Assembly (NCBI GenBank): GCA_035536095.1
Contig: DATLOT010000026.1
Location: forward strand, 8,244-72,243
Direction of reading: 5' to 3'
Length of the DNA: 64,000 bases
Origin: Gammaproteobacteria bacterium
GTDB taxonomy: Bacteria; Pseudomonadota; Gammaproteobacteria; DSM-16500
The position numbers were made by a program, and so were the translations under genes. Under the pieces are notes generated by a model, which saw only the letters and a list, made by a program, of their open reading frames with translations, was not told the origin of the DNA and ran no database searches. Below, piece after piece: positions 1-64,000 of the stretch. How positions within the stretch are numbered: position 1 is the stretch's first letter; the number at the start of each line of letters is the position of its first letter.

Positions 1-49
1 AAACGCGATGTATGATGGTGCACGGAAAAGTGGGATTGAGGGTGAAGAC

Positions 50-682
50 TTGAGCGACTATTTAACTGAACAAGAGCAGATTGAACTGCTAAAGAACTGG
101 ATCAAACAATACAGCCTCGTCATTCTGGCGGGCGTCGTTATCGCTGTACTTGCTATGACCGGGTGGCGATACTGGCAACAGCGACAAGCAACTCTGTATA
201 GTCACGCCTCCGCTGTTTACGACGAAATGCTAACCGCACGCGCTCAGAATGAGCCAGCAACAACGACTATACAAACACAGAAGCTCTTTACACACTACCC
301 CACCACAACTTATGCGCAGTTTGCAGCACTCATGATGGCGCGCGATGCAATTATCAAAAGGAATTACCCGGAAGCAGAAAAACACTTGCGCTGGGTGCTA
401 GACCATAGCCGCATTGCTTCTTTACGACAAATCGCACGCTTACGTTTGGCTCGCTTGTATATCGCACAGCACCAATCTAACAAAGCAATTGATATCCTCC
501 TCAAAGTTGATGATAAAAACTTTAATGGACTGATAAATGAGGTGAGAGGCGATGCCTTCCTAGAAGCAAACAATACAACAATGGCGCGCGAAGCCTACCA
601 GCAAGCACTAACAGATTTACCTGATGCGGAGACAATCAGACCCTTATTACAAATGAAATTCGATAATCTGGCATCAGCATAG
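50..682 (+). CDS. yfgM: YfgM family TPR membrane protein (SecYEG/PpiD ancillary)
   Basis: N-terminal 'TEQEQIELLKNWIKQY' plus TM helix, TPR-like helices, upstream of bamB-der. Likely TTG start at 50 after GAGGGTG (track starts at 8). Confidence 0.9.
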   Translation: MSDYLTEQEQIELLKNWIKQYSLVILAGVVIAVLAMTGWRYWQQRQATLYSHASAVYDEMLTARAQNEPATTTIQTQKLFTHYPTTTYAQFAALMMARDAIIKRNYPEAEKHLRWVLDHSRIASLRQIARLRLARLYIAQHQSNKAIDILLKVDDKNFNGLINEVRGDAFLEANNTTMAREAYQQALTDLPDAETIRPLLQMKFDNLASA

Positions 683-693
683 GTGAATAAATA

Positions 694-1839
694 ATGCGTT
701 ATACTCAATACCTTATCTTTGCCGTCGTCACGCTTTTACTGACCGCTTGCTCTGGCGGTTTTTTTGATAAAGACAATACACAGCCGCCAGCGCCTCTTAC
801 CTCTTTTACACCCGAAATGAAACCACAACACTTGTGGAGCACAAAAACAGGCTCCGGCACGGGAGACGAATACTTAAAAATGACACCCGCCCTAAACGCT
901 GCTGCCATTTTCACAACCAGCCCTCGCGGTATGATCACAGCGATTAATAAGCAAAATGGCCACATGATTTGGCAAATGCATACGGGATTTTCGCTGAGCA
1001 CGGGTCCAGGCGTGGGGAATGGCATTGTTGTTGCCGGTGGCCGCAGAGGCGATATTATTGCGCTTTCACAACTTGATGGTAGACGGCGTTGGATCGCACA
1101 TATCAACGGCGAGATACTTGCGCCACCTGCTGTCAGCGAACGACTCGTCGTTGTGAAAGCAACAGATGGTTATGTCAGAGCACTCTCTACCAGAAATGGT
1201 GAGGAAATATGGTCCTATAAACAGCTAGAGCCCAGCCTCATCTTAAGAGGCGCAAGCCAACCTATTATCCAAGGTGGCGCAGTGATCATGGGTTTTGCGA
1301 ACGGGAACCTTTCTAAACATCAGTTAAATAATGGTGACTTGCTCTGGGAGCAAACAATTGCCACAGCAGAAGGCGCCTTTGCTATCCAACGTATGATTGA
1401 TATCGATGCAAATCCGCTTGTCTTTGAACACAACATTTATGCAGCCACTTATCAGGGTAAAATTGCTTCTCTTGACTGGGCACAAGGCAACGTACGTTGG
1501 GAACACGATATTTCGTCTTATACAGGAATGGTGGCTGATGCAAACACAGTCTACCTTTCGGATGCAACAAGCCATCTCTGGGCATTTAATGCGCGAACAG
1601 GACAGATCCAATGGCGACAAAACCAGCTAGATGCACGCATCATTACAGCGCCTGCAACCACAAGTCGCGCTATTGTCGTGGCAGATGCACAAGGTTACGT
1701 TCATTTACTGCGCAAATCAGATGGTCGTATTATTGGCAGAATTTCCTTAGGTACTGCAATTTATGCCACACCTCTGGTTGAAAATGATATACTCTACGTC
1801 TTCACAAGCCACGGCGCGATTGCCGCATACCAACTGTAA
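694..1839 (+). CDS. bamB: Outer membrane assembly lipoprotein BamB
   Basis: Lipobox LTAC, PQQ-type beta-propeller repeats, yfgM-bamB-der synteny. Confidence 0.95.
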   Translation: MRYTQYLIFAVVTLLLTACSGGFFDKDNTQPPAPLTSFTPEMKPQHLWSTKTGSGTGDEYLKMTPALNAAAIFTTSPRGMITAINKQNGHMIWQMHTGFSLSTGPGVGNGIVVAGGRRGDIIALSQLDGRRRWIAHINGEILAPPAVSERLVVVKATDGYVRALSTRNGEEIWSYKQLEPSLILRGASQPIIQGGAVIMGFANGNLSKHQLNNGDLLWEQTIATAEGAFAIQRMIDIDANPLVFEHNIYAATYQGKIASLDWAQGNVRWEHDISSYTGMVADANTVYLSDATSHLWAFNARTGQIQWRQNQLDARIITAPATTSRAIVVADAQGYVHLLRKSDGRIIGRISLGTAIYATPLVENDILYVFTSHGAIAAYQL

Positions 1840-1854
1840 ACGAGAAACATAAGC

Positions 1855-3168
1855 ATGTTAGCTGTTGTCGCTATTGTAGGTCGACCTAATGTCGGCAAGT
1901 CTACCCTATTTAACCGCCTCACGCGTACGCGTGACGCTGTTATCTCAGCTTTTCCAGGCACAACCCGAGATAGGCAGTATGGTAACGTCAGCCTTCATGA
2001 GCGACATTTCATTGTAATCGATACAGGTGGTATTACAGAAGAAAATGATGTCGTTGATAAATTGATTACGCAACAAGCGCAACGCGCTATTCAGGATGCC
2101 GACAAAATCTTATTCCTTGTGGATGCTAAAGCTGGCCTTTTACCTGAAGACAGAATGATTGCAGAAACACTGAGACGATCAGGCAAAACCATCGTGCTTG
2201 CTGTGAACAAAACAGAAGGCACGGACTTAGCGCTCAGCACTGTCGATGCCTATGAATTAGGCATTGGCGCGCCCATTGGTATTGCAGCGGCGCATGGTAG
2301 CGGCATAGATCAACTGGTCAAAGCACTATTCCCTGAACCTACGCCTGCTGAAGAAGATACCACTGCAATGGGCATCAAGCTTGCTATAGTAGGTAAACCA
2401 AACGTAGGGAAATCAACGCTCACCAACCGCATGTTAGGTGAAGAGCGTGTGATTGTGCATGATTCCCCTGGCACAACGCGGGACAGTATTTTTATTCCAC
2501 TGGAAAGATTCGAAAAACACTACACACTCATTGATACAGCAGGCGTACGTAAACGCACGAAGATTGACGAATTACCGGAAAAATTTTCTGTTGTGAAGAC
2601 GCTGCAAGCTATCGAAAATGCAAACGTTGTCTTATATGTGGTTGATGCACGCATGGGTGTTTCTGAGCAAGATATGAAACTACTGGGATTTGTCCTATCT
2701 TGCGGCAAAGGATTGGTTATTGCGGTGAATAAGTGGGATGGTTTAAGTGAGGAAGCAAGAAACCATGCCAAAGCCACTATTGATAGACATTTAGACTTCG
2801 TACGTTTTGCAAAAGTACATTATATTTCCGCATTGCACGGATCAGGTGTCGGTAATTTATTTGATTCTGTTAATGAAGCCTACGCTTCTGCTACCAAGAA
2901 GCTCTCCACACCCGTGCTCACACGATTATTACAGAAGGCACTCGTCACCCACCAGCCACCCCTGGTACACGGCCGCCGTGTTAAGCTTCGTTACGCTCAC
3001 CCAGGCGGGAGCAACCCACCCATTATTGTCATCCATGGCAACCAGGTAAACGCCCTACCAGAGAGCTATAAGCGCTTTTTAGCAGGATTTTACCAGAAAC
3101 ACTTAAAGCTCTCGGGTACGCCCGTGATGATTGAGTTTAAGGGCAATGATAATCCTTATACGACATAA
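1855..3168 (+). CDS. der: Ribosome biogenesis GTPase Der
   Basis: Two G domains ([16 protein letters not shown]; DTGG/DTAG), KH-like C-terminus. Confidence 0.98.
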
Positions 3169-3185
3169 TGAAACTGGGCTGCGGA

Positions 3186-3230
3186 ACCGAGCCCGCGCGG
3201 TTTCGCGACTCAGCACAGTCGCGGTTCGGT
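3186..3230. repeat. Degenerate REP-like inverted pair (family 1)
   Basis: AACCGAGCCCGCG ... GTCGCGGTTCGGT resembles the ACCGAGCCGCGAC core found elsewhere in the window. Confidence 0.5.
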
Positions 3231-3245
3231 AAAACCATAGCTTCC

Positions 3246-3274
3246 TTGACAGCGCCCTCAGCTCTTACTAGGAT
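3246..3274 (+). promoter_or_regulatory. sigma70 promoter for ispB
   Basis: TTGACA-17 nt-TAGGAT. Confidence 0.6.
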
Positions 3275-3306
3275 GCACAAATTAACAAATTAAATCAGGA
3301 GTTCTC

Positions 3307-4275
3307 GTGTCGTTAGAATCTATCACTCACCTGGTGAGTACAGACTTAAACGCAGCGAACGAGTTTATTATTTCTCAGCTGGAATCTAAGATCCCACTGG
3401 TAAGGGAAGTCGTTGAATATGTATTGACCTGCGGCGGGAAAAGAATTCGCCCTTTGGTATTATTGTTGAGCGCGCATGCGGTTGCCAATCAAAACCACAA
3501 ACATATCGATCTTGCTGCTGTCATTGAACTCATACACACGGCCACCCTCTTGCATGATGACGTTGTAGACAGCGCCACACTACGACGGGGAAATAAAACA
3601 GCACATACCATTTGGGGCAGCAATACAAGCGTGCTTGTTGGTGATTTTCTCTATTCTCGGGCATTTCAAATTGTTATTGAATTAAACAATCAAGAGATAC
3701 TTCCTATTTTTGCAAAAGCCACACATTTAATTGCTGAAGGAGAAATCCTGCAATTGGTGAATTGCAATAACCCAGATACCACAGAAGCTTTTTACTTTGA
3801 CATCATTGAACGCAAAACAGCTAAGCTGTTCGAGATTGCAGCACAACTGGGCAGCACGATTGCAACGGCTGCAACAGAAAAGACACTTGCCTTGCAACAA
3901 TACGGATTGCATTTAGGTTTGGCTTATCAACTGATTGATGATGCGTTGGACTATAGCCGTTCACCAGACCAAACAGGTAAAAATGTTGGACAAGATATCG
4001 CGGAGGGGAAAACAACGCTGCCGCTTATTCAAGCCATGCGTAAGAGTAAAGGCGCGGATCTTCAGTTGTTACGTGATGCCATACAAACGGGCTCGAGCAA
4101 AGAACTTGATACGGTGATGGGAATCATTGAATCCACGGATGCGATACAGTACACTCTTGACACCGCGAGGTCTCATGCGCAATTAGCAAAAGAAGCGTTA
4201 CATGCTATTATGCCTTCACCTTATCGCACAGCACTGGAGCATTTAAGCGACTTTGTTGTAGATAGGCACTTTTAA
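3307..4275 (+). CDS. ispB: Octaprenyl diphosphate synthase
   Basis: GGKRIRP, LHDDVVD and QLIDDALD aspartate-rich motifs. Confidence 0.95.
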   Translation: MSLESITHLVSTDLNAANEFIISQLESKIPLVREVVEYVLTCGGKRIRPLVLLLSAHAVANQNHKHIDLAAVIELIHTATLLHDDVVDSATLRRGNKTAHTIWGSNTSVLVGDFLYSRAFQIVIELNNQEILPIFAKATHLIAEGEILQLVNCNNPDTTEAFYFDIIERKTAKLFEIAAQLGSTIATAATEKTLALQQYGLHLGLAYQLIDDALDYSRSPDQTGKNVGQDIAEGKTTLPLIQAMRKSKGADLQLLRDAIQTGSSKELDTVMGIIESTDAIQYTLDTARSHAQLAKEALHAIMPSPYRTALEHLSDFVVDRHF

Positions 4276-4282
4276 CGCAACG

Positions 4283-4356
4283 CGGGGTGTGGCTCAGCCT
4301 GGTAGAGCGCTGCCTTCGGGAGGCAGATGTCGCAGGTTCAAATCCTGTCACCCCGA
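4283..4356 (+). tRNA. tRNA-Pro(CGG)
   Basis: CGGGGTG/CACCCCG acceptor stem, anticodon arm CTGCC-TTCGGGA-GGCAG, GGTTCAAATCC T-arm; CCA not encoded. Confidence 0.95.
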
Positions 4357-4417
4357 TTTTGTAATAGCTCAGCCCCGAATAAACACCAAACGTTCGGTTG
4401 CGAGGCAGATTTCAATC

Positions 4418-4867
4418 TTACTCAACCAATTTTAATAATGGCTTGGTCGTGTGTTTTGCATTTTTATCTAAGGGTTCGGGCGCACTGCCATACTCTGCTT
4501 GCTGGACGCCTTCAGAGAAAGCAAAAGAACTGCCTGGGCTTCCATTTGTATCAAAAAACAAACCTTCTTCCTCATCTTCTTCCGGATAAATAGCTAACAC
4601 AGCATCAATAGGCACAGAAACCATATGCACAATACCACCAAAAGACGCTTTAAATTGAATAAATTCATTTGTGATTTCTAAATGACGGACAGCGGAAGAT
4701 TCCAAGCTGAAAAGAATCTCACCATCTTCTATATAATCAACGGGCACCCTACAATGAGGATGGTATGCATGAACAAGCAGCATAGGCACACATTTACTAT
4801 CAACGATCCGCTGATGCCACGCACGTAACAAATAAGGTTTGTTTGATAGCATGATGCGCTTCTTCAT
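4418..4867 (-). CDS. sspB: ClpXP adaptor SspB
   Basis: 'KPYLLRAW', 'FKASFGG', C-terminal 'PLLKLVE' ClpX-binding tail; follows sspA. Confidence 0.92.
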   Translation of the reverse strand: MKKRIMLSNKPYLLRAWHQRIVDSKCVPMLLVHAYHPHCRVPVDYIEDGEILFSLESSAVRHLEITNEFIQFKASFGGIVHMVSVPIDAVLAIYPEEDEEEGLFFDTNGSPGSSFAFSEGVQQAEYGSAPEPLDKNAKHTTKPLLKLVE

Positions 4868-5514
4868 TAGGCTGATTCCCTTTCACTGTCCCTTAATTCC
4901 TGCTCTACTTCAGTTAAGCTTGCCTGAAAGGAATCTCGCTGAAAAATACGATTCGCATATCTATTAACGGCTTTAGACTCAGCAGGAGAAAAATCAATTC
5001 CCCAAGCAGGTAACCGCCAAAGAACCGGCGCAAACCAACAGTCCGCTAATGTTAACTCCTCTCCCATCAGATAAGGAGAAGTCGCAAAAGCAGGTACGAA
5101 TTGCGTGATGTAAGAAACCATCTCTTTAGCAGCCGCGCGCATATCAGCTACATTGTTTGACTCTAGTTTCTGAATAATCGATCCACAGTCTTTTTCAAGA
5201 CGATAAATGATCAGACGCGCTTTCGCTCTCGCGACAGGGTAGACAGGCATTAACGGTGGATGGGGGAAACGCTCATCTAAATATTCAGCGATAATACTGG
5301 GATCATACAAAACCAAGTCTCGATCTACCAGTGTCGGCACATTACCATAGGGGTTCAGCTCAAATAAACCCTCAGGTTTGCTGCGCACATCAATATTAAC
5401 AACTTCATAAGATACGCCTTTTTCTGCGAGCGCAATGCGCACCCGATGGCTTAAAATATCATTAGCTCCAGAATAAAGCGTCATCACTGAACGCTTATTG
5501 GTAACAACCGCCAT
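4867..5514 (-). CDS. sspA: Stringent starvation protein A
   Basis: 'NKRSVMTLYSG', GST fold, 'LNPYGNVPTLVDRDLVLY'. Confidence 0.95.
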   Translation of the reverse strand: MAVVTNKRSVMTLYSGANDILSHRVRIALAEKGVSYEVVNIDVRSKPEGLFELNPYGNVPTLVDRDLVLYDPSIIAEYLDERFPHPPLMPVYPVARAKARLIIYRLEKDCGSIIQKLESNNVADMRAAAKEMVSYITQFVPAFATSPYLMGEELTLADCWFAPVLWRLPAWGIDFSPAESKAVNRYANRIFQRDSFQASLTEVEQELRDSERESA

Positions 5515-5607
5515 AGCACACTCCCACAGAAAATATCTGCACTGAATTAAGGAATCCCACTAACTACTGAACGATAAGAACAAGAATCCACAATAAAAAA
5601 ACAACTG

Positions 5608-5681
5608 TGGCTGGGGGACTAGGATTCGAACCTAGGTTGATGGAGTCAGAGTCCATAGTCCTACCACTAGACGATCCCCCA
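5608..5681 (-). tRNA. tRNA-Gln(CTG)
   Basis: Reverse complement TGGGGGA...ATGGA-CTCTGAC-TCCAT...GGTTCGAATCC...CCCCCAGCCA. Confidence 0.95.
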
Positions 5682-5695
5682 CGCACCAAAAAAGG

Positions 5696-6130
5696 TTAGC
5701 GCTTGGAGAACTGCGATGCCCTTCTCGCTTTTTTCAGACCTACCTTCTTTCGTTCAACTTCTCTAGCATCTCGCGTTAAGTACTTCCTTTGACGTAAGGG
5801 TAATCTCAACTCGTCCGCATCGTACTTCAACAACGCACGGGAAATACCTAAACGAATTGCACCAGCTTGACCATTATTACCACCACCCATCACGGCAATG
5901 TTAATATCAAACTGATCTTGCAAATTAGTCGCTTCTAATGGCTGGCAAACGATCATACGCGATGTTTTGCGGCCAAAATATTCCTCTAAAGTGCGACCAT
6001 TGACAACAATCCTGCCTGTGCCTCGTTTAAGATAAACCCTTGCAACCGATGTCTTACGACGGCCAGTACCATAAAAACATTCAATTTGTTTGCGTCCAGC
6101 TTGTGTACGTTCAACTTGCGTAGTAGCCAT
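5696..6130 (-). CDS. rpsI: 30S ribosomal protein S9
   Basis: '[13 protein letters not shown]', C-terminal 'QFSKR'. Confidence 0.98.
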
Positions 6131-6136
6131 AAATCC

Positions 6137-6583
6137 TTACTCTATTTCTTTCAAAAGATTGATAATAACCGGTTGTTGCGCCTCATGCGGATGCTCAGAT
6201 CCCGCATAAACCTTTAGCTTGCGCAGCATCGCACGACCCAAAGCATTCTTAGGCAGCATGCCCTTGACCGCGATTTCTATTGCGCGTCTTGGGTCTTTTT
6301 CCTGTAACTTCTCAAAAGTCACTTCTTTAATGCCCCCGGGATAACCAGAGTGGGTGTAATAACGTTTATCCTGCTCCTTCCTACCCGTCACCTTCACCTG
6401 AGCAGCATTCAGGACAACCACATAGTCACCAGTATCTGTATGCGGTGTATAGGTCGGCTTATGTTTGCCACGTAAATAAGTAGCGATTTGGCTAGCTAAC
6501 CTGCCCAGCACCTTCTCCGATGCATCAACAAGATACCACTTGTGTTCTACATTCTCATTTGTTGCAAAATACGTCTTCATCAT
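6137..6583 (-). CDS. rplM: 50S ribosomal protein L13
   Basis: '[16 protein letters not shown]', '[13 protein letters not shown]'; start trimmed to MMKTYF. Confidence 0.98.
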
Positions 6584-6977
6584 GCGTCCTGTTATAGTTA
6601 AACTTCTTATCAAGCGCCAGAATTGTATAGTATGTGGTAAAAGCAAGCAATAGGTCTGTCGATATTTCGTTGTTCTACGACGCTAAATGCGTAAATCCCC
6701 TTAAAATTGTTCTTTTTTTAGTCTATCTACGCTTATCCTGGTTACAGTCTTTTTATGATACCTGTTAGCCTGATAACGATGCACTGCGCTACAATGAGGG
6801 CTACATCGAGAAAAACAGAGCAAGATAGCGCGCTTTTACCCCTAAAATTACCTCAAAAAACCTTTTTTATAAAAAAAAATTAAAAAAACCCCCTATTTTT
6901 AATAAAAAACACTCGCAAAATTCTACCGAAGTGATATGTTAGTAATGTCCCTTTAAAATTTAGTAAGGAATGAAGAT

Positions 6978-7376
6978 ATGCCTGTAAAAAAGAAATCTAA
7001 AGCAACAAAGAAAAAAGCTTCAAATGGTAAGTCTGCTACTAAGTTAGCAACCAAAAAATTGCCTAGCATTAAAGATCCTCTTTCCAAGAAAGGTGTGATT
7101 GATGCGATTGTCTCTACCACTGGTTTAAGCAAAAAAGATGTAACGAATACATTAATCTGCCTAAACGACGTGATTGAGAAACACATTAAATCAGGTGGAC
7201 CAGGTACTTTTACCATGCCAGGACTTCTCAAAATTATGGTTAAGAAGAAACCGGCAAGGCCTGCTCGCAAAGGTATTAACCCCTTTACTGGCGAAGAAGT
7301 CACCTTCAAAGCAAAACCTGCTTGCAAGGTTGTGAAAATCAAGCCACTCAAAAAGCTAAAGGAAATGGTTGCTTAA
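6978..7376 (+). CDS. HU/IHF-family histone-like DNA-binding protein with Lys-rich N-terminal tail
   Basis: 'TGLSKKDV', 'PARKGINPFTGEEVTFKAKPA' HU arm motif. Confidence 0.9.
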   Translation: MPVKKKSKATKKKASNGKSATKLATKKLPSIKDPLSKKGVIDAIVSTTGLSKKDVTNTLICLNDVIEKHIKSGGPGTFTMPGLLKIMVKKKPARPARKGINPFTGEEVTFKAKPACKVVKIKPLKKLKEMVA

Positions 7377-7398
7377 CCGTATCTAAAGCGAAAAACCT

Positions 7399-7431
7399 AA
7401 AATCCCCTTACAAAAGTAAGGGGATTTTTTT
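7399..7431 (+). terminator. Intrinsic terminator of HU-like gene
   Basis: AAAATCCCCTTAC-AAAA-GTAAGGGGATTTT followed by T run. Confidence 0.85.
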
Positions 7432-7479
7432 GCGTGAAACAAAGCAGCGCGCGTAACAGAAAGCCGAACAACGCGCAAA

Positions 7480-7585
7480 ACCGAGCCGCGACCGTGAGGG
7501 AGCGTCACATGACTAACGGGTGCCACCACTCAATAACAGTGACGCTTGCTAGTCATGTGACGCTCCCTCACGGTCGCGGCTCGGT
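7480..7585. repeat. REP-like doublet (family 1): perfect 36-bp inverted repeat with 34-bp spacer
   Basis: 7480-7515 ACCGAGCCGCGACCGTGAGGGAGCGTCACATGACTA is the exact reverse complement of 7550-7585. Confidence 0.9.
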
Positions 7586-7632
7586 CTTACCGGGCATGCC
7601 CAACAGGGCGGATGAGGGGGTATCAAAACGAA

Positions 7633-8988
7633 TTAAGCTTTCTCAACGGCTGCCGCCAACTCACGAGCAACACGCTCTACTAAAGCGGGATCTTCACCTT
7701 CTACCATCACTCTTATGACAGACTCCGTACCAGAGCGACGCAACAACACACGGCCACTTTTACCTAAACACTGTTCTGCCTCTTTAACCGCCTTAACAAC
7801 AGAGGCGCGCGAAAGCAAATCAGCATCCTCTTTGTTCGACTTGATATTAAGCAATACCTGAGAATATTTTTTAAGCGACGCATGCATATCAGCCAGTGTT
7901 TTTTGTTGATGTTTCATGGCTGCCAGCACCTGTAGTGCTGTGATAATACCGTCACCTGTGGTCGTCAAATCTCGACAAACAACATGCCCCGATGGTTCAC
8001 CACCTAAATACCAATCACGCTTTGTCAGTTCGCTAATGACATAACGATCACCAACAGGTACGCGTACAAATGCCACGCCTAATGCGCGTATGGCCTGTTC
8101 AAAACCCAGATTCGACATTAAAGTCCCGACGATACCACCCTTCAACGTGCCACGCACTTGCTTGTTTTGAGCAATAATATAAATTAAATCATCACCATCT
8201 AGCACCTGACCCAGGTGATCAACCATTAAAGCACGGTCACCATCACCATCTAAACTAATACCCAAATCAGCCCCGCGAGACAACACCATATCGCGCATAA
8301 ACGTTGGGCGCGTTGCACCACAATCTAAATTAATATTCAAACCATTAGGTGAAACGCCCATCTCAATCACATCAGCACCTAATTCGCGCAGCACATTAGG
8401 CGCAATGTGATAAGCCGCTCCGTTTGCACAATCCACCACGATTTTCAAACCATTCAACGTAATATCAGAGGCAACTGTGCTCTTACAAAACTCAATGTAA
8501 CGACCCGGCGCATCAACAACCCGAATTGCCTTACCCAATTCAGCAGAATCCACCGTCGTCATTGGTTGTTCTAACTGCTCTTCAATTGCAATTTCCAGTT
8601 CATCAGCAAGTTTCATCCCCTTAGCGGAAAAGAACTTAATGCCGTTATCATAATAAGGATTATGCGAAGCGCTAATGACAATGCCTGCTTGGGCACGCAA
8701 GGTACGCGTTAAATAAGCAATAGCAGGTGTTGGCATAGGCCCCAATAAGTGCGTGTCTATACCCGCAGCGGATAAGCCCGCTTCCAGCACAGACTCAAAC
8801 ATATAACCAGAAATACGGGGATCTTTACCAATAAGCACTTTCCCATTACCCTGACGGGCAAGCACTTTACCAACTGCCCAACCCAATTTTAAGATAAATT
8901 CTGGCGTAATTGGCCACACACCCACTCGGCCACGTATCCCATCTGTACCAAAATAACGTTTTGCTTTTTGCATAAGCTGATCCGACAT
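7633..8988 (-). CDS. glmM: Phosphoglucosamine mutase
   Basis: 'YFGTDGIRG', 'ISASHNP', 'LDGDGDR', 'GGEPSGH'. Confidence 0.98.
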
Positions 8989-8991
8989 AAA

Positions 8992-10953
8992 CTAACGAGC
9001 CGAATCATCTTGAGAAGGAGGCTGCTCTTTAGGTTTAGAAAAATCCAAAGATTCCTGCTTAGGTTCAGGTGCAATCACGCCGTCACCAGCGGGCCCGTGT
9101 GCCTTTTTTTCAGCTCTGGCACGCCATCCCGCTGGCTCTCGTATCGTTCTCCCCTTCATAATATCCTCTAATTGCTCTATACCCACTGTTTCATATTTCA
9201 CAAGCGCTTCCGCCAACGTATGCAATTTATCAATATTATCCTTTAAGATCTTTTCTGCACGTCTATAATTGCGATCGACGATAGTGCGCACCTCAGTATC
9301 TACAATATTCGAAGTCGCTTCCGAAACGTCCTTATGGCGCGTCACAGAATGGCCTAAGAACACTTCCTCATCATCACCGCTTAATGTGAGCGGCCCAACC
9401 TTAACAGAAAGACCCCACTTGGTTACCATGTTTCTCGCAATTTCAGTGGCTTTTTGAATATCATTGGACGCACCAGTGGTGACTTTACTCTCGCCGAAAA
9501 TAATCTCTTCAGCTAAACGACCACCAAATAAACTCGATAATTTGCTTTCCAAATATTCGCGGGTATAGTTATAACGATCACCTTCGGGCAAGAAAACCGT
9601 CACACCTAACGCACGACCACGCGGGATAATTGTCACCTTATGCACAGGATCATGAGAGGGTACGTGTAATCCCACAATAGCATGTCCTGCTTCATGATAA
9701 GCTGTTAAACGCTTTTCTTCATCAGACATCACCATTGAGCGACGCTCCGTCCCCATGATGATCTTGTCTTTTGCTTTTTCAAAGTCTTCCATCTCCACCA
9801 CGCGTTTATCAGCACGCGCTGCGAATAATGCCGCTTCATTCACAATATTGGATAAATCGGCGCCTGAAAATCCGGGCGTACTACGCGCAATCACAGAAAT
9901 ATCCACATCATCTGAGATAGGCACTTTACGGCTGTGTACACGCAATATGTGTTCCCGACCAAGCACATCAGGTAACCCAACAACAACTTGACGATCAAAA
10001 CGACCCGGTCGCAATAAAGCAGGATCAAGCACATCCGGCCTATTCGTTGCAGCAACAACGATGACACCCTCATTACCCTGGAAGCCATCCATCTCAACTA
10101 ACATTTGGTTAAGTGTTTGTTCACGCTCATCGTGACCACCCCCCAAACCCGCACCACGGTGACGACCAACCGCATCAATTTCATCGATAAAGATAATACA
10201 AGGCGCTTGCTTCTTCGCTTGTTCAAACATATCCCGCACACGCGAAGCGCCCACACCAACGAACATTTCAACAAAATCCGAACCCGAAATCGTAAAGAAA
10301 GGCACCTTTGCCTCACCTGCAACAGCACGCGCCAACAATGTTTTACCCGTTCCCGGCGGCCCTGCTAACAGTACACCACGTGGCAATTTACCGCCCAGAC
10401 GTTGAAATTTGCCAGGATCTTTTAAAAAATCAACGAGTTCCTTTACTTCTTCTTTTGCTTCTTCACACCCTGCCACATCAGAAAACGTGACTTTCACTTG
10501 GTCAGCATTGAGCAACCTGGCACGACTACGTCCAAAAGAGAACGCGCCTCCCTTACCACCCCCCGATTGCTGACGCAAAATGTGTATCCAAATCGCGATA
10601 AACACGACAATCAAAATCATTGGGAGCAGATTGATAATGTGCACTAACATACTAGGCTGCTCAGGCGGCTTACCTTTTACAATCACGCCCTTAGAGACCA
10701 TATCTTGAAGTAAAGTATCATCTTGCCGCATCGGCAAATAAGTGACAAAGTTCTTGTTATTCTGCAGCGTACCATTAACCGTCTGATCCGCAATTGTCGC
10801 TGCCTTCACGTTCCCCTGCTCTACTTCGTTCAACAACGTCGTATAACTGAGGTGCTCCTCTGTATCACGTTTAGGACCTAAGGTATTAAAAACTGAAACC
10901 AAGATAACGCCAATCACCATCCATAAGAGTATCGTTTTAATTGCGTCATTCAC
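8992..10953 (-). CDS. ftsH: ATP-dependent zinc metalloprotease FtsH
   Basis: Two TM helices, [13 protein letters not shown] zinc motif. Confidence 0.99.
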
Positions 10954-11048
10954 GTTGATAACCTCTCGTCGCGACTAGAGTCCATAGACTCTAAGATTAA
11001 TGAAAAAATTCAACTTACTTCCATCATACCTAACTTAGCGTTATTTCA

Positions 11049-11678
11049 CTAGGGTTTGCCTTTTAATTCACGCGCTAAAATATAGATTTCCCGGGATCGC
11101 TCTCGGGAGGCTTTTGGCTTACGGAGAACAACTTTCTTAAAATTGTTCTTAATTTCCCGAAGCAGCGCCTCATACCCCTCACCTTGGAAGGCTTTTACCA
11201 GTAATCCTCCGGTAGGAGACAATACCTTAAGCGCAAAATCTAATGCCAGTTCAGCAAGATAGATAGAACGAACAATATCAACACCCTTGTGCCCACTCAT
11301 ATTAGGCGCCATATCGGACAGCACCCAGTCTATTTGTTGCCCACTCAGCTGTGTTTTCAACTGTTCTAGTACAGCCTCATCCTTGAAATCACCTTGAATA
11401 AAGGACACACCTGGAATCGGCTCCATCTCCAGCACATCTAGCGCAAACACCTGCCCACCGGGCTTTACGCGCTGACACACAACCTGACACCATCCACCTG
11501 GCGCAGCACCTAAATCCACAACACGCATACCCGGCTTAAACAAGCGATCACGCTGATCGATTTCCAGTAATTTATATACCGCGCGTGAGCGATACCCAGC
11601 TTGCTGAGCCTGCTGCACATAAGGGTCTGCAAAATGTTCTTTTAACCATCGACGACTGCTGCGGCTTCTCTCTGCCAT
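11049..11678 (-). CDS. rlmE: 23S rRNA Um2552 methyltransferase
   Basis: 'GYRSRAVYKL', 'DLGAAPGGW', 'SDMAPN'. Confidence 0.97.
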   Translation of the reverse strand: MAERSRSSRRWLKEHFADPYVQQAQQAGYRSRAVYKLLEIDQRDRLFKPGMRVVDLGAAPGGWCQVVCQRVKPGGQVFALDVLEMEPIPGVSFIQGDFKDEAVLEQLKTQLSGQQIDWVLSDMAPNMSGHKGVDIVRSIYLAELALDFALKVLSPTGGLLVKAFQGEGYEALLREIKNNFKKVVLRKPKASRERSREIYILARELKGKP

Positions 11679-11679
11679 T

Positions 11680-12153
11680 TCAGAGATATTCTACTGAAGC
11701 AATTTCATATTGCGCTTTACCTTCCGGGGTTTGCGCATCAACAACATCACCTTCGTATTTACCGATCAATGCACGCGCAACGGGTGAAGTCACAGAGATT
11801 TTACCCTCTTTCAGATCAGCTTCATCTTGACCAACGATTTGATAACGAATGGTCTTTCCGTTTTCATCTATCAACTCAATTGTTGCGCCGAAAATAACCT
11901 TGCCATCATTTTCAATCTTTGTGATATCAATCACCTGCGCAAGCGATAGCGCCGATTCAACTTCTTTAATACGGCCTTCTATAAAGCCCTGACGCTCTTT
12001 AGCAGCGTGATATTCGGCATTTTCCTTCAAATCACCATGCGCACGCGCTTCTGCGATAGCATTGATAATATTTGGGCGCTCAACTCTCTTCAGTTGATCT
12101 AGTTCCATACGTAACTTCGCCTCGCCTTGTACTGTCATAGGTACTTTAGACAT
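11680..12153 (-). CDS. greA: Transcription elongation factor GreA
   Basis: '[16 protein letters not shown]', '[14 protein letters not shown]'. Confidence 0.97.
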
Positions 12154-12162
12154 AACGACCCC

Positions 12163-13305
12163 CTACAATTTCATCTCTTCAAAAAATTTCTTCACTCTGT
12201 TAAACCATGAATCAGATTTTGGATTGTGTTTGTTGTTTGCTGAAATCGTTTTTTCAAACTGCGCTAACAACTCCTTTTGCTTGGCCGTCAAATTAACAGG
12301 CGTTTCAATTTGCACTCTACACATTAAATCGCCTTTATCACCTCCTCTCACAGAAGGCACACCCATTCCTTTGACTTTAAATATCTTGCCTGTTTGCGTC
12401 TCCGGTGGAATTTTCAACTTCACCCGCCCATGAAGCGCAGGCACTTCTAATTCGCCCCCCAACGCCGCTGCGATAAAGCTAATGGGCACTTCACAATACA
12501 AGTTTTTGCCGTCTCGTTCGAATAAATCATGCGACTGTACTTCTATCTGGATGTAAAGATCGCCAGACATCGCGCCAGATTCACCCGCTTCCCCTTCACC
12601 TGCTAGGCGAATACGATCACCTGTATCAACACCTGGTGGGATTTTAACAGATAATTTCTTTTGTTGCTTCTGTCGACCACGACCGTGACATGCCGTACAA
12701 GGGTTTTTAATCACACGACCTTTACCCAAACAAGTTGGACAAGTTTGTTGTACACTGAAAAAGCCTTGTTGCATACGGACCTGACCATAGCCAGCACAGT
12801 CGGCACACGTCACAGGTGCAGCACCTGCTTTTGCGCCAGAACCATGGCATTCTTCACAAGTTGCTAATGTTGGCACAGTCACTTCAGTCGTTTTACCAAA
12901 AACAGCGTCTTGCAGGCTAACACTTAATGTGAAATAAAGATCAGATCCCCGTTGCGCACCCCCTCGGCTGCGCCCTCTTCCACCAAAAATATCACCAAAA
13001 ACATCGCCAAAATCACCGAAAACATCTCGGAAATTCATACCGGCACCACCAAATCCACCTGCAGCACCACCTAAGCCGGCATGCCCAAATTGGTCATAGA
13101 GAGCGCGACGACTGGCATCAGAAAGCACTTCGTACGCTTCTTTGATTTCCTTAAACTTTTCTTCGGCTACTTCATCATTCGCATTACGATCGGGATGATG
13201 TTTCATCGCAAGGCGACGATATGATATCTTAATCTCTTCTTCGCTTGCGTTACGCGCAACACCCATTACTTCGTAATAATCACGTTTAGACATACTATCC
13301 ACCAC
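12163..13305 (-). CDS. dnaJ: Chaperone DnaJ
   Basis: J domain with HPD, G/F region, four CxxCxGxG motifs. Confidence 0.98.
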
Positions 13306-13311
13306 TATACA

Positions 13312-13341
13312 AATAAACCCCTCATTGTATTCAATGAGGGG
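13312..13341 (-). terminator. Hairpin/terminator between dnaK and dnaJ
   Basis: CCCCTCATTG-4 nt-CAATGAGGGG then TTTATT on the minus strand. Confidence 0.65.
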
Positions 13342-13373
13342 TACTTTTTAAGATCAACTCAACACGAATAACT

Positions 13374-15329
13374 TTAGTTACCGTTCTTGTCATCCTTCAC
13401 TTCTTCAAACTCTGCATCAACCACATTATCGGCTTTTTTCCCAGCGTCATCAGCGCCACCGCCTGCATGTTGTTGCTGCTGCTCAGCACCACCTGGCTGC
13501 TGACCTTGTGCATATGCATGTTCAGCCATCTTGTTAGAAACATCCATTAAGTCCTTTGTTTTGGCTTCAATTAACGCTTTATCATCTGATTTCATCGCTT
13601 CTTTTAATCCATCAATTGCGCGTTCAATCGCTTGCTTTTCGTCAGCAGAAACTTTGTCGCCAGATTCTTTTAACATCTTACTCACAGAGTGAACCGTATT
13701 ATCCGCTTGATTACGTGCAGCAACTAAATCATGCAGCTTGCGATCTTCATCCGCATGCGCTTCTGCATCTTTTACCATCTTCTGAACTTCTGCTTCGCTT
13801 AAGCCAGAAGAAGCTTGGATTTTGATCTTCTGCTCTTTGCCCGTTGTTTTGTCCTTAGCAGACACATGCAAAATACCATTGGAATCAATGTCGAAAGTGA
13901 CTTCCACTTGCGGCATACCACGCGGCGCAGGTGGGATATCATCCAAATTAAAACGACCCAGCGATTTATTCGCACTGGCCATCTCTCTTTCACCCTGCAA
14001 AACATGGATAGTCACAGCTGTTTGATTATCTGCAGCTGTTGAGAATATCTGAGAAGCACGTGTTGGAATGGTCGTGTTTTTCTCAATGAGTTTTGTCATC
14101 ACACCACCCATTGTTTCGATACCGAGGGAAAGCGGCGTCACGTCTAACAATAGCACGTCTTTGACAGAACCAGATAACACCGCGCCCTGAATCGCTGCAC
14201 CCATTGCAACAGCTTCATCAGGATTCACGTCTTTGCGTGGATCTTTACCAAACAGCTTACGTACCACTTCTTGCACCATCGGCATGCGCGTTTGACCGCC
14301 GACTAAGATCACATCATCAATCTTTGCAACATCTAAATTCGCATCCTTCAGTGCAATTTTGCAAGGCTCAACGGTTCGCTGAACCAAATCTTCAACCAAA
14401 GATTCCAATTTTGCACGGGTTATTTTAATGTTTAAGTGCTTAGGACCTGTTGCATCAGCCGTGATATAAGGCAAATTCACTTCTGTCTGTTGCGTGGAAG
14501 ATAACTCTATTTTTGCCTTTTCAGCAGATTCTTTTAAGCGCTGTAGGGCTAAGGGATCATTGCGCAGATCAATCCCTGATGAGCCTTTGAAATCATCAAT
14601 CAAGTATTGCATCACGCGTTGATCGAAGTCTTCACCACCTAAGAAGGTATCACCATTTGTAGATAACACCTCAAACTGCTGCTCACCATCCACAGAAGCA
14701 ATTTCAATAATGGAGATATCAAATGTACCACCCCCTAAGTCGTAAACAGCAATTTTACGATTACCAGGATTTTTATCCATACCAAAAGCAAGCGCTGCTG
14801 CTGTTGGTTCGTTGATAATGCGCTTCACTTCTAAACCAGCGATACGACCTGCATCCTTGGTTGCTTGGCGCTGAGAGTCGTTAAAATAAGCAGGTACTGT
14901 GATCACAGCTTCAGTCACAGAATGCCCCAAATACGCTTCAGCATCTCGCTTTAACTTTCCTAACACTTCAGCAGAAATTTGAGGGGGCGCCAGTCGCTTA
15001 TTGTCTAAAACACTGACCCATGCGTCGCCATTATCTGCTTCGACAATGCTGTAAGGCACTGTTTTCTGCATCGACTTTACCACTTCTTCTTGAAAACGAC
15101 GACCAATCAAGCGCTTTGCGCCGTATATCGTATTTTTTGGATTTGTCACCGCTTGGTGTTTGGCCGGTTGACCAACACGAATTTCATTATTATCCAAGTA
15201 ACCAACAATAGAAGGCGTTGTTCTTGCACCTTCTGCATTTTCAATGACCTTAACATTACCGCCATCCATTACAGAAACACAGGAATTTGTCGTACCTAAG
15301 TCAATACCAATTATCTTATTATTCGCCAT
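13374..15329 (-). CDS. dnaK: Chaperone DnaK
   Basis: '[13 protein letters not shown]', '[11 protein letters not shown]', 'DAEFEEV' tail. Confidence 0.99.
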
Positions 15330-15371
15330 TTTTTTCTCCCGTTTAAAAACAACATACGTCTGACTTTAAAA

Positions 15372-15399
15372 GATAAGGGCAATTCTCTCTTTTTCAATG
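15372..15399 (-). promoter_or_regulatory. Putative sigma32 promoter for dnaK
   Basis: Minus strand CATTGAAA-12 nt-CCCTTATC resembles CTTGAAA/CCCCATNT. Confidence 0.55.
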
Positions 15400-15439
15400 C
15401 CCAAACCAAAAATTTACTATATTACTATTTAACAACAAG

Positions 15440-16024
15440 TTACTCCGCAGCTTGAGACACCACAACCAATGCAGGTCGCACTAATCTGTCATTAAGCAGG
15501 TATCCTTTCTGCAATACAGAGACAACTGTGCCTGGTGGAACGTTATCTGCAGGCTGCATAGAAATCGCTTGCTGTGTATCCGGATTAAAAGGCTGAGAAA
15601 GCGGGTCAACTTGCTTCACACCAAATTTCTCAATCGCCGCGTAAAATGTTTTCAGCGTTAACCGCACACCCTCTAATACAGCATGCGCGATAGCATCTTC
15701 GGCAGCAGGATTCGTAATACTTAAACAAGCCTCCAAGCTGTCAATCACTGGTAAAAGCTCGTTTACAAACTTCTCCAGCGCGTATTTGTGTGCATTGGCA
15801 ACATCACGCTCTGTGCGACGTTGCGCATTCTCAAGATCTGCCTGCATACGCAAAATGCGATCCCAATGCTGATCTCGCTTGAGAAGCGATTCTTCCAGCT
15901 GCTTTTGCAGCTCCTCGACGCTGAGCGTCTCGGTAGCAGTCTCAGCAGTCTGAGGCTCACCTTCATTCAGATGATCCTCTGTATGTGTAGTGTGCTTACT
16001 AGACACAGGTGTCTCCTTATTCAA
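15440..16024 (-). CDS. grpE: Nucleotide exchange factor GrpE
   Basis: 'LRMQADLENAQRR', 'VLQKGYLLNDRLVRPALVVV'. Confidence 0.97.
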   Translation of the reverse strand: MNKETPVSSKHTTHTEDHLNEGEPQTAETATETLSVEELQKQLEESLLKRDQHWDRILRMQADLENAQRRTERDVANAHKYALEKFVNELLPVIDSLEACLSITNPAAEDAIAHAVLEGVRLTLKTFYAAIEKFGVKQVDPLSQPFNPDTQQAISMQPADNVPPGTVVSVLQKGYLLNDRLVRPALVVVSQAAE

Positions 16025-16087
16025 CTTATTGATTTATAATAAAAAATAAAAAATTATAAAAATAAATTATCACTTGCTGGTATCTAT

Positions 16088-16113
16088 ATATGGACGAACT
16101 CATCACTTTCAAG
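16088..16113 (-). promoter_or_regulatory. Putative sigma32 promoter for grpE
   Basis: Minus strand CTTGAAA-12 nt-TCCATAT. Confidence 0.6.
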
Positions 16114-16147
16114 TTAGCTTAAAGACATTCTGCTAGAGGAACCCTAT

Positions 16148-17029
16148 ATGGCATCTCAATTTAAAGTAGTGGGCATCTACGGCCGCACAAAAAACCAAGA
16201 TACCACAGAGACACTGGGGGCATTGGTCGCATTCCTGCGCAGCCTCGATCAAGAAATACTCATCGACGACGAAACGGCAGAGGTGTTAGATGACCCAGAT
16301 CTCACGCGCGTTTCACGCACAGAGCTCAGTAAACGCTGCCAATTGCTGATTGTTGTTGGGGGAGATGGCAGCTTGCTGCATGCGGTGCACGCTGTGATCA
16401 ACGAGGAGATCCCCGTGCTAGGCATTAATCGCGGTCGTTTGGGCTTCCTCACAGACATTCTCCCGCAAGAACTCAACAAAATTAAAGCAATTTTAGAAGG
16501 TCATTTTATTTTAGAAAAAAGGTTCTTACTGGCTGTCACCATCGAGCATGAAGGGAAGGTCATTGGTCAAAGCAGCGCCTTAAACGAAACAACGTTAATT
16601 CCCTATGGGCTACCCCATATGAATGAATTTGAGATTCATATCAACGATAAATTTCTTTGCAGCCAGCATTCAGACGGTGTGATCGTTGCAACACCCACGG
16701 GCTCTACGGCTTATGCGCTATCAGGTGGTGGGCCTATTCTGCACCCCGCCCTGGATGCGATGGTAATCGTCCCCATGTTCCCACACACTTTATCAATGCG
16801 TCCCATTGTCATTGAAGGTAATCAGCATATTAAAATTGTGGTATCTGCACGTAATACGGTCACCCCATGCTTAACCTGTGATGGACAAGCCTTTATGAGT
16901 GATGCACCGCCTGGCAGCCATATTCATATTAAGAAGAAACCACAGCGATTACACTTAATACATCCCACAGATTATGATTACTACGAGGGACTGCGTAGTA
17001 AATTACATTGGGGACGTAAGCCATGTTAA
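16148..17029 (+). CDS. nadK: NAD kinase
   Basis: 'GGDGSLL', 'GRLGFL', 'ATPTGSTAYALSGGGP'. Confidence 0.97.
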   Translation: MASQFKVVGIYGRTKNQDTTETLGALVAFLRSLDQEILIDDETAEVLDDPDLTRVSRTELSKRCQLLIVVGGDGSLLHAVHAVINEEIPVLGINRGRLGFLTDILPQELNKIKAILEGHFILEKRFLLAVTIEHEGKVIGQSSALNETTLIPYGLPHMNEFEIHINDKFLCSQHSDGVIVATPTGSTAYALSGGGPILHPALDAMVIVPMFPHTLSMRPIVIEGNQHIKIVVSARNTVTPCLTCDGQAFMSDAPPGSHIHIKKKPQRLHLIHPTDYDYYEGLRSKLHWGRKPC

Positions 17030-18678
17030 TACAAATAGATATCCGTGATTTTGCCACAATCGATGAATTACAGCTAAGTCTATCACCTGGTAGCACGATG
17101 ATTACCGGCGAAACAGGCGCTGGCAAATCTATTTTTATAGAAGCCATTGAGCTGGCTTTGGGTGGACGTAATGCTGGTTCTGTGATTCGACCAGGAAAAG
17201 AAAAAGCAGAAATCTCCCTCACATTTGATATCACGCATTTTCCTAAAGTCACTGCTTACCTCAAAGAATCCGACCTATACCAAGATGAGCCACTATGTAT
17301 TATTCGACGCATTATCGCACAAGATGGTCGCTCACGCTGTTATGTGAATGGCTCACCTGCTACCCTACAATGCGCCAAAGAATTAGGCGATTTATTATTT
17401 CATTTACACGGACAGCATGAACAACAAGTCTTACTCAAAGCAGACTGTCAACGTGATATGTTAGATCGCTTTGGTGATCACCTGGCACTTGCTCATCAAG
17501 TCAAAAAATTGGCTGAGCAGTATCGATCGCTGGCACAACAAATTCAAGCCATTCGCGAAAAAGAAACAGAACGCACTGACCGTATTGAATATCTGAATTA
17601 TCAATTAGAAGAATTGCGAACGATTAATTTGCAAGCAATGGAATGGGAAGCGTTGGAGGCTGAGCATTTAAAGCTAACACACGTAGATGAATTATTGCAA
17701 CTCACGCAGCAGGTACAACAATTGCTTTGTGTTGAACAGGGATTCCCACTGGCTGATCTACAGGATGCACGTAAAACGTTAGAGAGTATTCACCATTTAG
17801 AGCCAAAAGCCATTTCCTGGGTAGAGAATCTCAATTCTGCGATTATTCAACTGGCAGATTTAGAATCTGAATTAACAAATTACTTAGAAAATACAGAATT
17901 GGATCCTGAACGCCTTAAACAAATTGAGGATCGCGTGAGCCAGGTTTATAGCGTTTCTCGCAAGCATAAAATCAACCCTTCAGGATTGCATGCTTTTCAG
18001 GTGCAGCTCGAAGCAGAGTTTGAAAAACTGAACCAGAATGATATCTTGCTATCAAGTTTGCTAGACGAACAAGAAAAAACACGCCTTGAACACAAGAAAC
18101 TGGCCGACGAATTATTTACGCAGCGATCAAAATCTGCAAAAAAATTAGAGAAAATAGTCACGCAGACGATACGTTCTTTGTCTTTACCGCATAGTGAATT
18201 CACGATTTCCTTAGAAAAAGAAGAGATTGTTTTTCTCATCAAAACAAATCCGGATCAATCTTTCCAGCCTCTTTCTAAAGTTATTTCTGGCGGTGAGTTA
18301 TCGAGACTAAGCTTGAGCATGCACCTTGCGCTTGCGCATCGCACGCATATCCCGACTTTGGTTTTTGATGAAGTAGACACGGGATTAAGTGGTGCAACAG
18401 CGGAAAAAATTGGCAAACTCTTAAGAAAACTGGGAGACTCCTATCAGGTATTCTGTGTGACGCACCAACCTCAAGTTGCCGCTTGCGGGCATCAACAAAT
18501 ACTCGTTGAAAAAGAATATATCGCACAGAGCACCTATACACGCTTGCGTGTATTAACCGAAACAGAACGCACAACAGAAATTGCACGCATGTTAGGTGGA
18601 GAAACCATTACAGATAAAACACTGGCGCACGCGCTAGAAGTGTTAGAGGTTGCGCAGGTGCTGGCTGGTTCTGTTTAA
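17023..18678 (+). CDS. recN: DNA repair protein RecN
   Basis: 'GETGAGKSI', 'SGGELSR', 'VFDEVDTG', 'THQPQVA'. Confidence 0.96.
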   Translation: MLIQIDIRDFATIDELQLSLSPGSTMITGETGAGKSIFIEAIELALGGRNAGSVIRPGKEKAEISLTFDITHFPKVTAYLKESDLYQDEPLCIIRRIIAQDGRSRCYVNGSPATLQCAKELGDLLFHLHGQHEQQVLLKADCQRDMLDRFGDHLALAHQVKKLAEQYRSLAQQIQAIREKETERTDRIEYLNYQLEELRTINLQAMEWEALEAEHLKLTHVDELLQLTQQVQQLLCVEQGFPLADLQDARKTLESIHHLEPKAISWVENLNSAIIQLADLESELTNYLENTELDPERLKQIEDRVSQVYSVSRKHKINPSGLHAFQVQLEAEFEKLNQNDILLSSLLDEQEKTRLEHKKLADELFTQRSKSAKKLEKIVTQTIRSLSLPHSEFTISLEKEEIVFLIKTNPDQSFQPLSKVISGGELSRLSLSMHLALAHRTHIPTLVFDEVDTGLSGATAEKIGKLLRKLGDSYQVFCVTHQPQVAACGHQQILVEKEYIAQSTYTRLRVLTETERTTEIARMLGGETITDKTLAHALEVLEVAQVLAGSV

Positions 18679-19919
18679 CCGATTCTGTTTAACCGAGCTG
18701 CCGCTGCCGCTTCATTATCATTTGTTCCACACGGATCGCCCAGCACACGACCATTACGAGGAGAAAACAAACCAGAAAACAGCGCACGTTCAGGCGAAGG
18801 GGGTAATGCCTCTACAGCAGAAACGAATACCCGCAAAGCTGTTACAAATCGTTTCTCTATCTTCATTAATTCTACCCTGGCTTTTTGGTAATTAGGGTCA
18901 ATTTTAAGCACTTTTAAAAAAGCTTCATATGCCTCACCCATCTGACAGAGCCACTCATGCATAATGGCTTTGTTATACCAAGCTCGTGCGTAGCCAGGAT
19001 CTTGCGCAACAGCAAATTCATAGAAAGGTAATGCTGCTTTATACGCCCGCACCTTGGCATTTTTATTACCCTCATCCGTATATTCCACCGCATTTTCTCT
19101 GCTTATCCAATCAACTTTTCTCACTGCACCTTGATCATGGATGAACGAAGCACCTCCATCACGCTCATCACTTACACGTAACTTCTGGATTAACGTCGGA
19201 TGAAATTTAAGTAAGAATTCAGGGTAAGCATCTGAAGGCATTATATTGACCGTCGTTATCCCAAGCATTTTACAAGTACCAGCATTACCCAATCCATCTA
19301 TAATCATGTACTTTTGACTGCTTAACATGCGAGATGATAATAATTCCTCTATTTTTTTAGCTTTTTTTACATTTCGCTTTTCTATTACTTCTGTAGCCCA
19401 CACCACGTCTTTAGAAAAAGAGTTTTCACTACTTCGTAAAATATCGACAGCTCTATTATCTTCCATTTCCTCAATTCTCGAAAGATAGCCACTGAATGGA
19501 ATAACTGCGACCCCGCAAAGACGGAGCATTATCGCAAATACCAATAGTTCAAGGGAGTGGGAAGGACAAGGAAAAGAAGATTGCTTTTGTATCTCTTTTG
19601 CAACTGAGTAACAAGTATCGTAGTCAGAACCCACAAACGACCTTGGAAGACGCGTTCTCTCGTCGGTCACAACACCAGGAAAATGCGCTTCATTAAATGG
19701 AACAAAAACAACCACTTTATTTCTCACCAAATAGTCTATGAGCAGGAATGGAGAACTTGACATATGCTGAAGAAACCGCTTATCTTGGACAACCACACCC
19801 AAGCACACCCCTCTATCGCTATCCATTCTGCGACACAACATACGATCAAATCTATCAAACATAGTTAAATCCTCGCTTATTTTTTTAGTGGCGGCGTACT
19901 CTAACACAGATCCCAGCAT
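18675..19919 (-). CDS. Hypothetical protein with C-terminal TPR repeats
   Basis: 'AVAQDPGYARAWYNKA...AYEAFLKVLKIDPNY' TPR pattern; N-terminal region not recognised. Confidence 0.7.
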   Translation of the reverse strand: MLGSVLEYAATKKISEDLTMFDRFDRMLCRRMDSDRGVCLGVVVQDKRFLQHMSSSPFLLIDYLVRNKVVVFVPFNEAHFPGVVTDERTRLPRSFVGSDYDTCYSVAKEIQKQSSFPCPSHSLELLVFAIMLRLCGVAVIPFSGYLSRIEEMEDNRAVDILRSSENSFSKDVVWATEVIEKRNVKKAKKIEELLSSRMLSSQKYMIIDGLGNAGTCKMLGITTVNIMPSDAYPEFLLKFHPTLIQKLRVSDERDGGASFIHDQGAVRKVDWISRENAVEYTDEGNKNAKVRAYKAALPFYEFAVAQDPGYARAWYNKAIMHEWLCQMGEAYEAFLKVLKIDPNYQKARVELMKIEKRFVTALRVFVSAVEALPPSPERALFSGLFSPRNGRVLGDPCGTNDNEAAAAARLNRIG

Positions 19920-19929
19920 CGATCAACAC

Positions 19930-21231
19930 TTACAATCCTATCGCCCATTGCCAGGCAGGGAATACTTCGATTATTCCTGATGATACTTTTATTGTTTCAC
20001 GGTGGTTTAGTGTAATAAGATAAGATTTTTTGAGCCCACATTCACTCATCGCAATCTCTAACGCCCTCACTTCTCTTCCGTATGTTTCTTTATTTTCCAC
20101 ACTGAGAGAAACTTGATACAACGCATACTCGCCAAGCAGTGAGGTGACAATAAAGTCAACTTCATAATTATTTTTTGTGCGATAATATTCAACTTTTAAA
20201 TGCGATTTTCGCAGCTTTATATACACAAAATTTTCTAACAGATGCCTCCAGTCAGACTGAAGACGATAGATAAAAGCATTCGCCAATCCCGTATCTATCA
20301 AATAAATTTTTTTCGGATTAGTCCGCCTGATGCGTTCTGAACGAGAAAAAATAGGAACAGGAAACACCAAATAAGCATCAGCCAAATAATCAAGGTACTC
20401 ATATAAAGCGTTTTTAGTACAATGGATACCTTGAGATTTTAAATCATTATAAAATTTATTTACACTGAATTGTGTCCCTGGAGAAGCAAGCAAACAACGA
20501 ACCATAGCACGCAAAGTATGGATATTTGAAACTTGATGCCTCTCCACAATATCACGCAATACCACAACATCAACATATTCTTGTAGTATTCGTATGCGAT
20601 ATTCATCAGCAACTGTTTGCACCTCGGGAAATCCACCCTGCACCAGAAATTGTTTGAATCGATTAGCAAGTAAAGCACGTTTTTGAGCACCTATATGCGC
20701 TGAAAATGTCATATCAGGGTCCATAAAAGTAAGAAATTCCCTATAGGAAAAAGGGAATATTTCTGTTGCAATTGACCGGCCACGAAGCGATGTGGCTATC
20801 TCTTTACTCAACAATTTCGCAGAGGAACCTGTTAAAACAAGATGGACATTTTCCGTGTCAACAAGCCGCCTAATAAATTTCTCCCACCCTGCTACATTTT
20901 GAATTTCATCAAAAAAGAAATAGCATTTCTGATTTTTTAATTCAGGATAGAGACGATAGTAAACGATCGGAATAAGCTGTAGCTGTTGAACCGTGAATGG
21001 CAAAAAACGTTCATCATCAAAGTTAATATAGAGAAGACGCTCTTTAGCAATGCCCGATTCTAATTTTTCCCACATATTCTGGAACAAAAAAAAGGTTTTT
21101 CCTGAGCGTCGCATGCCGATGATTGTGTCAATTTTTCCAGTCAATTCAGGCATCTCTGCTTCGCGCGGCACCAAATCAGGTAGCGGGCGCTCATGAAAAT
21201 CATGGATAATTTGCTCGAGTAACTCTTCCAT
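19930..21231 (-). CDS. AAA+ ATPase (AAA_14 / DUF4143 type)
   Basis: 'GMRRSGKT', 'FFFDEIQNV', 'LTGSSAKLL', 'KKIYLIDTGL', 'LENFV', 'EVDFIV'. Confidence 0.88.
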   Translation of the reverse strand: MEELLEQIIHDFHERPLPDLVPREAEMPELTGKIDTIIGMRRSGKTFFLFQNMWEKLESGIAKERLLYINFDDERFLPFTVQQLQLIPIVYYRLYPELKNQKCYFFFDEIQNVAGWEKFIRRLVDTENVHLVLTGSSAKLLSKEIATSLRGRSIATEIFPFSYREFLTFMDPDMTFSAHIGAQKRALLANRFKQFLVQGGFPEVQTVADEYRIRILQEYVDVVVLRDIVERHQVSNIHTLRAMVRCLLASPGTQFSVNKFYNDLKSQGIHCTKNALYEYLDYLADAYLVFPVPIFSRSERIRRTNPKKIYLIDTGLANAFIYRLQSDWRHLLENFVYIKLRKSHLKVEYYRTKNNYEVDFIVTSLLGEYALYQVSLSVENKETYGREVRALEIAMSECGLKKSYLITLNHRETIKVSSGIIEVFPAWQWAIGL

Positions 21232-21366
21232 TTCTATCTCTAAAAAAAGGAAACTATAAATCCATTCTATCTCTAAAAAAGAGAAAGATCAAGACTATGC
21301 CATCCTCACGCATGGCAGCAACATGCGACCCCTGTAACACATTGATATTTCAATGAAAATCAACCT

Positions 21367-21777
21367 CTACTGGCACGCCTGACAAACACCATAAATATTC
21401 AAGCTATGATCCGTCATCACATAACCCGACTTCTTAGCAATGGCCTCCTGGCGAGCTTCTATCACTTCATCAACAAACTCTTCTACTTTCCCGCACTTCA
21501 CACACACCAGATGGTCATGATGTCGACCGCTATCTAGCTCAAACACAGACTGCCCAGACTCAAAATAGTGCCGGATCACAAGCCCTGCCTCTTCAAATTG
21601 CGTGAGCACACGGTACACCGTCGCCAACCCTGTGTCGTCACCAGAGGCGACAAGCAGCCGATAAATATCTTCCGGACTTAAGTGGCGCTCTTTGGCATTT
21701 TCTAAAATCTGTAAAATTTTCAGACGAGGCAACGTTACCTTCAGACCCGCTTTTTTTAAATCTTCATTGTCAGTCAT
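21367..21777 (-). CDS. fur: Ferric uptake regulator
   Basis: 'LKKAGLKVTLPRLKIL', 'GLATVYRVL', 'HHDHLVC'. Confidence 0.98.
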   Translation of the reverse strand: MTDNEDLKKAGLKVTLPRLKILQILENAKERHLSPEDIYRLLVASGDDTGLATVYRVLTQFEEAGLVIRHYFESGQSVFELDSGRHHDHLVCVKCGKVEEFVDEVIEARQEAIAKKSGYVMTDHSLNIYGVCQACQ

Positions 21778-21855
21778 TGCTTACTCCTTTCGCTATTTTT
21801 TGCATTTCTCTTCGGTTATACTGGCGCCCATTCGTACGGTACACGGAGAGCATGA

Positions 21856-22161
21856 ATGTATAAATTGATCATATGCTGTATTACAACACTAATACTCACA
21901 GGTTGCAGCTTATTCCAAGTCCATAAAATGGACATTGAACAAGGCAACGTGATCACCACCGAAGAAGTCCATCGACTCCACCCTGGCATGACAGAAGCAG
22001 ATGTCAAACGCGTGATGGGAGAACCTGTTTTTGTCGACATTTTCAGCGAAGATCGCCTAACTTACCTCTATACCTTCAAACAAGGTCATGGCACCCAAAG
22101 AGAAACGCGCGTCATATGCTTATTTCAGCATGGCAGACTACAGAGAATCAGCACGACCTGA
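21856..22161 (+). CDS. bamE: Outer membrane assembly lipoprotein BamE
   Basis: Lipobox LTGC, 'DIEQGNVI', divergent from fur. Confidence 0.92.
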   Translation: MYKLIICCITTLILTGCSLFQVHKMDIEQGNVITTEEVHRLHPGMTEADVKRVMGEPVFVDIFSEDRLTYLYTFKQGHGTQRETRVICLFQHGRLQRISTT

Positions 22162-22170
22162 GGGTAAAGG

Positions 22171-22458
22171 TCAACGCTTTCTGATGACCTTTCGGTTTGC
22201 TCTAACGCGTCTTGCTACTTTAGGATCAATGAGAAGTGGTCTGTAAATTTCAATACGATCACCATCTTCAAGCTCATCTTCTAGCTTTCGCACTTTACTG
22301 AATACGCCTACCTGATACTCTGTCGTCATTATCTCTGGAAACCGTGTAAATACGCCAGATTGTAGAATAGCTGCCTTTACTGTTGTACCTTCTTTCACTT
22401 CCATAGGCAACACATGCTGCTTTTCTGCGTTAGCAAAAACGACTTCGATGTTTAACAA
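22171..22458 (-). CDS. ratB: RnfH/RatB ubiquitin-like protein
   Basis: 'VGVFSK', 'GDRIEIYRPLLIDPK'; likely TTG start at 22458 after GGAGG. Confidence 0.9.
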   Translation of the reverse strand: MLNIEVVFANAEKQHVLPMEVKEGTTVKAAILQSGVFTRFPEIMTTEYQVGVFSKVRKLEDELEDGDRIEIYRPLLIDPKVARRVRANRKVIRKR

Positions 22459-22898
22459 ATTTCTGTACCTCCATACAATTCTGCCGCGCGCTTGCAAAAC
22501 GCTTCTACCAGTGTATTTGCAATATGCTGAAAAACCGGCTGAAACAGTTTATCAATCAAATGCCCTGTAAATTCAAATTCTAAATCTAACGTGATTTTAC
22601 AGGCGTATTCTTCTAAGGGAATGAACTCCCATGTCCCTTGAAGACGTTTTAATGGTCCATCCACTAACTGAATTTCCATACGTTGATCAGGAAACAATCT
22701 ATTTTGTGTTGTAAAATTTTTACTCACTCCCTTCCAATGCACCTCTAGAGAGGCCACGACTTCTTCTTCTGTGCGCTTGATGATGTGACTCCCGCTACAC
22801 CAAGGCAAAAATCTGGGATAGTCCTCGATTGTGTTGACCAGTTCATACATCTGGCGAGCACTATGGGGAACGATCGCATTTCTTTTTAACGTATGCAT
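22452..22898 (-). CDS. ratA: RatA/PasT (START/Coq10 fold)
   Basis: '[19 protein letters not shown]', 'AFCKRA'; start trimmed to MHTLKR. Confidence 0.92.
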
Positions 22899-22943
22899 AA
22901 ACAACATTTCCAACTTTCGAAGTTTGACATTATACTGCCAAAC

Positions 22944-23417
22944 ATGAAAAACACACAAAAAACAAATACACAAATTGCAGTTAACCGCAAAGCACACCAT
23001 GAATACTTCATTGAAGAACGCTTTGAAGCGGGGCTTGTGCTAGAAGGCTGGGAGGTCAAAAGCCTGCGTGCGGGGCGTGTGCAACTCGATCAAGGATACG
23101 TGCTCGTAAAACACGGCGCTGCGTGGCTTTTTGGCGCGCTTATTACGCCCTTACAAACGGCATCGACGCATATTCAACCAGACCCCATGCGAAACCGCAA
23201 GCTTTTATTGCACCAACGCGAGCTGAGCAGATTGATTGGTCAGGTAGAGCGCAAAGGTTATACCTTGGTCCCTATGACACTCTATTGGAAAAGCAATCGT
23301 GTGAAGCTTGAAATTGGCCTCGCCAAGGGTAAAAAGTTACACGATAAGCGTGCGACAGAAAAAGAGAAAGACTGGAGCCGACAGAAAGAAAGGCTCTCGA
23401 AAGGGCGCTTGCTTTAA
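22944..23417 (+). CDS. smpB: SsrA-binding protein
   Basis: '[29 protein letters not shown]', 'GKKLHDKR'. Confidence 0.98.
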
Positions 23418-23543
23418 GTACTTCATTTTAAAGTCATAAAAATACCTTAAAAAAATAGTAGACTTTTTATTACATTGCGGTAAACTGAGATGTTACTCCG
23501 TTAACAGTGGCATTTCTTAGGAAAGCAGCCATAATTGAATATG

Positions 23544-23960
23544 GGGGGCGACCTGGTTTCGACGTGGGTTGCGAAGCTAAAGGTGCATGTCGAGGATTGT
23601 AGCTGACCTCGTAAAAAATGTTACAAAACAAATAGTTAACAAAAAACGTAAACTCGCTGTTGTTGCTAACGAGCGCTTCATCAAAGAAGCTGAGGTAGCA
23701 AAAGCCGCTTAAAAACCGGCTCGGCGCCATCCACCAATTGTGCTTGTACGATTGGCAGTTTGTGAAAGCAAACGCGGGTGGTCAGAACCTACAAGCTCGC
23801 GAAATGACCCGCCCGAGGTCAAATCGTTAAACCTAGTGGGCTCGCGGCCTAGTACCCTTCTCGTTGGGGACGAAGCGGCTAAATCAAATGACGAGATAAA
23901 CATGTAGACCCAATAGTAGAGGATTTGCGGACGCGGGTTCAATTCCCGCCGCCTCCACCA
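23544..23960 (+). ncRNA. ssrA: tmRNA (about 417 nt)
   Basis: 5' GGGGGCGACCTGGTTTCGAC, 3' GCGGGTTCAATTCCCGCCGCCTCCACCA, tag frame ending ...VAKAA*, downstream of smpB. Confidence 0.95.
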
Positions 23961-24034
23961 AATTTGAGTGCTAGCGCAGTTAGGGATGGTTGTTTGCGCA
24001 AGCACATATCATATGCAAGCATCCTCATGAAACT

Positions 24035-24110
24035 GAACAACGCGCAAAACCGAGCCGCGACCGTGAGGGAGCGTTACTGCGCTATAACTTTCAGCTGAAA
24101 TTTCCTACTT
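24035..24110 (+). repeat. REP-like family 1 copy
   Basis: GAACAACGCGCAAAACCGAGCCGCGACCGTGAGGGAGCGT shared with the ~7467-7505 copy, plus tail CTATAACTTTCAGCTGAAATTT. Confidence 0.85.
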
Positions 24111-24420
24111 AAAATAAAAATTCGGACTCAATATGCTACCCAACCTGCACAGGGATGTTCGGGATCATTTGGCTTGATCAGACCTGCTTTTAGTGAAATG
24201 CTGGCAAACTGTCACCGTTTGAAAATGACCGCTATAGCCCTTCTTTTGATAATGAGTTAATGTATGCATAAATGTTACCATCAAGTTTTCTCATCTTTTT
24301 TTGTGATTTTTCCAATTGCTTCACTGCTTTCACCGCGTCAACAAAATGATTTTGACCTGCCCCGGGATTTTCAAACCAAGCTAGTTTAGAGATAATGCCC
24401 CTCAATTAAGAGGGCATTGT

Positions 24421-24684
24421 ATGAAAAAGAGTCGCTATACAGAAGAACAAATTGTTCGCATTTTACGTGAAACTGATCGAGATTCTATCGCTGAAGTTGC
24501 TAAACGCAATGGTGTTTCAGAAGCATCTATCTATGGCTGGCAAAAACGTTTTGGTGAAATGGAAACCAATGATGTGAAACGCCTCAAAGAGCTCGAGACA
24601 GAAAATGGGCGTCTCAAGAAGCTTCTTGCAGAGCGTGATCTTGCAATCGAGGTAATGAAGGAAATCAACGCAAAAAAATGGTAA
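24421..24684 (+). CDS. IS3 transposase OrfA
   Basis: 'MKKSRYTEEQIVRILRE', HTH, 'LKELETENGRLKKLLAE'. Confidence 0.92.
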   Translation: MKKSRYTEEQIVRILRETDRDSIAEVAKRNGVSEASIYGWQKRFGEMETNDVKRLKELETENGRLKKLLAERDLAIEVMKEINAKKW

Positions 24685-25528
24685 GCGTGCAAGCGCGTAT
24701 GGAACAGGCCTCATATGCAATGCAGCGAGGCCTGAGCCAGCGGATGACTTGTGCGCTGCTTAAAATAAGTCGTTCAAATTTATATTATTCACGTAAGATG
24801 CCATTAAAGGATGCGCCTGTGATTGAAGCAATGAAAGTATTATCTGGAACGTATCCACGATTCGGCTCACGCCGCATACGTATATTCTTGCAACGTGATG
24901 GCATCAACCTTGGTAAGGAGCGTTGCGGACGTTTATGGGCAAAGCAGGACTACAAGTGCCAAGAAAACGTTGTAGAAAACGTGCTGGAACAATAATAAGA
25001 CCATTAGCGCCAACTGCGCGCAATTCAGTGTGGAGTTATGATTTTGTGTATGATAGTTGCGCAAATGGCCAAAAGTTAAAATGTTTAACTGTTGTTGATG
25101 AATACACACGTGAATGCCTAGCGATTGATGTAAATGGCGCTATTCGTTCTTCACGTGTTATAGATGTGCTGAGTAAACTAATGAGGAGTCACGGTACGCC
25201 ACGTTATCTTCATTCCGATAATGGACCTGAATTTGTGAGTAAAGCGCTACTTGAATGGGCAACAAAAGAGTCGTTACAATTAGCATTAATTGAGCCTGGC
25301 AAACCATGGCAAAATGGTACAAATGAAAGTTTCAACGGTAAATTCCGTGATGAATGTTTGTCAATGGAATGGTTCCGTAATCGAATGGAAGCAAAAGTTG
25401 TGATTGAGGATTGGCGCGAACATTATAACGATGTCAGGCCGCATTCCAGCTTGAACTACCAAACTCCTAATGAATTTAAAGTATCATTGGGAAATTATTT
25501 AACAACTGGGGCTGATTTCTCTAATTGA
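24678..25528 (+). pseudogene. IS3 transposase OrfB with an extra frameshift near 24940
   Basis: 'YPRFGSRRI' in one frame; 'AGLQVP...WSYDF...VVDEYTRECL...SDNGPEF...NESFNGKFRDE' DDE core in another. Confidence 0.85.
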
Positions 25529-25698
25529 TTTTGGTACTAAAAAACCGGGCAGGTCAATGGTAGGTGATGGCCGGTTTCCTAGACAGGTTCGCCTAAGCGG
25601 TAGCCGGAGCGTAGCTTGGGTTGAGGCGGGGTAGAGGATTGGATGACAGCGCGGATTGAGGCAAGTCGGAGTACAAAGTAAAACCGCTGGGTCTGCTA

Positions 25699-28600
25699 CT
25701 ACTCTGCAGGCCCATCTTCATGAGTAGTAAAATCAGACAACCAGCAGAATGTGTTAACCAGCTTCATTTGCTCAATTGTTTTGCAGGGAATTTCTAAAAG
25801 GTTTTTATTAACAACCACTACAGCCAAACATTTTGCACGCGATAGCGCAACATTGAGTCTGTTTTTACTATAAAGAAACTCAATATTACGCGGTAAATCT
25901 TCTTCACTAGAAGTTACCATTGATACCAAAACAATGGGCGCTTCTTGTCCCTGGAATTTATCCACGGTGCCGACCCTAGCCCCTGGTGGCAATATAGATT
26001 TCAAATAATTAACCTGAACATTGTAGGGAGTAACGACAAGAATATCATCTTGATTTAGGTCTCGTGTGCCATTTTGATATCTCAGTTTCTGGAGAATTAC
26101 CTGATTATAAAGTTTTTTTATAACGACACCTTCTTCCTCACTTTTTTGTGAACAACCGGTATGATTAGCAGCAACGATATGAATACCTTCAGATGTGATC
26201 CCCTCAATTGGCTTATCAAAAACTAAACATCGTTGTTCATTCCCTGAATCAGCATTTAATCGTCCATCATAAAAAGCAGCTGAGATAAATTTACAAATAC
26301 TTGGGTGTAATCGTCGTGTGTTATTAAGAAAGATTCCTCTTTCTGGTGGGATTGTCGCGTGATCTTCTAGTAGAAATTCCAATATAGATTTACCTGCATT
26401 ACCAGGATGAACGCCTTTAATAGGTTGACCCAGCTGCATCTGATCTCCAACAAGAATAATATTTTTCGCAGCAGTACCCATAACAACAACGTTCGCAATT
26501 GAAACCTGACCTGCCTCATCAACAAAAAGATAATCCAGATGGCTATCAAAACGGTTATCTGAAAACAACCAAGCCGTGCCAGCCAATAGCGCAACGTTTA
26601 GACAATCATCTTTATTTGTTGTTTCACTGCGAATACAGCGCTTAGTATAATGAGTATCTTCGTCATCTTTGCTACCCCACTTAATGCCTGTAAAACTAAA
26701 ATTCTCTTCTAAAGCCACTTCTTCTATCTTGTCCAGTAAATTATGGATTGCTTTATGGGAATTAGCTGTAACCCCAACCTTCTTACCCTGACGAATTAAT
26801 TCTACGATAACATGAGCGCTGGTATGCGTTTTACCGGCACCAGGCGGCCCTTGTATAAAGAGATAGCTTTCATTTAGATTAGCAATCGCTGCAAGAGTAT
26901 TTATTTGAAGTTCGCCGGTACCGACAATTGATTCCCCAGAATTTTTTCCCTTAATTCTTGGAATAGCTTTATTGAGTATATCCAACACCGCCATATATTT
27001 ATGCTGATTTTGAAGAATGCTATCCGCCACTCTATAAATAGCCTCGCGCAATGATTTAGCATCAATCGGATTAGAAGGCCCAATGGACAATCGTTCCGGC
27101 AAACTATCTTTGACACCTCGTTTCAATTTGACTGTGCATTCATCATTATTAAGCTCTACGATAGTACCAGCGGCTTTCATAGTGGCAACATTAACAACGC
27201 TATCATAACAATTAAATTTATATTCTTGCGGTAGAAAATGATAAGTATAAATCAATGATCGCTTCTCAGGCATCGGTTTACCCATTAAGGTCAAACCTCC
27301 TAAACATTCCGGATCATCGATAAGCTCATATTCAAACTTATCTCGTCTTTCAAAGCTGGCCCACCATTGCGGTTTGTTTTCTCGGCGGTGAAATTCCAAC
27401 AAAGAAAATAATAATTCCCTTAATGGCTTTTCGTCCTCACTCACACCGTCAAGCAGCCGATGGCGATAGGATTCATATTCAACTTCCCAATCTTTTCTCT
27501 CTAGAACTGTTTCATTTTCTGTGTTGTTATTTTTTCCAGTAAACCATGGCATATCGCTGGATCGTAAACTTAACAACCAGTCCCGTAGTTTGAGTGTGGA
27601 AACACAATCAATTTCGTTATATGCAGCTATTTCATCTAACAGTTTTTGATCTTTCGTTTCGCACCAAAGGTTATAAACCACAATACTATCGGTAGCTGTT
27701 GCAACTGAGCCTTCTCGCTTTTCCATATAGAACGTTTCAAGATTTTTAATTGAATATCCAGGTTCCGATGTTCTAATACTTTCACGAACCACTTTGTATA
27801 AATCAACAAATTTATCTTGGCGCAGCAAATTATCTATTTGTTCTTCTGCTATTCCATATCTACAGGCAAGCCTTTTTAGAGCAGATGTTTCGTAATGATT
27901 ATAATGATAAATATGTGCGTTGGGATACACTTGTATGTGATCGCCAATAAATGTCATAAATTCTTTGAAAGTTTCCCGTTCCTGCTCATGATTATGCGCC
28001 CAGAAAGTTTTAAAAATATAACTTCCTTGAGTGACGAAATAGATACCAAATAAATACTCAAGACCATTGGGATAAAGTGGATCACCTTCCATATCAAAAA
28101 AGATATCGCCCGTATCCGGTTTTGGCATGCGCTCAAATCCACACCCTGGCAAAGACGTTAATATTTCATACTTATTCTCACCAGTTCGTAACTTATGTAT
28201 CTGTAAATTGGCTTGAGCTTGCAATCTTTTGAAAACATCTGGATTTAACTCAGATACAATTGTATCAGCAGCTAACGAAGCCAAATCAGAAACTGTTTTT
28301 ATCTGTGCTTTTTCTAATTTATCGATTTGTGATCGTTGAATGTTAGCTACAAGACTAAGATGATTATCAGACTCCCATTGCTCAATACAATGATCTCGCC
28401 AATGACATATCGAACAATGTTTACAAGGTTCTGGATAAGAATGAACAGGTGGCGATGCCATGTATGACTCAAACTGATGCTTTGCTTGCAAGTAGTAAAA
28501 TGAAAAATCATCAAACTTAAAAGATACCTGCTTTCCATCACCCAACACTAAGTGCATCAATTCCGGCTTAACACCTTGAGCATCTTCAAGCAAACTAGTA

Positions 28601-29067
28601 TATGCACATAATTGCATAATATGCTTGGGCTTAGGATTTCTTGCAAGCTTAGTATCGACCACTTCATAACTGAAAGAGCCAAATCTGGAAGGTTTGTCAA
28701 TTTTTATTAAGAAATCTGCATCTCCACGCCAAGGATGTTTATAAAACACACCTTGATAGACAACAGCGGCACCTGATTGCAATGCTTCTTTAGTAAGTTT
28801 CACCCTCTCACCAAGATCCAGGTCTTTAGGAATTTGAAAAATCGTTTTACCTTGCTTTCCTAAAGACTCAAGGTAATCAGATTCATGTTGATGGCCTTTT
28901 TCCTTCAATAGCTTACTGACAGAAGAATCCTCTGATTTGAGAATTTTATCTGCAAGATTGTGGAAATCAAGAAAAGTGAGATGATGACATTCTAGGAAAT
29001 TCACCAAATCTGATGCCGAAAATAAATACTGACCATCATTATTTTTTTGCACGATAAATACCCTCAT
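25699..29067 (-). CDS. TM0106-family RecB-like nuclease / RNase H-like / SF1 helicase fusion
   Basis: 'GDADFL..YEVVDTKLA..QLCAY', Cys cluster 'CKHCSICHWRDHC', 'FFDMEGDP..YNEIDC', 'QGPPGAGKT', 'DEAGQ', 'GTVDKFQGQE', 'RLNVALSRAK'. Confidence 0.88.
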   Translation of the reverse strand: MRVFIVQKNNDGQYLFSASDLVNFLECHHLTFLDFHNLADKILKSEDSSVSKLLKEKGHQHESDYLESLGKQGKTIFQIPKDLDLGERVKLTKEALQSGAAVVYQGVFYKHPWRGDADFLIKIDKPSRFGSFSYEVVDTKLARNPKPKHIMQLCAYTSLLEDAQGVKPELMHLVLGDGKQVSFKFDDFSFYYLQAKHQFESYMASPPVHSYPEPCKHCSICHWRDHCIEQWESDNHLSLVANIQRSQIDKLEKAQIKTVSDLASLAADTIVSELNPDVFKRLQAQANLQIHKLRTGENKYEILTSLPGCGFERMPKPDTGDIFFDMEGDPLYPNGLEYLFGIYFVTQGSYIFKTFWAHNHEQERETFKEFMTFIGDHIQVYPNAHIYHYNHYETSALKRLACRYGIAEEQIDNLLRQDKFVDLYKVVRESIRTSEPGYSIKNLETFYMEKREGSVATATDSIVVYNLWCETKDQKLLDEIAAYNEIDCVSTLKLRDWLLSLRSSDMPWFTGKNNNTENETVLERKDWEVEYESYRHRLLDGVSEDEKPLRELLFSLLEFHRRENKPQWWASFERRDKFEYELIDDPECLGGLTLMGKPMPEKRSLIYTYHFLPQEYKFNCYDSVVNVATMKAAGTIVELNNDECTVKLKRGVKDSLPERLSIGPSNPIDAKSLREAIYRVADSILQNQHKYMAVLDILNKAIPRIKGKNSGESIVGTGELQINTLAAIANLNESYLFIQGPPGAGKTHTSAHVIVELIRQGKKVGVTANSHKAIHNLLDKIEEVALEENFSFTGIKWGSKDDEDTHYTKRCIRSETTNKDDCLNVALLAGTAWLFSDNRFDSHLDYLFVDEAGQVSIANVVVMGTAAKNIILVGDQMQLGQPIKGVHPGNAGKSILEFLLEDHATIPPERGIFLNNTRRLHPSICKFISAAFYDGRLNADSGNEQRCLVFDKPIEGITSEGIHIVAANHTGCSQKSEEEGVVIKKLYNQVILQKLRYQNGTRDLNQDDILVVTPYNVQVNYLKSILPPGARVGTVDKFQGQEAPIVLVSMVTSSEEDLPRNIEFLYSKNRLNVALSRAKCLAVVVVNKNLLEIPCKTIEQMKLVNTFCWLSDFTTHEDGPAE

Positions 29068-29117
29068 TCATCAGTGGCATCCTTTCTGTAAAAATTACAA
29101 AAATAAATTAATAATTT

Positions 29118-32100
29118 TTACTCGCTAATAATTTTCTTTATTAGCGCATCTAATTTAGTAACCTCGCTTTTCCAATCTTTAGACCAATCTTGAGACCACA
29201 CCCTAGCGATTTTCCACCCACGCGACTCCAAAAGCTCCTGCCTAATTTTGTCTCTATCACGAGCATAAGGAGTAGAGTGAAACAAAGCTCCGTCACATTC
29301 TATACCTAAAATAAAATTTGAAGGTATGACAGGATGATGAACTCCGAGATCAATGTAAAAACCACTGGAACCAATTTCAGGAGAAATTTTGTAGCCCAAA
29401 TCTTCTAATCGACGATGAACATCTTTGCTGAAATTACTCGACTTACGAGTGGTGATTGCGCCGCCGACTCCAAATGATTCAAGAATTGCTTTTGCATCAA
29501 GATAATTTTTTTCACTAATAGCATTAGCATATTTTAAATATCGTCCAAACAAGACTAAATCAGGATTCTTTCCAAAGTCCTTTTCTTCTGTAGGTATTTG
29601 ATTAGGGTCAAAGGAGCAGAAAACTTCGATTTTTTGTTTTGCCCTTGTTATTGCAACATTAAGTCGACGACCGCCACCTTGCTTAGAAAGAGGGCCAAAA
29701 TTCATATATACTTTTTTACCTGGTGAGGATGGCGCATACCCTACCGAAATCAAAATAATATCCCTTTCATCACCCTGAACATTTTCTAAATTTTTAATAA
29801 AAAAACTAGCGTCTGCTTCACCATCAAAATAATTTCTTGCGCGCTCAATATCATTCTTAAAATTTATATCTGAAAGCTGCTTTCTTTCAATTGCATCTTC
29901 AATTGCCAGCATTTGTGACTGCCCCATCGCAATTATACCAAATGATTTATTAGGAATCATTTTCAATAACTCAGCGAGTCTATTCACAACAACTCCAGCT
30001 TCTACTACATTTCCATTTTTTTGGCTAAAATACGCATCTTTAATTTTATGAAACTTAATTACATCACCCTCAGTAATAAAATAAGGATTAGGAACAGCGA
30101 TCAATCGACCGCCATAAAAAGCCCTATTTGAGAAGGCAATAAGAGATTCAGATCGGCTTCTATAATGCCACTCTAATATCTCAGAAGGGTAGATTTGTGA
30201 CGCCAAATCTAAAATACTTGCTGTTAACTCTGCCTCATTATCATCATCGTCATCATCAATAAATTCACTAGCAGAGAAAAAATTTGTAGGCGGCATTTGT
30301 TTAGGATCACCAACAACAACCATAGAACTTGCTCTATAAATAGAGGGAACAGCATCTTCGACCCTCACTTGAGATGCCTCATCAAATATGATTATATCGA
30401 AAAGTCCCATTTGAATCGGCAAAACCTGGCTGATACTTAATGGACTCATTAACCAACATGGCTTGAGTTTAAGCATAGTAGAGAGGGCACCCTTCTCCAT
30501 TATCTCACGAGGCGGTAAAACCTTACGCTGCTTATTTGCCTCTCGCTTAAGTAAGCTAAGACCTTCAAATTCACCAATACCTTTCTTCCATCTTTTTGAG
30601 AAAGTATTATTTACGAAATCACGCGCTGAATGCCTATGACTATCCTCAATTCTCTTAAATTGCTCAATTTTTTTATGAAAAACATCTTTATCAAAATTAC
30701 GCAACTCTGGATTTTGAGTAATGCTTTCATCGAGCCACCACTTCATGACAAGAGATAGCACGTATGAACCCCAAGGACTCTCAATAGACACAAGATTATC
30801 AACGAGTATTTGCTTTGAAAAATCAGTTTTTATATTTAAGCGAAGATTTTCCAAGCATAAATCCACCTTATCAAGAAGTTCAAGATCATCTATTGTTTGA
30901 ATAAGAAGATCATAAGGAAAAAAATCATTATTTTTTATTTCTAGTTGCGGAGATCTCTCAAAATAATTGTACAGCTCATTTTTATATTGACCTAATATGT
31001 TAATATTTTTTTCCAGATCAGATTTGAGGTGTGAAATCTCCAAAATTAATTTCTTTATTTCACCACTAGATTCGGCAGTATAATTTATAAATTTAGCTTG
31101 ACTCAATAATCCTAAATTTTTGACTATAGCCCCAGTTTCAGAGACGATTTTTATAATTGGAATTATTGTTTGACACGTATCTATGACCAATTGTGGATTA
31201 GCTTCTTCTAAGGCTACAGGAATCAACTTATTCTGCGTTATTGCTTTAAATGACTTAATCGCTTCACAAACTAATCGATAAGCTTTAAAGGCTTTATTTG
31301 TCCCATCCCATTTAGACTGAAGATATTGACAGCGATAATTACGCATTCTCCAGAAGGTAGGCGAACACCAATCAACAAGCCCATGCTTTAATGAATAATA
31401 TGATTCAAGCTGTCTTACTAGCTCAATGTCAGCATCAAGCTTGATTTGATCAAAATATAACTTTTCGCTTTCAATGATTTTTATAATTTCATCTATTTCT
31501 TTCTGATAAATAGGCAACCCAGCCTGGTCAGAGTAAAACAGATTAGAAAAACTCATCCATTCGGGAGGAATAGTTGACTTAATAATTTCATCTAAAACAC
31601 TTGCTGATGGAATAGAGTCAATGTTATTGATTCCCAAATCAATAATCTTTTTTTCCAACTCATTTACAGTCTTTTCAGACTGTTTTATTTTATCTATCAA
31701 ATCTGTGATTGATTGCGAGAAACTCGTTGTTAAAATAGTATCCTTTTTTCTATAAAGCCAAGGATGCGTCGGAAAGTTGGGAACCTTTTTTACTTTATCT
31801 TGTAACTCGTCGAGTATTGAACAACTCTGCTGCAAATCTGCAAAAGAACACTCAGAAAATTGTTTTGCTAAGGCAATATTAACCTTATCAACTGCAAATT
31901 GAGCGTATATCGATAGTAAATCTGAAATAGATAAACCACTAGGATTGTGCTTTGATTCAAGAACTCGATAATAATTATTTATTTCTGCTTTTAACTTGTC
32001 AAATTCATCAGTAATTAAATCCCATTGCTGATCGGTACTAGTATCATGCACTGAATCCGAAAGCTCTAAAAATGAATTATAAAGATTTTGCTTATTTAAG

Positions 32101-33398
32101 TCGCTGCTATGAATAAGAACGGCTTGAGAAACAAGATTAGCCTGTTGTAACCGAGAATAAACAACATCGAGAGCAGCTCTTTTTTCTGAAACAAATAATA
32201 CTTTCTTCCCTTTTGCCAATGCTTCTGCAATTAAATTTGTAATAGTCTGGCTCTTTCCAGTACCTGGTGGCCCTTGAATCACCACAACTTGACTTTTTGT
32301 TGTTTGATCTATTGCTCTGTGCTGAGAGGAATCGATATTTACTACAAAATGATTTTCTTTTTCTTTGTATCCATCAAGCATTTTTATTCGTTCATGATCA
32401 TCGCCTCTATCATTTGGTATTGGCTTTCCCAGAAACAGTTCCGATAAAATCGGATGCATTTCTGTTTCTTCAAGAATAGAATCATAATCGCGTAAAAGAA
32501 CAGTACGACTAGCATTTAAATGGTCAATAAGGACGATATCAATTAAATAAAATTGATTGTTTGTTACCTTGTTATAAAGCTCGTACTCTTTTTTTGAAAG
32601 CACTTCTTCGATATTAACCGGAATCCTATCAATTATTTCTCCTTGCTCATCTTTGACAATTTTAAATCGTGGAGGAATTTTAGGAAGCGCATCAGAAAAA
32701 GAATTTTCGATACTAAGTGTTTTCCCTGCATCCTCAAGATAACGTTTAAGCTCTTCAAGTGCATCCGACACCTGATCTGATTCAAACCGCTCAGGAAGTT
32801 GAATTCCCCACTTTTGACGAAGTGCAAGCCTAAGAGAAGAGTTAAGCTGGAGTGAATTATCTTCTAGTTTAAGACTCCAACGCTTTCTCTTATCTTTTGT
32901 GATATCCACCGCAATTTTAAATACAGGTGAAATTAAAAAATCTTCTGGTTTATAGGTAGTCGTATCTCTCCAGCAAAGAAATGGCCCAAGAAGCCAAGCA
33001 CCAGAAATACCATACTCTCGCTGAAATTTATCATCCGCAAGCCGTACTTTATCTAGCCGTTTAATTAAATCTGCATTATTGGTTTCATCCAATAAAAAAT
33101 GTTTGCTAAGATCAAGGACAGATTCATTAAGTAATTCCTGAAACCGTGGCATCATGGTGCGTAAGGGTACAAATTTTTCTAAAATCAGATCGTCAAATTC
33201 TTCATCTACTTTTGGATTTTTAGATAGGTTAATACAATGTCCACGGCTTTCTCGATAGTAAAGTTCTTTATTTCGACGTGACAAGTTGGCGAGGAGATCT
33301 CGATATCGTAATATTTGGCGCCTTATAAAATCTAGGACTGACACAGAGGTTTCCTCTAACCTATTGGATATTCTTGTATTATATATTAGCGGGCGCAA
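29118..33398 (-). CDS. DUF4011-like / SF1 helicase / Vsr-like (MTES_1575-type) endonuclease; Hhe-like anti-phage protein
   Basis: 'LLANLSRRNKELYY', 'QGPPGTGKSQTI', 'VSEKRAALDVV', 'CWLMSPLSISQ', 'DEASQ', 'HYRSR', 'ENVQGDERD', C-terminal 'IDLGV..GIECDG..FHS..ARDRD..RQ..LE.RGW..RVWSQDW'. Confidence 0.82.
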   Translation of the reverse strand: MRPLIYNTRISNRLEETSVSVLDFIRRQILRYRDLLANLSRRNKELYYRESRGHCINLSKNPKVDEEFDDLILEKFVPLRTMMPRFQELLNESVLDLSKHFLLDETNNADLIKRLDKVRLADDKFQREYGISGAWLLGPFLCWRDTTTYKPEDFLISPVFKIAVDITKDKRKRWSLKLEDNSLQLNSSLRLALRQKWGIQLPERFESDQVSDALEELKRYLEDAGKTLSIENSFSDALPKIPPRFKIVKDEQGEIIDRIPVNIEEVLSKKEYELYNKVTNNQFYLIDIVLIDHLNASRTVLLRDYDSILEETEMHPILSELFLGKPIPNDRGDDHERIKMLDGYKEKENHFVVNIDSSQHRAIDQTTKSQVVVIQGPPGTGKSQTITNLIAEALAKGKKVLFVSEKRAALDVVYSRLQQANLVSQAVLIHSSDLNKQNLYNSFLELSDSVHDTSTDQQWDLITDEFDKLKAEINNYYRVLESKHNPSGLSISDLLSIYAQFAVDKVNIALAKQFSECSFADLQQSCSILDELQDKVKKVPNFPTHPWLYRKKDTILTTSFSQSITDLIDKIKQSEKTVNELEKKIIDLGINNIDSIPSASVLDEIIKSTIPPEWMSFSNLFYSDQAGLPIYQKEIDEIIKIIESEKLYFDQIKLDADIELVRQLESYYSLKHGLVDWCSPTFWRMRNYRCQYLQSKWDGTNKAFKAYRLVCEAIKSFKAITQNKLIPVALEEANPQLVIDTCQTIIPIIKIVSETGAIVKNLGLLSQAKFINYTAESSGEIKKLILEISHLKSDLEKNINILGQYKNELYNYFERSPQLEIKNNDFFPYDLLIQTIDDLELLDKVDLCLENLRLNIKTDFSKQILVDNLVSIESPWGSYVLSLVMKWWLDESITQNPELRNFDKDVFHKKIEQFKRIEDSHRHSARDFVNNTFSKRWKKGIGEFEGLSLLKREANKQRKVLPPREIMEKGALSTMLKLKPCWLMSPLSISQVLPIQMGLFDIIIFDEASQVRVEDAVPSIYRASSMVVVGDPKQMPPTNFFSASEFIDDDDDDNEAELTASILDLASQIYPSEILEWHYRSRSESLIAFSNRAFYGGRLIAVPNPYFITEGDVIKFHKIKDAYFSQKNGNVVEAGVVVNRLAELLKMIPNKSFGIIAMGQSQMLAIEDAIERKQLSDINFKNDIERARNYFDGEADASFFIKNLENVQGDERDIILISVGYAPSSPGKKVYMNFGPLSKQGGGRRLNVAITRAKQKIEVFCSFDPNQIPTEEKDFGKNPDLVLFGRYLKYANAISEKNYLDAKAILESFGVGGAITTRKSSNFSKDVHRRLEDLGYKISPEIGSSGFYIDLGVHHPVIPSNFILGIECDGALFHSTPYARDRDKIRQELLESRGWKIARVWSQDWSKDWKSEVTKLDALIKKIISE

Positions 33399-33645
33399 TC
33401 ATTCCTCTTGAAAAACACTACTGATATTTGCATGCCTATAGTCGGCACTAGAACCCCCCGCATGGTAAATTATAAAAACCTAAATTATTCAAAGACTTAA
33501 AATATGCCATCAGAATGAGCATCGACAACTATCGCTTATTTGTACAATTTTTCAACTGAATTTTAATTTCATGACTAACGCTATTTCCCGACTTCATATA
33601 GGAAATGCTGTATGACGGCCAAGAGAAATTGAGTAACTTATGACC

Positions 33646-33899
33646 GAGCAACGGCGAGCAACGGAGTCAGGCTTGCATAATCAACAACGGGGTCAGGCTT
33701 GCATAATTGTACATTCAATCAACGGGGTCAGGCTTGCATAATTGTACATTTACACTAGCAACGGCAACGGGGTCAGGCTTGCATAATTGTACATTTACAC
33801 TTATTGCAGTAAACGCTTGATAGTATTAAATCTGAAAATACAATTATACAAGCCTGACCCCGTCTCATGACCCCGTCTCACAAGCCTGACCCCGTCTCA
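33646..33899. repeat. MITE/REPIN-like element (family 2) with nested tandem end copies
   Basis: Core 33765-33866 has 25-bp TIRs ACGGGGTCAGGCTTG(C/T)ATAATTGTA; three progressively longer left-end copies precede it and two right-end copies follow. Confidence 0.88.
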
Positions 33900-33970
33900 A
33901 AAAATAGCACCTCCTTTATTGATACTTATAGTCCGTGGTTTTATAAGTATTTGGCGCATATCCTACATTA

Positions 33971-34168
33971 ATGTGCAAAAAACATCCAGCACTTATTAAG
34001 TTGGGCAAAAGAATAAGAGAACTCCGAAAAGAAAAGGGGTTTTCTCAAGAAGACTTTGCCTATGAGGTTGGTTTGGATAGGACTTATATGGGTAGCGTGG
34101 AGAGGGGCGAGCGTAATATTGCAGCTATAAACTTAATTCGTATCGCCAAAACGCTTAAGGTCGAGTAA
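33971..34168 (+). CDS. XRE-family HTH regulator, C-terminally truncated by a 10-bp duplication
   Basis: 'LGKRIRELRKEKGFSQEDFA..GLDRTYMGSVERGERN'; TAAGGTCGAG duplicated at 34156-34175. Confidence 0.85.
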   Translation: MCKKHPALIKLGKRIRELRKEKGFSQEDFAYEVGLDRTYMGSVERGERNIAAINLIRIAKTLKVE

Positions 34169-34275
34169 GGTCGAGGTTGGTGCTCTCTTTCCTTCAATTA
34201 GAGGACTTGATTAGCGCAACTGAGCAGGCAAGTTCACAGTAATTAAAAAAATGTTAGCATCTGTCTGCTCAAAAA

Positions 34276-35871
34276 CTACCCACTTTTGTCGGCAGGTTTA
34301 TATATATGTGCAGCAATTCCCATGCAGTAGATTTCTAGCAACTCATCTCTGCTTTTGTTGTTAAGCTCGTTTATATCGTAATGTGTGCATAGTCGCTTAA
34401 TAAGTTCTTCTTTAGCTAATTTATTGAATCCCTTCATAGCAAAATCAAATGCATCTAATGGGCTTTTTAATCCTCGCGGCACTTCTTGATATTCGCCAAA
34501 AAAAGTATCAGGTGATTTTTCATACGCGCTGATCTCATCATCGGATAATGGAAGATTTACAATAAAACACTTTCCGCTATGGTCTGAGCATATGCCTGTG
34601 GCAGTTTTATTCTTTATGTTAACTACGGCATTTTTTAGCGTAACAATAAAGTTTTTTCCTTCTTGATCGGATAGTTCGTATTTCTCACCATATAGCAATC
34701 GATTGTGCTTAAGTTCAGTCAGTGTTCCGTCAAATGTATCGGGTATCACGGTATGTGCTTCTATTGATTCCCATAATTTATGAATTGGCGCATGTTTTTT
34801 TCTGTCCGCTATAAGTTGAGCTAAAGTTCTTTTTTTGAAACCATAATCATCCATATTAAAACCGTCACTAAAATACAATGGATTCTGAGATGGACCATCT
34901 AGATTGTAATGATATGGGTGGTTAGTTAAAAACACATATGCACTTTTATCCAAGTTAGTCTTTGTGCTCACATTAGAATGTTCAAGTTTTCTAAGTTGTT
35001 TAGCTAGAATCTCCCCACTAAATTTGGCGGCTTCAATAAATGGCAGATTGATATCAACAAATATCACACGCTCATGTTTAGCTTCCTTAGCCAAGGCTTT
35101 ATTAATTGGGCCGCCGATATCAAGCTTTAAATTAGGAGAGCCATCATGGGAAAAACCATCGTTTAACCTATGCCTGTATTTAGCCTCAACTGAAAAACTT
35201 TGGCCAGTTTCAGTGTGAATTGCGATAAATTCACAGTGGGTGCTTTTTTTATCTGATTCATTTTCAAAATTTATTACATAACCAGCTTTTATGAAGATTG
35301 CTGCCACAAATGTTTCATAGTATGCACTAGCAAATTGCTCTTTATTCTTGAGTCGTTTGATTAATAGTTCTAACAGTTCGGCGTTGTGAGAGATTAAATA
35401 TAAATTATACGAAAGCCACATAAAAACAGAAACAGCACCTGTATATGGCGCAGATACTTTTCCTTCAACTTTTTCCAGGGTGGCCCTATATGCCACAAGA
35501 GAATCGTATGCTCTGATAAGCGGATGTTTGAACTCATCTGTATCGCTTCTCTGTTCATCATGCCATTTCTGTCCAAAAAGAGAGAGAAGGTGTGAATATA
35601 AGAAATCGTGGAAAGTCTCCCATTTTCCTGTGTACATTCGATTGCCGACAATTACCACCCGGTGATTTTCAACAGCAGCTGAGATGATTGGCTTGCCCCA
35701 TCCTTGTTGTTTTTTTCTTCGTATTTCTTCTGCTTGTTTACGCTTAATTATTTTTTGAACATTTTTATCTAAAATAATTTTATTCAGATTGCCATGGCAG
35801 CGCTTAAATTTAATGCCGCTGCCACATGGGCAACGCTCATTTCTACCTATTTTTATTCCTTGATATCTCAA
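34276..35871 (-). CDS. SEC-C motif protein with putative PD-(D/E)xK-like nuclease domain
   Basis: 'GRNERCPCGSGIKFKRCHG' SEC-C motif; 'CEFIAIHTETGQSFSVEAK' nuclease-like motif. Confidence 0.7.
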   Translation of the reverse strand: MRYQGIKIGRNERCPCGSGIKFKRCHGNLNKIILDKNVQKIIKRKQAEEIRRKKQQGWGKPIISAAVENHRVVIVGNRMYTGKWETFHDFLYSHLLSLFGQKWHDEQRSDTDEFKHPLIRAYDSLVAYRATLEKVEGKVSAPYTGAVSVFMWLSYNLYLISHNAELLELLIKRLKNKEQFASAYYETFVAAIFIKAGYVINFENESDKKSTHCEFIAIHTETGQSFSVEAKYRHRLNDGFSHDGSPNLKLDIGGPINKALAKEAKHERVIFVDINLPFIEAAKFSGEILAKQLRKLEHSNVSTKTNLDKSAYVFLTNHPYHYNLDGPSQNPLYFSDGFNMDDYGFKKRTLAQLIADRKKHAPIHKLWESIEAHTVIPDTFDGTLTELKHNRLLYGEKYELSDQEGKNFIVTLKNAVVNIKNKTATGICSDHSGKCFIVNLPLSDDEISAYEKSPDTFFGEYQEVPRGLKSPLDAFDFAMKGFNKLAKEELIKRLCTHYDINELNNKSRDELLEIYCMGIAAHIYKPADKSG

Positions 35872-36118
35872 ATTGCGATCTCCCGCAAAATTAAACTGAT
35901 AAGCTTAAAAAGATTAATCGTGTCTTTGCTATACGCCGGAACCGACATTAAGAATGCAGATAAAACTTGATGCTACGATCCATTTTTTTATTGTTATTTT
36001 GCACTAAAGATGGTCGACGATTTTATCGATTGCTTCTACGCAATTTGCTCTATACTCTTCTTTGACCTGCACACGATGCCCATTAACTGATTGCTTTCCT
36101 GCTGCTAGTTTTGAAAAA

Positions 36119-36249
36119 CAACGGGGTCAGGCTTGCATAATTGTACATTTACACTTATTGCAGTAAACGCTTGATAGTATTAAATCTGAAAATACAATTA
36201 TACAAGCCTGACCCCGTCTCAAGCCTGACCCCGTCTTTGACCCCGTCTC
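36119..36249. repeat. MITE/REPIN-like family 2 copy
   Basis: 36119-36220 is identical to 33765-33866; followed by two truncated right-end copies. Confidence 0.9.
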
Positions 36250-36421
36250 CATGCTGCAACCCGGTTGCATGTAATAGTTTACATTTTTGACTAGTGAAAT
36301 ATTCACGTATTAGATATGTCTTGCCAACGCGTCTTCGTCCATAAACAACCAAGAACTCAGCTTCTTGAGAATTATAAATTTTATCAAGGAGCTTTAACTC
36401 TTTTACTCTGCCAATAATCAT
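36250..36421 (-). pseudogene. N-terminal fragment of an archaeal-type (ATPase_2-like) ATPase, interrupted by the family 2 repeat
   Basis: 'MIIGRVKELKLL..LVVYGRRRVGKTYLI' Walker A, then reads into the repeat. Confidence 0.8.
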
Positions 36422-36566
36422 ATCTCATCCTAGCTGGGCCACTTATAGGAATCTTATAAGCGGCCCACTTACTTTATCGAATCCCTCATAGAATTTGATT
36501 CCCCAACTCGCACGTATATAACTATTTGCTTATATTGAAAAATTTATTTTGATACCTCCATCGAAC

Positions 36567-36613
36567 GCTGATTTCTCTAATTGATTTTGATACTAAAAAA
36601 ACCGGGCAGGTCA
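36567..36613 (+). mobile_element. Solo right end of the IS3 element
   Basis: GCTGATTTCTCTAATTGATTTTGATACTAAAAAAACCGGGCAGGTCA matches 25511-25556 with 1 substitution and 1 extra A. Confidence 0.85.
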
Positions 36614-36752
36614 CTTCTCTCCTGCCTTCTTTTTGAACTGTCCGGAAATTCCGGATAGTTGCCTCTTCATCCAAGACACAAGCAATAAAGGGTAAGTAAA
36701 TTAAAATTTAATGCTATACTTAAACGATTACACCAAATAACAGGACGTTATT

Positions 36753-36947
36753 ATGAATAAAAATATTCCCTTAATAACAGCAGGCTTTATTTTTCTCCTA
36801 GTCGCCATCGCCCATATCGTTCGCCTCTATCTGCATATAGAAATAATCGTATCTGGTCACATTCTCCCCTTGAGTGTCAGTATATTTGGGTCCATCCTCT
36901 CATTCATACTGTCTATCTGGATGTTTCTATCGAGCAGGAGAGGATAG
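36753..36947 (+). CDS. Small two-TM membrane protein
   Basis: 64 aa, two hydrophobic segments, GGACG RBS-like site. Confidence 0.65.
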   Translation: MNKNIPLITAGFIFLLVAIAHIVRLYLHIEIIVSGHILPLSVSIFGSILSFILSIWMFLSSRRG

Positions 36948-37093
36948 AACAAAAAATAATCAATTTAATCTCAAGCCACTCGAGAGTTCTCCGAGCTTTC
37001 AAATAACGGTCAATTTATTGAAGCTCTGCCAGGACATTTAAATTACTCACAAGAATACGAAGATCGAAAAGAAATAGTTTTAAGGAGTTACTA

Positions 37094-37831
37094 ATGCAAT
37101 TTATATATCATATTGAAGGTATGCATTGTGAAGCATGCGTTGAAAAAATCAAATCTGCCTTATCTCCTCATTTTATAATCAAAGAAATCACCCTTAGCCC
37201 ACCCATCTTAAAAATTGATACTGATAATCCACCACTACTGAATGATATAAATAATAGGATATCATTGGCAGGTAAATATACCTTGCATCCAACCATGGAA
37301 AGTTCGCCTTCTTCGGCCAGCAATCCACAAATCGGATTTCGTGCTTACTTTCCAATATTTTTAATTGCGGCTTATATTTTTGGAGTAGCTACTATCAATA
37401 ATTTCAATGGTCAAGAAATAAATTGGCAAGGATGGATGAACCACTTCATGGCTGGTTTTTTCTTGGTATTTTCTGCTTTTAAGTTTTTAGACCTTCCTGG
37501 TTTCGCAGACGGCTATGCTACCTACGATATATTAGCACGACGCTGGCACATGTACGGCTACATATATCCTTTTTTAGAGTTAGGTTTAGGTGTTTTGTAT
37601 TTAACACAATGGGCACCAACAGCAACACAGGTCACAACCATTATTATTATGGGATTTTCCAGTATTGGCGTAATAAACAGTTTACTCAAAAAACAAAAAT
37701 TCCAGTGCGCATGTTTAGGCACACTACTTAAAGTTCCTCTCTCGCGCATTACTTTGGTCGAAGATTTAATCATGGTGGCATTAGCAGCATTATCATTAAT
37801 GCTGCATAAAATCATTTACTTCCTGAAATAG
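37094..37831 (+). CDS. HMA domain + MauE/DoxX-like membrane protein
   Basis: 'EGMHCEACV' metal-binding loop; 'FADGYATYDILA', 'YPFLEL', 'CACLGT'. Confidence 0.8.
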   Translation: MQFIYHIEGMHCEACVEKIKSALSPHFIIKEITLSPPILKIDTDNPPLLNDINNRISLAGKYTLHPTMESSPSSASNPQIGFRAYFPIFLIAAYIFGVATINNFNGQEINWQGWMNHFMAGFFLVFSAFKFLDLPGFADGYATYDILARRWHMYGYIYPFLELGLGVLYLTQWAPTATQVTTIIIMGFSSIGVINSLLKKQKFQCACLGTLLKVPLSRITLVEDLIMVALAALSLMLHKIIYFLK

Positions 37832-38867
37832 TGAACAAGCCAATGATACCGACGATGTACACCAGAAGCACCACGATTGAATCAATCCCCAGACAGAATA
37901 GCTGCCGTTTAGGACGAAAGATTAGCCCGTAAATATAAATAGCTGTCAAGAGCGCCCCCAAGCTAGCAAGATAGATATCTGTGCCTTGCGCATAGGGAAG
38001 CACAGATACCCCCGAAAGAAGGGTCGCTAATAAAAAAAGAGTGGGTAGAAAAGCATTGCCACCAAAAATGTCGCTAAACGCAAGCGTGTAATCACCAATT
38101 TTAACTGCAGCCAATCCTGTTGAAACTTCTGGAAGCGCTGTAGCTGCTGCCAATATAGTGGAGCCAAAAAGAACACCGCTCCAACCAGTATTAGCAGCAA
38201 TAGCACTACCACTCTCTTCGAGGACAACACCAGCTGCTAAGGTAGCCAATGATGCAAAAATAAAAACCAGAAGGACACGCATCGTGCTCCACTTTTTTAT
38301 CCTCTCTTGACTACGAGTCTGCTTAGGACGCAAAGTATCAGGGGCATGACCTTTCTCATGCCAAGGGAGACCCTGCCGCGCTTTATTGATCAACCAAAGA
38401 CCGATGAGCCAAGTGGCAACTATCAACAGATCACCAGGGGCAAGCCGCGCAACTAAGATAGCTCGAGGTAGTTCAGCCCCCATGATAGAGATAACGAGAA
38501 CACAAATAACAAGAATCCCTTCAAGCACAAGCTGTAAAGAAGCGGCTTGATAGGTTAATGCGGCTTTTTGACCTAATCCGAAGCCATCCAAAATGACAAG
38601 CACCACTGTTTGGATAGCAATTCCGCCCAGAATATTTCCAATAGCAATACCAATATGATGTGTCAAAGAAGCACTAACAATAATAGCAATTTCAGGAAGA
38701 TTCGTTGCAACAGCAAGAAAAATAAGACCGCCAAGCGCTTCTCCAAAACCAAAACGCCAGTCAATCGTGTCCGTGGCATTGGAAAGCTGTATGCCAGCAA
38801 TCCATACAATCGCTGCCGCTACAATAAAGATAGGAATTAATAGCGTCAAAGCCAATGATGCAAACAT
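37812..38867 (-). CDS. Sodium/calcium exchanger family (CaCA) antiporter
   Basis: Two alpha repeats 'LAVATNLPEI' and 'AATALPEVS..GGNAF'. Confidence 0.88.
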   Translation of the reverse strand: MFASLALTLLIPIFIVAAAIVWIAGIQLSNATDTIDWRFGFGEALGGLIFLAVATNLPEIAIIVSASLTHHIGIAIGNILGGIAIQTVVLVILDGFGLGQKAALTYQAASLQLVLEGILVICVLVISIMGAELPRAILVARLAPGDLLIVATWLIGLWLINKARQGLPWHEKGHAPDTLRPKQTRSQERIKKWSTMRVLLVFIFASLATLAAGVVLEESGSAIAANTGWSGVLFGSTILAAATALPEVSTGLAAVKIGDYTLAFSDIFGGNAFLPTLFLLATLLSGVSVLPYAQGTDIYLASLGALLTAIYIYGLIFRPKRQLFCLGIDSIVVLLVYIVGIIGLFTISGSK

Positions 38868-39070
38868 AGTTTCGCCCTTTTGCTATGCACTTTATCAGAG
38901 TATATCTCAAATATCTTACTGTCATCTATTGCAATATTGGCCTTATTTATATTGTAAATAAGGTTTTTTTTATTTACACTACATCCTATGATGCCAGATA
39001 GATACCCAACATCCAATATCTTTTAGGAGCATTATTGGGGGCACTAGCGACTAATGAGAAAGGACTGAAA

Positions 39071-40441
39071 GTGTACCCAATTTCCTTACATATCTTTAGA
39101 AGAGATTTTCGTTTACATGATAATAGCGCTTTGATTGAAGCGCTTAAATCCTCAAAACTGGTTATTCCTTGTTTTATTTTTGATGAACGGCAAATAGGTA
39201 ATAATAGTTATAGAAGTGATAATTCTATTCAATTTATGACTAATTCATTAAAGGAATTAGATGTTGAGTTAAGGAAAAAAAAGAGCAGACTTTATTTTTT
39301 CTATGGTATAGCAGAAAATATTGTTAAGCAATTACTTAATAAGATAGATATAAAGGCTGTTTATATTAATCGCGATTATACCCCATTTAGTAAGGCGCGT
39401 GATAAAGAAATTGAAAATATATGCCGTAGTTTGCAAGTTGATTTTCACTGCTACGCAGATGCATTGCTTCATGAACCAGAAGAGCTTGTGAAGCCGGATA
39501 ATCAACCTTATACAATTTTCACTCCTTTTTGTAAAAAAGCACTTCAATTACAGGTGTCATCCTCAAAAAAAAATTCACACAATAATTACTATCAACAGGA
39601 TATTCCATTTGAAAATAGAGAACCATTTGAAAAATTATTAAAAGTAAATAATCCCCATATTTCTGTAAAAGGTGGCAGAGCCGAAGCATTAGCATTGTTA
39701 AAAAAAGTAAAAAATTTATCAAACTATGAAATCATACGTAATTATCCAGCAATGAATGGAACAACTCAGCTATCTGCGCACAATAAATTTGGAACAATTT
39801 CTATTCGCGAGTTTTATGAAGAAGTGGTAAGAAATTTTGGAACCAATCATTCTCTTATTAATGAATTATACTGGAGAGATTTTTTTACACATATTATTTT
39901 TAATTACCCGCATGCATTAGAAGGTCCCTTTAAAAAACAATATTCTAATATCACTTGGAGTAAAAATGAAAAATATTTCATGAGGTGGCGTGAGGGCAAC
40001 ACAGGTTTTCCTATTGTCGATGCCGGAATGAGAGAATTAAATACTACAGGTTTCATGCATAATCGAGCACGAATGATTACAGCTTCTTTTTTAATAAAAA
40101 ATTTGCATATTGATTGGCGCCTAGGTGAGAAATATTTCGCACAAAAACTGGTGGATTATGATCCTGCTGTAAATAATGGAAATTGGCAATGGGTTGCTTC
40201 AACAGGATGCGACGCTCAACCTTATTTTCGAATTTTTAACCCTTGGTTACAACAGAAAAAATTTGATCCTGACTGCACTTATATCAAAAAATGGGTTCCA
40301 GAACTCAATAGCCTTTCTGCCAGACAGATTCACTTATCTAATGAAATAAAAGAAAATTACCCATATCCGATGATTGATCATCAGATTGAGAGTCAAAAAG
40401 CTAAAGCAATGTATAAAAGAGGGATTAAAATACAGAACTAA
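39071..40441 (+). CDS. phrB: Class I deoxyribodipyrimidine photolyase
   Basis: 'FRRDFRLHDN', 'ELYWRDFF', 'TGFPIVDAGMREL..TGFMHNRARM', 'DYDPAVNNGNWQW'; likely GTG start at 39071. Confidence 0.92.
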   Translation: MYPISLHIFRRDFRLHDNSALIEALKSSKLVIPCFIFDERQIGNNSYRSDNSIQFMTNSLKELDVELRKKKSRLYFFYGIAENIVKQLLNKIDIKAVYINRDYTPFSKARDKEIENICRSLQVDFHCYADALLHEPEELVKPDNQPYTIFTPFCKKALQLQVSSSKKNSHNNYYQQDIPFENREPFEKLLKVNNPHISVKGGRAEALALLKKVKNLSNYEIIRNYPAMNGTTQLSAHNKFGTISIREFYEEVVRNFGTNHSLINELYWRDFFTHIIFNYPHALEGPFKKQYSNITWSKNEKYFMRWREGNTGFPIVDAGMRELNTTGFMHNRARMITASFLIKNLHIDWRLGEKYFAQKLVDYDPAVNNGNWQWVASTGCDAQPYFRIFNPWLQQKKFDPDCTYIKKWVPELNSLSARQIHLSNEIKENYPYPMIDHQIESQKAKAMYKRGIKIQN

Positions 40442-40480
40442 TTTGGTAAGCACTCCTTAAATTAGTACACCACGTAAGAA

Positions 40481-40598
40481 GAGAATTGGGGTCAGGCTTG
40501 AGAATTGGGGTCAGGCTTGCATAATTGCACAGTTACACTTATTGCATTAAGTGCCTGATAGCATTGGATGTGGAATACAATTATGCAAGCCTGACCCC
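40481..40598. repeat. Diverged family 2 MITE/REPIN copy with 19-bp tandem left end
   Basis: GAGAATTGGGGTCAGGCTT x2, then GCATAATTG...TACAATTATGCAAGCCTGACCCC; interior similar to the 33765 core. Confidence 0.85.
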
Positions 40599-40714
40599 AT
40601 TTACTCAGCTTTTTGAGAATGATAAATCTTATCAAGAAAAAATAACATATGTCTATTCAACGCAAATACGGAATCAATTTCTCTCACGCACCTACGGTGC
40701 TTGACATAGTGGGT

Positions 40715-40763
40715 TGCTTAACAAACCCCCGACTGCGCGCACTGCGTGCGCTTACCGGGGGCT
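40715..40763. repeat. GC-rich palindrome (REP-like hairpin)
   Basis: CCCCCGA-C-T-GCGCGCAC-T-GCGTGCGC-TT-A-CCGGGGG imperfect nested stem; single copy in the window. Confidence 0.45.
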
Positions 40764-40967
40764 ATAAAACTTTCAGCCGTAAACGGCCTGATTGCGTCAT
40801 CATTTTATGCGGCACACATAACACATAGCCACTTTTGAGTTTTTTACGGTAAAAAAGCATATTACTGCATTCGGCGAAACTGAATACCACGGGATGAGCG
40901 AACGCGGTAGCCAATAGCTAAAATCCTATCCAAATTATAGTGCATTAGCGAACGTTGAACCTGTCTT

Positions 40968-42227
40968 TCACCCTCTTGTCGAACTTGTAAGCAATCCTTC
41001 ACGCCAGTAGCGGTTAACTCTGCACTTAAAATCTTGGCCTTCTTGATATGGCTGGTCTGTCTCTTCTGGATTGGCGTAAGATCGAATGATGCGTTTTCCT
41101 GTTTTCATGAAAAACATGCAGGCTTCTCTTTCAGCTTTTTCAATGCTGGGTGTTACTTCTTTTCCTCGTTTCTCCCGCTCGTTTGCAATAGCATATAACG
41201 CACGCTGTAATGTTGTAGTTAACTGGATATATGCTGAGGTGAGATGAGATTTAATATTTTCTAATTCTAATTCTTCTCGTGTATCGGCTAGTTGTTTTCT
41301 TAGTTCTACGACCCTACTCTCTTTCCAAGCGATATCTTCTTGCAATGCAGCGATTCTCAGGAAATGACCTGCCTCTGCCAGATTCTCTATTGTTTTAGTT
41401 AGTTTTGACCTTACTTCTGATACTTCTTTTTTGAGTGCTTCTACCGTTTCGTCAGTTAATGTCTCCGCTAACTCCGTTGCTAAGGAACACGCTTCTTTAG
41501 CGATCATGATTGCTTCGTTAACTTTGATTGAAGCATCTTGCTGTTCTGCTGCGATGATCGCATTGTTTTCTCGGAGAACCGGCATGTCGGGTTCATCTGC
41601 TGCGAGGTCTGCGTGCATCATCGCATCGTTAGCGCTCGACTTTCCTGCCTTACCAGATAACAACCCAGCTTCTTTTGCTTTAATTTCTTTTATTAATTTA
41701 TTCCCATCTTCTGATAGTTGACGTGCCGCATTATCCACTCTTTTATATTCCGTTGACAGGTGTTCGTATGCTGGTGTTCCTTTCTCTTCTTTTTTTGCCG
41801 CTATTTCTATTTTTGCTAATTCTCTTTTCGCAGAGGAGAATGCTATTACTTTGTATGCAGATTCTCTTTTCATATAAGAAACACAAATTTCTTCATGCGC
41901 TTTTGTTAGCGCAATTTTCCATTCGTTTAATTCATGCATTGCTTTTATATCATGGGGATTTGTTTTTATCTTGGTTTGGTATTTTGCTATTTGCAGTAAT
42001 GCATAGGTAGCTGCTATTCTTTTTTTACTATATTCTCGCTCTATCAGTATTATTTTTAAATTACCTTTTACTATTTCTAATATTTCCTGGATGATGACGG
42101 GACTTTGTTGTGGGTTTGTTGCTGCCGATGTGCGCGTGACTGCTATTGCAGCTGTTGCTGCATTGAGTATTTCTCTCTGTTCTACTGTTTTTGCAATATG
42201 ACTTGGAAATTCTCTATTTCGTGCCAT
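40968..42227 (-). CDS. Hypothetical coiled-coil protein, candidate T4SS effector
   Basis: 419-aa ORF with RBS (GAGGA), helical heptad-rich sequence, PmrA-like box upstream. Confidence 0.65.
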   Translation of the reverse strand: MARNREFPSHIAKTVEQREILNAATAAIAVTRTSAATNPQQSPVIIQEILEIVKGNLKIILIEREYSKKRIAATYALLQIAKYQTKIKTNPHDIKAMHELNEWKIALTKAHEEICVSYMKRESAYKVIAFSSAKRELAKIEIAAKKEEKGTPAYEHLSTEYKRVDNAARQLSEDGNKLIKEIKAKEAGLLSGKAGKSSANDAMMHADLAADEPDMPVLRENNAIIAAEQQDASIKVNEAIMIAKEACSLATELAETLTDETVEALKKEVSEVRSKLTKTIENLAEAGHFLRIAALQEDIAWKESRVVELRKQLADTREELELENIKSHLTSAYIQLTTTLQRALYAIANEREKRGKEVTPSIEKAEREACMFFMKTGKRIIRSYANPEETDQPYQEGQDFKCRVNRYWREGLLTSSTRG

Positions 42228-42263
42228 GCTATCCTCGTATTGTATTATAAATTGATTTTTGAC

Positions 42264-42297
42264 AGTATAGTCATGGCAACCTTAAGGAGTCCTTAAT
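42264..42297 (-). promoter_or_regulatory. PmrA-like box plus -10 element
   Basis: Minus strand aTTAAGgac-tc-cTTAAGgtt-8 nt-TATACT. Confidence 0.6.
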
Positions 42298-42505
42298 AAC
42301 CGGCTCATTTCACGACAAAATTTGCATCTATTATAGTCGCCATGCTGTATGAATATACTATTCCTTAAGTTAGCGCCATTATTAAAGCCTAGTGTTGAAA
42401 ACACCATATTTGAAATATCATTATTAATCAATATATTATATAGTTAGTGTGATTAGCGCCGCCAAATCAAAACCCTACGCAGTTGGAGATGGTTGACTCC
42501 GTGCC

Positions 42506-42588
42506 GGTCGCGGCTCGGTTACGCCATCTCCGATTTATTCAACAAAGCCTCCAAGAGAGAAGATGCCCGACAGGGCAGATTAGGGGAC
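42506..42588. repeat. Family 1 partial copy plus linked module (CTCCGATTTATTCAACAAAGCC...GATGCCCGACAGGGCAGAT)
   Basis: Module recurs at 51245-51270, 62941-63000 and ~63252-63294. Confidence 0.75.
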
Positions 42589-42690
42589 ATCTCAATGGTT
42601 GACTGGATTGACCAGTCAAAAAAATAAGAAATCAAGTTATAAAATAAAAACAGGATAGGCGAGCAATGAGCCACCGTTCAACATAGCTCT

Positions 42691-42717
42691 CTGGGCGTTA
42701 AAATCTCGCATTTTGAA
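42691..42717 (+). repeat. Repeat family 3 partial copy
   Basis: CTGGGCGTTAAAATCTCGCATTTTGAA matches the reverse complement of 44768-44794. Confidence 0.7.
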
Positions 42718-42749
42718 TAGGTAAAAAATGTTTTGAAGCTTTTAATCCT

Positions 42750-61922: not shown

Positions 61923-62873
61923 ATGAATCAAACATTAACAAAAAAAGATTATGCTATCGGCTATACTGAGCTAACGCTTGCGCAATGCTGTGTTGGTATC
62001 AATGTGATTTGTGGGAAATTTCTCATTGGTTTTTTTCCTATTTTTTTATTGCTTACGATACGCTTTGCTATTGGATTTCTTGGCATGTTAGCAATAGCAC
62101 GTTTAAAAGGCATTAAATTCTTAAGCACATACCACCATTTTGTTTCTCTCAGCATGAAAGACAAACTACTGCTGATCTTTCAGGCTGCTTGCGGTGGTTT
62201 TTTATTTAATGTGTTTATCTTATACGGCATGAAAACCACAAGCGCAACCTCAGCTGGCATCATTAGCAGCATCACGCCCATTATGATTTTTATTTTGGCA
62301 GCTGTATTACTACATGAGAAAATCACCTTACAAAAAAGCGTAAGCATTGTGATGGTGGTGGTTGGCCTCGTTATTTTAAATATGGGCATGGCATCAGATG
62401 CCATGCAGGGTGCGTTCTTAGGGAATTGCTTGGTTTTATTGGCGGTGGTGCCTGAAGCGCTTTTTACGATACTCTCAAAATCGGTAGGTAAAAAAATAAC
62501 AGAGATGGAGGCGGTGATTTTAGTGAATTTATTTAATCTGATTCTCTTCATTCCCTTTGCCGCGATGAGTTTTTCTGACTTTCACCCAGTAGATATCGCT
62601 CGCAATGCATATGGTCTGTTACTAATTTACGGATTATCTGGCGGTATTATGTTTTTCTTACTCTGGTATCGTGGATTAACAAAAATCAAGGCGAATACCG
62701 CTGCTCTTTTTACAGGCGTCATGCCTGTTAGCACAACGATTTTAGCGTTTATCTTTTTACAGGAACCTGTTCATCTTAGCGAAATCATTGGCATGCTGCT
62801 TGTGATCGCCGCTATTTTTGTGGGGTGTAGGAAACAACCTCTCTTGAAGAGTAGAATAAAGGAAATAGCGTGA
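61923..62873 (+). CDS. DMT/EamA family transporter
   Basis: Ten TM segments in two EamA repeats; 'ANTAALFTGVMPVS'. Confidence 0.9.
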   Translation: MNQTLTKKDYAIGYTELTLAQCCVGINVICGKFLIGFFPIFLLLTIRFAIGFLGMLAIARLKGIKFLSTYHHFVSLSMKDKLLLIFQAACGGFLFNVFILYGMKTTSATSAGIISSITPIMIFILAAVLLHEKITLQKSVSIVMVVVGLVILNMGMASDAMQGAFLGNCLVLLAVVPEALFTILSKSVGKKITEMEAVILVNLFNLILFIPFAAMSFSDFHPVDIARNAYGLLLIYGLSGGIMFFLLWYRGLTKIKANTAALFTGVMPVSTTILAFIFLQEPVHLSEIIGMLLVIAAIFVGCRKQPLLKSRIKEIA

Positions 62874-62940
62874 TAATCATTGTCATTAGCGCACCTTGCC
62901 ACAACTAACTACCATATGCCTCCTACAGTTTTAAAATACC

Positions 62941-63294
62941 CCCTTCTGCCCTGTCGGGCATCTTCCCCGAAGGGGGCTTTGCTGAATAAATCGAAAATGC
63001 TCTGTGAGGCACTCGGTGTAACCGAGCCGCGACCGTGAGGGAGCGTCACTGTATTATAAGTTTTAGCTAAAATTTCTTACTTCATGATATTAAATTGCCT
63101 CCTAACGCTATAAATGTTGCACTGTTATACATCATCTTTTATCAGATCCATGTGACGCTCCCTCACGGTCGCGGCTCGGTTTTCGCCGCCGCTGCCGCTT
63201 CATCAAATGCTCTGGGAGGCACTCGGTTACACCGAGTGCCTCCCAGAGCGTCTCCGATTTATTCAACAAAGCCCCCTAAGGGAGAAGACATGCC
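62941..63294. repeat. Composite family 1 repeat cluster (BIME-like)
   Basis: Forward copy 62941-63099, inverted copy 63149-63180, perfect hairpin GCTCTGGGAGGCACTCGGT/ACCGAGTGCCTCCCAGAGC, module 2 copy. Confidence 0.85.
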
Positions 63295-63406
63295 AGACGA
63301 AACTTCAGAGGTAAATCACATTCCCTCCAAATGCACTTTATAGTAGAATCCACCGGAGAATCGAACTAAATCAGCGGGATTCAAATAAAATACGAGAAAA
63401 ATCATT

Positions 63407-63676
63407 ATGTTACCTAGTAAGCTGAAACAAGAATTAAAGGCCAAAGCACACAGCCTAAAACCCATCGTCTTTATTGGCGTAAACGGCCTGACTGACAATG
63501 TGATTAAAGAAATTGATCGCGGCCTAACCGATCACGAAATCATAAAAATACGCATTCATAGCAATGATCGCGATGAAAAACAGGCTCTCTTCGCCAGCGC
63601 CTGTGAAGCAACGAGCGCACATCCTGTACAACTCATTGGCAAAATAGGCGTCATGTATAGGAAGAATCCGGAGTAG
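63407..63676 (+). CDS. yhbY: YhbY/CRM RNA-binding protein
   Basis: 'LKAKAHSLKPIVFIG.NGLT..VI.EID..L..HE.IKI', 'QLIGK..V.YR'. Confidence 0.92.
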   Translation: MLPSKLKQELKAKAHSLKPIVFIGVNGLTDNVIKEIDRGLTDHEIIKIRIHSNDRDEKQALFASACEATSAHPVQLIGKIGVMYRKNPE

Positions 63677-63689
63677 AAAGGAAGAAGAA

Positions 63690-64000
63690 ATGAAATGGAT
63701 AAGCCTGATGGCCATCGCCATCTTGGGTATTGTTTCTGTTGTTAACAACACGTTCGCTGACCAAGCAACAAGCACGCAGCGCTATGGAAAAATTTCGTTA
63801 GACCAATCAAAAGGCATCGCCTTCGAGCAGTTTTTGATGCCAAATTTTTCTTTCAATGTGCTACAAGCCAGAAATAAATTTCCCAACAGTGAACTTGTAT
63901 TGGGAGGACTTGCAGAAGGTGACCTTCAACGATGGCATGGCTCAAAAATCATAACATTACCACTCAGTATTTATGAATCTGGCACTGCTTTATATTTCAC
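63690..64000 (+). CDS. Exported / outer-membrane protein, N-terminal part (runs off the window; possibly LbtU-like porin)
   Basis: ATG after GGAAG, signal peptide ending TFA-D, frame open to the window end. Confidence 0.55.
   Translation, partial: MKWISLMAIAILGIVSVVNNTFADQATSTQRYGKISLDQSKGIAFEQFLMPNFSFNVLQARNKFPNSELVLGGLAEGDLQRWHGSKIITLPLSIYESGTALYF

What the first reader, a model, noticed from the sequence alone, without database searches (positions are those of the whole stretch)
24353..36613. 12.3-kb defence block bracketed by an IS3 left end and a solo IS3 right end
Seen: a full IS3 at 24353-25556, and a 47-bp near-identical copy of its right end at 36567-36613 in the same orientation. 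The left IR at 24353 and the distal right IR therefore enclose both helicase-nucleases, the XRE and the SEC-C gene. No target-site duplication flanks either pairing. Inference: this is a composite-transposon-like unit mobilisable in trans, or a scar of IS-mediated assembly; either would explain an integrase-free island at ssrA.
Basis: partly seen in the sequence, partly recalled or inferred. Interest (0 to 1): 0.62.

Follow-up and report, generated by a model that had tools for sequence, protein, structure and literature searches.

The report
Dead IS3 scars in decayed island
The insertion sequence and the 47-base copy of its right end are both real, but they are wreckage in a decaying integrase-type genomic island next to the tmRNA gene, whose integrase was deleted at the element's edge, and not a transposon carrying the defence genes; this is ordinary.

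Summary
A 1204-bp IS3-family (IS407-like) element lies at 24353-25556. A 47-bp copy of its right end lies at 36567-36613 in the same orientation (45/47 matches, E about 1e-13). Neither pairing of ends has a target-site duplication, although three intact relatives of this IS each have a perfect 4-bp one.

The element is the only copy in the genome. Its transposase gene carries a 1-nt deletion ahead of the catalytic domain, so no transposase is available in cis or in trans.

The IS right end abuts the C-terminal half of an alpA gene (25557-25681). In two species of the same genus the order downstream of the tmRNA gene is ssrA, P4-type integrase, alpA, on the same strand. The block therefore reads as cargo of a classical integrase/AlpA island, and an IS-associated deletion removed the integrase and the first half of alpA.

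The 47-bp piece is the stump of another copy; a 19-bp stump lies on another contig. Homologous helicase-nuclease genes elsewhere have other boundaries. The locus is identical in two other metagenome assemblies with DNA, and a third shows the same gene order. The finding is ordinary.

The parts
23544..23960 (+). ssrA (tmRNA gene), the integration site of the island
   Evidence: Rfam RF00023 at 183 bits; ARAGORN
23961..24352 (.). 392-bp spacer between ssrA and the IS left end. It contains one copy of a genome-wide ~63-bp interspersed repeat (24048-24110). It holds no integrase or alpA 5' remnant.
   Evidence: Six-frame translation; BLAST
24353..25556 (+). IS3-family (IS407-like) insertion sequence, the only copy in the genome, defective. 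OrfA is 24421-24684, the A7 slippery run is 24672-24678, and orfB is split into 24678-24995 and 24923-25528 by a 1-nt deletion between 24940 and 24941.
25557..25681 (+). alpA pseudogene. Only the C-terminal half is present (Pfam Phage_AlpA positions 25-51). It begins exactly at the IS right terminus and has its own frameshift near 25631.
   Evidence: Pfam PF05930 at 29.6 bits, E 6e-7; whole-genome scan hit; alignment to AlpA of G003 and G010
25699..29067 (-). 1122-aa TM0106-type RecB-like nuclease fused to an SF1 (AAA_11/AAA_12) helicase; island cargo
   Evidence: TIGR03491 at 312 bits; Pfam RNase_H_2, AAA_12; PADLOC MkoA-like
29118..33398 (-). 1426-aa protein with DUF4011, an SF1 helicase and an MTES_1575 endonuclease domain (PDC-S37 / Hhe / ProA-like); island cargo
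   Evidence: PADLOC PDC-S37 at 818 bits; NCBIfam ProA at 768 and Hhe at 610 bits, both below cut-off
33765..33867 (.). 103-bp palindromic repeat element (copy 1), preceded by nested partial copies at 33656-33756
   Evidence: the repeat finder D1/D2
33971..34168 (+). XRE-family HTH regulator
   Evidence: Pfam HTH_3; PADLOC control protein
34276..35871 (-). 531-aa protein with an N-terminal SEC-C zinc motif
   Evidence: Pfam SEC-C
36119..36221 (.). 103-bp palindromic repeat element (copy 2), 100% identical to copy 1. It cuts off the ATPase gene to its right.
36155..36421 (-). N-terminal fragment (about 58 aa of about 470) of a PDC-S27 / ATPase_2-type ATPase gene; a pseudogene
   Evidence: Pfam ATPase_2 positions 4-43 of 225; PADLOC PDC-S27 positions 4-58 of 474; paralogues on C4 and C10
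36567..36613 (+). Solo right end (IRR stump) of the same IS family, 45/47 identical to 25511-25556. It begins within the last six codons of orfB.

Best explanation
The region is a decayed integrase/AlpA-type genomic island inserted at the 3' end of ssrA. It is the same class as E. coli CP4-57 and P4-like elements.

Its original left part was ssrA, then a P4-type integrase, then alpA, then cargo. The two helicase-nuclease genes and the XRE/SEC-C module are cargo.

An IS407-like IS3-family element inserted into alpA. A later event had one endpoint exactly at the IS left terminus and removed about 2 kb, comprising the integrase and the first half of alpA. That event was either recombination with a second nearby copy or an adjacent deletion. 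It left one IS whose two flanks do not belong together, hence no 4-bp duplication.

The 47-bp right end at 36567-36613 is the stump of another copy whose body was deleted. A 19-nt stump on contig C47 is a further one.

The surviving IS then lost its transposase to a 1-nt deletion. Nothing here can transpose at present.

Shown directly:
- the ends and the lack of TSD;
- the frameshift;
- single-copy status;
- the alpA remnant;
- the int-alpA order in congeners;
- fixation of the structure.

Inferred: the order of events and the deletion mechanism.
For: 1. The alpA C-terminal half starts at the first base after the IS right terminus (PF05930 positions 25-51, 29.6 bits against a cut-off of 21). 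It aligns with the second half of AlpA from the congeners' ssrA islands.
2. G010 has ssrA at 789676-790673(-), an intact P4-type integrase at 788410-788883(-) and alpA at 787188-787337(-). G003 has ssrA at 60107-60526(+), int at 61312-61794(+) and alpA at 62713-62862(+). In both, the order and strand match the window.
3. The middle of alpA lies 2.26-2.4 kb after ssrA in those genomes. Only 392 bp separate ssrA from the IS here.
4. Three of three intact related IS copies have a 4-bp TSD, and this copy has none.
5. No alpA 5' half or integrase remnant exists left of the IS or anywhere in the genome.
6. A single-base deletion in orfB is seen relative to two relatives. The same sequence is found in the independent JGI assembly that covers the IS (L052: 0 mismatches, and the only gap lies elsewhere).
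7. The genome has only one full copy, two right-end stumps and no left-end stump.
8. Other decay lies alongside: the ATPase gene is truncated by a 103-bp repeat, and one population carries a 25-bp deletion in the Hhe-like gene.
Against: - No attR (a repeat of the ssrA 3' end) was found in the window or the genome, so the right edge of the island is undefined.
- The congeners are distant (ssrA 72-79% identical) and share no cargo or downstream synteny. The int-alpA ancestry therefore rests on the 41-aa alpA remnant plus positional analogy.
- No close relative with an intact version of this island was found.
- The order of events cannot be tested from one fixed structure.
Confidence: 0.75

Rival explanations
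1. This is a composite or non-autonomous transposon. The left IR of the IS and the distal solo right IR define a 12.26-kb unit. It transposed as one piece, or can still be moved by a cognate transposase supplied in trans, and that is how the defence genes came to lie beside ssrA.
For: - The two outer ends are in the correct relative orientation.
- The 47-bp stump retains the entire IR-homologous stretch, including the terminal CA.
- Related IS copies with 91-92% identical ends are multi-copy in congeners G019 and G001, and intact in G012, so a cognate transposase exists in the genus.
Against: - No 4-bp TSD flanks the outer ends (ATTT versus CTTC), while 3 of 3 intact relatives have one.
- The resident transposase gene is frameshifted and there is no second copy.
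- The alpA remnant inside the unit lies downstream of ssrA in exactly the orientation expected for an in-situ integrase island. That would be a coincidence if the unit had transposed in.
- Homologues of the cargo elsewhere have no IS3 ends.
- There are no structural variants among the independent assemblies of this population.
Confidence: 0.07
2. This is IS-mediated assembly. The helicase-nuclease block was recruited next to ssrA from a plasmid or another locus, by cointegration or recombination between IS copies. The island never had its own integrase.
For: - The closest annotated relatives of the IS are on Legionella pneumophila plasmids.
- The closest cargo homologues sit in Legionella ICEs and next to Tn3 or IS66 elements.
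- The block has low GC, 31-40% against 42.5% for the genome.
Against: - The alpA remnant is contiguous with the cargo and correctly placed and oriented relative to ssrA.
- Congeners show that ssrA is used by int-alpA islands.
- One cargo homologue (P0003) also lies in an AlpA-type element. The integrase-type origin is therefore sufficient and more economical.
Confidence: 0.08
3. These are unrelated events. The integrase and the alpA 5' half were lost by an ordinary deletion, and the IS inserted afterwards. The missing TSD reflects later point changes.
For: Flank decay is plausible in a genome with many pseudogene fragments. Two of the four flank bases match (ATTT versus ATGG).
Against: The deletion endpoint would have to coincide to the base with the IS right terminus inside alpA. 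The surrounding sequence is otherwise 100% conserved between samples, so there is no sign of rapid local drift.
Confidence: 0.07

Closest known systems
IS3-family insertion sequences of the IS407 type (copy-out/paste-in; OrfA plus an OrfAB fusion made by -1 frameshifting)
   Same: It is 1204 bp long with TG...CA termini starting TGACCTGCCC and imperfect IRs of about 40 bp. OrfA has an HTH domain, there is an A7 slippery run, and orfB has rve/rve_3 domains. Relatives make 4-bp TSDs. Nucleotide matches are to 'IS3 family transposase' genes on Legionella pneumophila plasmids (70.7% over the full length) and to many Burkholderia plasmids. The link to IS407 itself is from memory: I recall it as a Burkholderia element with these termini and a 4-bp TSD.
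   Different: This copy has an extra 1-nt deletion in orfB, has no TSD, and is single-copy. No named ISfinder entry could be checked.
Solo IS-end relics beside defence or accessory genes, as noted elsewhere in this scan for IS911 and IS2 ends in E. coli islands and plasmids
   Same: It is a short stump that keeps only the terminal IR, is fixed in the population, and lies in a patchwork island. It sits with a second IS of the same family nearby, which gives a deceptive composite-transposon look.
   Different: Here the stump and the full copy are demonstrably the same IS type and in direct orientation. The full copy also marks the deletion that removed the island's integrase.
Integrase/AlpA islands at ssrA or tRNA genes (E. 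coli CP4-57; P4-like satellites, PMC8628076; defence hotspots in P4-like satellites, PMC9122126)
   Same: It lies immediately 3' of ssrA, has an alpA gene downstream on the same strand, and carries anti-phage-type cargo. Congeners have a P4-type integrase plus alpA, and one also has a P4-alpha-like primase.
   Different: There is no integrase, only half of alpA, no primase, no psu/sid/delta genes, and no detectable attR. It is a remnant and not a functional element, and it cannot be called a P4-like satellite.
Composite transposons and non-autonomous IS derivatives (mobile insertion cassettes, transporter IS; from memory)
   Same: Cargo lies between a left and a right IR of one IS type.
   Different: There is no TSD, no working transposase in the genome, and no second occurrence of the unit.

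Membership tests
IS3 family insertion sequence | DDE (rve) transposase preceded by an HTH OrfA, joined by a programmed -1 frameshift | tested here: met
   HTH_Tnp_1 at 65 bits; rve at 80.7 and rve_3 at 100 bits; NCBIfam transpos_IS3 at 184 bits against a cut-off of 160. OrfB is in the -1 frame, and the A7 run is at 24672-24678.
IS3 family insertion sequence | Terminal imperfect inverted repeats ending TG...CA | tested here: met
   IRL starts TGACCTGCCCCGG and IRR ends CCGGGCAGGTCA. The ends are similar over about 40-47 bp.
IS3 family insertion sequence | Short target-site duplication (4 bp for this type) | tested here: not met
   The relatives have GCAT, GTAG and ATTT duplications. The window copy has ATTT versus ATGG. 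This is read as a secondary rearrangement and not as a reason to exclude it from the family.
IS3 family insertion sequence | Uninterrupted OrfAB reading frame (an active element) | tested here: not met
   A 1-nt deletion lies between 24940 and 24941, relative to the G012 and G029 copies. OrfB is split into 105-aa and 201-aa ORFs.
Composite / trans-mobilisable transposon | Left and right IS ends in proper orientation around the cargo | tested here: met
   IRL at 24353 and IRR ending at 36613, in direct orientation relative to the full IS.
Composite / trans-mobilisable transposon | Target-site duplication flanking the outer ends | tested here: not met
   ATTT on the left and CTTC on the right.
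Composite / trans-mobilisable transposon | A source of cognate transposase in the cell | tested here: not met
   There is one frameshifted copy only, with no other full or partial transposase copy in the 64 contigs. The assembly is 96% complete, so this is not absolute.
Composite / trans-mobilisable transposon | The same unit with the same boundaries at another locus or in another genome, or excised circles | tested here: not met
   Cargo homologues at 68-76% identity lie in other contexts: the loci with DNA (L044-L050) hold no IS3 ends, and the one context without DNA shows no IS3-type gene. The assemblies of the same population carry the identical locus.
Integrase/AlpA-type island at ssrA (CP4-57 / P4-like class) | Lies directly 3' of ssrA or a tRNA gene | tested here: met
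   ssrA ends at 23960 and foreign, low-GC DNA follows.
Integrase/AlpA-type island at ssrA (CP4-57 / P4-like class) | Tyrosine integrase next to the attachment site | tested here: not met
   No PF00589 hit in the genome and no tblastn hit. It is present at this position in congeners G010 and G003.
Integrase/AlpA-type island at ssrA (CP4-57 / P4-like class) | alpA regulator/excisionase gene downstream of int | tested here: inconclusive
   Only the C-terminal half survives, with a frameshift (PF05930 at 29.6 bits).
Integrase/AlpA-type island at ssrA (CP4-57 / P4-like class) | Direct repeat of the ssrA 3' end (attR) at the far edge | tested here: not met
   No match longer than 10 nt in the window. 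A 14-nt hit on C51 lies inside a coding region.
Hhe / ProA anti-phage helicase-nucleases | Score above the NCBIfam equivalog cut-off | tested here: not met
   ProA at 768 bits against 1500; Hhe at 610 bits against 2000. The best model is PADLOC PDC-S37 at 818 bits. It is a relative, not a member.

The most novel reading that the evidence does not exclude
The dead IS and the intact distal right end together form a 12.3-kb non-autonomous transposable unit, in effect a giant mobile insertion cassette. Transposases of the still-active sister elements in related species could move the two helicase-nuclease defence genes as one piece. The lack of a TSD would then reflect only later rearrangement at the left end.
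Probability: 0.07. Interest if true: 0.4.

Novelty: new member of a known kind. Interest (0 to 1): 0.15.

Why it matters
It matters little beyond correct annotation. It shows how an island at ssrA can come to look integrase-free: the integrase was cut away at the edge of an insertion sequence. It also shows how one full IS plus a stump of another can mimic a composite transposon around defence genes.

For anyone mining this genome, the practical points are these:
- The defence block is immobilised cargo of a dead island.
- The block is itself beginning to decay, with a truncated ATPase gene and a 25-bp deletion allele of the Hhe-like gene.
- The IS is a pseudogene.

Tried and rejected
- **attR search.** I looked for a repeat of the ssrA 3' end in the window and the genome and found none. 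The only 14-nt hit is in a proline-rich coding region on C51.
- **Synteny with congeners, to find the empty site and the right edge of the island.** Twenty kb downstream of ssrA in 8 relatives shares no gene with the window apart from a weak XRE hit. The Na/Ca-exchanger neighbourhood in G008 and G017 is not syntenic. The THI5-like gene is only 25-28% identical in relatives. The right edge stays undefined.
- **Remnants of integrase or other island genes.** tblastx and blastn of the non-coding stretches (23961-24352, 33399-33970, 35872-36566, 36614-37093) against all fetched loci found nothing. ORFs of the congeners' islands searched against the window also found nothing.
- **Exact-pattern scans** for the alpA remnant in genome contigs and metagenome contigs gave 0 hits. 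The search for related loci with the 1426-aa protein gave 0 confirmed loci.
- **The gap in the ~63-bp genome-wide repeat** (none between 24110 and 47387) was tested as a marker of recent acquisition. About 6% of inter-repeat gaps are 18 kb or longer, so the evidence is too weak to use.
- **An 18-nt similarity to the IS** on C4:22875-22892 lies inside an ATPase paralogue and was rejected as chance (17/18, E 0.27).
Full report
**Observation**

The window carries a complete IS3-family element at 24353-25556 (1204 bp). It starts TGACCTGCCCCGG and ends CCGGGCAGGTCA.
- OrfA (24421-24684) matches HTH_Tnp_1.
- The downstream frame matches rve and rve_3, and NCBIfam transpos_IS3 at 184 bits against a cut-off of 160.
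- An A7 slippery run at 24672-24678 lies at the orfA/orfB overlap.

A 47-bp copy of the right end lies at 36567-36613 in the same orientation. It has one substitution and one extra A.
- BLAST E is 1.7e-13 against the whole 1.80-Mb genome.
- The terminal 13-mer occurs three times in the window against 0.07 expected.
- The 47 bp span the entire stretch over which the left and right ends resemble each other, so the stump is a complete IR. It starts inside the last six codons of orfB.

**Target-site duplication**

I calibrated the expectation on relatives. Three intact copies of the same IS type (two in G012, one in G029) each have a perfect 4-bp duplication: GCAT, GTAG and ATTT. In the window the full element is flanked by ATTT and ATGG. 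The left end plus the distal right end is flanked by ATTT and CTTC. Neither pairing is a simple insertion product.

**State of the IS**

The G012 copies (76% identical, four copies) have a continuous 292-aa orfB. The window copy is split into two ORFs (24678-24995 and 24923-25528). Alignment with two relatives places a single-base deletion between 24940 and 24941, upstream of the DDE domain.

The JGI metagenome assembly that covers the IS (L052) has the same sequence with no mismatch. A third assembly, for which no DNA was available, shows the same split gene calls. So this is not an error of one assembly.

BLAST of the IS against all 64 contigs finds the following:
- this single full copy;
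- the 47-bp stump;
- one further 19-nt right-end stump at C47:27780-27798;
- no left-end stump.

The IS is assembled through in long contigs (88 kb here, 80 kb and 23.5 kb in the JGI samples), as expected for a single copy. The genome therefore has no source of cognate transposase.

The closest annotated matches are 'IS3 family transposase' genes on Legionella pneumophila plasmids (70.7% over the full length), and many Burkholderia plasmids also match. Together with the 4-bp TSD and the TGACCTGCCC termini, this fits the IS407 group. That group assignment is from memory and was not checked against ISfinder.

**What the IS abuts**

The 125 bp immediately after the right terminus (25557-25681) translate to MVGDGRFPRQVRLSGSRSVAWVEAG and, after a frameshift, VEDWMTARIEASRSTK.
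- This matches the C-terminal half of Pfam Phage_AlpA (positions 25-51, 29.6 bits against a cut-off of 21, E 6e-7).
- It is the only AlpA hit in the genome.
- It aligns with the second half of the AlpA proteins of two congeners.

The first half of alpA is not on the other side of the IS, nor anywhere else.

**Congeners**

In G010 the order is:
- ssrA at 789676-790673(-);
- an intact 401-aa P4-type integrase (Arm-DNA-bind_3, Phage_int_M, Phage_integrase);
- a DUF6387 gene;
- alpA at 787188-787337(-);
- a DUF3631 gene.

In G003 the order is:
- ssrA at 60107-60526(+);
- a truncated integrase;
- alpA at 62713-62862(+);
- a P4-alpha-like primase;
- further on, a HerA-like ATPase and a D12 methyltransferase.

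So in this genus ssrA receives islands that begin int then alpA, on the strand of ssrA. The window's alpA remnant has that position and strand.

The middle of alpA lies 2.26-2.4 kb after ssrA in those genomes. In the window only 392 bp separate ssrA from the IS. The window's genome has no tyrosine-recombinase hit at all and no tblastn match to the congeners' integrases.

**Reading**

The block is cargo of a classical integrase/AlpA island at ssrA.
1. An IS407-like element inserted into alpA.
2. A later event with one endpoint exactly at the IS left terminus removed the integrase and the first half of alpA.
3. That left one IS with mismatched flanks.

For a copy-out/paste-in IS, the simplest route for step 2 is a local second insertion followed by homologous recombination between the two direct copies. 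This step is inferred, not shown.

The 47-bp stump and the 19-nt stump on C47 are what deletions left of other copies. The C47 stump lies between broken ORF fragments, next to a HicAB pair and a STAND-type NTPase gene.

The neighbourhood shows more decay:
- The gene next to the 47-bp stump (36155-36421) is only the first 58 or so residues of a PDC-S27/ATPase_2-type ATPase of about 470 aa. It is cut off by a 103-bp palindromic repeat.
- One metagenome population carries a 25-bp deletion (31202-31226) that splits the Hhe-like gene.

**The composite-transposon reading**

In its favour:
- The two outer ends are correctly oriented.
- The stump is a whole IR.
- Active sister elements exist in congeners: G012 has intact copies, and G019 and G001 have multi-copy ends 91-92% identical.

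Against it:
- There is no TSD.
- There is no transposase in the cell.
- The unit does not occur a second time.
- The alpA remnant would have had to land beside ssrA in the right orientation by chance.

The closest homologues of the 1426-aa protein (68-76% identical) lie in other settings:
- next to housekeeping genes;
- as cargo of Legionella pneumophila and L. qingyii conjugative elements, the latter beside an integrase and an HTH_17 gene;
- in an AlpA/DnaB-type element with AbiEii;
- beside a Tn3 transposon, where a TM0106-type helicase is its convergent neighbour.

None of the homologous loci for which DNA was held (L044-L050) contains these IS ends. The context came without DNA, and its gene list shows no IS3-type transposase.

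Two assemblies of the same population (JGI samples 3300032421 and 3300033412) are identical to the window across the parts of the region they cover. L052 spans 21181-43344, taking in the IS, the alpA remnant and the 47-bp stump, and differs only by the 25-bp deletion. L051 spans 27121-43344. A third sample (3300045391) shows the same gene order. The structure is therefore fixed, with no empty or alternative form.

**Limits**

- No attR was found.
- The congeners are too distant (ssrA 72-79% identical, no shared cargo or downstream gene order) to define the island's right edge.
- Low GC continues to about 37.4 kb and returns at 38.8-40.2 kb, over the photolyase gene. Foreign DNA therefore probably extends beyond the stump. 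If so, the stump is internal to the variable region and not its border.
The IS and cargo homologues point to Legionella-like relatives, but that is not established for the host.

**Verdict**

The mechanism proposed is only partly right: this is IS scarring of a dead integrase-type island, not a transposon or IS-built island. This is a common kind of debris. Earlier notes of this scan on other genomes reached the same kind of conclusion for IS911 and IS2 stumps; those notes are not independent evidence. Interest is low.

Noticed in passing
window 33765-33867 and 36119-36221 (also 33656-33756 and 40481-40605): Two 100%-identical 103-bp palindromic elements flank the XRE plus SEC-C module in direct orientation, and nested partial copies lie beside them. 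A diverged third copy follows the photolyase gene. Only these three long copies exist in the genome; short partial copies lie on C48 and C49.
   Followed up: partly
window 24048-24110, and about 238 loci genome-wide: A ~63-bp interspersed repeat (GCAAAACCGAGCCGCGACCGTGAGGGAGCG...) occurs about once per 7.6 kb. It sits at many contig ends, so it is probably what fragments the assembly.
   Followed up: partly
window 31202-31226: One JGI metagenome population (sample 3300033412) carries a 25-bp deletion between CTT microhomologies. It splits the Hhe-like helicase-nuclease gene into 712-aa and 690-aa ORFs. The rest of the 22 kb is identical.
   Followed up: yes
whole genome G000: There is no Pfam Phage_integrase (PF00589) hit anywhere in the 96%-complete assembly, not even a Xer-type recombinase, while the ten congeners searched have 1-19 hits.
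   Followed up: partly
G000:C47:27780-27798 (L049 8780-8798): A second right-end stump of the same IS (19 of 19 nt) lies between broken ORF fragments. It is just downstream of a HicA/HicB pair, and a 1298-aa NB-ARC/STAND-type protein gene lies about 2.4 kb upstream.
   Followed up: partly
L050 10001-17692 (JGI 3300007245 contig): A 69%-identical homologue of the Hhe-like gene lies next to a TM0106-type RNase_H_2/SF1 helicase gene, as in the window, but convergent instead of co-directional. A Tn3 transposase and a LegC2/C7-type effector gene are nearby. In the other four homologue contexts the Hhe-like gene has no such partner.
   Followed up: no
window 19930-21231 (-): An AAA_14 plus DUF4143 ATPase matches PADLOC candidate PDC-S01 at 363 bits. 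It lies on the core side of ssrA, upstream of fur.
   Followed up: no
window 38800-40441: The photolyase gene has 30-32% GC against 42.5% for the genome. Compositionally foreign DNA therefore continues to the right of the solo IS end.
   Followed up: no
window 23544-23960: The tmRNA gene is long (417 nt), and ARAGORN predicts an unusually long 30-residue tag peptide.
   Followed up: no

What the first reader, a model, noticed from the sequence alone, without database searches (positions are those of the whole stretch)
25699..33398. Two-gene operon of opposite-architecture helicase-nuclease fusions (Hhe-like + TM0106-like): candidate two-component defence system
Seen: two large minus-strand ORFs only 50 bp apart, each with a full SF1 (UPF1-like) helicase motif set. 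The first ends in a Vsr-like nuclease domain; the second starts with a RecB/Cas4-like nuclease with a Cys cluster plus a DEDD/RNase H-like domain. Known: the DUF4011-helicase-Vsr architecture matches the single-gene Hhe anti-phage system, while TM0106-family fusions are largely uncharacterised. Inference: co-transcription inside an ssrA-adjacent, IS-bounded island suggests the two may act together (for example RNA and DNA processing). I know of no described system with this pairing.
Basis: partly seen in the sequence, partly recalled or inferred. Interest (0 to 1): 0.75.

Follow-up and report, generated by a model that had tools for sequence, protein, structure and literature searches.

The report
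Two unrelated helicase-nuclease genes, side by side
Two large helicase-nuclease genes really do sit 50-65 bases apart next to the tmRNA gene, but in more than 250 related loci they almost never occur together, so they look like two separate single-gene modules in a defence island, not a two-part system.

Summary

The upstream gene (P0002, 1408-1426 aa) is DUF4011 + Upf1-like SF1 helicase + Vsr-like MTES_1575 nuclease. It scores best against PADLOC candidate PDC-S37 (818 bits). It falls below the NCBIfam cut-offs for Hhe (610 of 2000) and ProA (768 of 1500).

The downstream gene (P0001, 1117-1122 aa) is a bona fide TM0106-family protein: Cas4-like Fe-S nuclease + DEDDy exonuclease + SF1B helicase. 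Its best fold match is Dna2.

The interpretation as a dedicated two-gene system is not supported:
- None of the three closest P0002 homologues (70-76% identity) has a TM0106 neighbour, and neither do any of 80 metagenomic relatives.
- None of the three closest P0001 homologues (64-67%) has an Hhe-like neighbour. Of 80 genomic relatives one does, and there the genes are convergent.
- In 400 genomes of the same class the two families are adjacent once, again convergently.

P0001 relatives sit beside many different partners (WYL regulators 21/78, McrC 10/78, RmuC, SbcC-like, type I and III restriction genes). They occur on 68 plasmids and in none of 50,697 phage records.

Co-transcription here is possible but could not be tested. 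Both families are already catalogued and neither has been tested experimentally.

The parts
29118..33398 (-). P0002: helicase-nuclease with DUF4011, a Upf1-like SF1 helicase and a Vsr-like nuclease. Likely true start is GTG 33344, giving 1408 aa.
   Evidence: PADLOC PDC-S37 818 bits against Hhe 441 bits. NCBIfam ProA 768 (cut-off 1500) and Hhe 610 (cut-off 2000).
32826..33293 (-). DUF4011 domain of P0002 (residues 36-191)
   Evidence: PF13195, 35.5 bits (cut-off 22.2).
31764..32336 (-). P0002 helicase N-terminal half (AAA_11, Walker [10 protein letters not shown]382)
   Evidence: Invariant columns.
29613..30413 (-). P0002 helicase motifs II-VI (DEASQ, GDPKQ, QGDERD, RRLNVAITRA; AAA_12)
29145..29432 (-). 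P0002 C-terminal MTES_1575 / Vsr-like endonuclease (D1350, E1367, H1374 invariant). The protein ends 8 aa later and has no DUF3320.
   Evidence: (101.8 bits).
29053..29117 (-). AT-rich spacer of 65 nt (50 nt if the ATG at 29067 is used). No terminator hairpin is predicted on the minus strand and no convincing promoter.
25699..29067 (-). P0001: TM0106-family triple enzyme (Fe-S Cas4/RecB-like nuclease, DEDDy exonuclease, SF1B helicase). Likely true start is GTG 29052, giving 1117 aa.
28378..29019 (-). P0001 PD-(D/E)xK nuclease core with Cys cluster (C27, C215, C218, C221, C227)
   Evidence: Cas4, PDDEXK, TIGR03491. Invariant columns.
27574..28104 (-). P0001 RNase_H_2 / DEDDy 3'-5' exonuclease-like domain (FFDMEGDP motif; Y483-x3-D487)
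   Evidence: (117 bits).
25792..26910 (-). P0001 Upf1/Dna2-like SF1B helicase core
23544..23960 (+). tmRNA gene (ssrA). The variable island begins just downstream of it.
   Evidence: In several same-genus genomes contigs break next to ssrA.
24421..25549 (+). IS3-family element: orfA, an orfB split into two frames, and the right end at 25511-25549
36567..36605 (+). Solo copy of the IS3 right end (39 nt, 92% identical to 25511-25549), closing the roughly 11-kb block
   Evidence: family D6.

Best explanation
These are two independent single-gene modules that island shuffling has placed next to each other downstream of ssrA. The shuffling left IS3 and MITE-like traces. They do not form a dedicated two-component system.

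P0002 is a short (about 1.4 kaa) relative of the Hhe/ProA anti-phage helicase-Vsr nucleases and is closest to PADLOC candidate PDC-S37. Inferred mechanism: an Upf1-like 5'-3' motor, loaded through its DUF4011 N-terminus, carries a Vsr-type endonuclease that nicks or cuts invading DNA.

P0001 is a TM0106-family enzyme with Dna2-like architecture. Inferred mechanism, by analogy with Dna2 and Bad: a 5' single strand is threaded into the Fe-S PD-(D/E)xK nuclease while the SF1B motor moves 5'-3'. The extra DEDDy exonuclease trims the 3' strand. One polypeptide would therefore shred DNA from an end, either for defence against foreign DNA or for damage-induced repair.

Shown here: the domain content, the intact motifs, the distribution of each family, and the lack of conserved pairing. 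Inferred: all biochemical activities and any role in defence.

The two genes may still be read on one transcript here, because the gap is short and has no terminator. If so, that is an accident of placement.
For: Against a conserved pair:
- The closest P0002 homologues (76, 73 and 70% identity) stand alone. One lies beside an AlpA/AbiEii element and one beside a Legionella pneumophila ICE T4SS.
- None of 80 metagenomic P0002-family loci has any TM0106 match, and no neighbour recurs in more than 3 of the 80.
- The closest P0001 homologues (67, 66 and 64%) have no Hhe-like neighbour.
- Only 1 of 80 genomic P0001 loci has one, and it is convergent.
- In the class survey of 400 genomes, Hhe-like genes occur in 24 others and P0001-like genes in 15. 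They are adjacent only in G431, again convergently and with the Hhe-like gene frameshifted.

P0001 keeps many different partners:
- WYL+WCX regulator in 21/78 loci, McrC in 10/78, McrB-like in 6/78, plus RmuC, SbcC/D-like, HD, SNF2 and HsdR.
- Its close same-strand upstream neighbours include type III Res, a DEAD helicase, NERD-UvrD, McrC, RmuC and an AAA_27 protein.
- It occurs on 68 plasmids and in 0 of 50,697 phage records.

Fold: the AF2 model (pLDDT 80.8) matches Dna2 best, at E 4e-27 over the full length.

Bad, a bacterial DNA2-like Fe-S nuclease and 5'-3' helicase, lies next to a type III-like methyltransferase (PMC7430649).
Against: - The two genes are co-directional, 50-65 nt apart, with no predicted terminator between them. 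Co-transcription is therefore plausible.
- The two families co-occur in genomes more often than expected: 4 genomes observed against about 0.9 expected, odds ratio 6.6, one-sided p = 0.009. This is not corrected for phylogeny or for overall defence load.
- Two independent convergent adjacencies exist (L085, G431).
- P0001 here lacks the WYL regulator that many relatives have, so it might depend on P0002's promoter.
- No activity of either protein has been measured.
Confidence: 0.72

Rival explanations
1. The two genes form a dedicated two-component defence system, co-transcribed and functionally interdependent, for example with one processing RNA and the other DNA.
For: - Same strand, 50-65 nt gap, no terminator predicted.
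- Both lie in an ssrA-adjacent, IS-bounded block.
- There is a mild genome-level co-occurrence.
Against: - The pair is absent next to the three closest homologues of each gene.
- It is absent from 80 P0002-family loci and from 79 of 80 P0001-family loci.
- The only other adjacencies are convergent.
- Each family has a wide distribution of its own, with other or no partners.
- Nothing points to an RNA substrate. The closest characterised architecture, Dna2 and Bad, acts on DNA.
Confidence: 0.06
2. Loose synergy. The TM0106 triple enzyme is a generalist end-shredder that benefits from any neighbouring enzyme that nicks or cuts DNA. Here the Vsr-type nuclease of P0002 would make the entry sites that P0001 then degrades. 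There would be no obligate or co-evolved pairing.
For: - P0001 relatives sit immediately downstream of, or beside, many different DNA-cleaving modules: McrBC, type I and type III restriction genes, RmuC, SbcC-like and NERD-UvrD.
- Bad lies next to a type III-like methyltransferase, and its authors propose a new kind of restriction enzyme.
- Three independent Hhe-like/TM0106 adjacencies were seen: this window, L085 and G431.
Against: - Co-location in defence islands is expected without any functional link.
- Many P0001 relatives have no nuclease neighbour. G043 has argH and polA beside it.
- No biochemical data exist.
Confidence: 0.15
3. P0001 is a DNA-damage repair enzyme (end resection or flap processing under a WYL-type damage regulator) and has nothing to do with defence. 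Only P0002 is a defence gene.
For: - A WYL+WCX regulator is the commonest neighbour, in 21/78 loci.
- WYL activators such as PafBC, DriD and SiwR drive genotoxic-stress genes (PMC10693628).
- The fold is Dna2-like.
- The family is unusually well conserved, with mean column identity 69% across phyla.
- G043 has a housekeeping context.
Against: - The gene is frequently found on plasmids, ICEs and defence islands beside R-M, McrBC, TIR and TA genes.
- Its distribution is patchy: 15 of 400 class genomes.
- WYL repressors also control defence systems (PMC9122601).
Confidence: 0.3

Closest known systems
PADLOC phage-defence candidate PDC-S37 (a candidate defence family in PADLOC; as I recall, the S series holds single-gene candidates)
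   Same: It is the best-scoring profile for P0002: 818 bits, with query residues 297-1424 aligned to profile positions 233-1342 of 1550. It shares the helicase plus Vsr-like nuclease layout. Like a single-gene candidate, P0002 has no conserved partner.
   Different: It is only a candidate and, to my knowledge, has no published validation. No inclusion threshold was available to me.
Hhe (DUF4011 helicase + Vsr endonuclease anti-phage protein; Gao et al. 2020, from memory; NCBIfam NF042953) and ProA (NF058533)
   Same: The domain order is the same: DUF4011, SF1 helicase, Vsr/MTES_1575 nuclease. It is a single gene. The C-terminal half is 35-42% identical.
   Different: P0002 scores 610 bits (cut-off 2000) for Hhe and 768 bits (cut-off 1500) for ProA. 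It is 1.4 kaa, against 1.56-2.1 kaa for the Hhe-like genes found in the class survey. It ends right after the nuclease, without the DUF3320 tail seen in the long forms.
TM0106 family RecB-like putative nuclease (NCBIfam TIGR03491), helicase-fused form
   Same: P0001 passes the curated cut-off (312.5 against 97.45 bits). It is 55-67% identical to thousands of proteins of 1100-1150 aa, which RefSeq annotates under this name.
   Different: None, it is a member. My literature search for the family name found no study of it.
Dna2 (eukaryotes) and Bad (Geobacillus stearothermophilus DNA2-like helicase-nuclease, PMC7430649)
   Same: Both have an N-terminal Fe-S PD-(D/E)xK nuclease and a C-terminal SF1B Upf1-like helicase in one chain. 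Dna2 is the top fold match. The catalytic positions in Bad (D150, K815) parallel D138 and K746 in P0001.
   Different: P0001 carries an additional DEDDy/RNase H-fold exonuclease domain between the nuclease and the helicase. Sequence-level kinship to Bad was not tested. No biochemistry exists for P0001.

Membership tests
Hhe (NCBIfam NF042953 equivalog) | Whole-protein score at or above the curated cut-off (2000 bits) | tested here: not met
   610.3 bits. PADLOC Hhe model 441 bits, below PDC-S37.
Hhe (NCBIfam NF042953 equivalog) | DUF4011 + SF1 helicase + Vsr-like nuclease in one polypeptide | tested here: met
   PF13195, PF13086/PF13087 and PF18741 all above their gathering scores.
Hhe (NCBIfam NF042953 equivalog) | Acts alone (single-gene system) | tested here: met
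   No recurrent neighbour in 80 loci. The three closest homologues stand alone. This is context only; function was not tested.
Hhe (NCBIfam NF042953 equivalog) | Protects against phage | not testable with these tools
   Needs plaque assays.
ProA (NCBIfam NF058533 equivalog) | Whole-protein score at or above 1500 bits | tested here: not met
   768.4 bits. I found no paper describing ProA.
PDC-S37 (PADLOC candidate) | Best, near full-length match to the family profile | tested here: met
   818.3 bits, query 297-1424 against profile 233-1342 of 1550, the top hit. PADLOC's own threshold was not shown.
TM0106 family RecB-like nuclease (TIGR03491) | Score at or above 97.45 bits over the nuclease plus RNase H-like region | tested here: met
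   312.5 bits, residues 17-498 against profile 2-462 of 462.
Dna2/Bad-like nuclease-helicases | Fe-S cluster cysteines flanking a PD-(D/E)xK nuclease, followed by an SF1B helicase | tested here: met
   Invariant C27, C215, C218, C221, C227, D138 and K140. Dna2 is the top Foldseek hit, E 4e-27. Cluster binding itself was not tested.
Dna2/Bad-like nuclease-helicases | 5'-3' translocation and ssDNA endonuclease activity | not testable with these tools
   Needs biochemistry.
Dedicated two-gene defence system (Hhe-like + TM0106) | The pair is conserved as neighbours across genomes | tested here: not met
   For P0002 relatives: none of the 3 closest and none of 80 wider loci have it. For P0001 relatives: none of the 3 closest and 1 of 80 wider loci have it. 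One adjacency in the class survey. Both adjacent cases are convergent.
Dedicated two-gene defence system (Hhe-like + TM0106) | Co-transcription | not testable with these tools
The only indication is that no terminator is predicted in the gap.
Nhi / Mokosh MkoA / Cas4 proper (considered for P0001) | Full-length profile match | tested here: not met
   Nhi 13 bits. MkoA matches only the helicase C-terminal half (832-1100). Cas4 22-29 bits, below the cut-off of 65.

The most novel reading that the evidence does not exclude
The TM0106 triple enzyme may be a promiscuous 'DNA-end shredder' module that teams up with whichever nicking or cutting defence gene lies upstream of it. In other genomes that gene is McrBC, a type I or type III restriction gene, RmuC or a NERD helicase. 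In this Legionellales genome it would be a short Hhe-like helicase-Vsr nuclease, giving a co-transcribed 'cut then shred' pair with more-than-additive protection.
Probability: 0.15. Interest if true: 0.7.

Novelty: new member of a known kind. Interest (0 to 1): 0.3.

Why it matters
The comparison removes a tempting false lead. Tight spacing of two defence-looking genes in an island is not evidence of a system.

It also leaves two useful targets. The first is the TM0106 nuclease-exonuclease-helicase family, which is large, highly conserved and carried on plasmids and islands, and for which I found no experimental study. Its recurring placement beside WYL regulators and restriction modules makes it a good single-gene candidate for a new defence or damage-response enzyme. 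The second is a short Hhe-like subfamily found in Legionella, including on or beside an L. pneumophila ICE, which could be tested as a stand-alone defence gene.

Tried and rejected
- Literature. Searches for ProA, PDC-S37 and DUF4011 and for TM0106/TIGR03491 found no relevant description. The only mention of Hhe and DUF4011 was a defence-system inventory table.
- Promoter and terminator scan. Counts equal the shuffled expectation, so it says nothing beyond the lack of a hairpin in the gap.
- Upstream regions of nine P0001 homologues. No shared operator or promoter motif that would prove an independent transcript.
- GC and GC3 of the two genes against their neighbours. Not discriminating.
- Island boundaries from same-genus synteny. 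The genus is too divergent (tmRNA 70-79% identical), and the downstream Na/Ca-exchanger gene is itself accessory.
- Other classifications of P0001. Nhi, Mokosh MkoA, Cas4 proper and RecD-type all gave only partial or sub-threshold matches.
- Gene duplication. The two helicase cores share only motif-level similarity (E 2.7e-4).
Full report
**1. What is there**

The window holds two long minus-strand ORFs, 25699-29067 (P0001, 1122 aa) and 29118-33398 (P0002, 1426 aa). Database gene calls and family consensus sequences favour internal GTG starts. These give 1117 aa from 29052 and 1408 aa from 33344, so the spacer is 65 nt rather than 50.

P0002 carries three elements:
- DUF4011, residues 36-191.
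- A split Upf1-like SF1 helicase, AAA_11 at 355-544 and AAA_12 at 1070-1262.
- A C-terminal MTES_1575 Vsr-like nuclease, residues 1323-1418, at 101.8 bits.

P0001 passes the curated TIGR03491 'TM0106 family RecB-like putative nuclease' cut-off, with 312.5 bits against 97.45 over residues 17-498. It also contains an RNase_H_2 domain (322-498) and an AAA_11/AAA_12 helicase (720-1090).

Alignments with 26 and 29 homologues show every expected catalytic residue to be invariant:
- P0001: a Cas4-type cysteine set (C27 and C215-x2-C218-x2-C221-x5-C227), D138/K140, a DEDDy-like set (D325, E327, Y483, D487) and Walker A K746.
- P0002: K382, D1006/E1007 and the nuclease residues D1350/E1367/H1374.

**2. 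Setting**

The tmRNA gene lies at 23544-23960. An IS3 element with a split orfB lies at 24421-25528. A 39-nt copy of its right end recurs at 36567-36605. Two identical 103-nt MITE-like repeats flank an XRE gene and a SEC-C protein gene at 33765-36221. No integrase is present.

GC falls from about 0.44 to 0.34-0.38 across the block, but gene-level GC and GC3 do not separate the two genes from their neighbours.

The spacer is AT-rich. It has no minus-strand terminator hairpin and no convincing promoter. The scan found no more sites than shuffled sequence would give.

**3. Is the pair conserved?**

Starting from P0002:
- The three closest homologues, at 76, 73 and 70% identity, are stand-alone genes. 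One is next to AbiEii and AlpA-type island genes. Another, in Legionella pneumophila, is next to a trb/virB ICE transfer region.
- A profile of the 1.4-kaa subfamily retrieved 80 metagenomic loci with up to 10-kb flanks. tblastn with P0001, both full length and N-terminal 700 aa, found nothing in any of them.
- Clustering their neighbours found no protein that recurs in more than 3 of the 80 loci.

Starting from P0001:
- The family is very large, with more than 4600 hits at 55-67% identity and a length of 1100-1150 aa.
- The three closest homologues (67, 66 and 64%) have no Hhe-like neighbour.
- Of the 80 best genomic loci, which span Legionella, Tatlockia, cyanobacteria, Chloroflexota, Actinomycetota and Pelagibacter, only one has a P0002-like gene nearby. 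This is L085, a Rhodomicrobium MAG, and there the genes are convergent.

In a sample of 400 genomes of the same class:
- Hhe-like genes occur in 24 other genomes. All are the long type, with open frames of 1560-2127 aa where intact, and match only the C-terminal half of P0002.
- P0001-like genes occur in 15 other genomes, and both occur together in four.
- They are adjacent only in G431, convergently and with the Hhe-like gene frameshifted.
- Genome-level co-occurrence is above expectation (odds ratio 6.6, p = 0.009). That figure is uncorrected for phylogeny and for the tendency of defence-rich genomes to hold many systems.

I found the same-strand tandem nowhere except in this window.

**4. 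What each gene is**

P0002 scores best against PADLOC candidate PDC-S37, at 818 bits and nearly full length, with Hhe second at 441 bits. In NCBIfam it is below the equivalog cut-offs for ProA (768 of 1500) and Hhe (610 of 2000). It is shorter than those proteins and stops 8 residues after the nuclease, without the DUF3320 tail that the long plasmid-borne forms carry. Its nearest full-length relatives are from Legionella species and predatory Bdellovibrio-like bacteria. I file it as a short sister family of Hhe. It is probably a single-gene defence module, and it is untested.

P0001 gave an AlphaFold2 model with mean pLDDT 80.8. Its best PDB match is the Dna2 nuclease-helicase, at E 4e-27 over the full length, followed by IGHMBP2, Upf1 and Sen1. 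The sequence search agrees. The closest biochemically studied bacterial analogue is Bad of Geobacillus stearothermophilus. Bad is an Fe-S nuclease and 5'-3' SF1B helicase whose gene sits beside a type III-like methyltransferase, and its authors suggest it may belong to a new kind of restriction enzyme (PMC7430649). P0001 differs from Dna2 and Bad by an inserted DEDDy/RNase H-fold exonuclease domain.

Neighbourhood clustering of 78 P0001 loci shows the following:
- A WYL+WCX regulator, usually divergent, in 21 loci.
- McrC in 10 and McrB-like in 6.
- SbcD/SbcC-like, HD, RmuC, SNF2 and HsdR genes in smaller numbers.

Tight same-strand upstream neighbours are just as varied. They include type III Res, a DEAD helicase, NERD-UvrD, McrC, RmuC and an AAA_27 protein. 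The closest homologues sit beside type III R-M, TIR, BrnTA and integrase genes, or beside a relaxase with ArdA.

The family is on 68 PLSDB plasmids, 25 of them conjugative, and in none of 50,697 phage records. One relative in the same class lies between argH and polA, so the context is not always a defence island. My search for the family name found no paper that studies it.

**5. Mechanism (inferred)**

P0002: an ATP-driven Upf1-like translocase delivers a Vsr-type endonuclease to foreign DNA.

P0001: a Dna2-like enzyme that threads a 5' strand into its Fe-S nuclease while its motor moves 5'-3'. A proofreading-type exonuclease handles the 3' strand, so one polypeptide degrades DNA from ends.

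Whether P0001 serves defence or WYL-controlled damage repair remains open. WYL repressors control defence systems (PMC9122601), and WYL activators control genotoxic-stress genes (PMC10693628).

P0001 may profit from cuts made by whatever nuclease lies next to it, here P0002. I give that about 15%.

**6. Verdict**

The description is accurate, but the two-component interpretation is not supported. Both genes belong to families that are already catalogued, and the juxtaposition appears unique to this genome. Notes from earlier agents of this scan repeatedly describe the TM0106 enzyme as a stand-alone, WYL-linked, untested gene in other genomes. I treated those notes as leads, and my own census agrees with them.

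Interest is modest. The value lies in the two individual untested families, not in the pair.

Noticed in passing
window 33656-33905 and 36116-36256: Two base-identical 103-nt MITE-like elements, each with 37-nt terminal inverted repeats and stuttered partial ends. They flank an XRE gene (33971-34168) and a 531-aa SEC-C-motif protein (34276-35871).
   Followed up: partly
window 23544-23960: ARAGORN calls a 417-nt tmRNA with an unusually long predicted tag peptide of 30 residues ending AKAA. The resume codon may be miscalled.
   Followed up: no
G018:C12 and G027:C13 (loci L005, L007): In two other species of the same genus, TM0106-like genes lie near ssrA: a 483-aa form without the helicase about 13 kb away, and a fragment 4.4 kb away. 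In several relatives the contig breaks right next to ssrA. The ssrA flank looks like a genus-wide hotspot for this kind of cargo.
   Followed up: partly
L017 (G002:C28) 5168-11870: A same-genus genome carries a 1503-aa SF1 helicase fused to Toprim and topoisomerase-like domains. It is overlapped at its stop by a 251-aa HNH protein and preceded by a RES-domain protein. This is another possible defence cassette.
   Followed up: no
L104 5039-13040: The 64%-identical P0001 homologue is the fifth gene of a tightly packed same-strand run. The run is headed by a WYL+WCX regulator and continues with several small unannotated ORFs. In some genomes the TM0106 enzyme may therefore belong to a larger WYL-led operon.
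   Followed up: no
window 36155-36421 and 19930-21231: An 88-aa N-terminal fragment of an ATPase gene, cut off by the MITE and IS3-end junction. An intact AAA_14/DUF4143 ATPase lies on the other side of ssrA, and the fragment looks similar to its start.
   Followed up: no
window 24678-25528: The IS3 orfB (rve integrase core) is split into two overlapping frames of 105 and 201 aa, beyond the usual orfA/orfB frameshift. This IS copy is probably decayed.
   Followed up: no

What the first reader, a model, noticed from the sequence alone, without database searches (positions are those of the whole stretch)
33646..33899. Telescoping nested ends of a MITE/REPIN-like element
Seen: left-end copies of increasing length (about 26, 31 and 37 nt, then the full 102-bp element), all starting CAACGG(G/A)GTCAGGCTTGCATAAT. 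They are followed by tandem truncated right ends (TGACCCCGTCTCA units). The same stutter occurs independently at 36221-36249 and 40481-40518. No transposase lies nearby. Inference: this is a footprint of repeated nick/strand-transfer or template-switch cycles at the element ends, such as a RAYT/HUH enzyme acting in trans, and records the amplification mechanism.
Basis: partly seen in the sequence, partly recalled or inferred. Interest (0 to 1): 0.66.

Follow-up and report, generated by a model that had tools for sequence, protein, structure and literature searches.

The report
Stuttered ends of a tyrosine-transposase mini-element
The tract is a real 100-bp hairpin mobile element whose tips are repeated in tandem as nested partial copies; the element belongs to a known but barely studied family moved by an HUH tyrosine transposase, and the tip stutter recurs across that family and may mark where the enzyme cuts.

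Summary
Window 33646-33899 holds one ~103-bp hairpin element (33765-33867). Three nested left-end partial copies and two tiny ones precede it, and two right-end partial copies follow it. The copies at 36119-36249 and 40481-40602 stutter too. In this genome 10 of 13 loci do.

The element is the non-autonomous form of a "TIRtron" (Di Nocera 2013). That is a ~1.1-kb unit with GGGGWSAS-type inverted repeats around one gene for a TIRYT, a Y1/HUH transposase with a DnaA_C domain. Intact copies with the same repeat sit in congeners and in metagenomes. None is in this assembly.

The stutter is family-wide:
- 70 perfect tandem duplications span the tip in 268 distinct tips.
- The outer boundary lies 4-8 nt outside GGGG.
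- The inner boundary peaks at +1/+2, +7 and +13.
- Junction microhomology is 0.64 nt, the chance level.
- No duplication lies wholly inside an element.

Partial copies carry the variants of their neighbour, so they arose locally. Two other metagenome assemblies reproduce the arrays of contig C49 exactly.

My best mechanism is inferred, not shown: the transposase nicks at the tip, short strand-displacement synthesis follows, and the ends are rejoined. Hairpin-driven replication error is the main rival. The family is known; I found no description of the stutter.

The parts
33645..33664 (+). Micro-stutter CGAGCAACGG x2. The unit is flank plus the first 2 nt of the repeat tip; it includes the micro-copy CAACGG at 33649-33654.
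   Evidence: TRF period 10, 2.0 copies, 100%; sequence
33659..33681 (+). Left-end partial copy P1: CAAC plus the first 19 nt of the inverted repeat (variant GGAG). The filler CAA follows.
   Evidence: (D1)
33685..33715 (+). Left-end partial copy P2: CAAC plus the first 27 nt. The filler CAAT follows.
33720..33756 (+). Left-end partial copy P3: CAAC plus the first 33 nt. It is followed by AG and the micro-copy CAACGG (33759-33764).
33765..33867 (.). Complete non-autonomous element (copy A): CAAC-GGGGTCAGGCTTGCATAATTGTAC...GTATAATTATACAAGCCTGACCCC-GTCTCA. It folds as one long hairpin.
   Evidence: Inverted repeat of 37 nt, 84% (I1). DNA fold -24.7 kcal/mol, z = -7.6. 100% identical to copy B over 102 nt.
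33868..33880 (-). Right-end partial copy: 7-nt tip GGGGTCA plus 6 nt of flank (TGACCCCGTCTCA).
   Evidence: TRF period 13 x2.0, 100%
33881..33899 (-). Right-end partial copy: 13-nt tip plus 6 nt of flank (CAAGCCTGACCCCGTCTCA).
   Evidence: (D2)
36119..36219 (.). Complete element, copy B. It is identical to copy A and abuts a truncated ATPase gene.
36220..36249 (-). Two right-end partial copies of copy B: 13-nt tip + GTCT (36220-36236), and 7-nt tip + GTCTC (36238-36249). This array differs from that of the identical copy A.
   Evidence: TRF 36203-36236 period 17 x2 and 36226-36248 period 12
40481..40499 (+). Left-end partial copy of copy C: GAGAATT plus the first 12-13 nt of the repeat.
   Evidence: TRF period 19 x2.1, 100%
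40500..40602 (.). Complete element, copy C, 86% identical to copy A. It lies just downstream of the photolyase gene.

Best explanation
SHOWN. The tract is one ~103-bp hairpin element plus local tandem partial duplications of its two tips.

The element is the miniature, non-autonomous derivative of a TIRtron. A TIRtron is a ~1.1-kb unit made of an inverted repeat starting GGGGTCAG(GCTTGCAYAATTG), one gene for a 310-350-aa TIRYT, and the inverse repeat. A TIRYT is a Y1/HUH tyrosine transposase with a C-terminal DnaA_C helix-turn-helix domain.

The enzyme is encoded in congeners but not in this assembly. The copies here are therefore orphans, or depend on an unassembled copy.

INFERRED. The stutter is a by-product of the transposase acting at the tip, in four steps:
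1. The enzyme nicks one strand 4-8 nt outside GGGG and holds the 5' end as a phosphotyrosine.
2. A host polymerase extends the free 3'-OH into the element by strand displacement. The extension is short, with frequent stops at +1/+2, +7 (after the family-wide heptamer GGGGTCA) and +13.
3. The new 3' end is rejoined to the held 5' end.
4. After replication this leaves a tandem copy of 'few flank nt + first N nt of the tip', with no need for microhomology.

Repeated cycles give the nested series. Either strand can be nicked, so both ends can stutter.

My confidence in the identity is about 0.9, that the stutter is real and family-wide about 0.9, and in this mechanism about 0.4. The single figure given for this explanation (0.5) is a compromise between these.
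For: IDENTITY
- GGGGTCAG fits the TIRtron motif GGGGWSAS (PMC3733652).
- The same repeat flanks Y1 genes in G044, G047, G089, G092, G095 and G100 and in 11 of 76 metagenome loci.
- G044:C2 is a deletion derivative that keeps 17 codons of the gene.
- The protein matches Y1_Tnp at 60 bits and Bac_DnaA_C at 33 bits. This is subclass 2.1.2 of PMC6006769.

STUTTER IS GENERAL
- 10 of 13 loci in this genome stutter.
- GGGGTCA-N3-10-GGGGTCA gives 46 hits in 16 of 86 family genomes, against 1 control hit.
- The same pattern hits 130 of 401 genomes across the class.
- Autonomous copies stutter too.

ANATOMY
- 70 of 110 perfect tandem duplications within -70..+60 of 268 distinct tips span the tip.
- The outer boundary is at -4 to -8 in 63 of the 70.
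- The inner boundary reaches +7 in 25 of the 50 with period >=10, and +13 in 7.
- Mean junction microhomology is 0.64 nt, about the chance level.
- No duplication lies wholly inside an element.

LOCAL ORIGIN
- Partial copies carry the locus-specific variants of their neighbouring full copy.
- Two 100%-identical copies in the window carry different arrays.

LINK TO Y1 ENZYMES
- The classical REP family of this genome's own RAYT also shows tip stutter, at a lower rate.
- G009 has 11 strong hairpin copies with no stutter. This argues against a purely structural cause.
Against: - No TIRYT gene or fragment is in this 96%-complete assembly. Yet this genome has one of the highest stutter rates.
- The outer boundary is not one fixed position; it ranges from 4 to 8 nt and rarely further.
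- Some junctions carry 1-7 nt of filler.
- Nobody has mapped a TIRYT cleavage site, so the nick position is inferred only from the footprints.
- The arrays are identical in three assemblies, so no ongoing turnover was seen.
- Part of the sample (L223-L242) was fetched with a pattern that favours the +7 class. The +7 peak does hold in the metagenome subset, which was chosen only by a full 21-mer repeat.
Confidence: 0.5

Rival explanations
1. Host replication error at a hairpin. The element extrudes as a stable hairpin on single-stranded template. The polymerase stalls at or in the stem and restarts out of register, or hairpin nucleases and gap repair act there. Tandem duplications anchored at the stem base result, with no transposase involved.
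For: - The hairpin is very stable: -24.7 kcal/mol, z = -7.6.
- The outer boundary lies near the stem base.
- Several long partials end near the hairpin apex, at N = 36-39.
- This genome stutters heavily yet has no TIRYT.
Against: - Junction microhomology is at chance level, 0.64 nt.
- The inner boundary peaks right after the heptamer GGGGTCA in subfamilies whose arms differ completely.
- No duplications lie wholly inside the stems.
- G009 has 11 near-perfect hairpin copies and none stutter.
- Palindromes are classically known to provoke deletions rather than direct duplications (my own knowledge, not tested here).
Confidence: 0.27
2. The repeated tips are selected, functional parts of the ends. 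They would act as extra transposase-binding sites, as in transposons with subterminal repeats, or as regulatory or terminator modules, rather than being accidental footprints.
For: - C48:75312-75454 and C49:6595-6737 are 97% identical over an array that includes two partial copies. Whole arrays therefore seem to move as a unit.
- Tip-only mini palindromes are themselves repeated, for example 10 copies in G007.
Against: - The number, length and order of partials differ at almost every locus, even between 100%-identical elements.
- Many copies and many genomes have none.
- Partials as short as 2-3 nt of the tip are unlikely to bind anything.
Confidence: 0.1
3. Repeated self-targeted insertion. 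New copies insert at the tip of a resident copy, and later deletions remove most of each newcomer, leaving nested ends.
For: [quoted passage not shown]
- Partial P1 carries GGAG. So does the solo left end at C49:5105, which stops at the same +19 position, and so does the full copy at C49:8311.
Against: - Nearly all partials share the private variants of the adjacent full copy.
- Each case would need a deletion ending exactly at the next copy's outer boundary.
- Micro-copies of 5-7 nt cannot be insertions.
Confidence: 0.06
4. Assembly artefact of a short-read metagenome assembly at a repeat.
For: The genome is a 64-contig draft.
Against: - The units are shorter than a read, and each junction needs its own k-mers.
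- The arrays on C49 are identical in two other metagenome records.
- The same architecture is seen in many independent assemblies, including contigs of hundreds of kb such as G012:C3.
Confidence: 0.03

Closest known systems
TIRtrons and their TIR repeats, mobilised by TIRYT (Di Nocera, De Gregorio & Rocco 2013, PMC3733652); subclass 2.1.2 of the Y1 HUH superfamily (Quentin et al. 2018, PMC6006769)
   Same: - The inverted repeat begins GGGGWSAS.
- It flanks a single Y1/HUH gene that is longer than a RAYT and carries a DnaA_C-type HTH.
- The repeats also occur without the gene, as 'dimers or clusters'.
- No target duplication is seen.
   Different: The papers do not describe truncated, nested tip copies or their preferred boundaries (term searches of both texts). 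No biochemistry exists for this class. This genome holds only orphan miniature copies.
REPIN/RAYT systems and BIME or REPIN tandem clusters (Bertels & Rainey 2011, PMC3116915)
   Same: - Hairpin doublets are moved in trans by a Y1 enzyme.
- Tandem clusters that include flanking sequence are known. Their origin is called 'a second mechanism' and is left open.
- This genome's own REP family shows the same tip stutter.
   Different: - Each arm here is not itself a palindrome and has no GTAG tag.
- The enzyme scores below the RAYT model cut-off, 72 against 80 bits, and is multi-copy in some genomes.
- The repeated units here are truncated tips of 5-50 nt, not whole REPINs.
IS200/IS605 (IS608, ISDra2) and their miniature PATEs
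   Same: They use a Y1/HUH transposase with single-strand cut-and-rejoin chemistry and a 5'-phosphotyrosine. They make no target duplication. Cleavage occurs next to short conserved motifs.
   Different: Those elements have no terminal inverted repeats; each end has its own subterminal hairpin. I know of no reported end stutter for them. The protein here has an added DnaA_C domain.
Rolling-circle HUH systems (pC194-type plasmids, IS91, Helitrons)
   Same: A nick by an HUH enzyme primes displacement synthesis. Rearrangements then have one endpoint at the nick, and one-ended or multi-ended copies are known for IS91 and Helitrons (my own knowledge).
   Different: Those enzymes are Rep/Y2-type or carry helicase fusions. 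Their products are long read-throughs, not 5-50-nt tandem tip copies.

Membership tests
TIRtron / TIRYT-associated TIR repeat | Terminal inverted repeat beginning with GGGGWSAS | tested here: met
   All copies begin GGGGTCAG (one variant GGAGTCAG). The motif is defined in PMC3733652.
TIRtron / TIRYT-associated TIR repeat | The same repeat flanks, in inverted orientation, a Y1/HUH transposase gene | tested here: met
   Met in relatives. Examples are L194, L196, L216, G044:C25 and L294, where the repeat lies 75-170 nt upstream of the gene and overlaps its 3' end. Not met in the window's own genome, which has no homologue.
TIRtron / TIRYT-associated TIR repeat | Transposase has the HUH motif and catalytic Tyr, plus a C-terminal HTH (DnaA_C) extension | tested here: met
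   The proteins contain NHVH and FQGRY. PF01797 scores 58-61 bits and PF08299 32-33 bits.
TIRtron / TIRYT-associated TIR repeat | Mobilisation of the miniature copies by the enzyme in trans | not testable with these tools
   Indirect evidence only: identical copies at different sites and a deletion derivative.
REPIN / RAYT | Each arm is a short imperfect palindrome (REP) with a GTAG-type tag | tested here: not met
   There is no GTAG. A single arm has no self-complementarity beyond CAATTG, and only the whole element folds.
REPIN / RAYT | Cognate enzyme is a RAYT proper (single copy, NCBIfam REP_Tyr_transpos) | tested here: not met
   NF047646 scores 72.2 bits, below its cut-off of 80. There are 4-5 copies in G079 and G095.
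IS200/IS605 miniature elements (PATEs) | No terminal inverted repeats; a distinct subterminal hairpin at each end | tested here: not met
   The terminal inverted repeat is 25-37 nt. NF033573 transpos_IS200 scores only 19.8 bits against a cut-off of 55.
Tn3-family miniature elements (TIMEs) | ~38-bp repeat starting GGGG, with a 5-bp target duplication and a Tn3-type DDE transposase | tested here: not met
   It starts with GGGG, but no 5-bp duplication flanks any copy. The gene between the repeats is a Y1 enzyme, not a DDE enzyme.

The most novel reading that the evidence does not exclude
The tip stutter is the direct footprint of Y1-transposase nicking followed by short displacement synthesis and rejoining. 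Under this reading it does two things. It maps the still unknown cleavage geometry of the TIRYT class: a cut 4-8 nt outside GGGG, with a barrier after the conserved heptamer. It also identifies the unexplained 'second mechanism' that seeds tandem REP, REPIN and BIME clusters in bacteria generally.
Probability: 0.3. Interest if true: 0.7.

Novelty: new variant of a known kind. Interest (0 to 1): 0.55.

Why it matters
TIRYT elements are widespread. The exact 21-nt repeat occurs in contigs of 36-67% GC, and the stutter pattern hits 130 of 401 gammaproteobacterial genomes sampled. Yet only two papers in the searched library mention them, and no biochemistry exists.

A reproducible footprint with sharp boundaries and no microhomology gives a concrete, testable prediction of where and how the enzyme cuts. 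It also offers a candidate origin for the tandem REP and REPIN clusters, whose formation has been left open since 2011.

For annotation, it explains a class of odd short tandem repeats next to GGGGTCA motifs.

If the stutter turns out to be host-made, it would instead be a clean natural example of palindrome-anchored tandem duplication.

Tried and rejected
1. Tn3-family miniature element. The repeat starts GGGG and is ~38 bp, but there is no 5-bp target duplication and the associated gene is Y1. Rejected.
2. This genome's own RAYT (C20) or IS200-type gene (C62) as the cognate enzyme. The RAYT is flanked by a different REP family (CCGAGCCGCGACCG...), and no GGGGTCAGGCTTG hit lies at the C62 gene (C62:19662-20003). 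Rejected.
3. Scan of genome contigs with the 14-mer. The hits were almost all chance. Only L023, L065 and L076 were useful.
4. Search for the orthologous locus in metagenomes by its left flank: nothing found.
6. Model with cuts at +7 on both ends and resealing. It predicts GGGGTCATGACCCC empty sites, and none were found. Only 9+9, 12+12 and 13+13 tip dimers exist.
7. Empty-site comparison through the transposase fragment on C49. There is no second copy in the genome to compare with.
8. Known RNA family. Only sub-threshold generic miRNA-hairpin hits were found.
9. Correlation of stutter with TIRYT presence per genome. It is positive but uninformative: 8 of 16 stuttering genomes have the gene against 23 of 86 overall. 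G000 and G088 stutter without the gene.
10. The Coxiella QMITE paper appeared in a literature search. I did not compare sequences with it.

Full report
**What is there.** Window 33646-33899 reads as follows:
- a 10-nt unit CGAGCAACGG, twice
- three left-end partial copies that all begin CAAC-GG(G/A)GTCAGGCTTGCATAAT and stop after 19, 27 and 33 nt of the repeat (33659-81, 33685-715, 33720-56)
- short fillers between them (CAA, CAAT, AG)
- a micro-copy CAACGG
- the complete element, 33765-33867
- two right-end partial copies, TGACCCCGTCTCA and CAAGCCTGACCCCGTCTCA

The repeat finder and TRF report the same structure. The 13-mer GGGGTCAGGCTTG (up to 2 mismatches) occurs 13 times in the window against 0.57 expected.

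Copy B (36119-36219) is 100% identical to copy A over 102 nt. It carries a different array, with right-end partials of 13 and 7 tip nucleotides. Copy C (40500-40602, 86% identical) has one left partial.

The element folds as a single long DNA hairpin, -24.7 kcal/mol, z = -7.6. No Rfam family reaches threshold.

**Genome-wide.** The window is C26:8244-72243 of a 1.80-Mb, 64-contig, 42.5% GC genome. I found 13 loci of the element. They lie on C26 (3), C48 (1), C49 (6, on an 8.7-kb contig), C63 (2) and C10 (one variant). Ten of them show stutter.

Partial copies share the private sequence variants of the adjacent full copy. Examples are cgtaattgcacattcc on C48, cacagttgcacattcc at C49:5302 and 6201, and cataattgtatccgc at C49:3424. 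They are therefore local duplications, not independent insertions.

Of 72 perfect tandem duplications (period 10-60) in the whole genome, 12 sit at these tips, which cover 0.17% of the sequence.

**What the element is.** A relative in the same genus (G044) has the same repeat, GGGGTCAGGCTTGCACAATTGCAC, about 150 nt upstream of an ORF starting MARKPRVHYSGAYYHVMLRGNGG. It also has a 255-bp deletion derivative that keeps the first 17 codons between two repeats.

Searching that peptide in the 86 genomes of the family gave full-length genes of 310-350 aa in 23 genomes. Many are bracketed by GGGGTCAGGC(T/C)TG in inverted orientation, about 1.1 kb apart.

The proteins match Y1_Tnp (58-61 bits) and Bac_DnaA_C (32-33 bits). 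They contain NHVH and FQGRY. They score 72 bits on NCBIfam REP_Tyr_transpos, below its cut-off of 80.

This is the TIRtron/TIRYT kind described by Di Nocera et al. 2013. Its repeat consensus is GGGGWSAS, and its repeats are 'organized in dimers or clusters' (PMC3733652). It corresponds to subclass 2.1.2 of Quentin et al. 2018 (PMC6006769). Only these two papers in the searchable library mention TIRYT.

The window's genome has no TIRYT gene or fragment. Its two Y1 genes are an IS200-type gene and a classical RAYT with its own, different REPs.

**The stutter is a family property.**
- The 13-mer occurs in 23 of 86 family genomes, with zero control hits.
- The mini-stutter GGGGTCA-N3-10-GGGGTCA occurs 46 times in 16 of 86 genomes, against 1 control hit.
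- The same pattern occurs in 130 of 401 genomes sampled across the class. My hand tally of that table is roughly 390 hits against 75 for the reversed control.
- Other repeat subfamilies with quite different arms after GGGGTCA stutter in the same way. Their arms begin AGTCTC.., AGTATTCAC.., AGTGCCACC.. and AATCTTGTC...
- Autonomous copies stutter as well: L196, L200, L294, L297 and L286.
- A scan of metagenome contigs with the full 21-mer repeat gave 76 loci of 36-67% GC, 11 of them with a TIRYT gene next door. One spectacular array (L264) has six partials of 7, 7, 7, 13, 7 and 7 tip nucleotides.
- Two metagenome records, Ga0310810_10015435 and Ga0310811_10001931, are 100% identical to contig C49 over 8.7 and 5.3 kb. 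The longer record spans all of C49's arrays; the shorter ends at C49:6540 and so misses the array at 6599.

**Anatomy of the events.** I collected every perfect tandem duplication (period 5-60) within -70..+60 of 268 distinct innermost tips. There are 110 events:
- 70 span the tip.
- 40 lie in the flank, and 11 of those abut the tip.
- None lies wholly inside an element.

For the 70 spanning events:
- The outer boundary is 4-8 nt outside GGGG in 63 of them, with the mode at -4.
- Among the 50 with period >=10, the inner boundary can be placed at +7 (right after GGGGTCA) in 25 and at +13 in 7.
- A further 18 are micro-events ending at +1/+2.
- The extra match at the junction averages 0.64 nt. 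Chance predicts about 0.67.

Within one locus the outer boundary stays constant while the inner one varies. On C48 it is TAAC + 21, 7, 15 and 36 nt. At C49:6201 it is AAAC + 2, 3, 2 and 19 nt.

Part of this sample was fetched with a pattern that favours +7. However, the +7 peak also holds in the metagenome subset, which was chosen only by a full-length repeat: 11 of 14 events with period >=10.

**Mechanism (inference).** The signature has these features:
- a roughly fixed outer start
- variable but clustered inner stops
- no microhomology
- local templating
- occurrence at either end
- iteration

This is what one expects if an HUH enzyme nicks a strand at the element terminus and keeps the 5' end as a phosphotyrosine. 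That end is then protected from nick translation. A polymerase extends the 3'-OH by displacement for a few to a few dozen nucleotides, and the enzyme rejoins the new 3' end to the held 5' end.

Stops after the universal heptamer could reflect protein bound to the adjacent arm.

Flank-only duplications that end 3-4 nt from GGGG (L252, L307) fit the mirror event on the other strand.

Two facts tie the phenomenon to Y1 systems rather than to hairpins as such. First, the classical REPs of this genome's own RAYT show the same tip stutter at about 17-fold lower frequency per tip (C19:2335, C60:8220, C3:11945, C61:12205). Second, G009 has 11 near-perfect hairpin copies and none stutter.

Against the model:
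- This genome has no TIRYT.
- The outer boundary is a 5-nt window, not a single bond.
- Fillers occur at some junctions.
- No cleavage site has ever been mapped for this class.

A model with cuts at +7 on both ends and resealing predicts GGGGTCATGACCCC empty sites. None were found. Only 9+9, 12+12 and 13+13 tip dimers exist, in 39 loci with zero control hits.

**Rivals.**
- Hairpin-driven replication error is the serious one, at about 0.27. It explains the anchoring at the stem base and the stutter without an enzyme. It does not explain the lack of microhomology or the heptamer boundary across unrelated arms.
- Selected multi-site ends, about 0.1. Arrays do seem to move as units (C48 and C49:6599 are 97% identical over 145 bp). 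But the arrays are too variable for this.
- Nested insertion plus deletion, about 0.06.
- Assembly artefact, about 0.03.

**Comparison and novelty.** Tandem REP and REPIN clusters that include flanking DNA are known, and their origin was left open (PMC3116915; PMC3733652). Truncated, nested tip copies with defined boundaries are not described in the papers I could search. That is absence of evidence within a limited library.

The element is a new member of a known family. The stutter is a new structural variant or feature, with mechanistic promise.

**Limits.**
- The organism's name was not available to me. It is a gammaproteobacterium in a family of 86 species-level genomes of 1.1-3.6 Mb.

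Noticed in passing
window 34156-34175: A perfect 10-bp tandem duplication TAAGGTCGAG x2 lies at the 3' end of the HTH_3/XRE ORF (33971-34168). It puts a TAA in frame. Without it the reading frame continues.
   Followed up: no
window 33765-36220: Two 100%-identical 102-bp copies of the element, in direct orientation, bracket the XRE gene and the 531-aa SEC-C-motif protein. This could be a composite unit or a substrate for deletion. ORF 36155-36421(-) is only the N-terminal 88 aa of an ATPase_2/AAA protein and runs into copy B, so that gene is truncated by the element.
   Followed up: partly
G000 contigs C18:96, C18:55512, C3:96, C21:238, C33:26278, C36:31556, C43:185, C6:36239, C6:57528, C62:10477: A 23-nt GTAG-tagged unit GTAGCAATCCGAAGGCCGGGGTA is repeated head-to-tail 2-3.7 times at ten loci, several at contig ends. 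It is a third repeat family in this genome.
   Followed up: no
G000 C20:32000-34200 (L192): A classical RAYT (226-aa frame) lies beside tRNA genes. It is embedded in arrays of its own REP, ACCGAGCCGCGACCGTNAGGGAGCG, whose core occurs 392 times in the genome. These REPs also show truncated tip stutter.
   Followed up: partly
G000 C49 (8.7 kb; = L259, L303): This small contig carries six copies of the element. Two of them flank a fragment of an integrase-core (ISNCY-like, judged by eye) transposase gene. The contig ends in an AbiEii-like gene shared with the end of C48. It is 100% identical in two other metagenome records.
   Followed up: partly
G007 (10 loci), G014, G056, G060, G064; G050:C1:449655: Tip-to-tip mini palindromes are themselves dispersed repeats. 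Forms include GGGGTCAGG|CCTGACCCC (18 bp) and 12+12 and 13+13 versions. They occur at 39 loci in 20 of 86 genomes, with zero control hits. They may be minimal mobile units or footprints.
   Followed up: no
L023 (Candidatus Eisenbacteria MAG), L244-L310 (high-GC metagenome contigs): The same 14-21-nt repeat tip occurs in very distant, high-GC organisms. There the 4 nt before GGGG are conserved as T(A/G)CC instead of NAAC. This points to horizontal spread and to lineage-specific terminal tetranucleotides.
   Followed up: no
L006 (G009:C3:82846-82875 region): One copy has an internal deletion whose breakpoint lies right after GGGGTCA (GGGGTCA|ATGTGCAATTGTGCAAGCCTGACCCC). This is the same +7 position as the duplication hot spot.
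   Followed up: no
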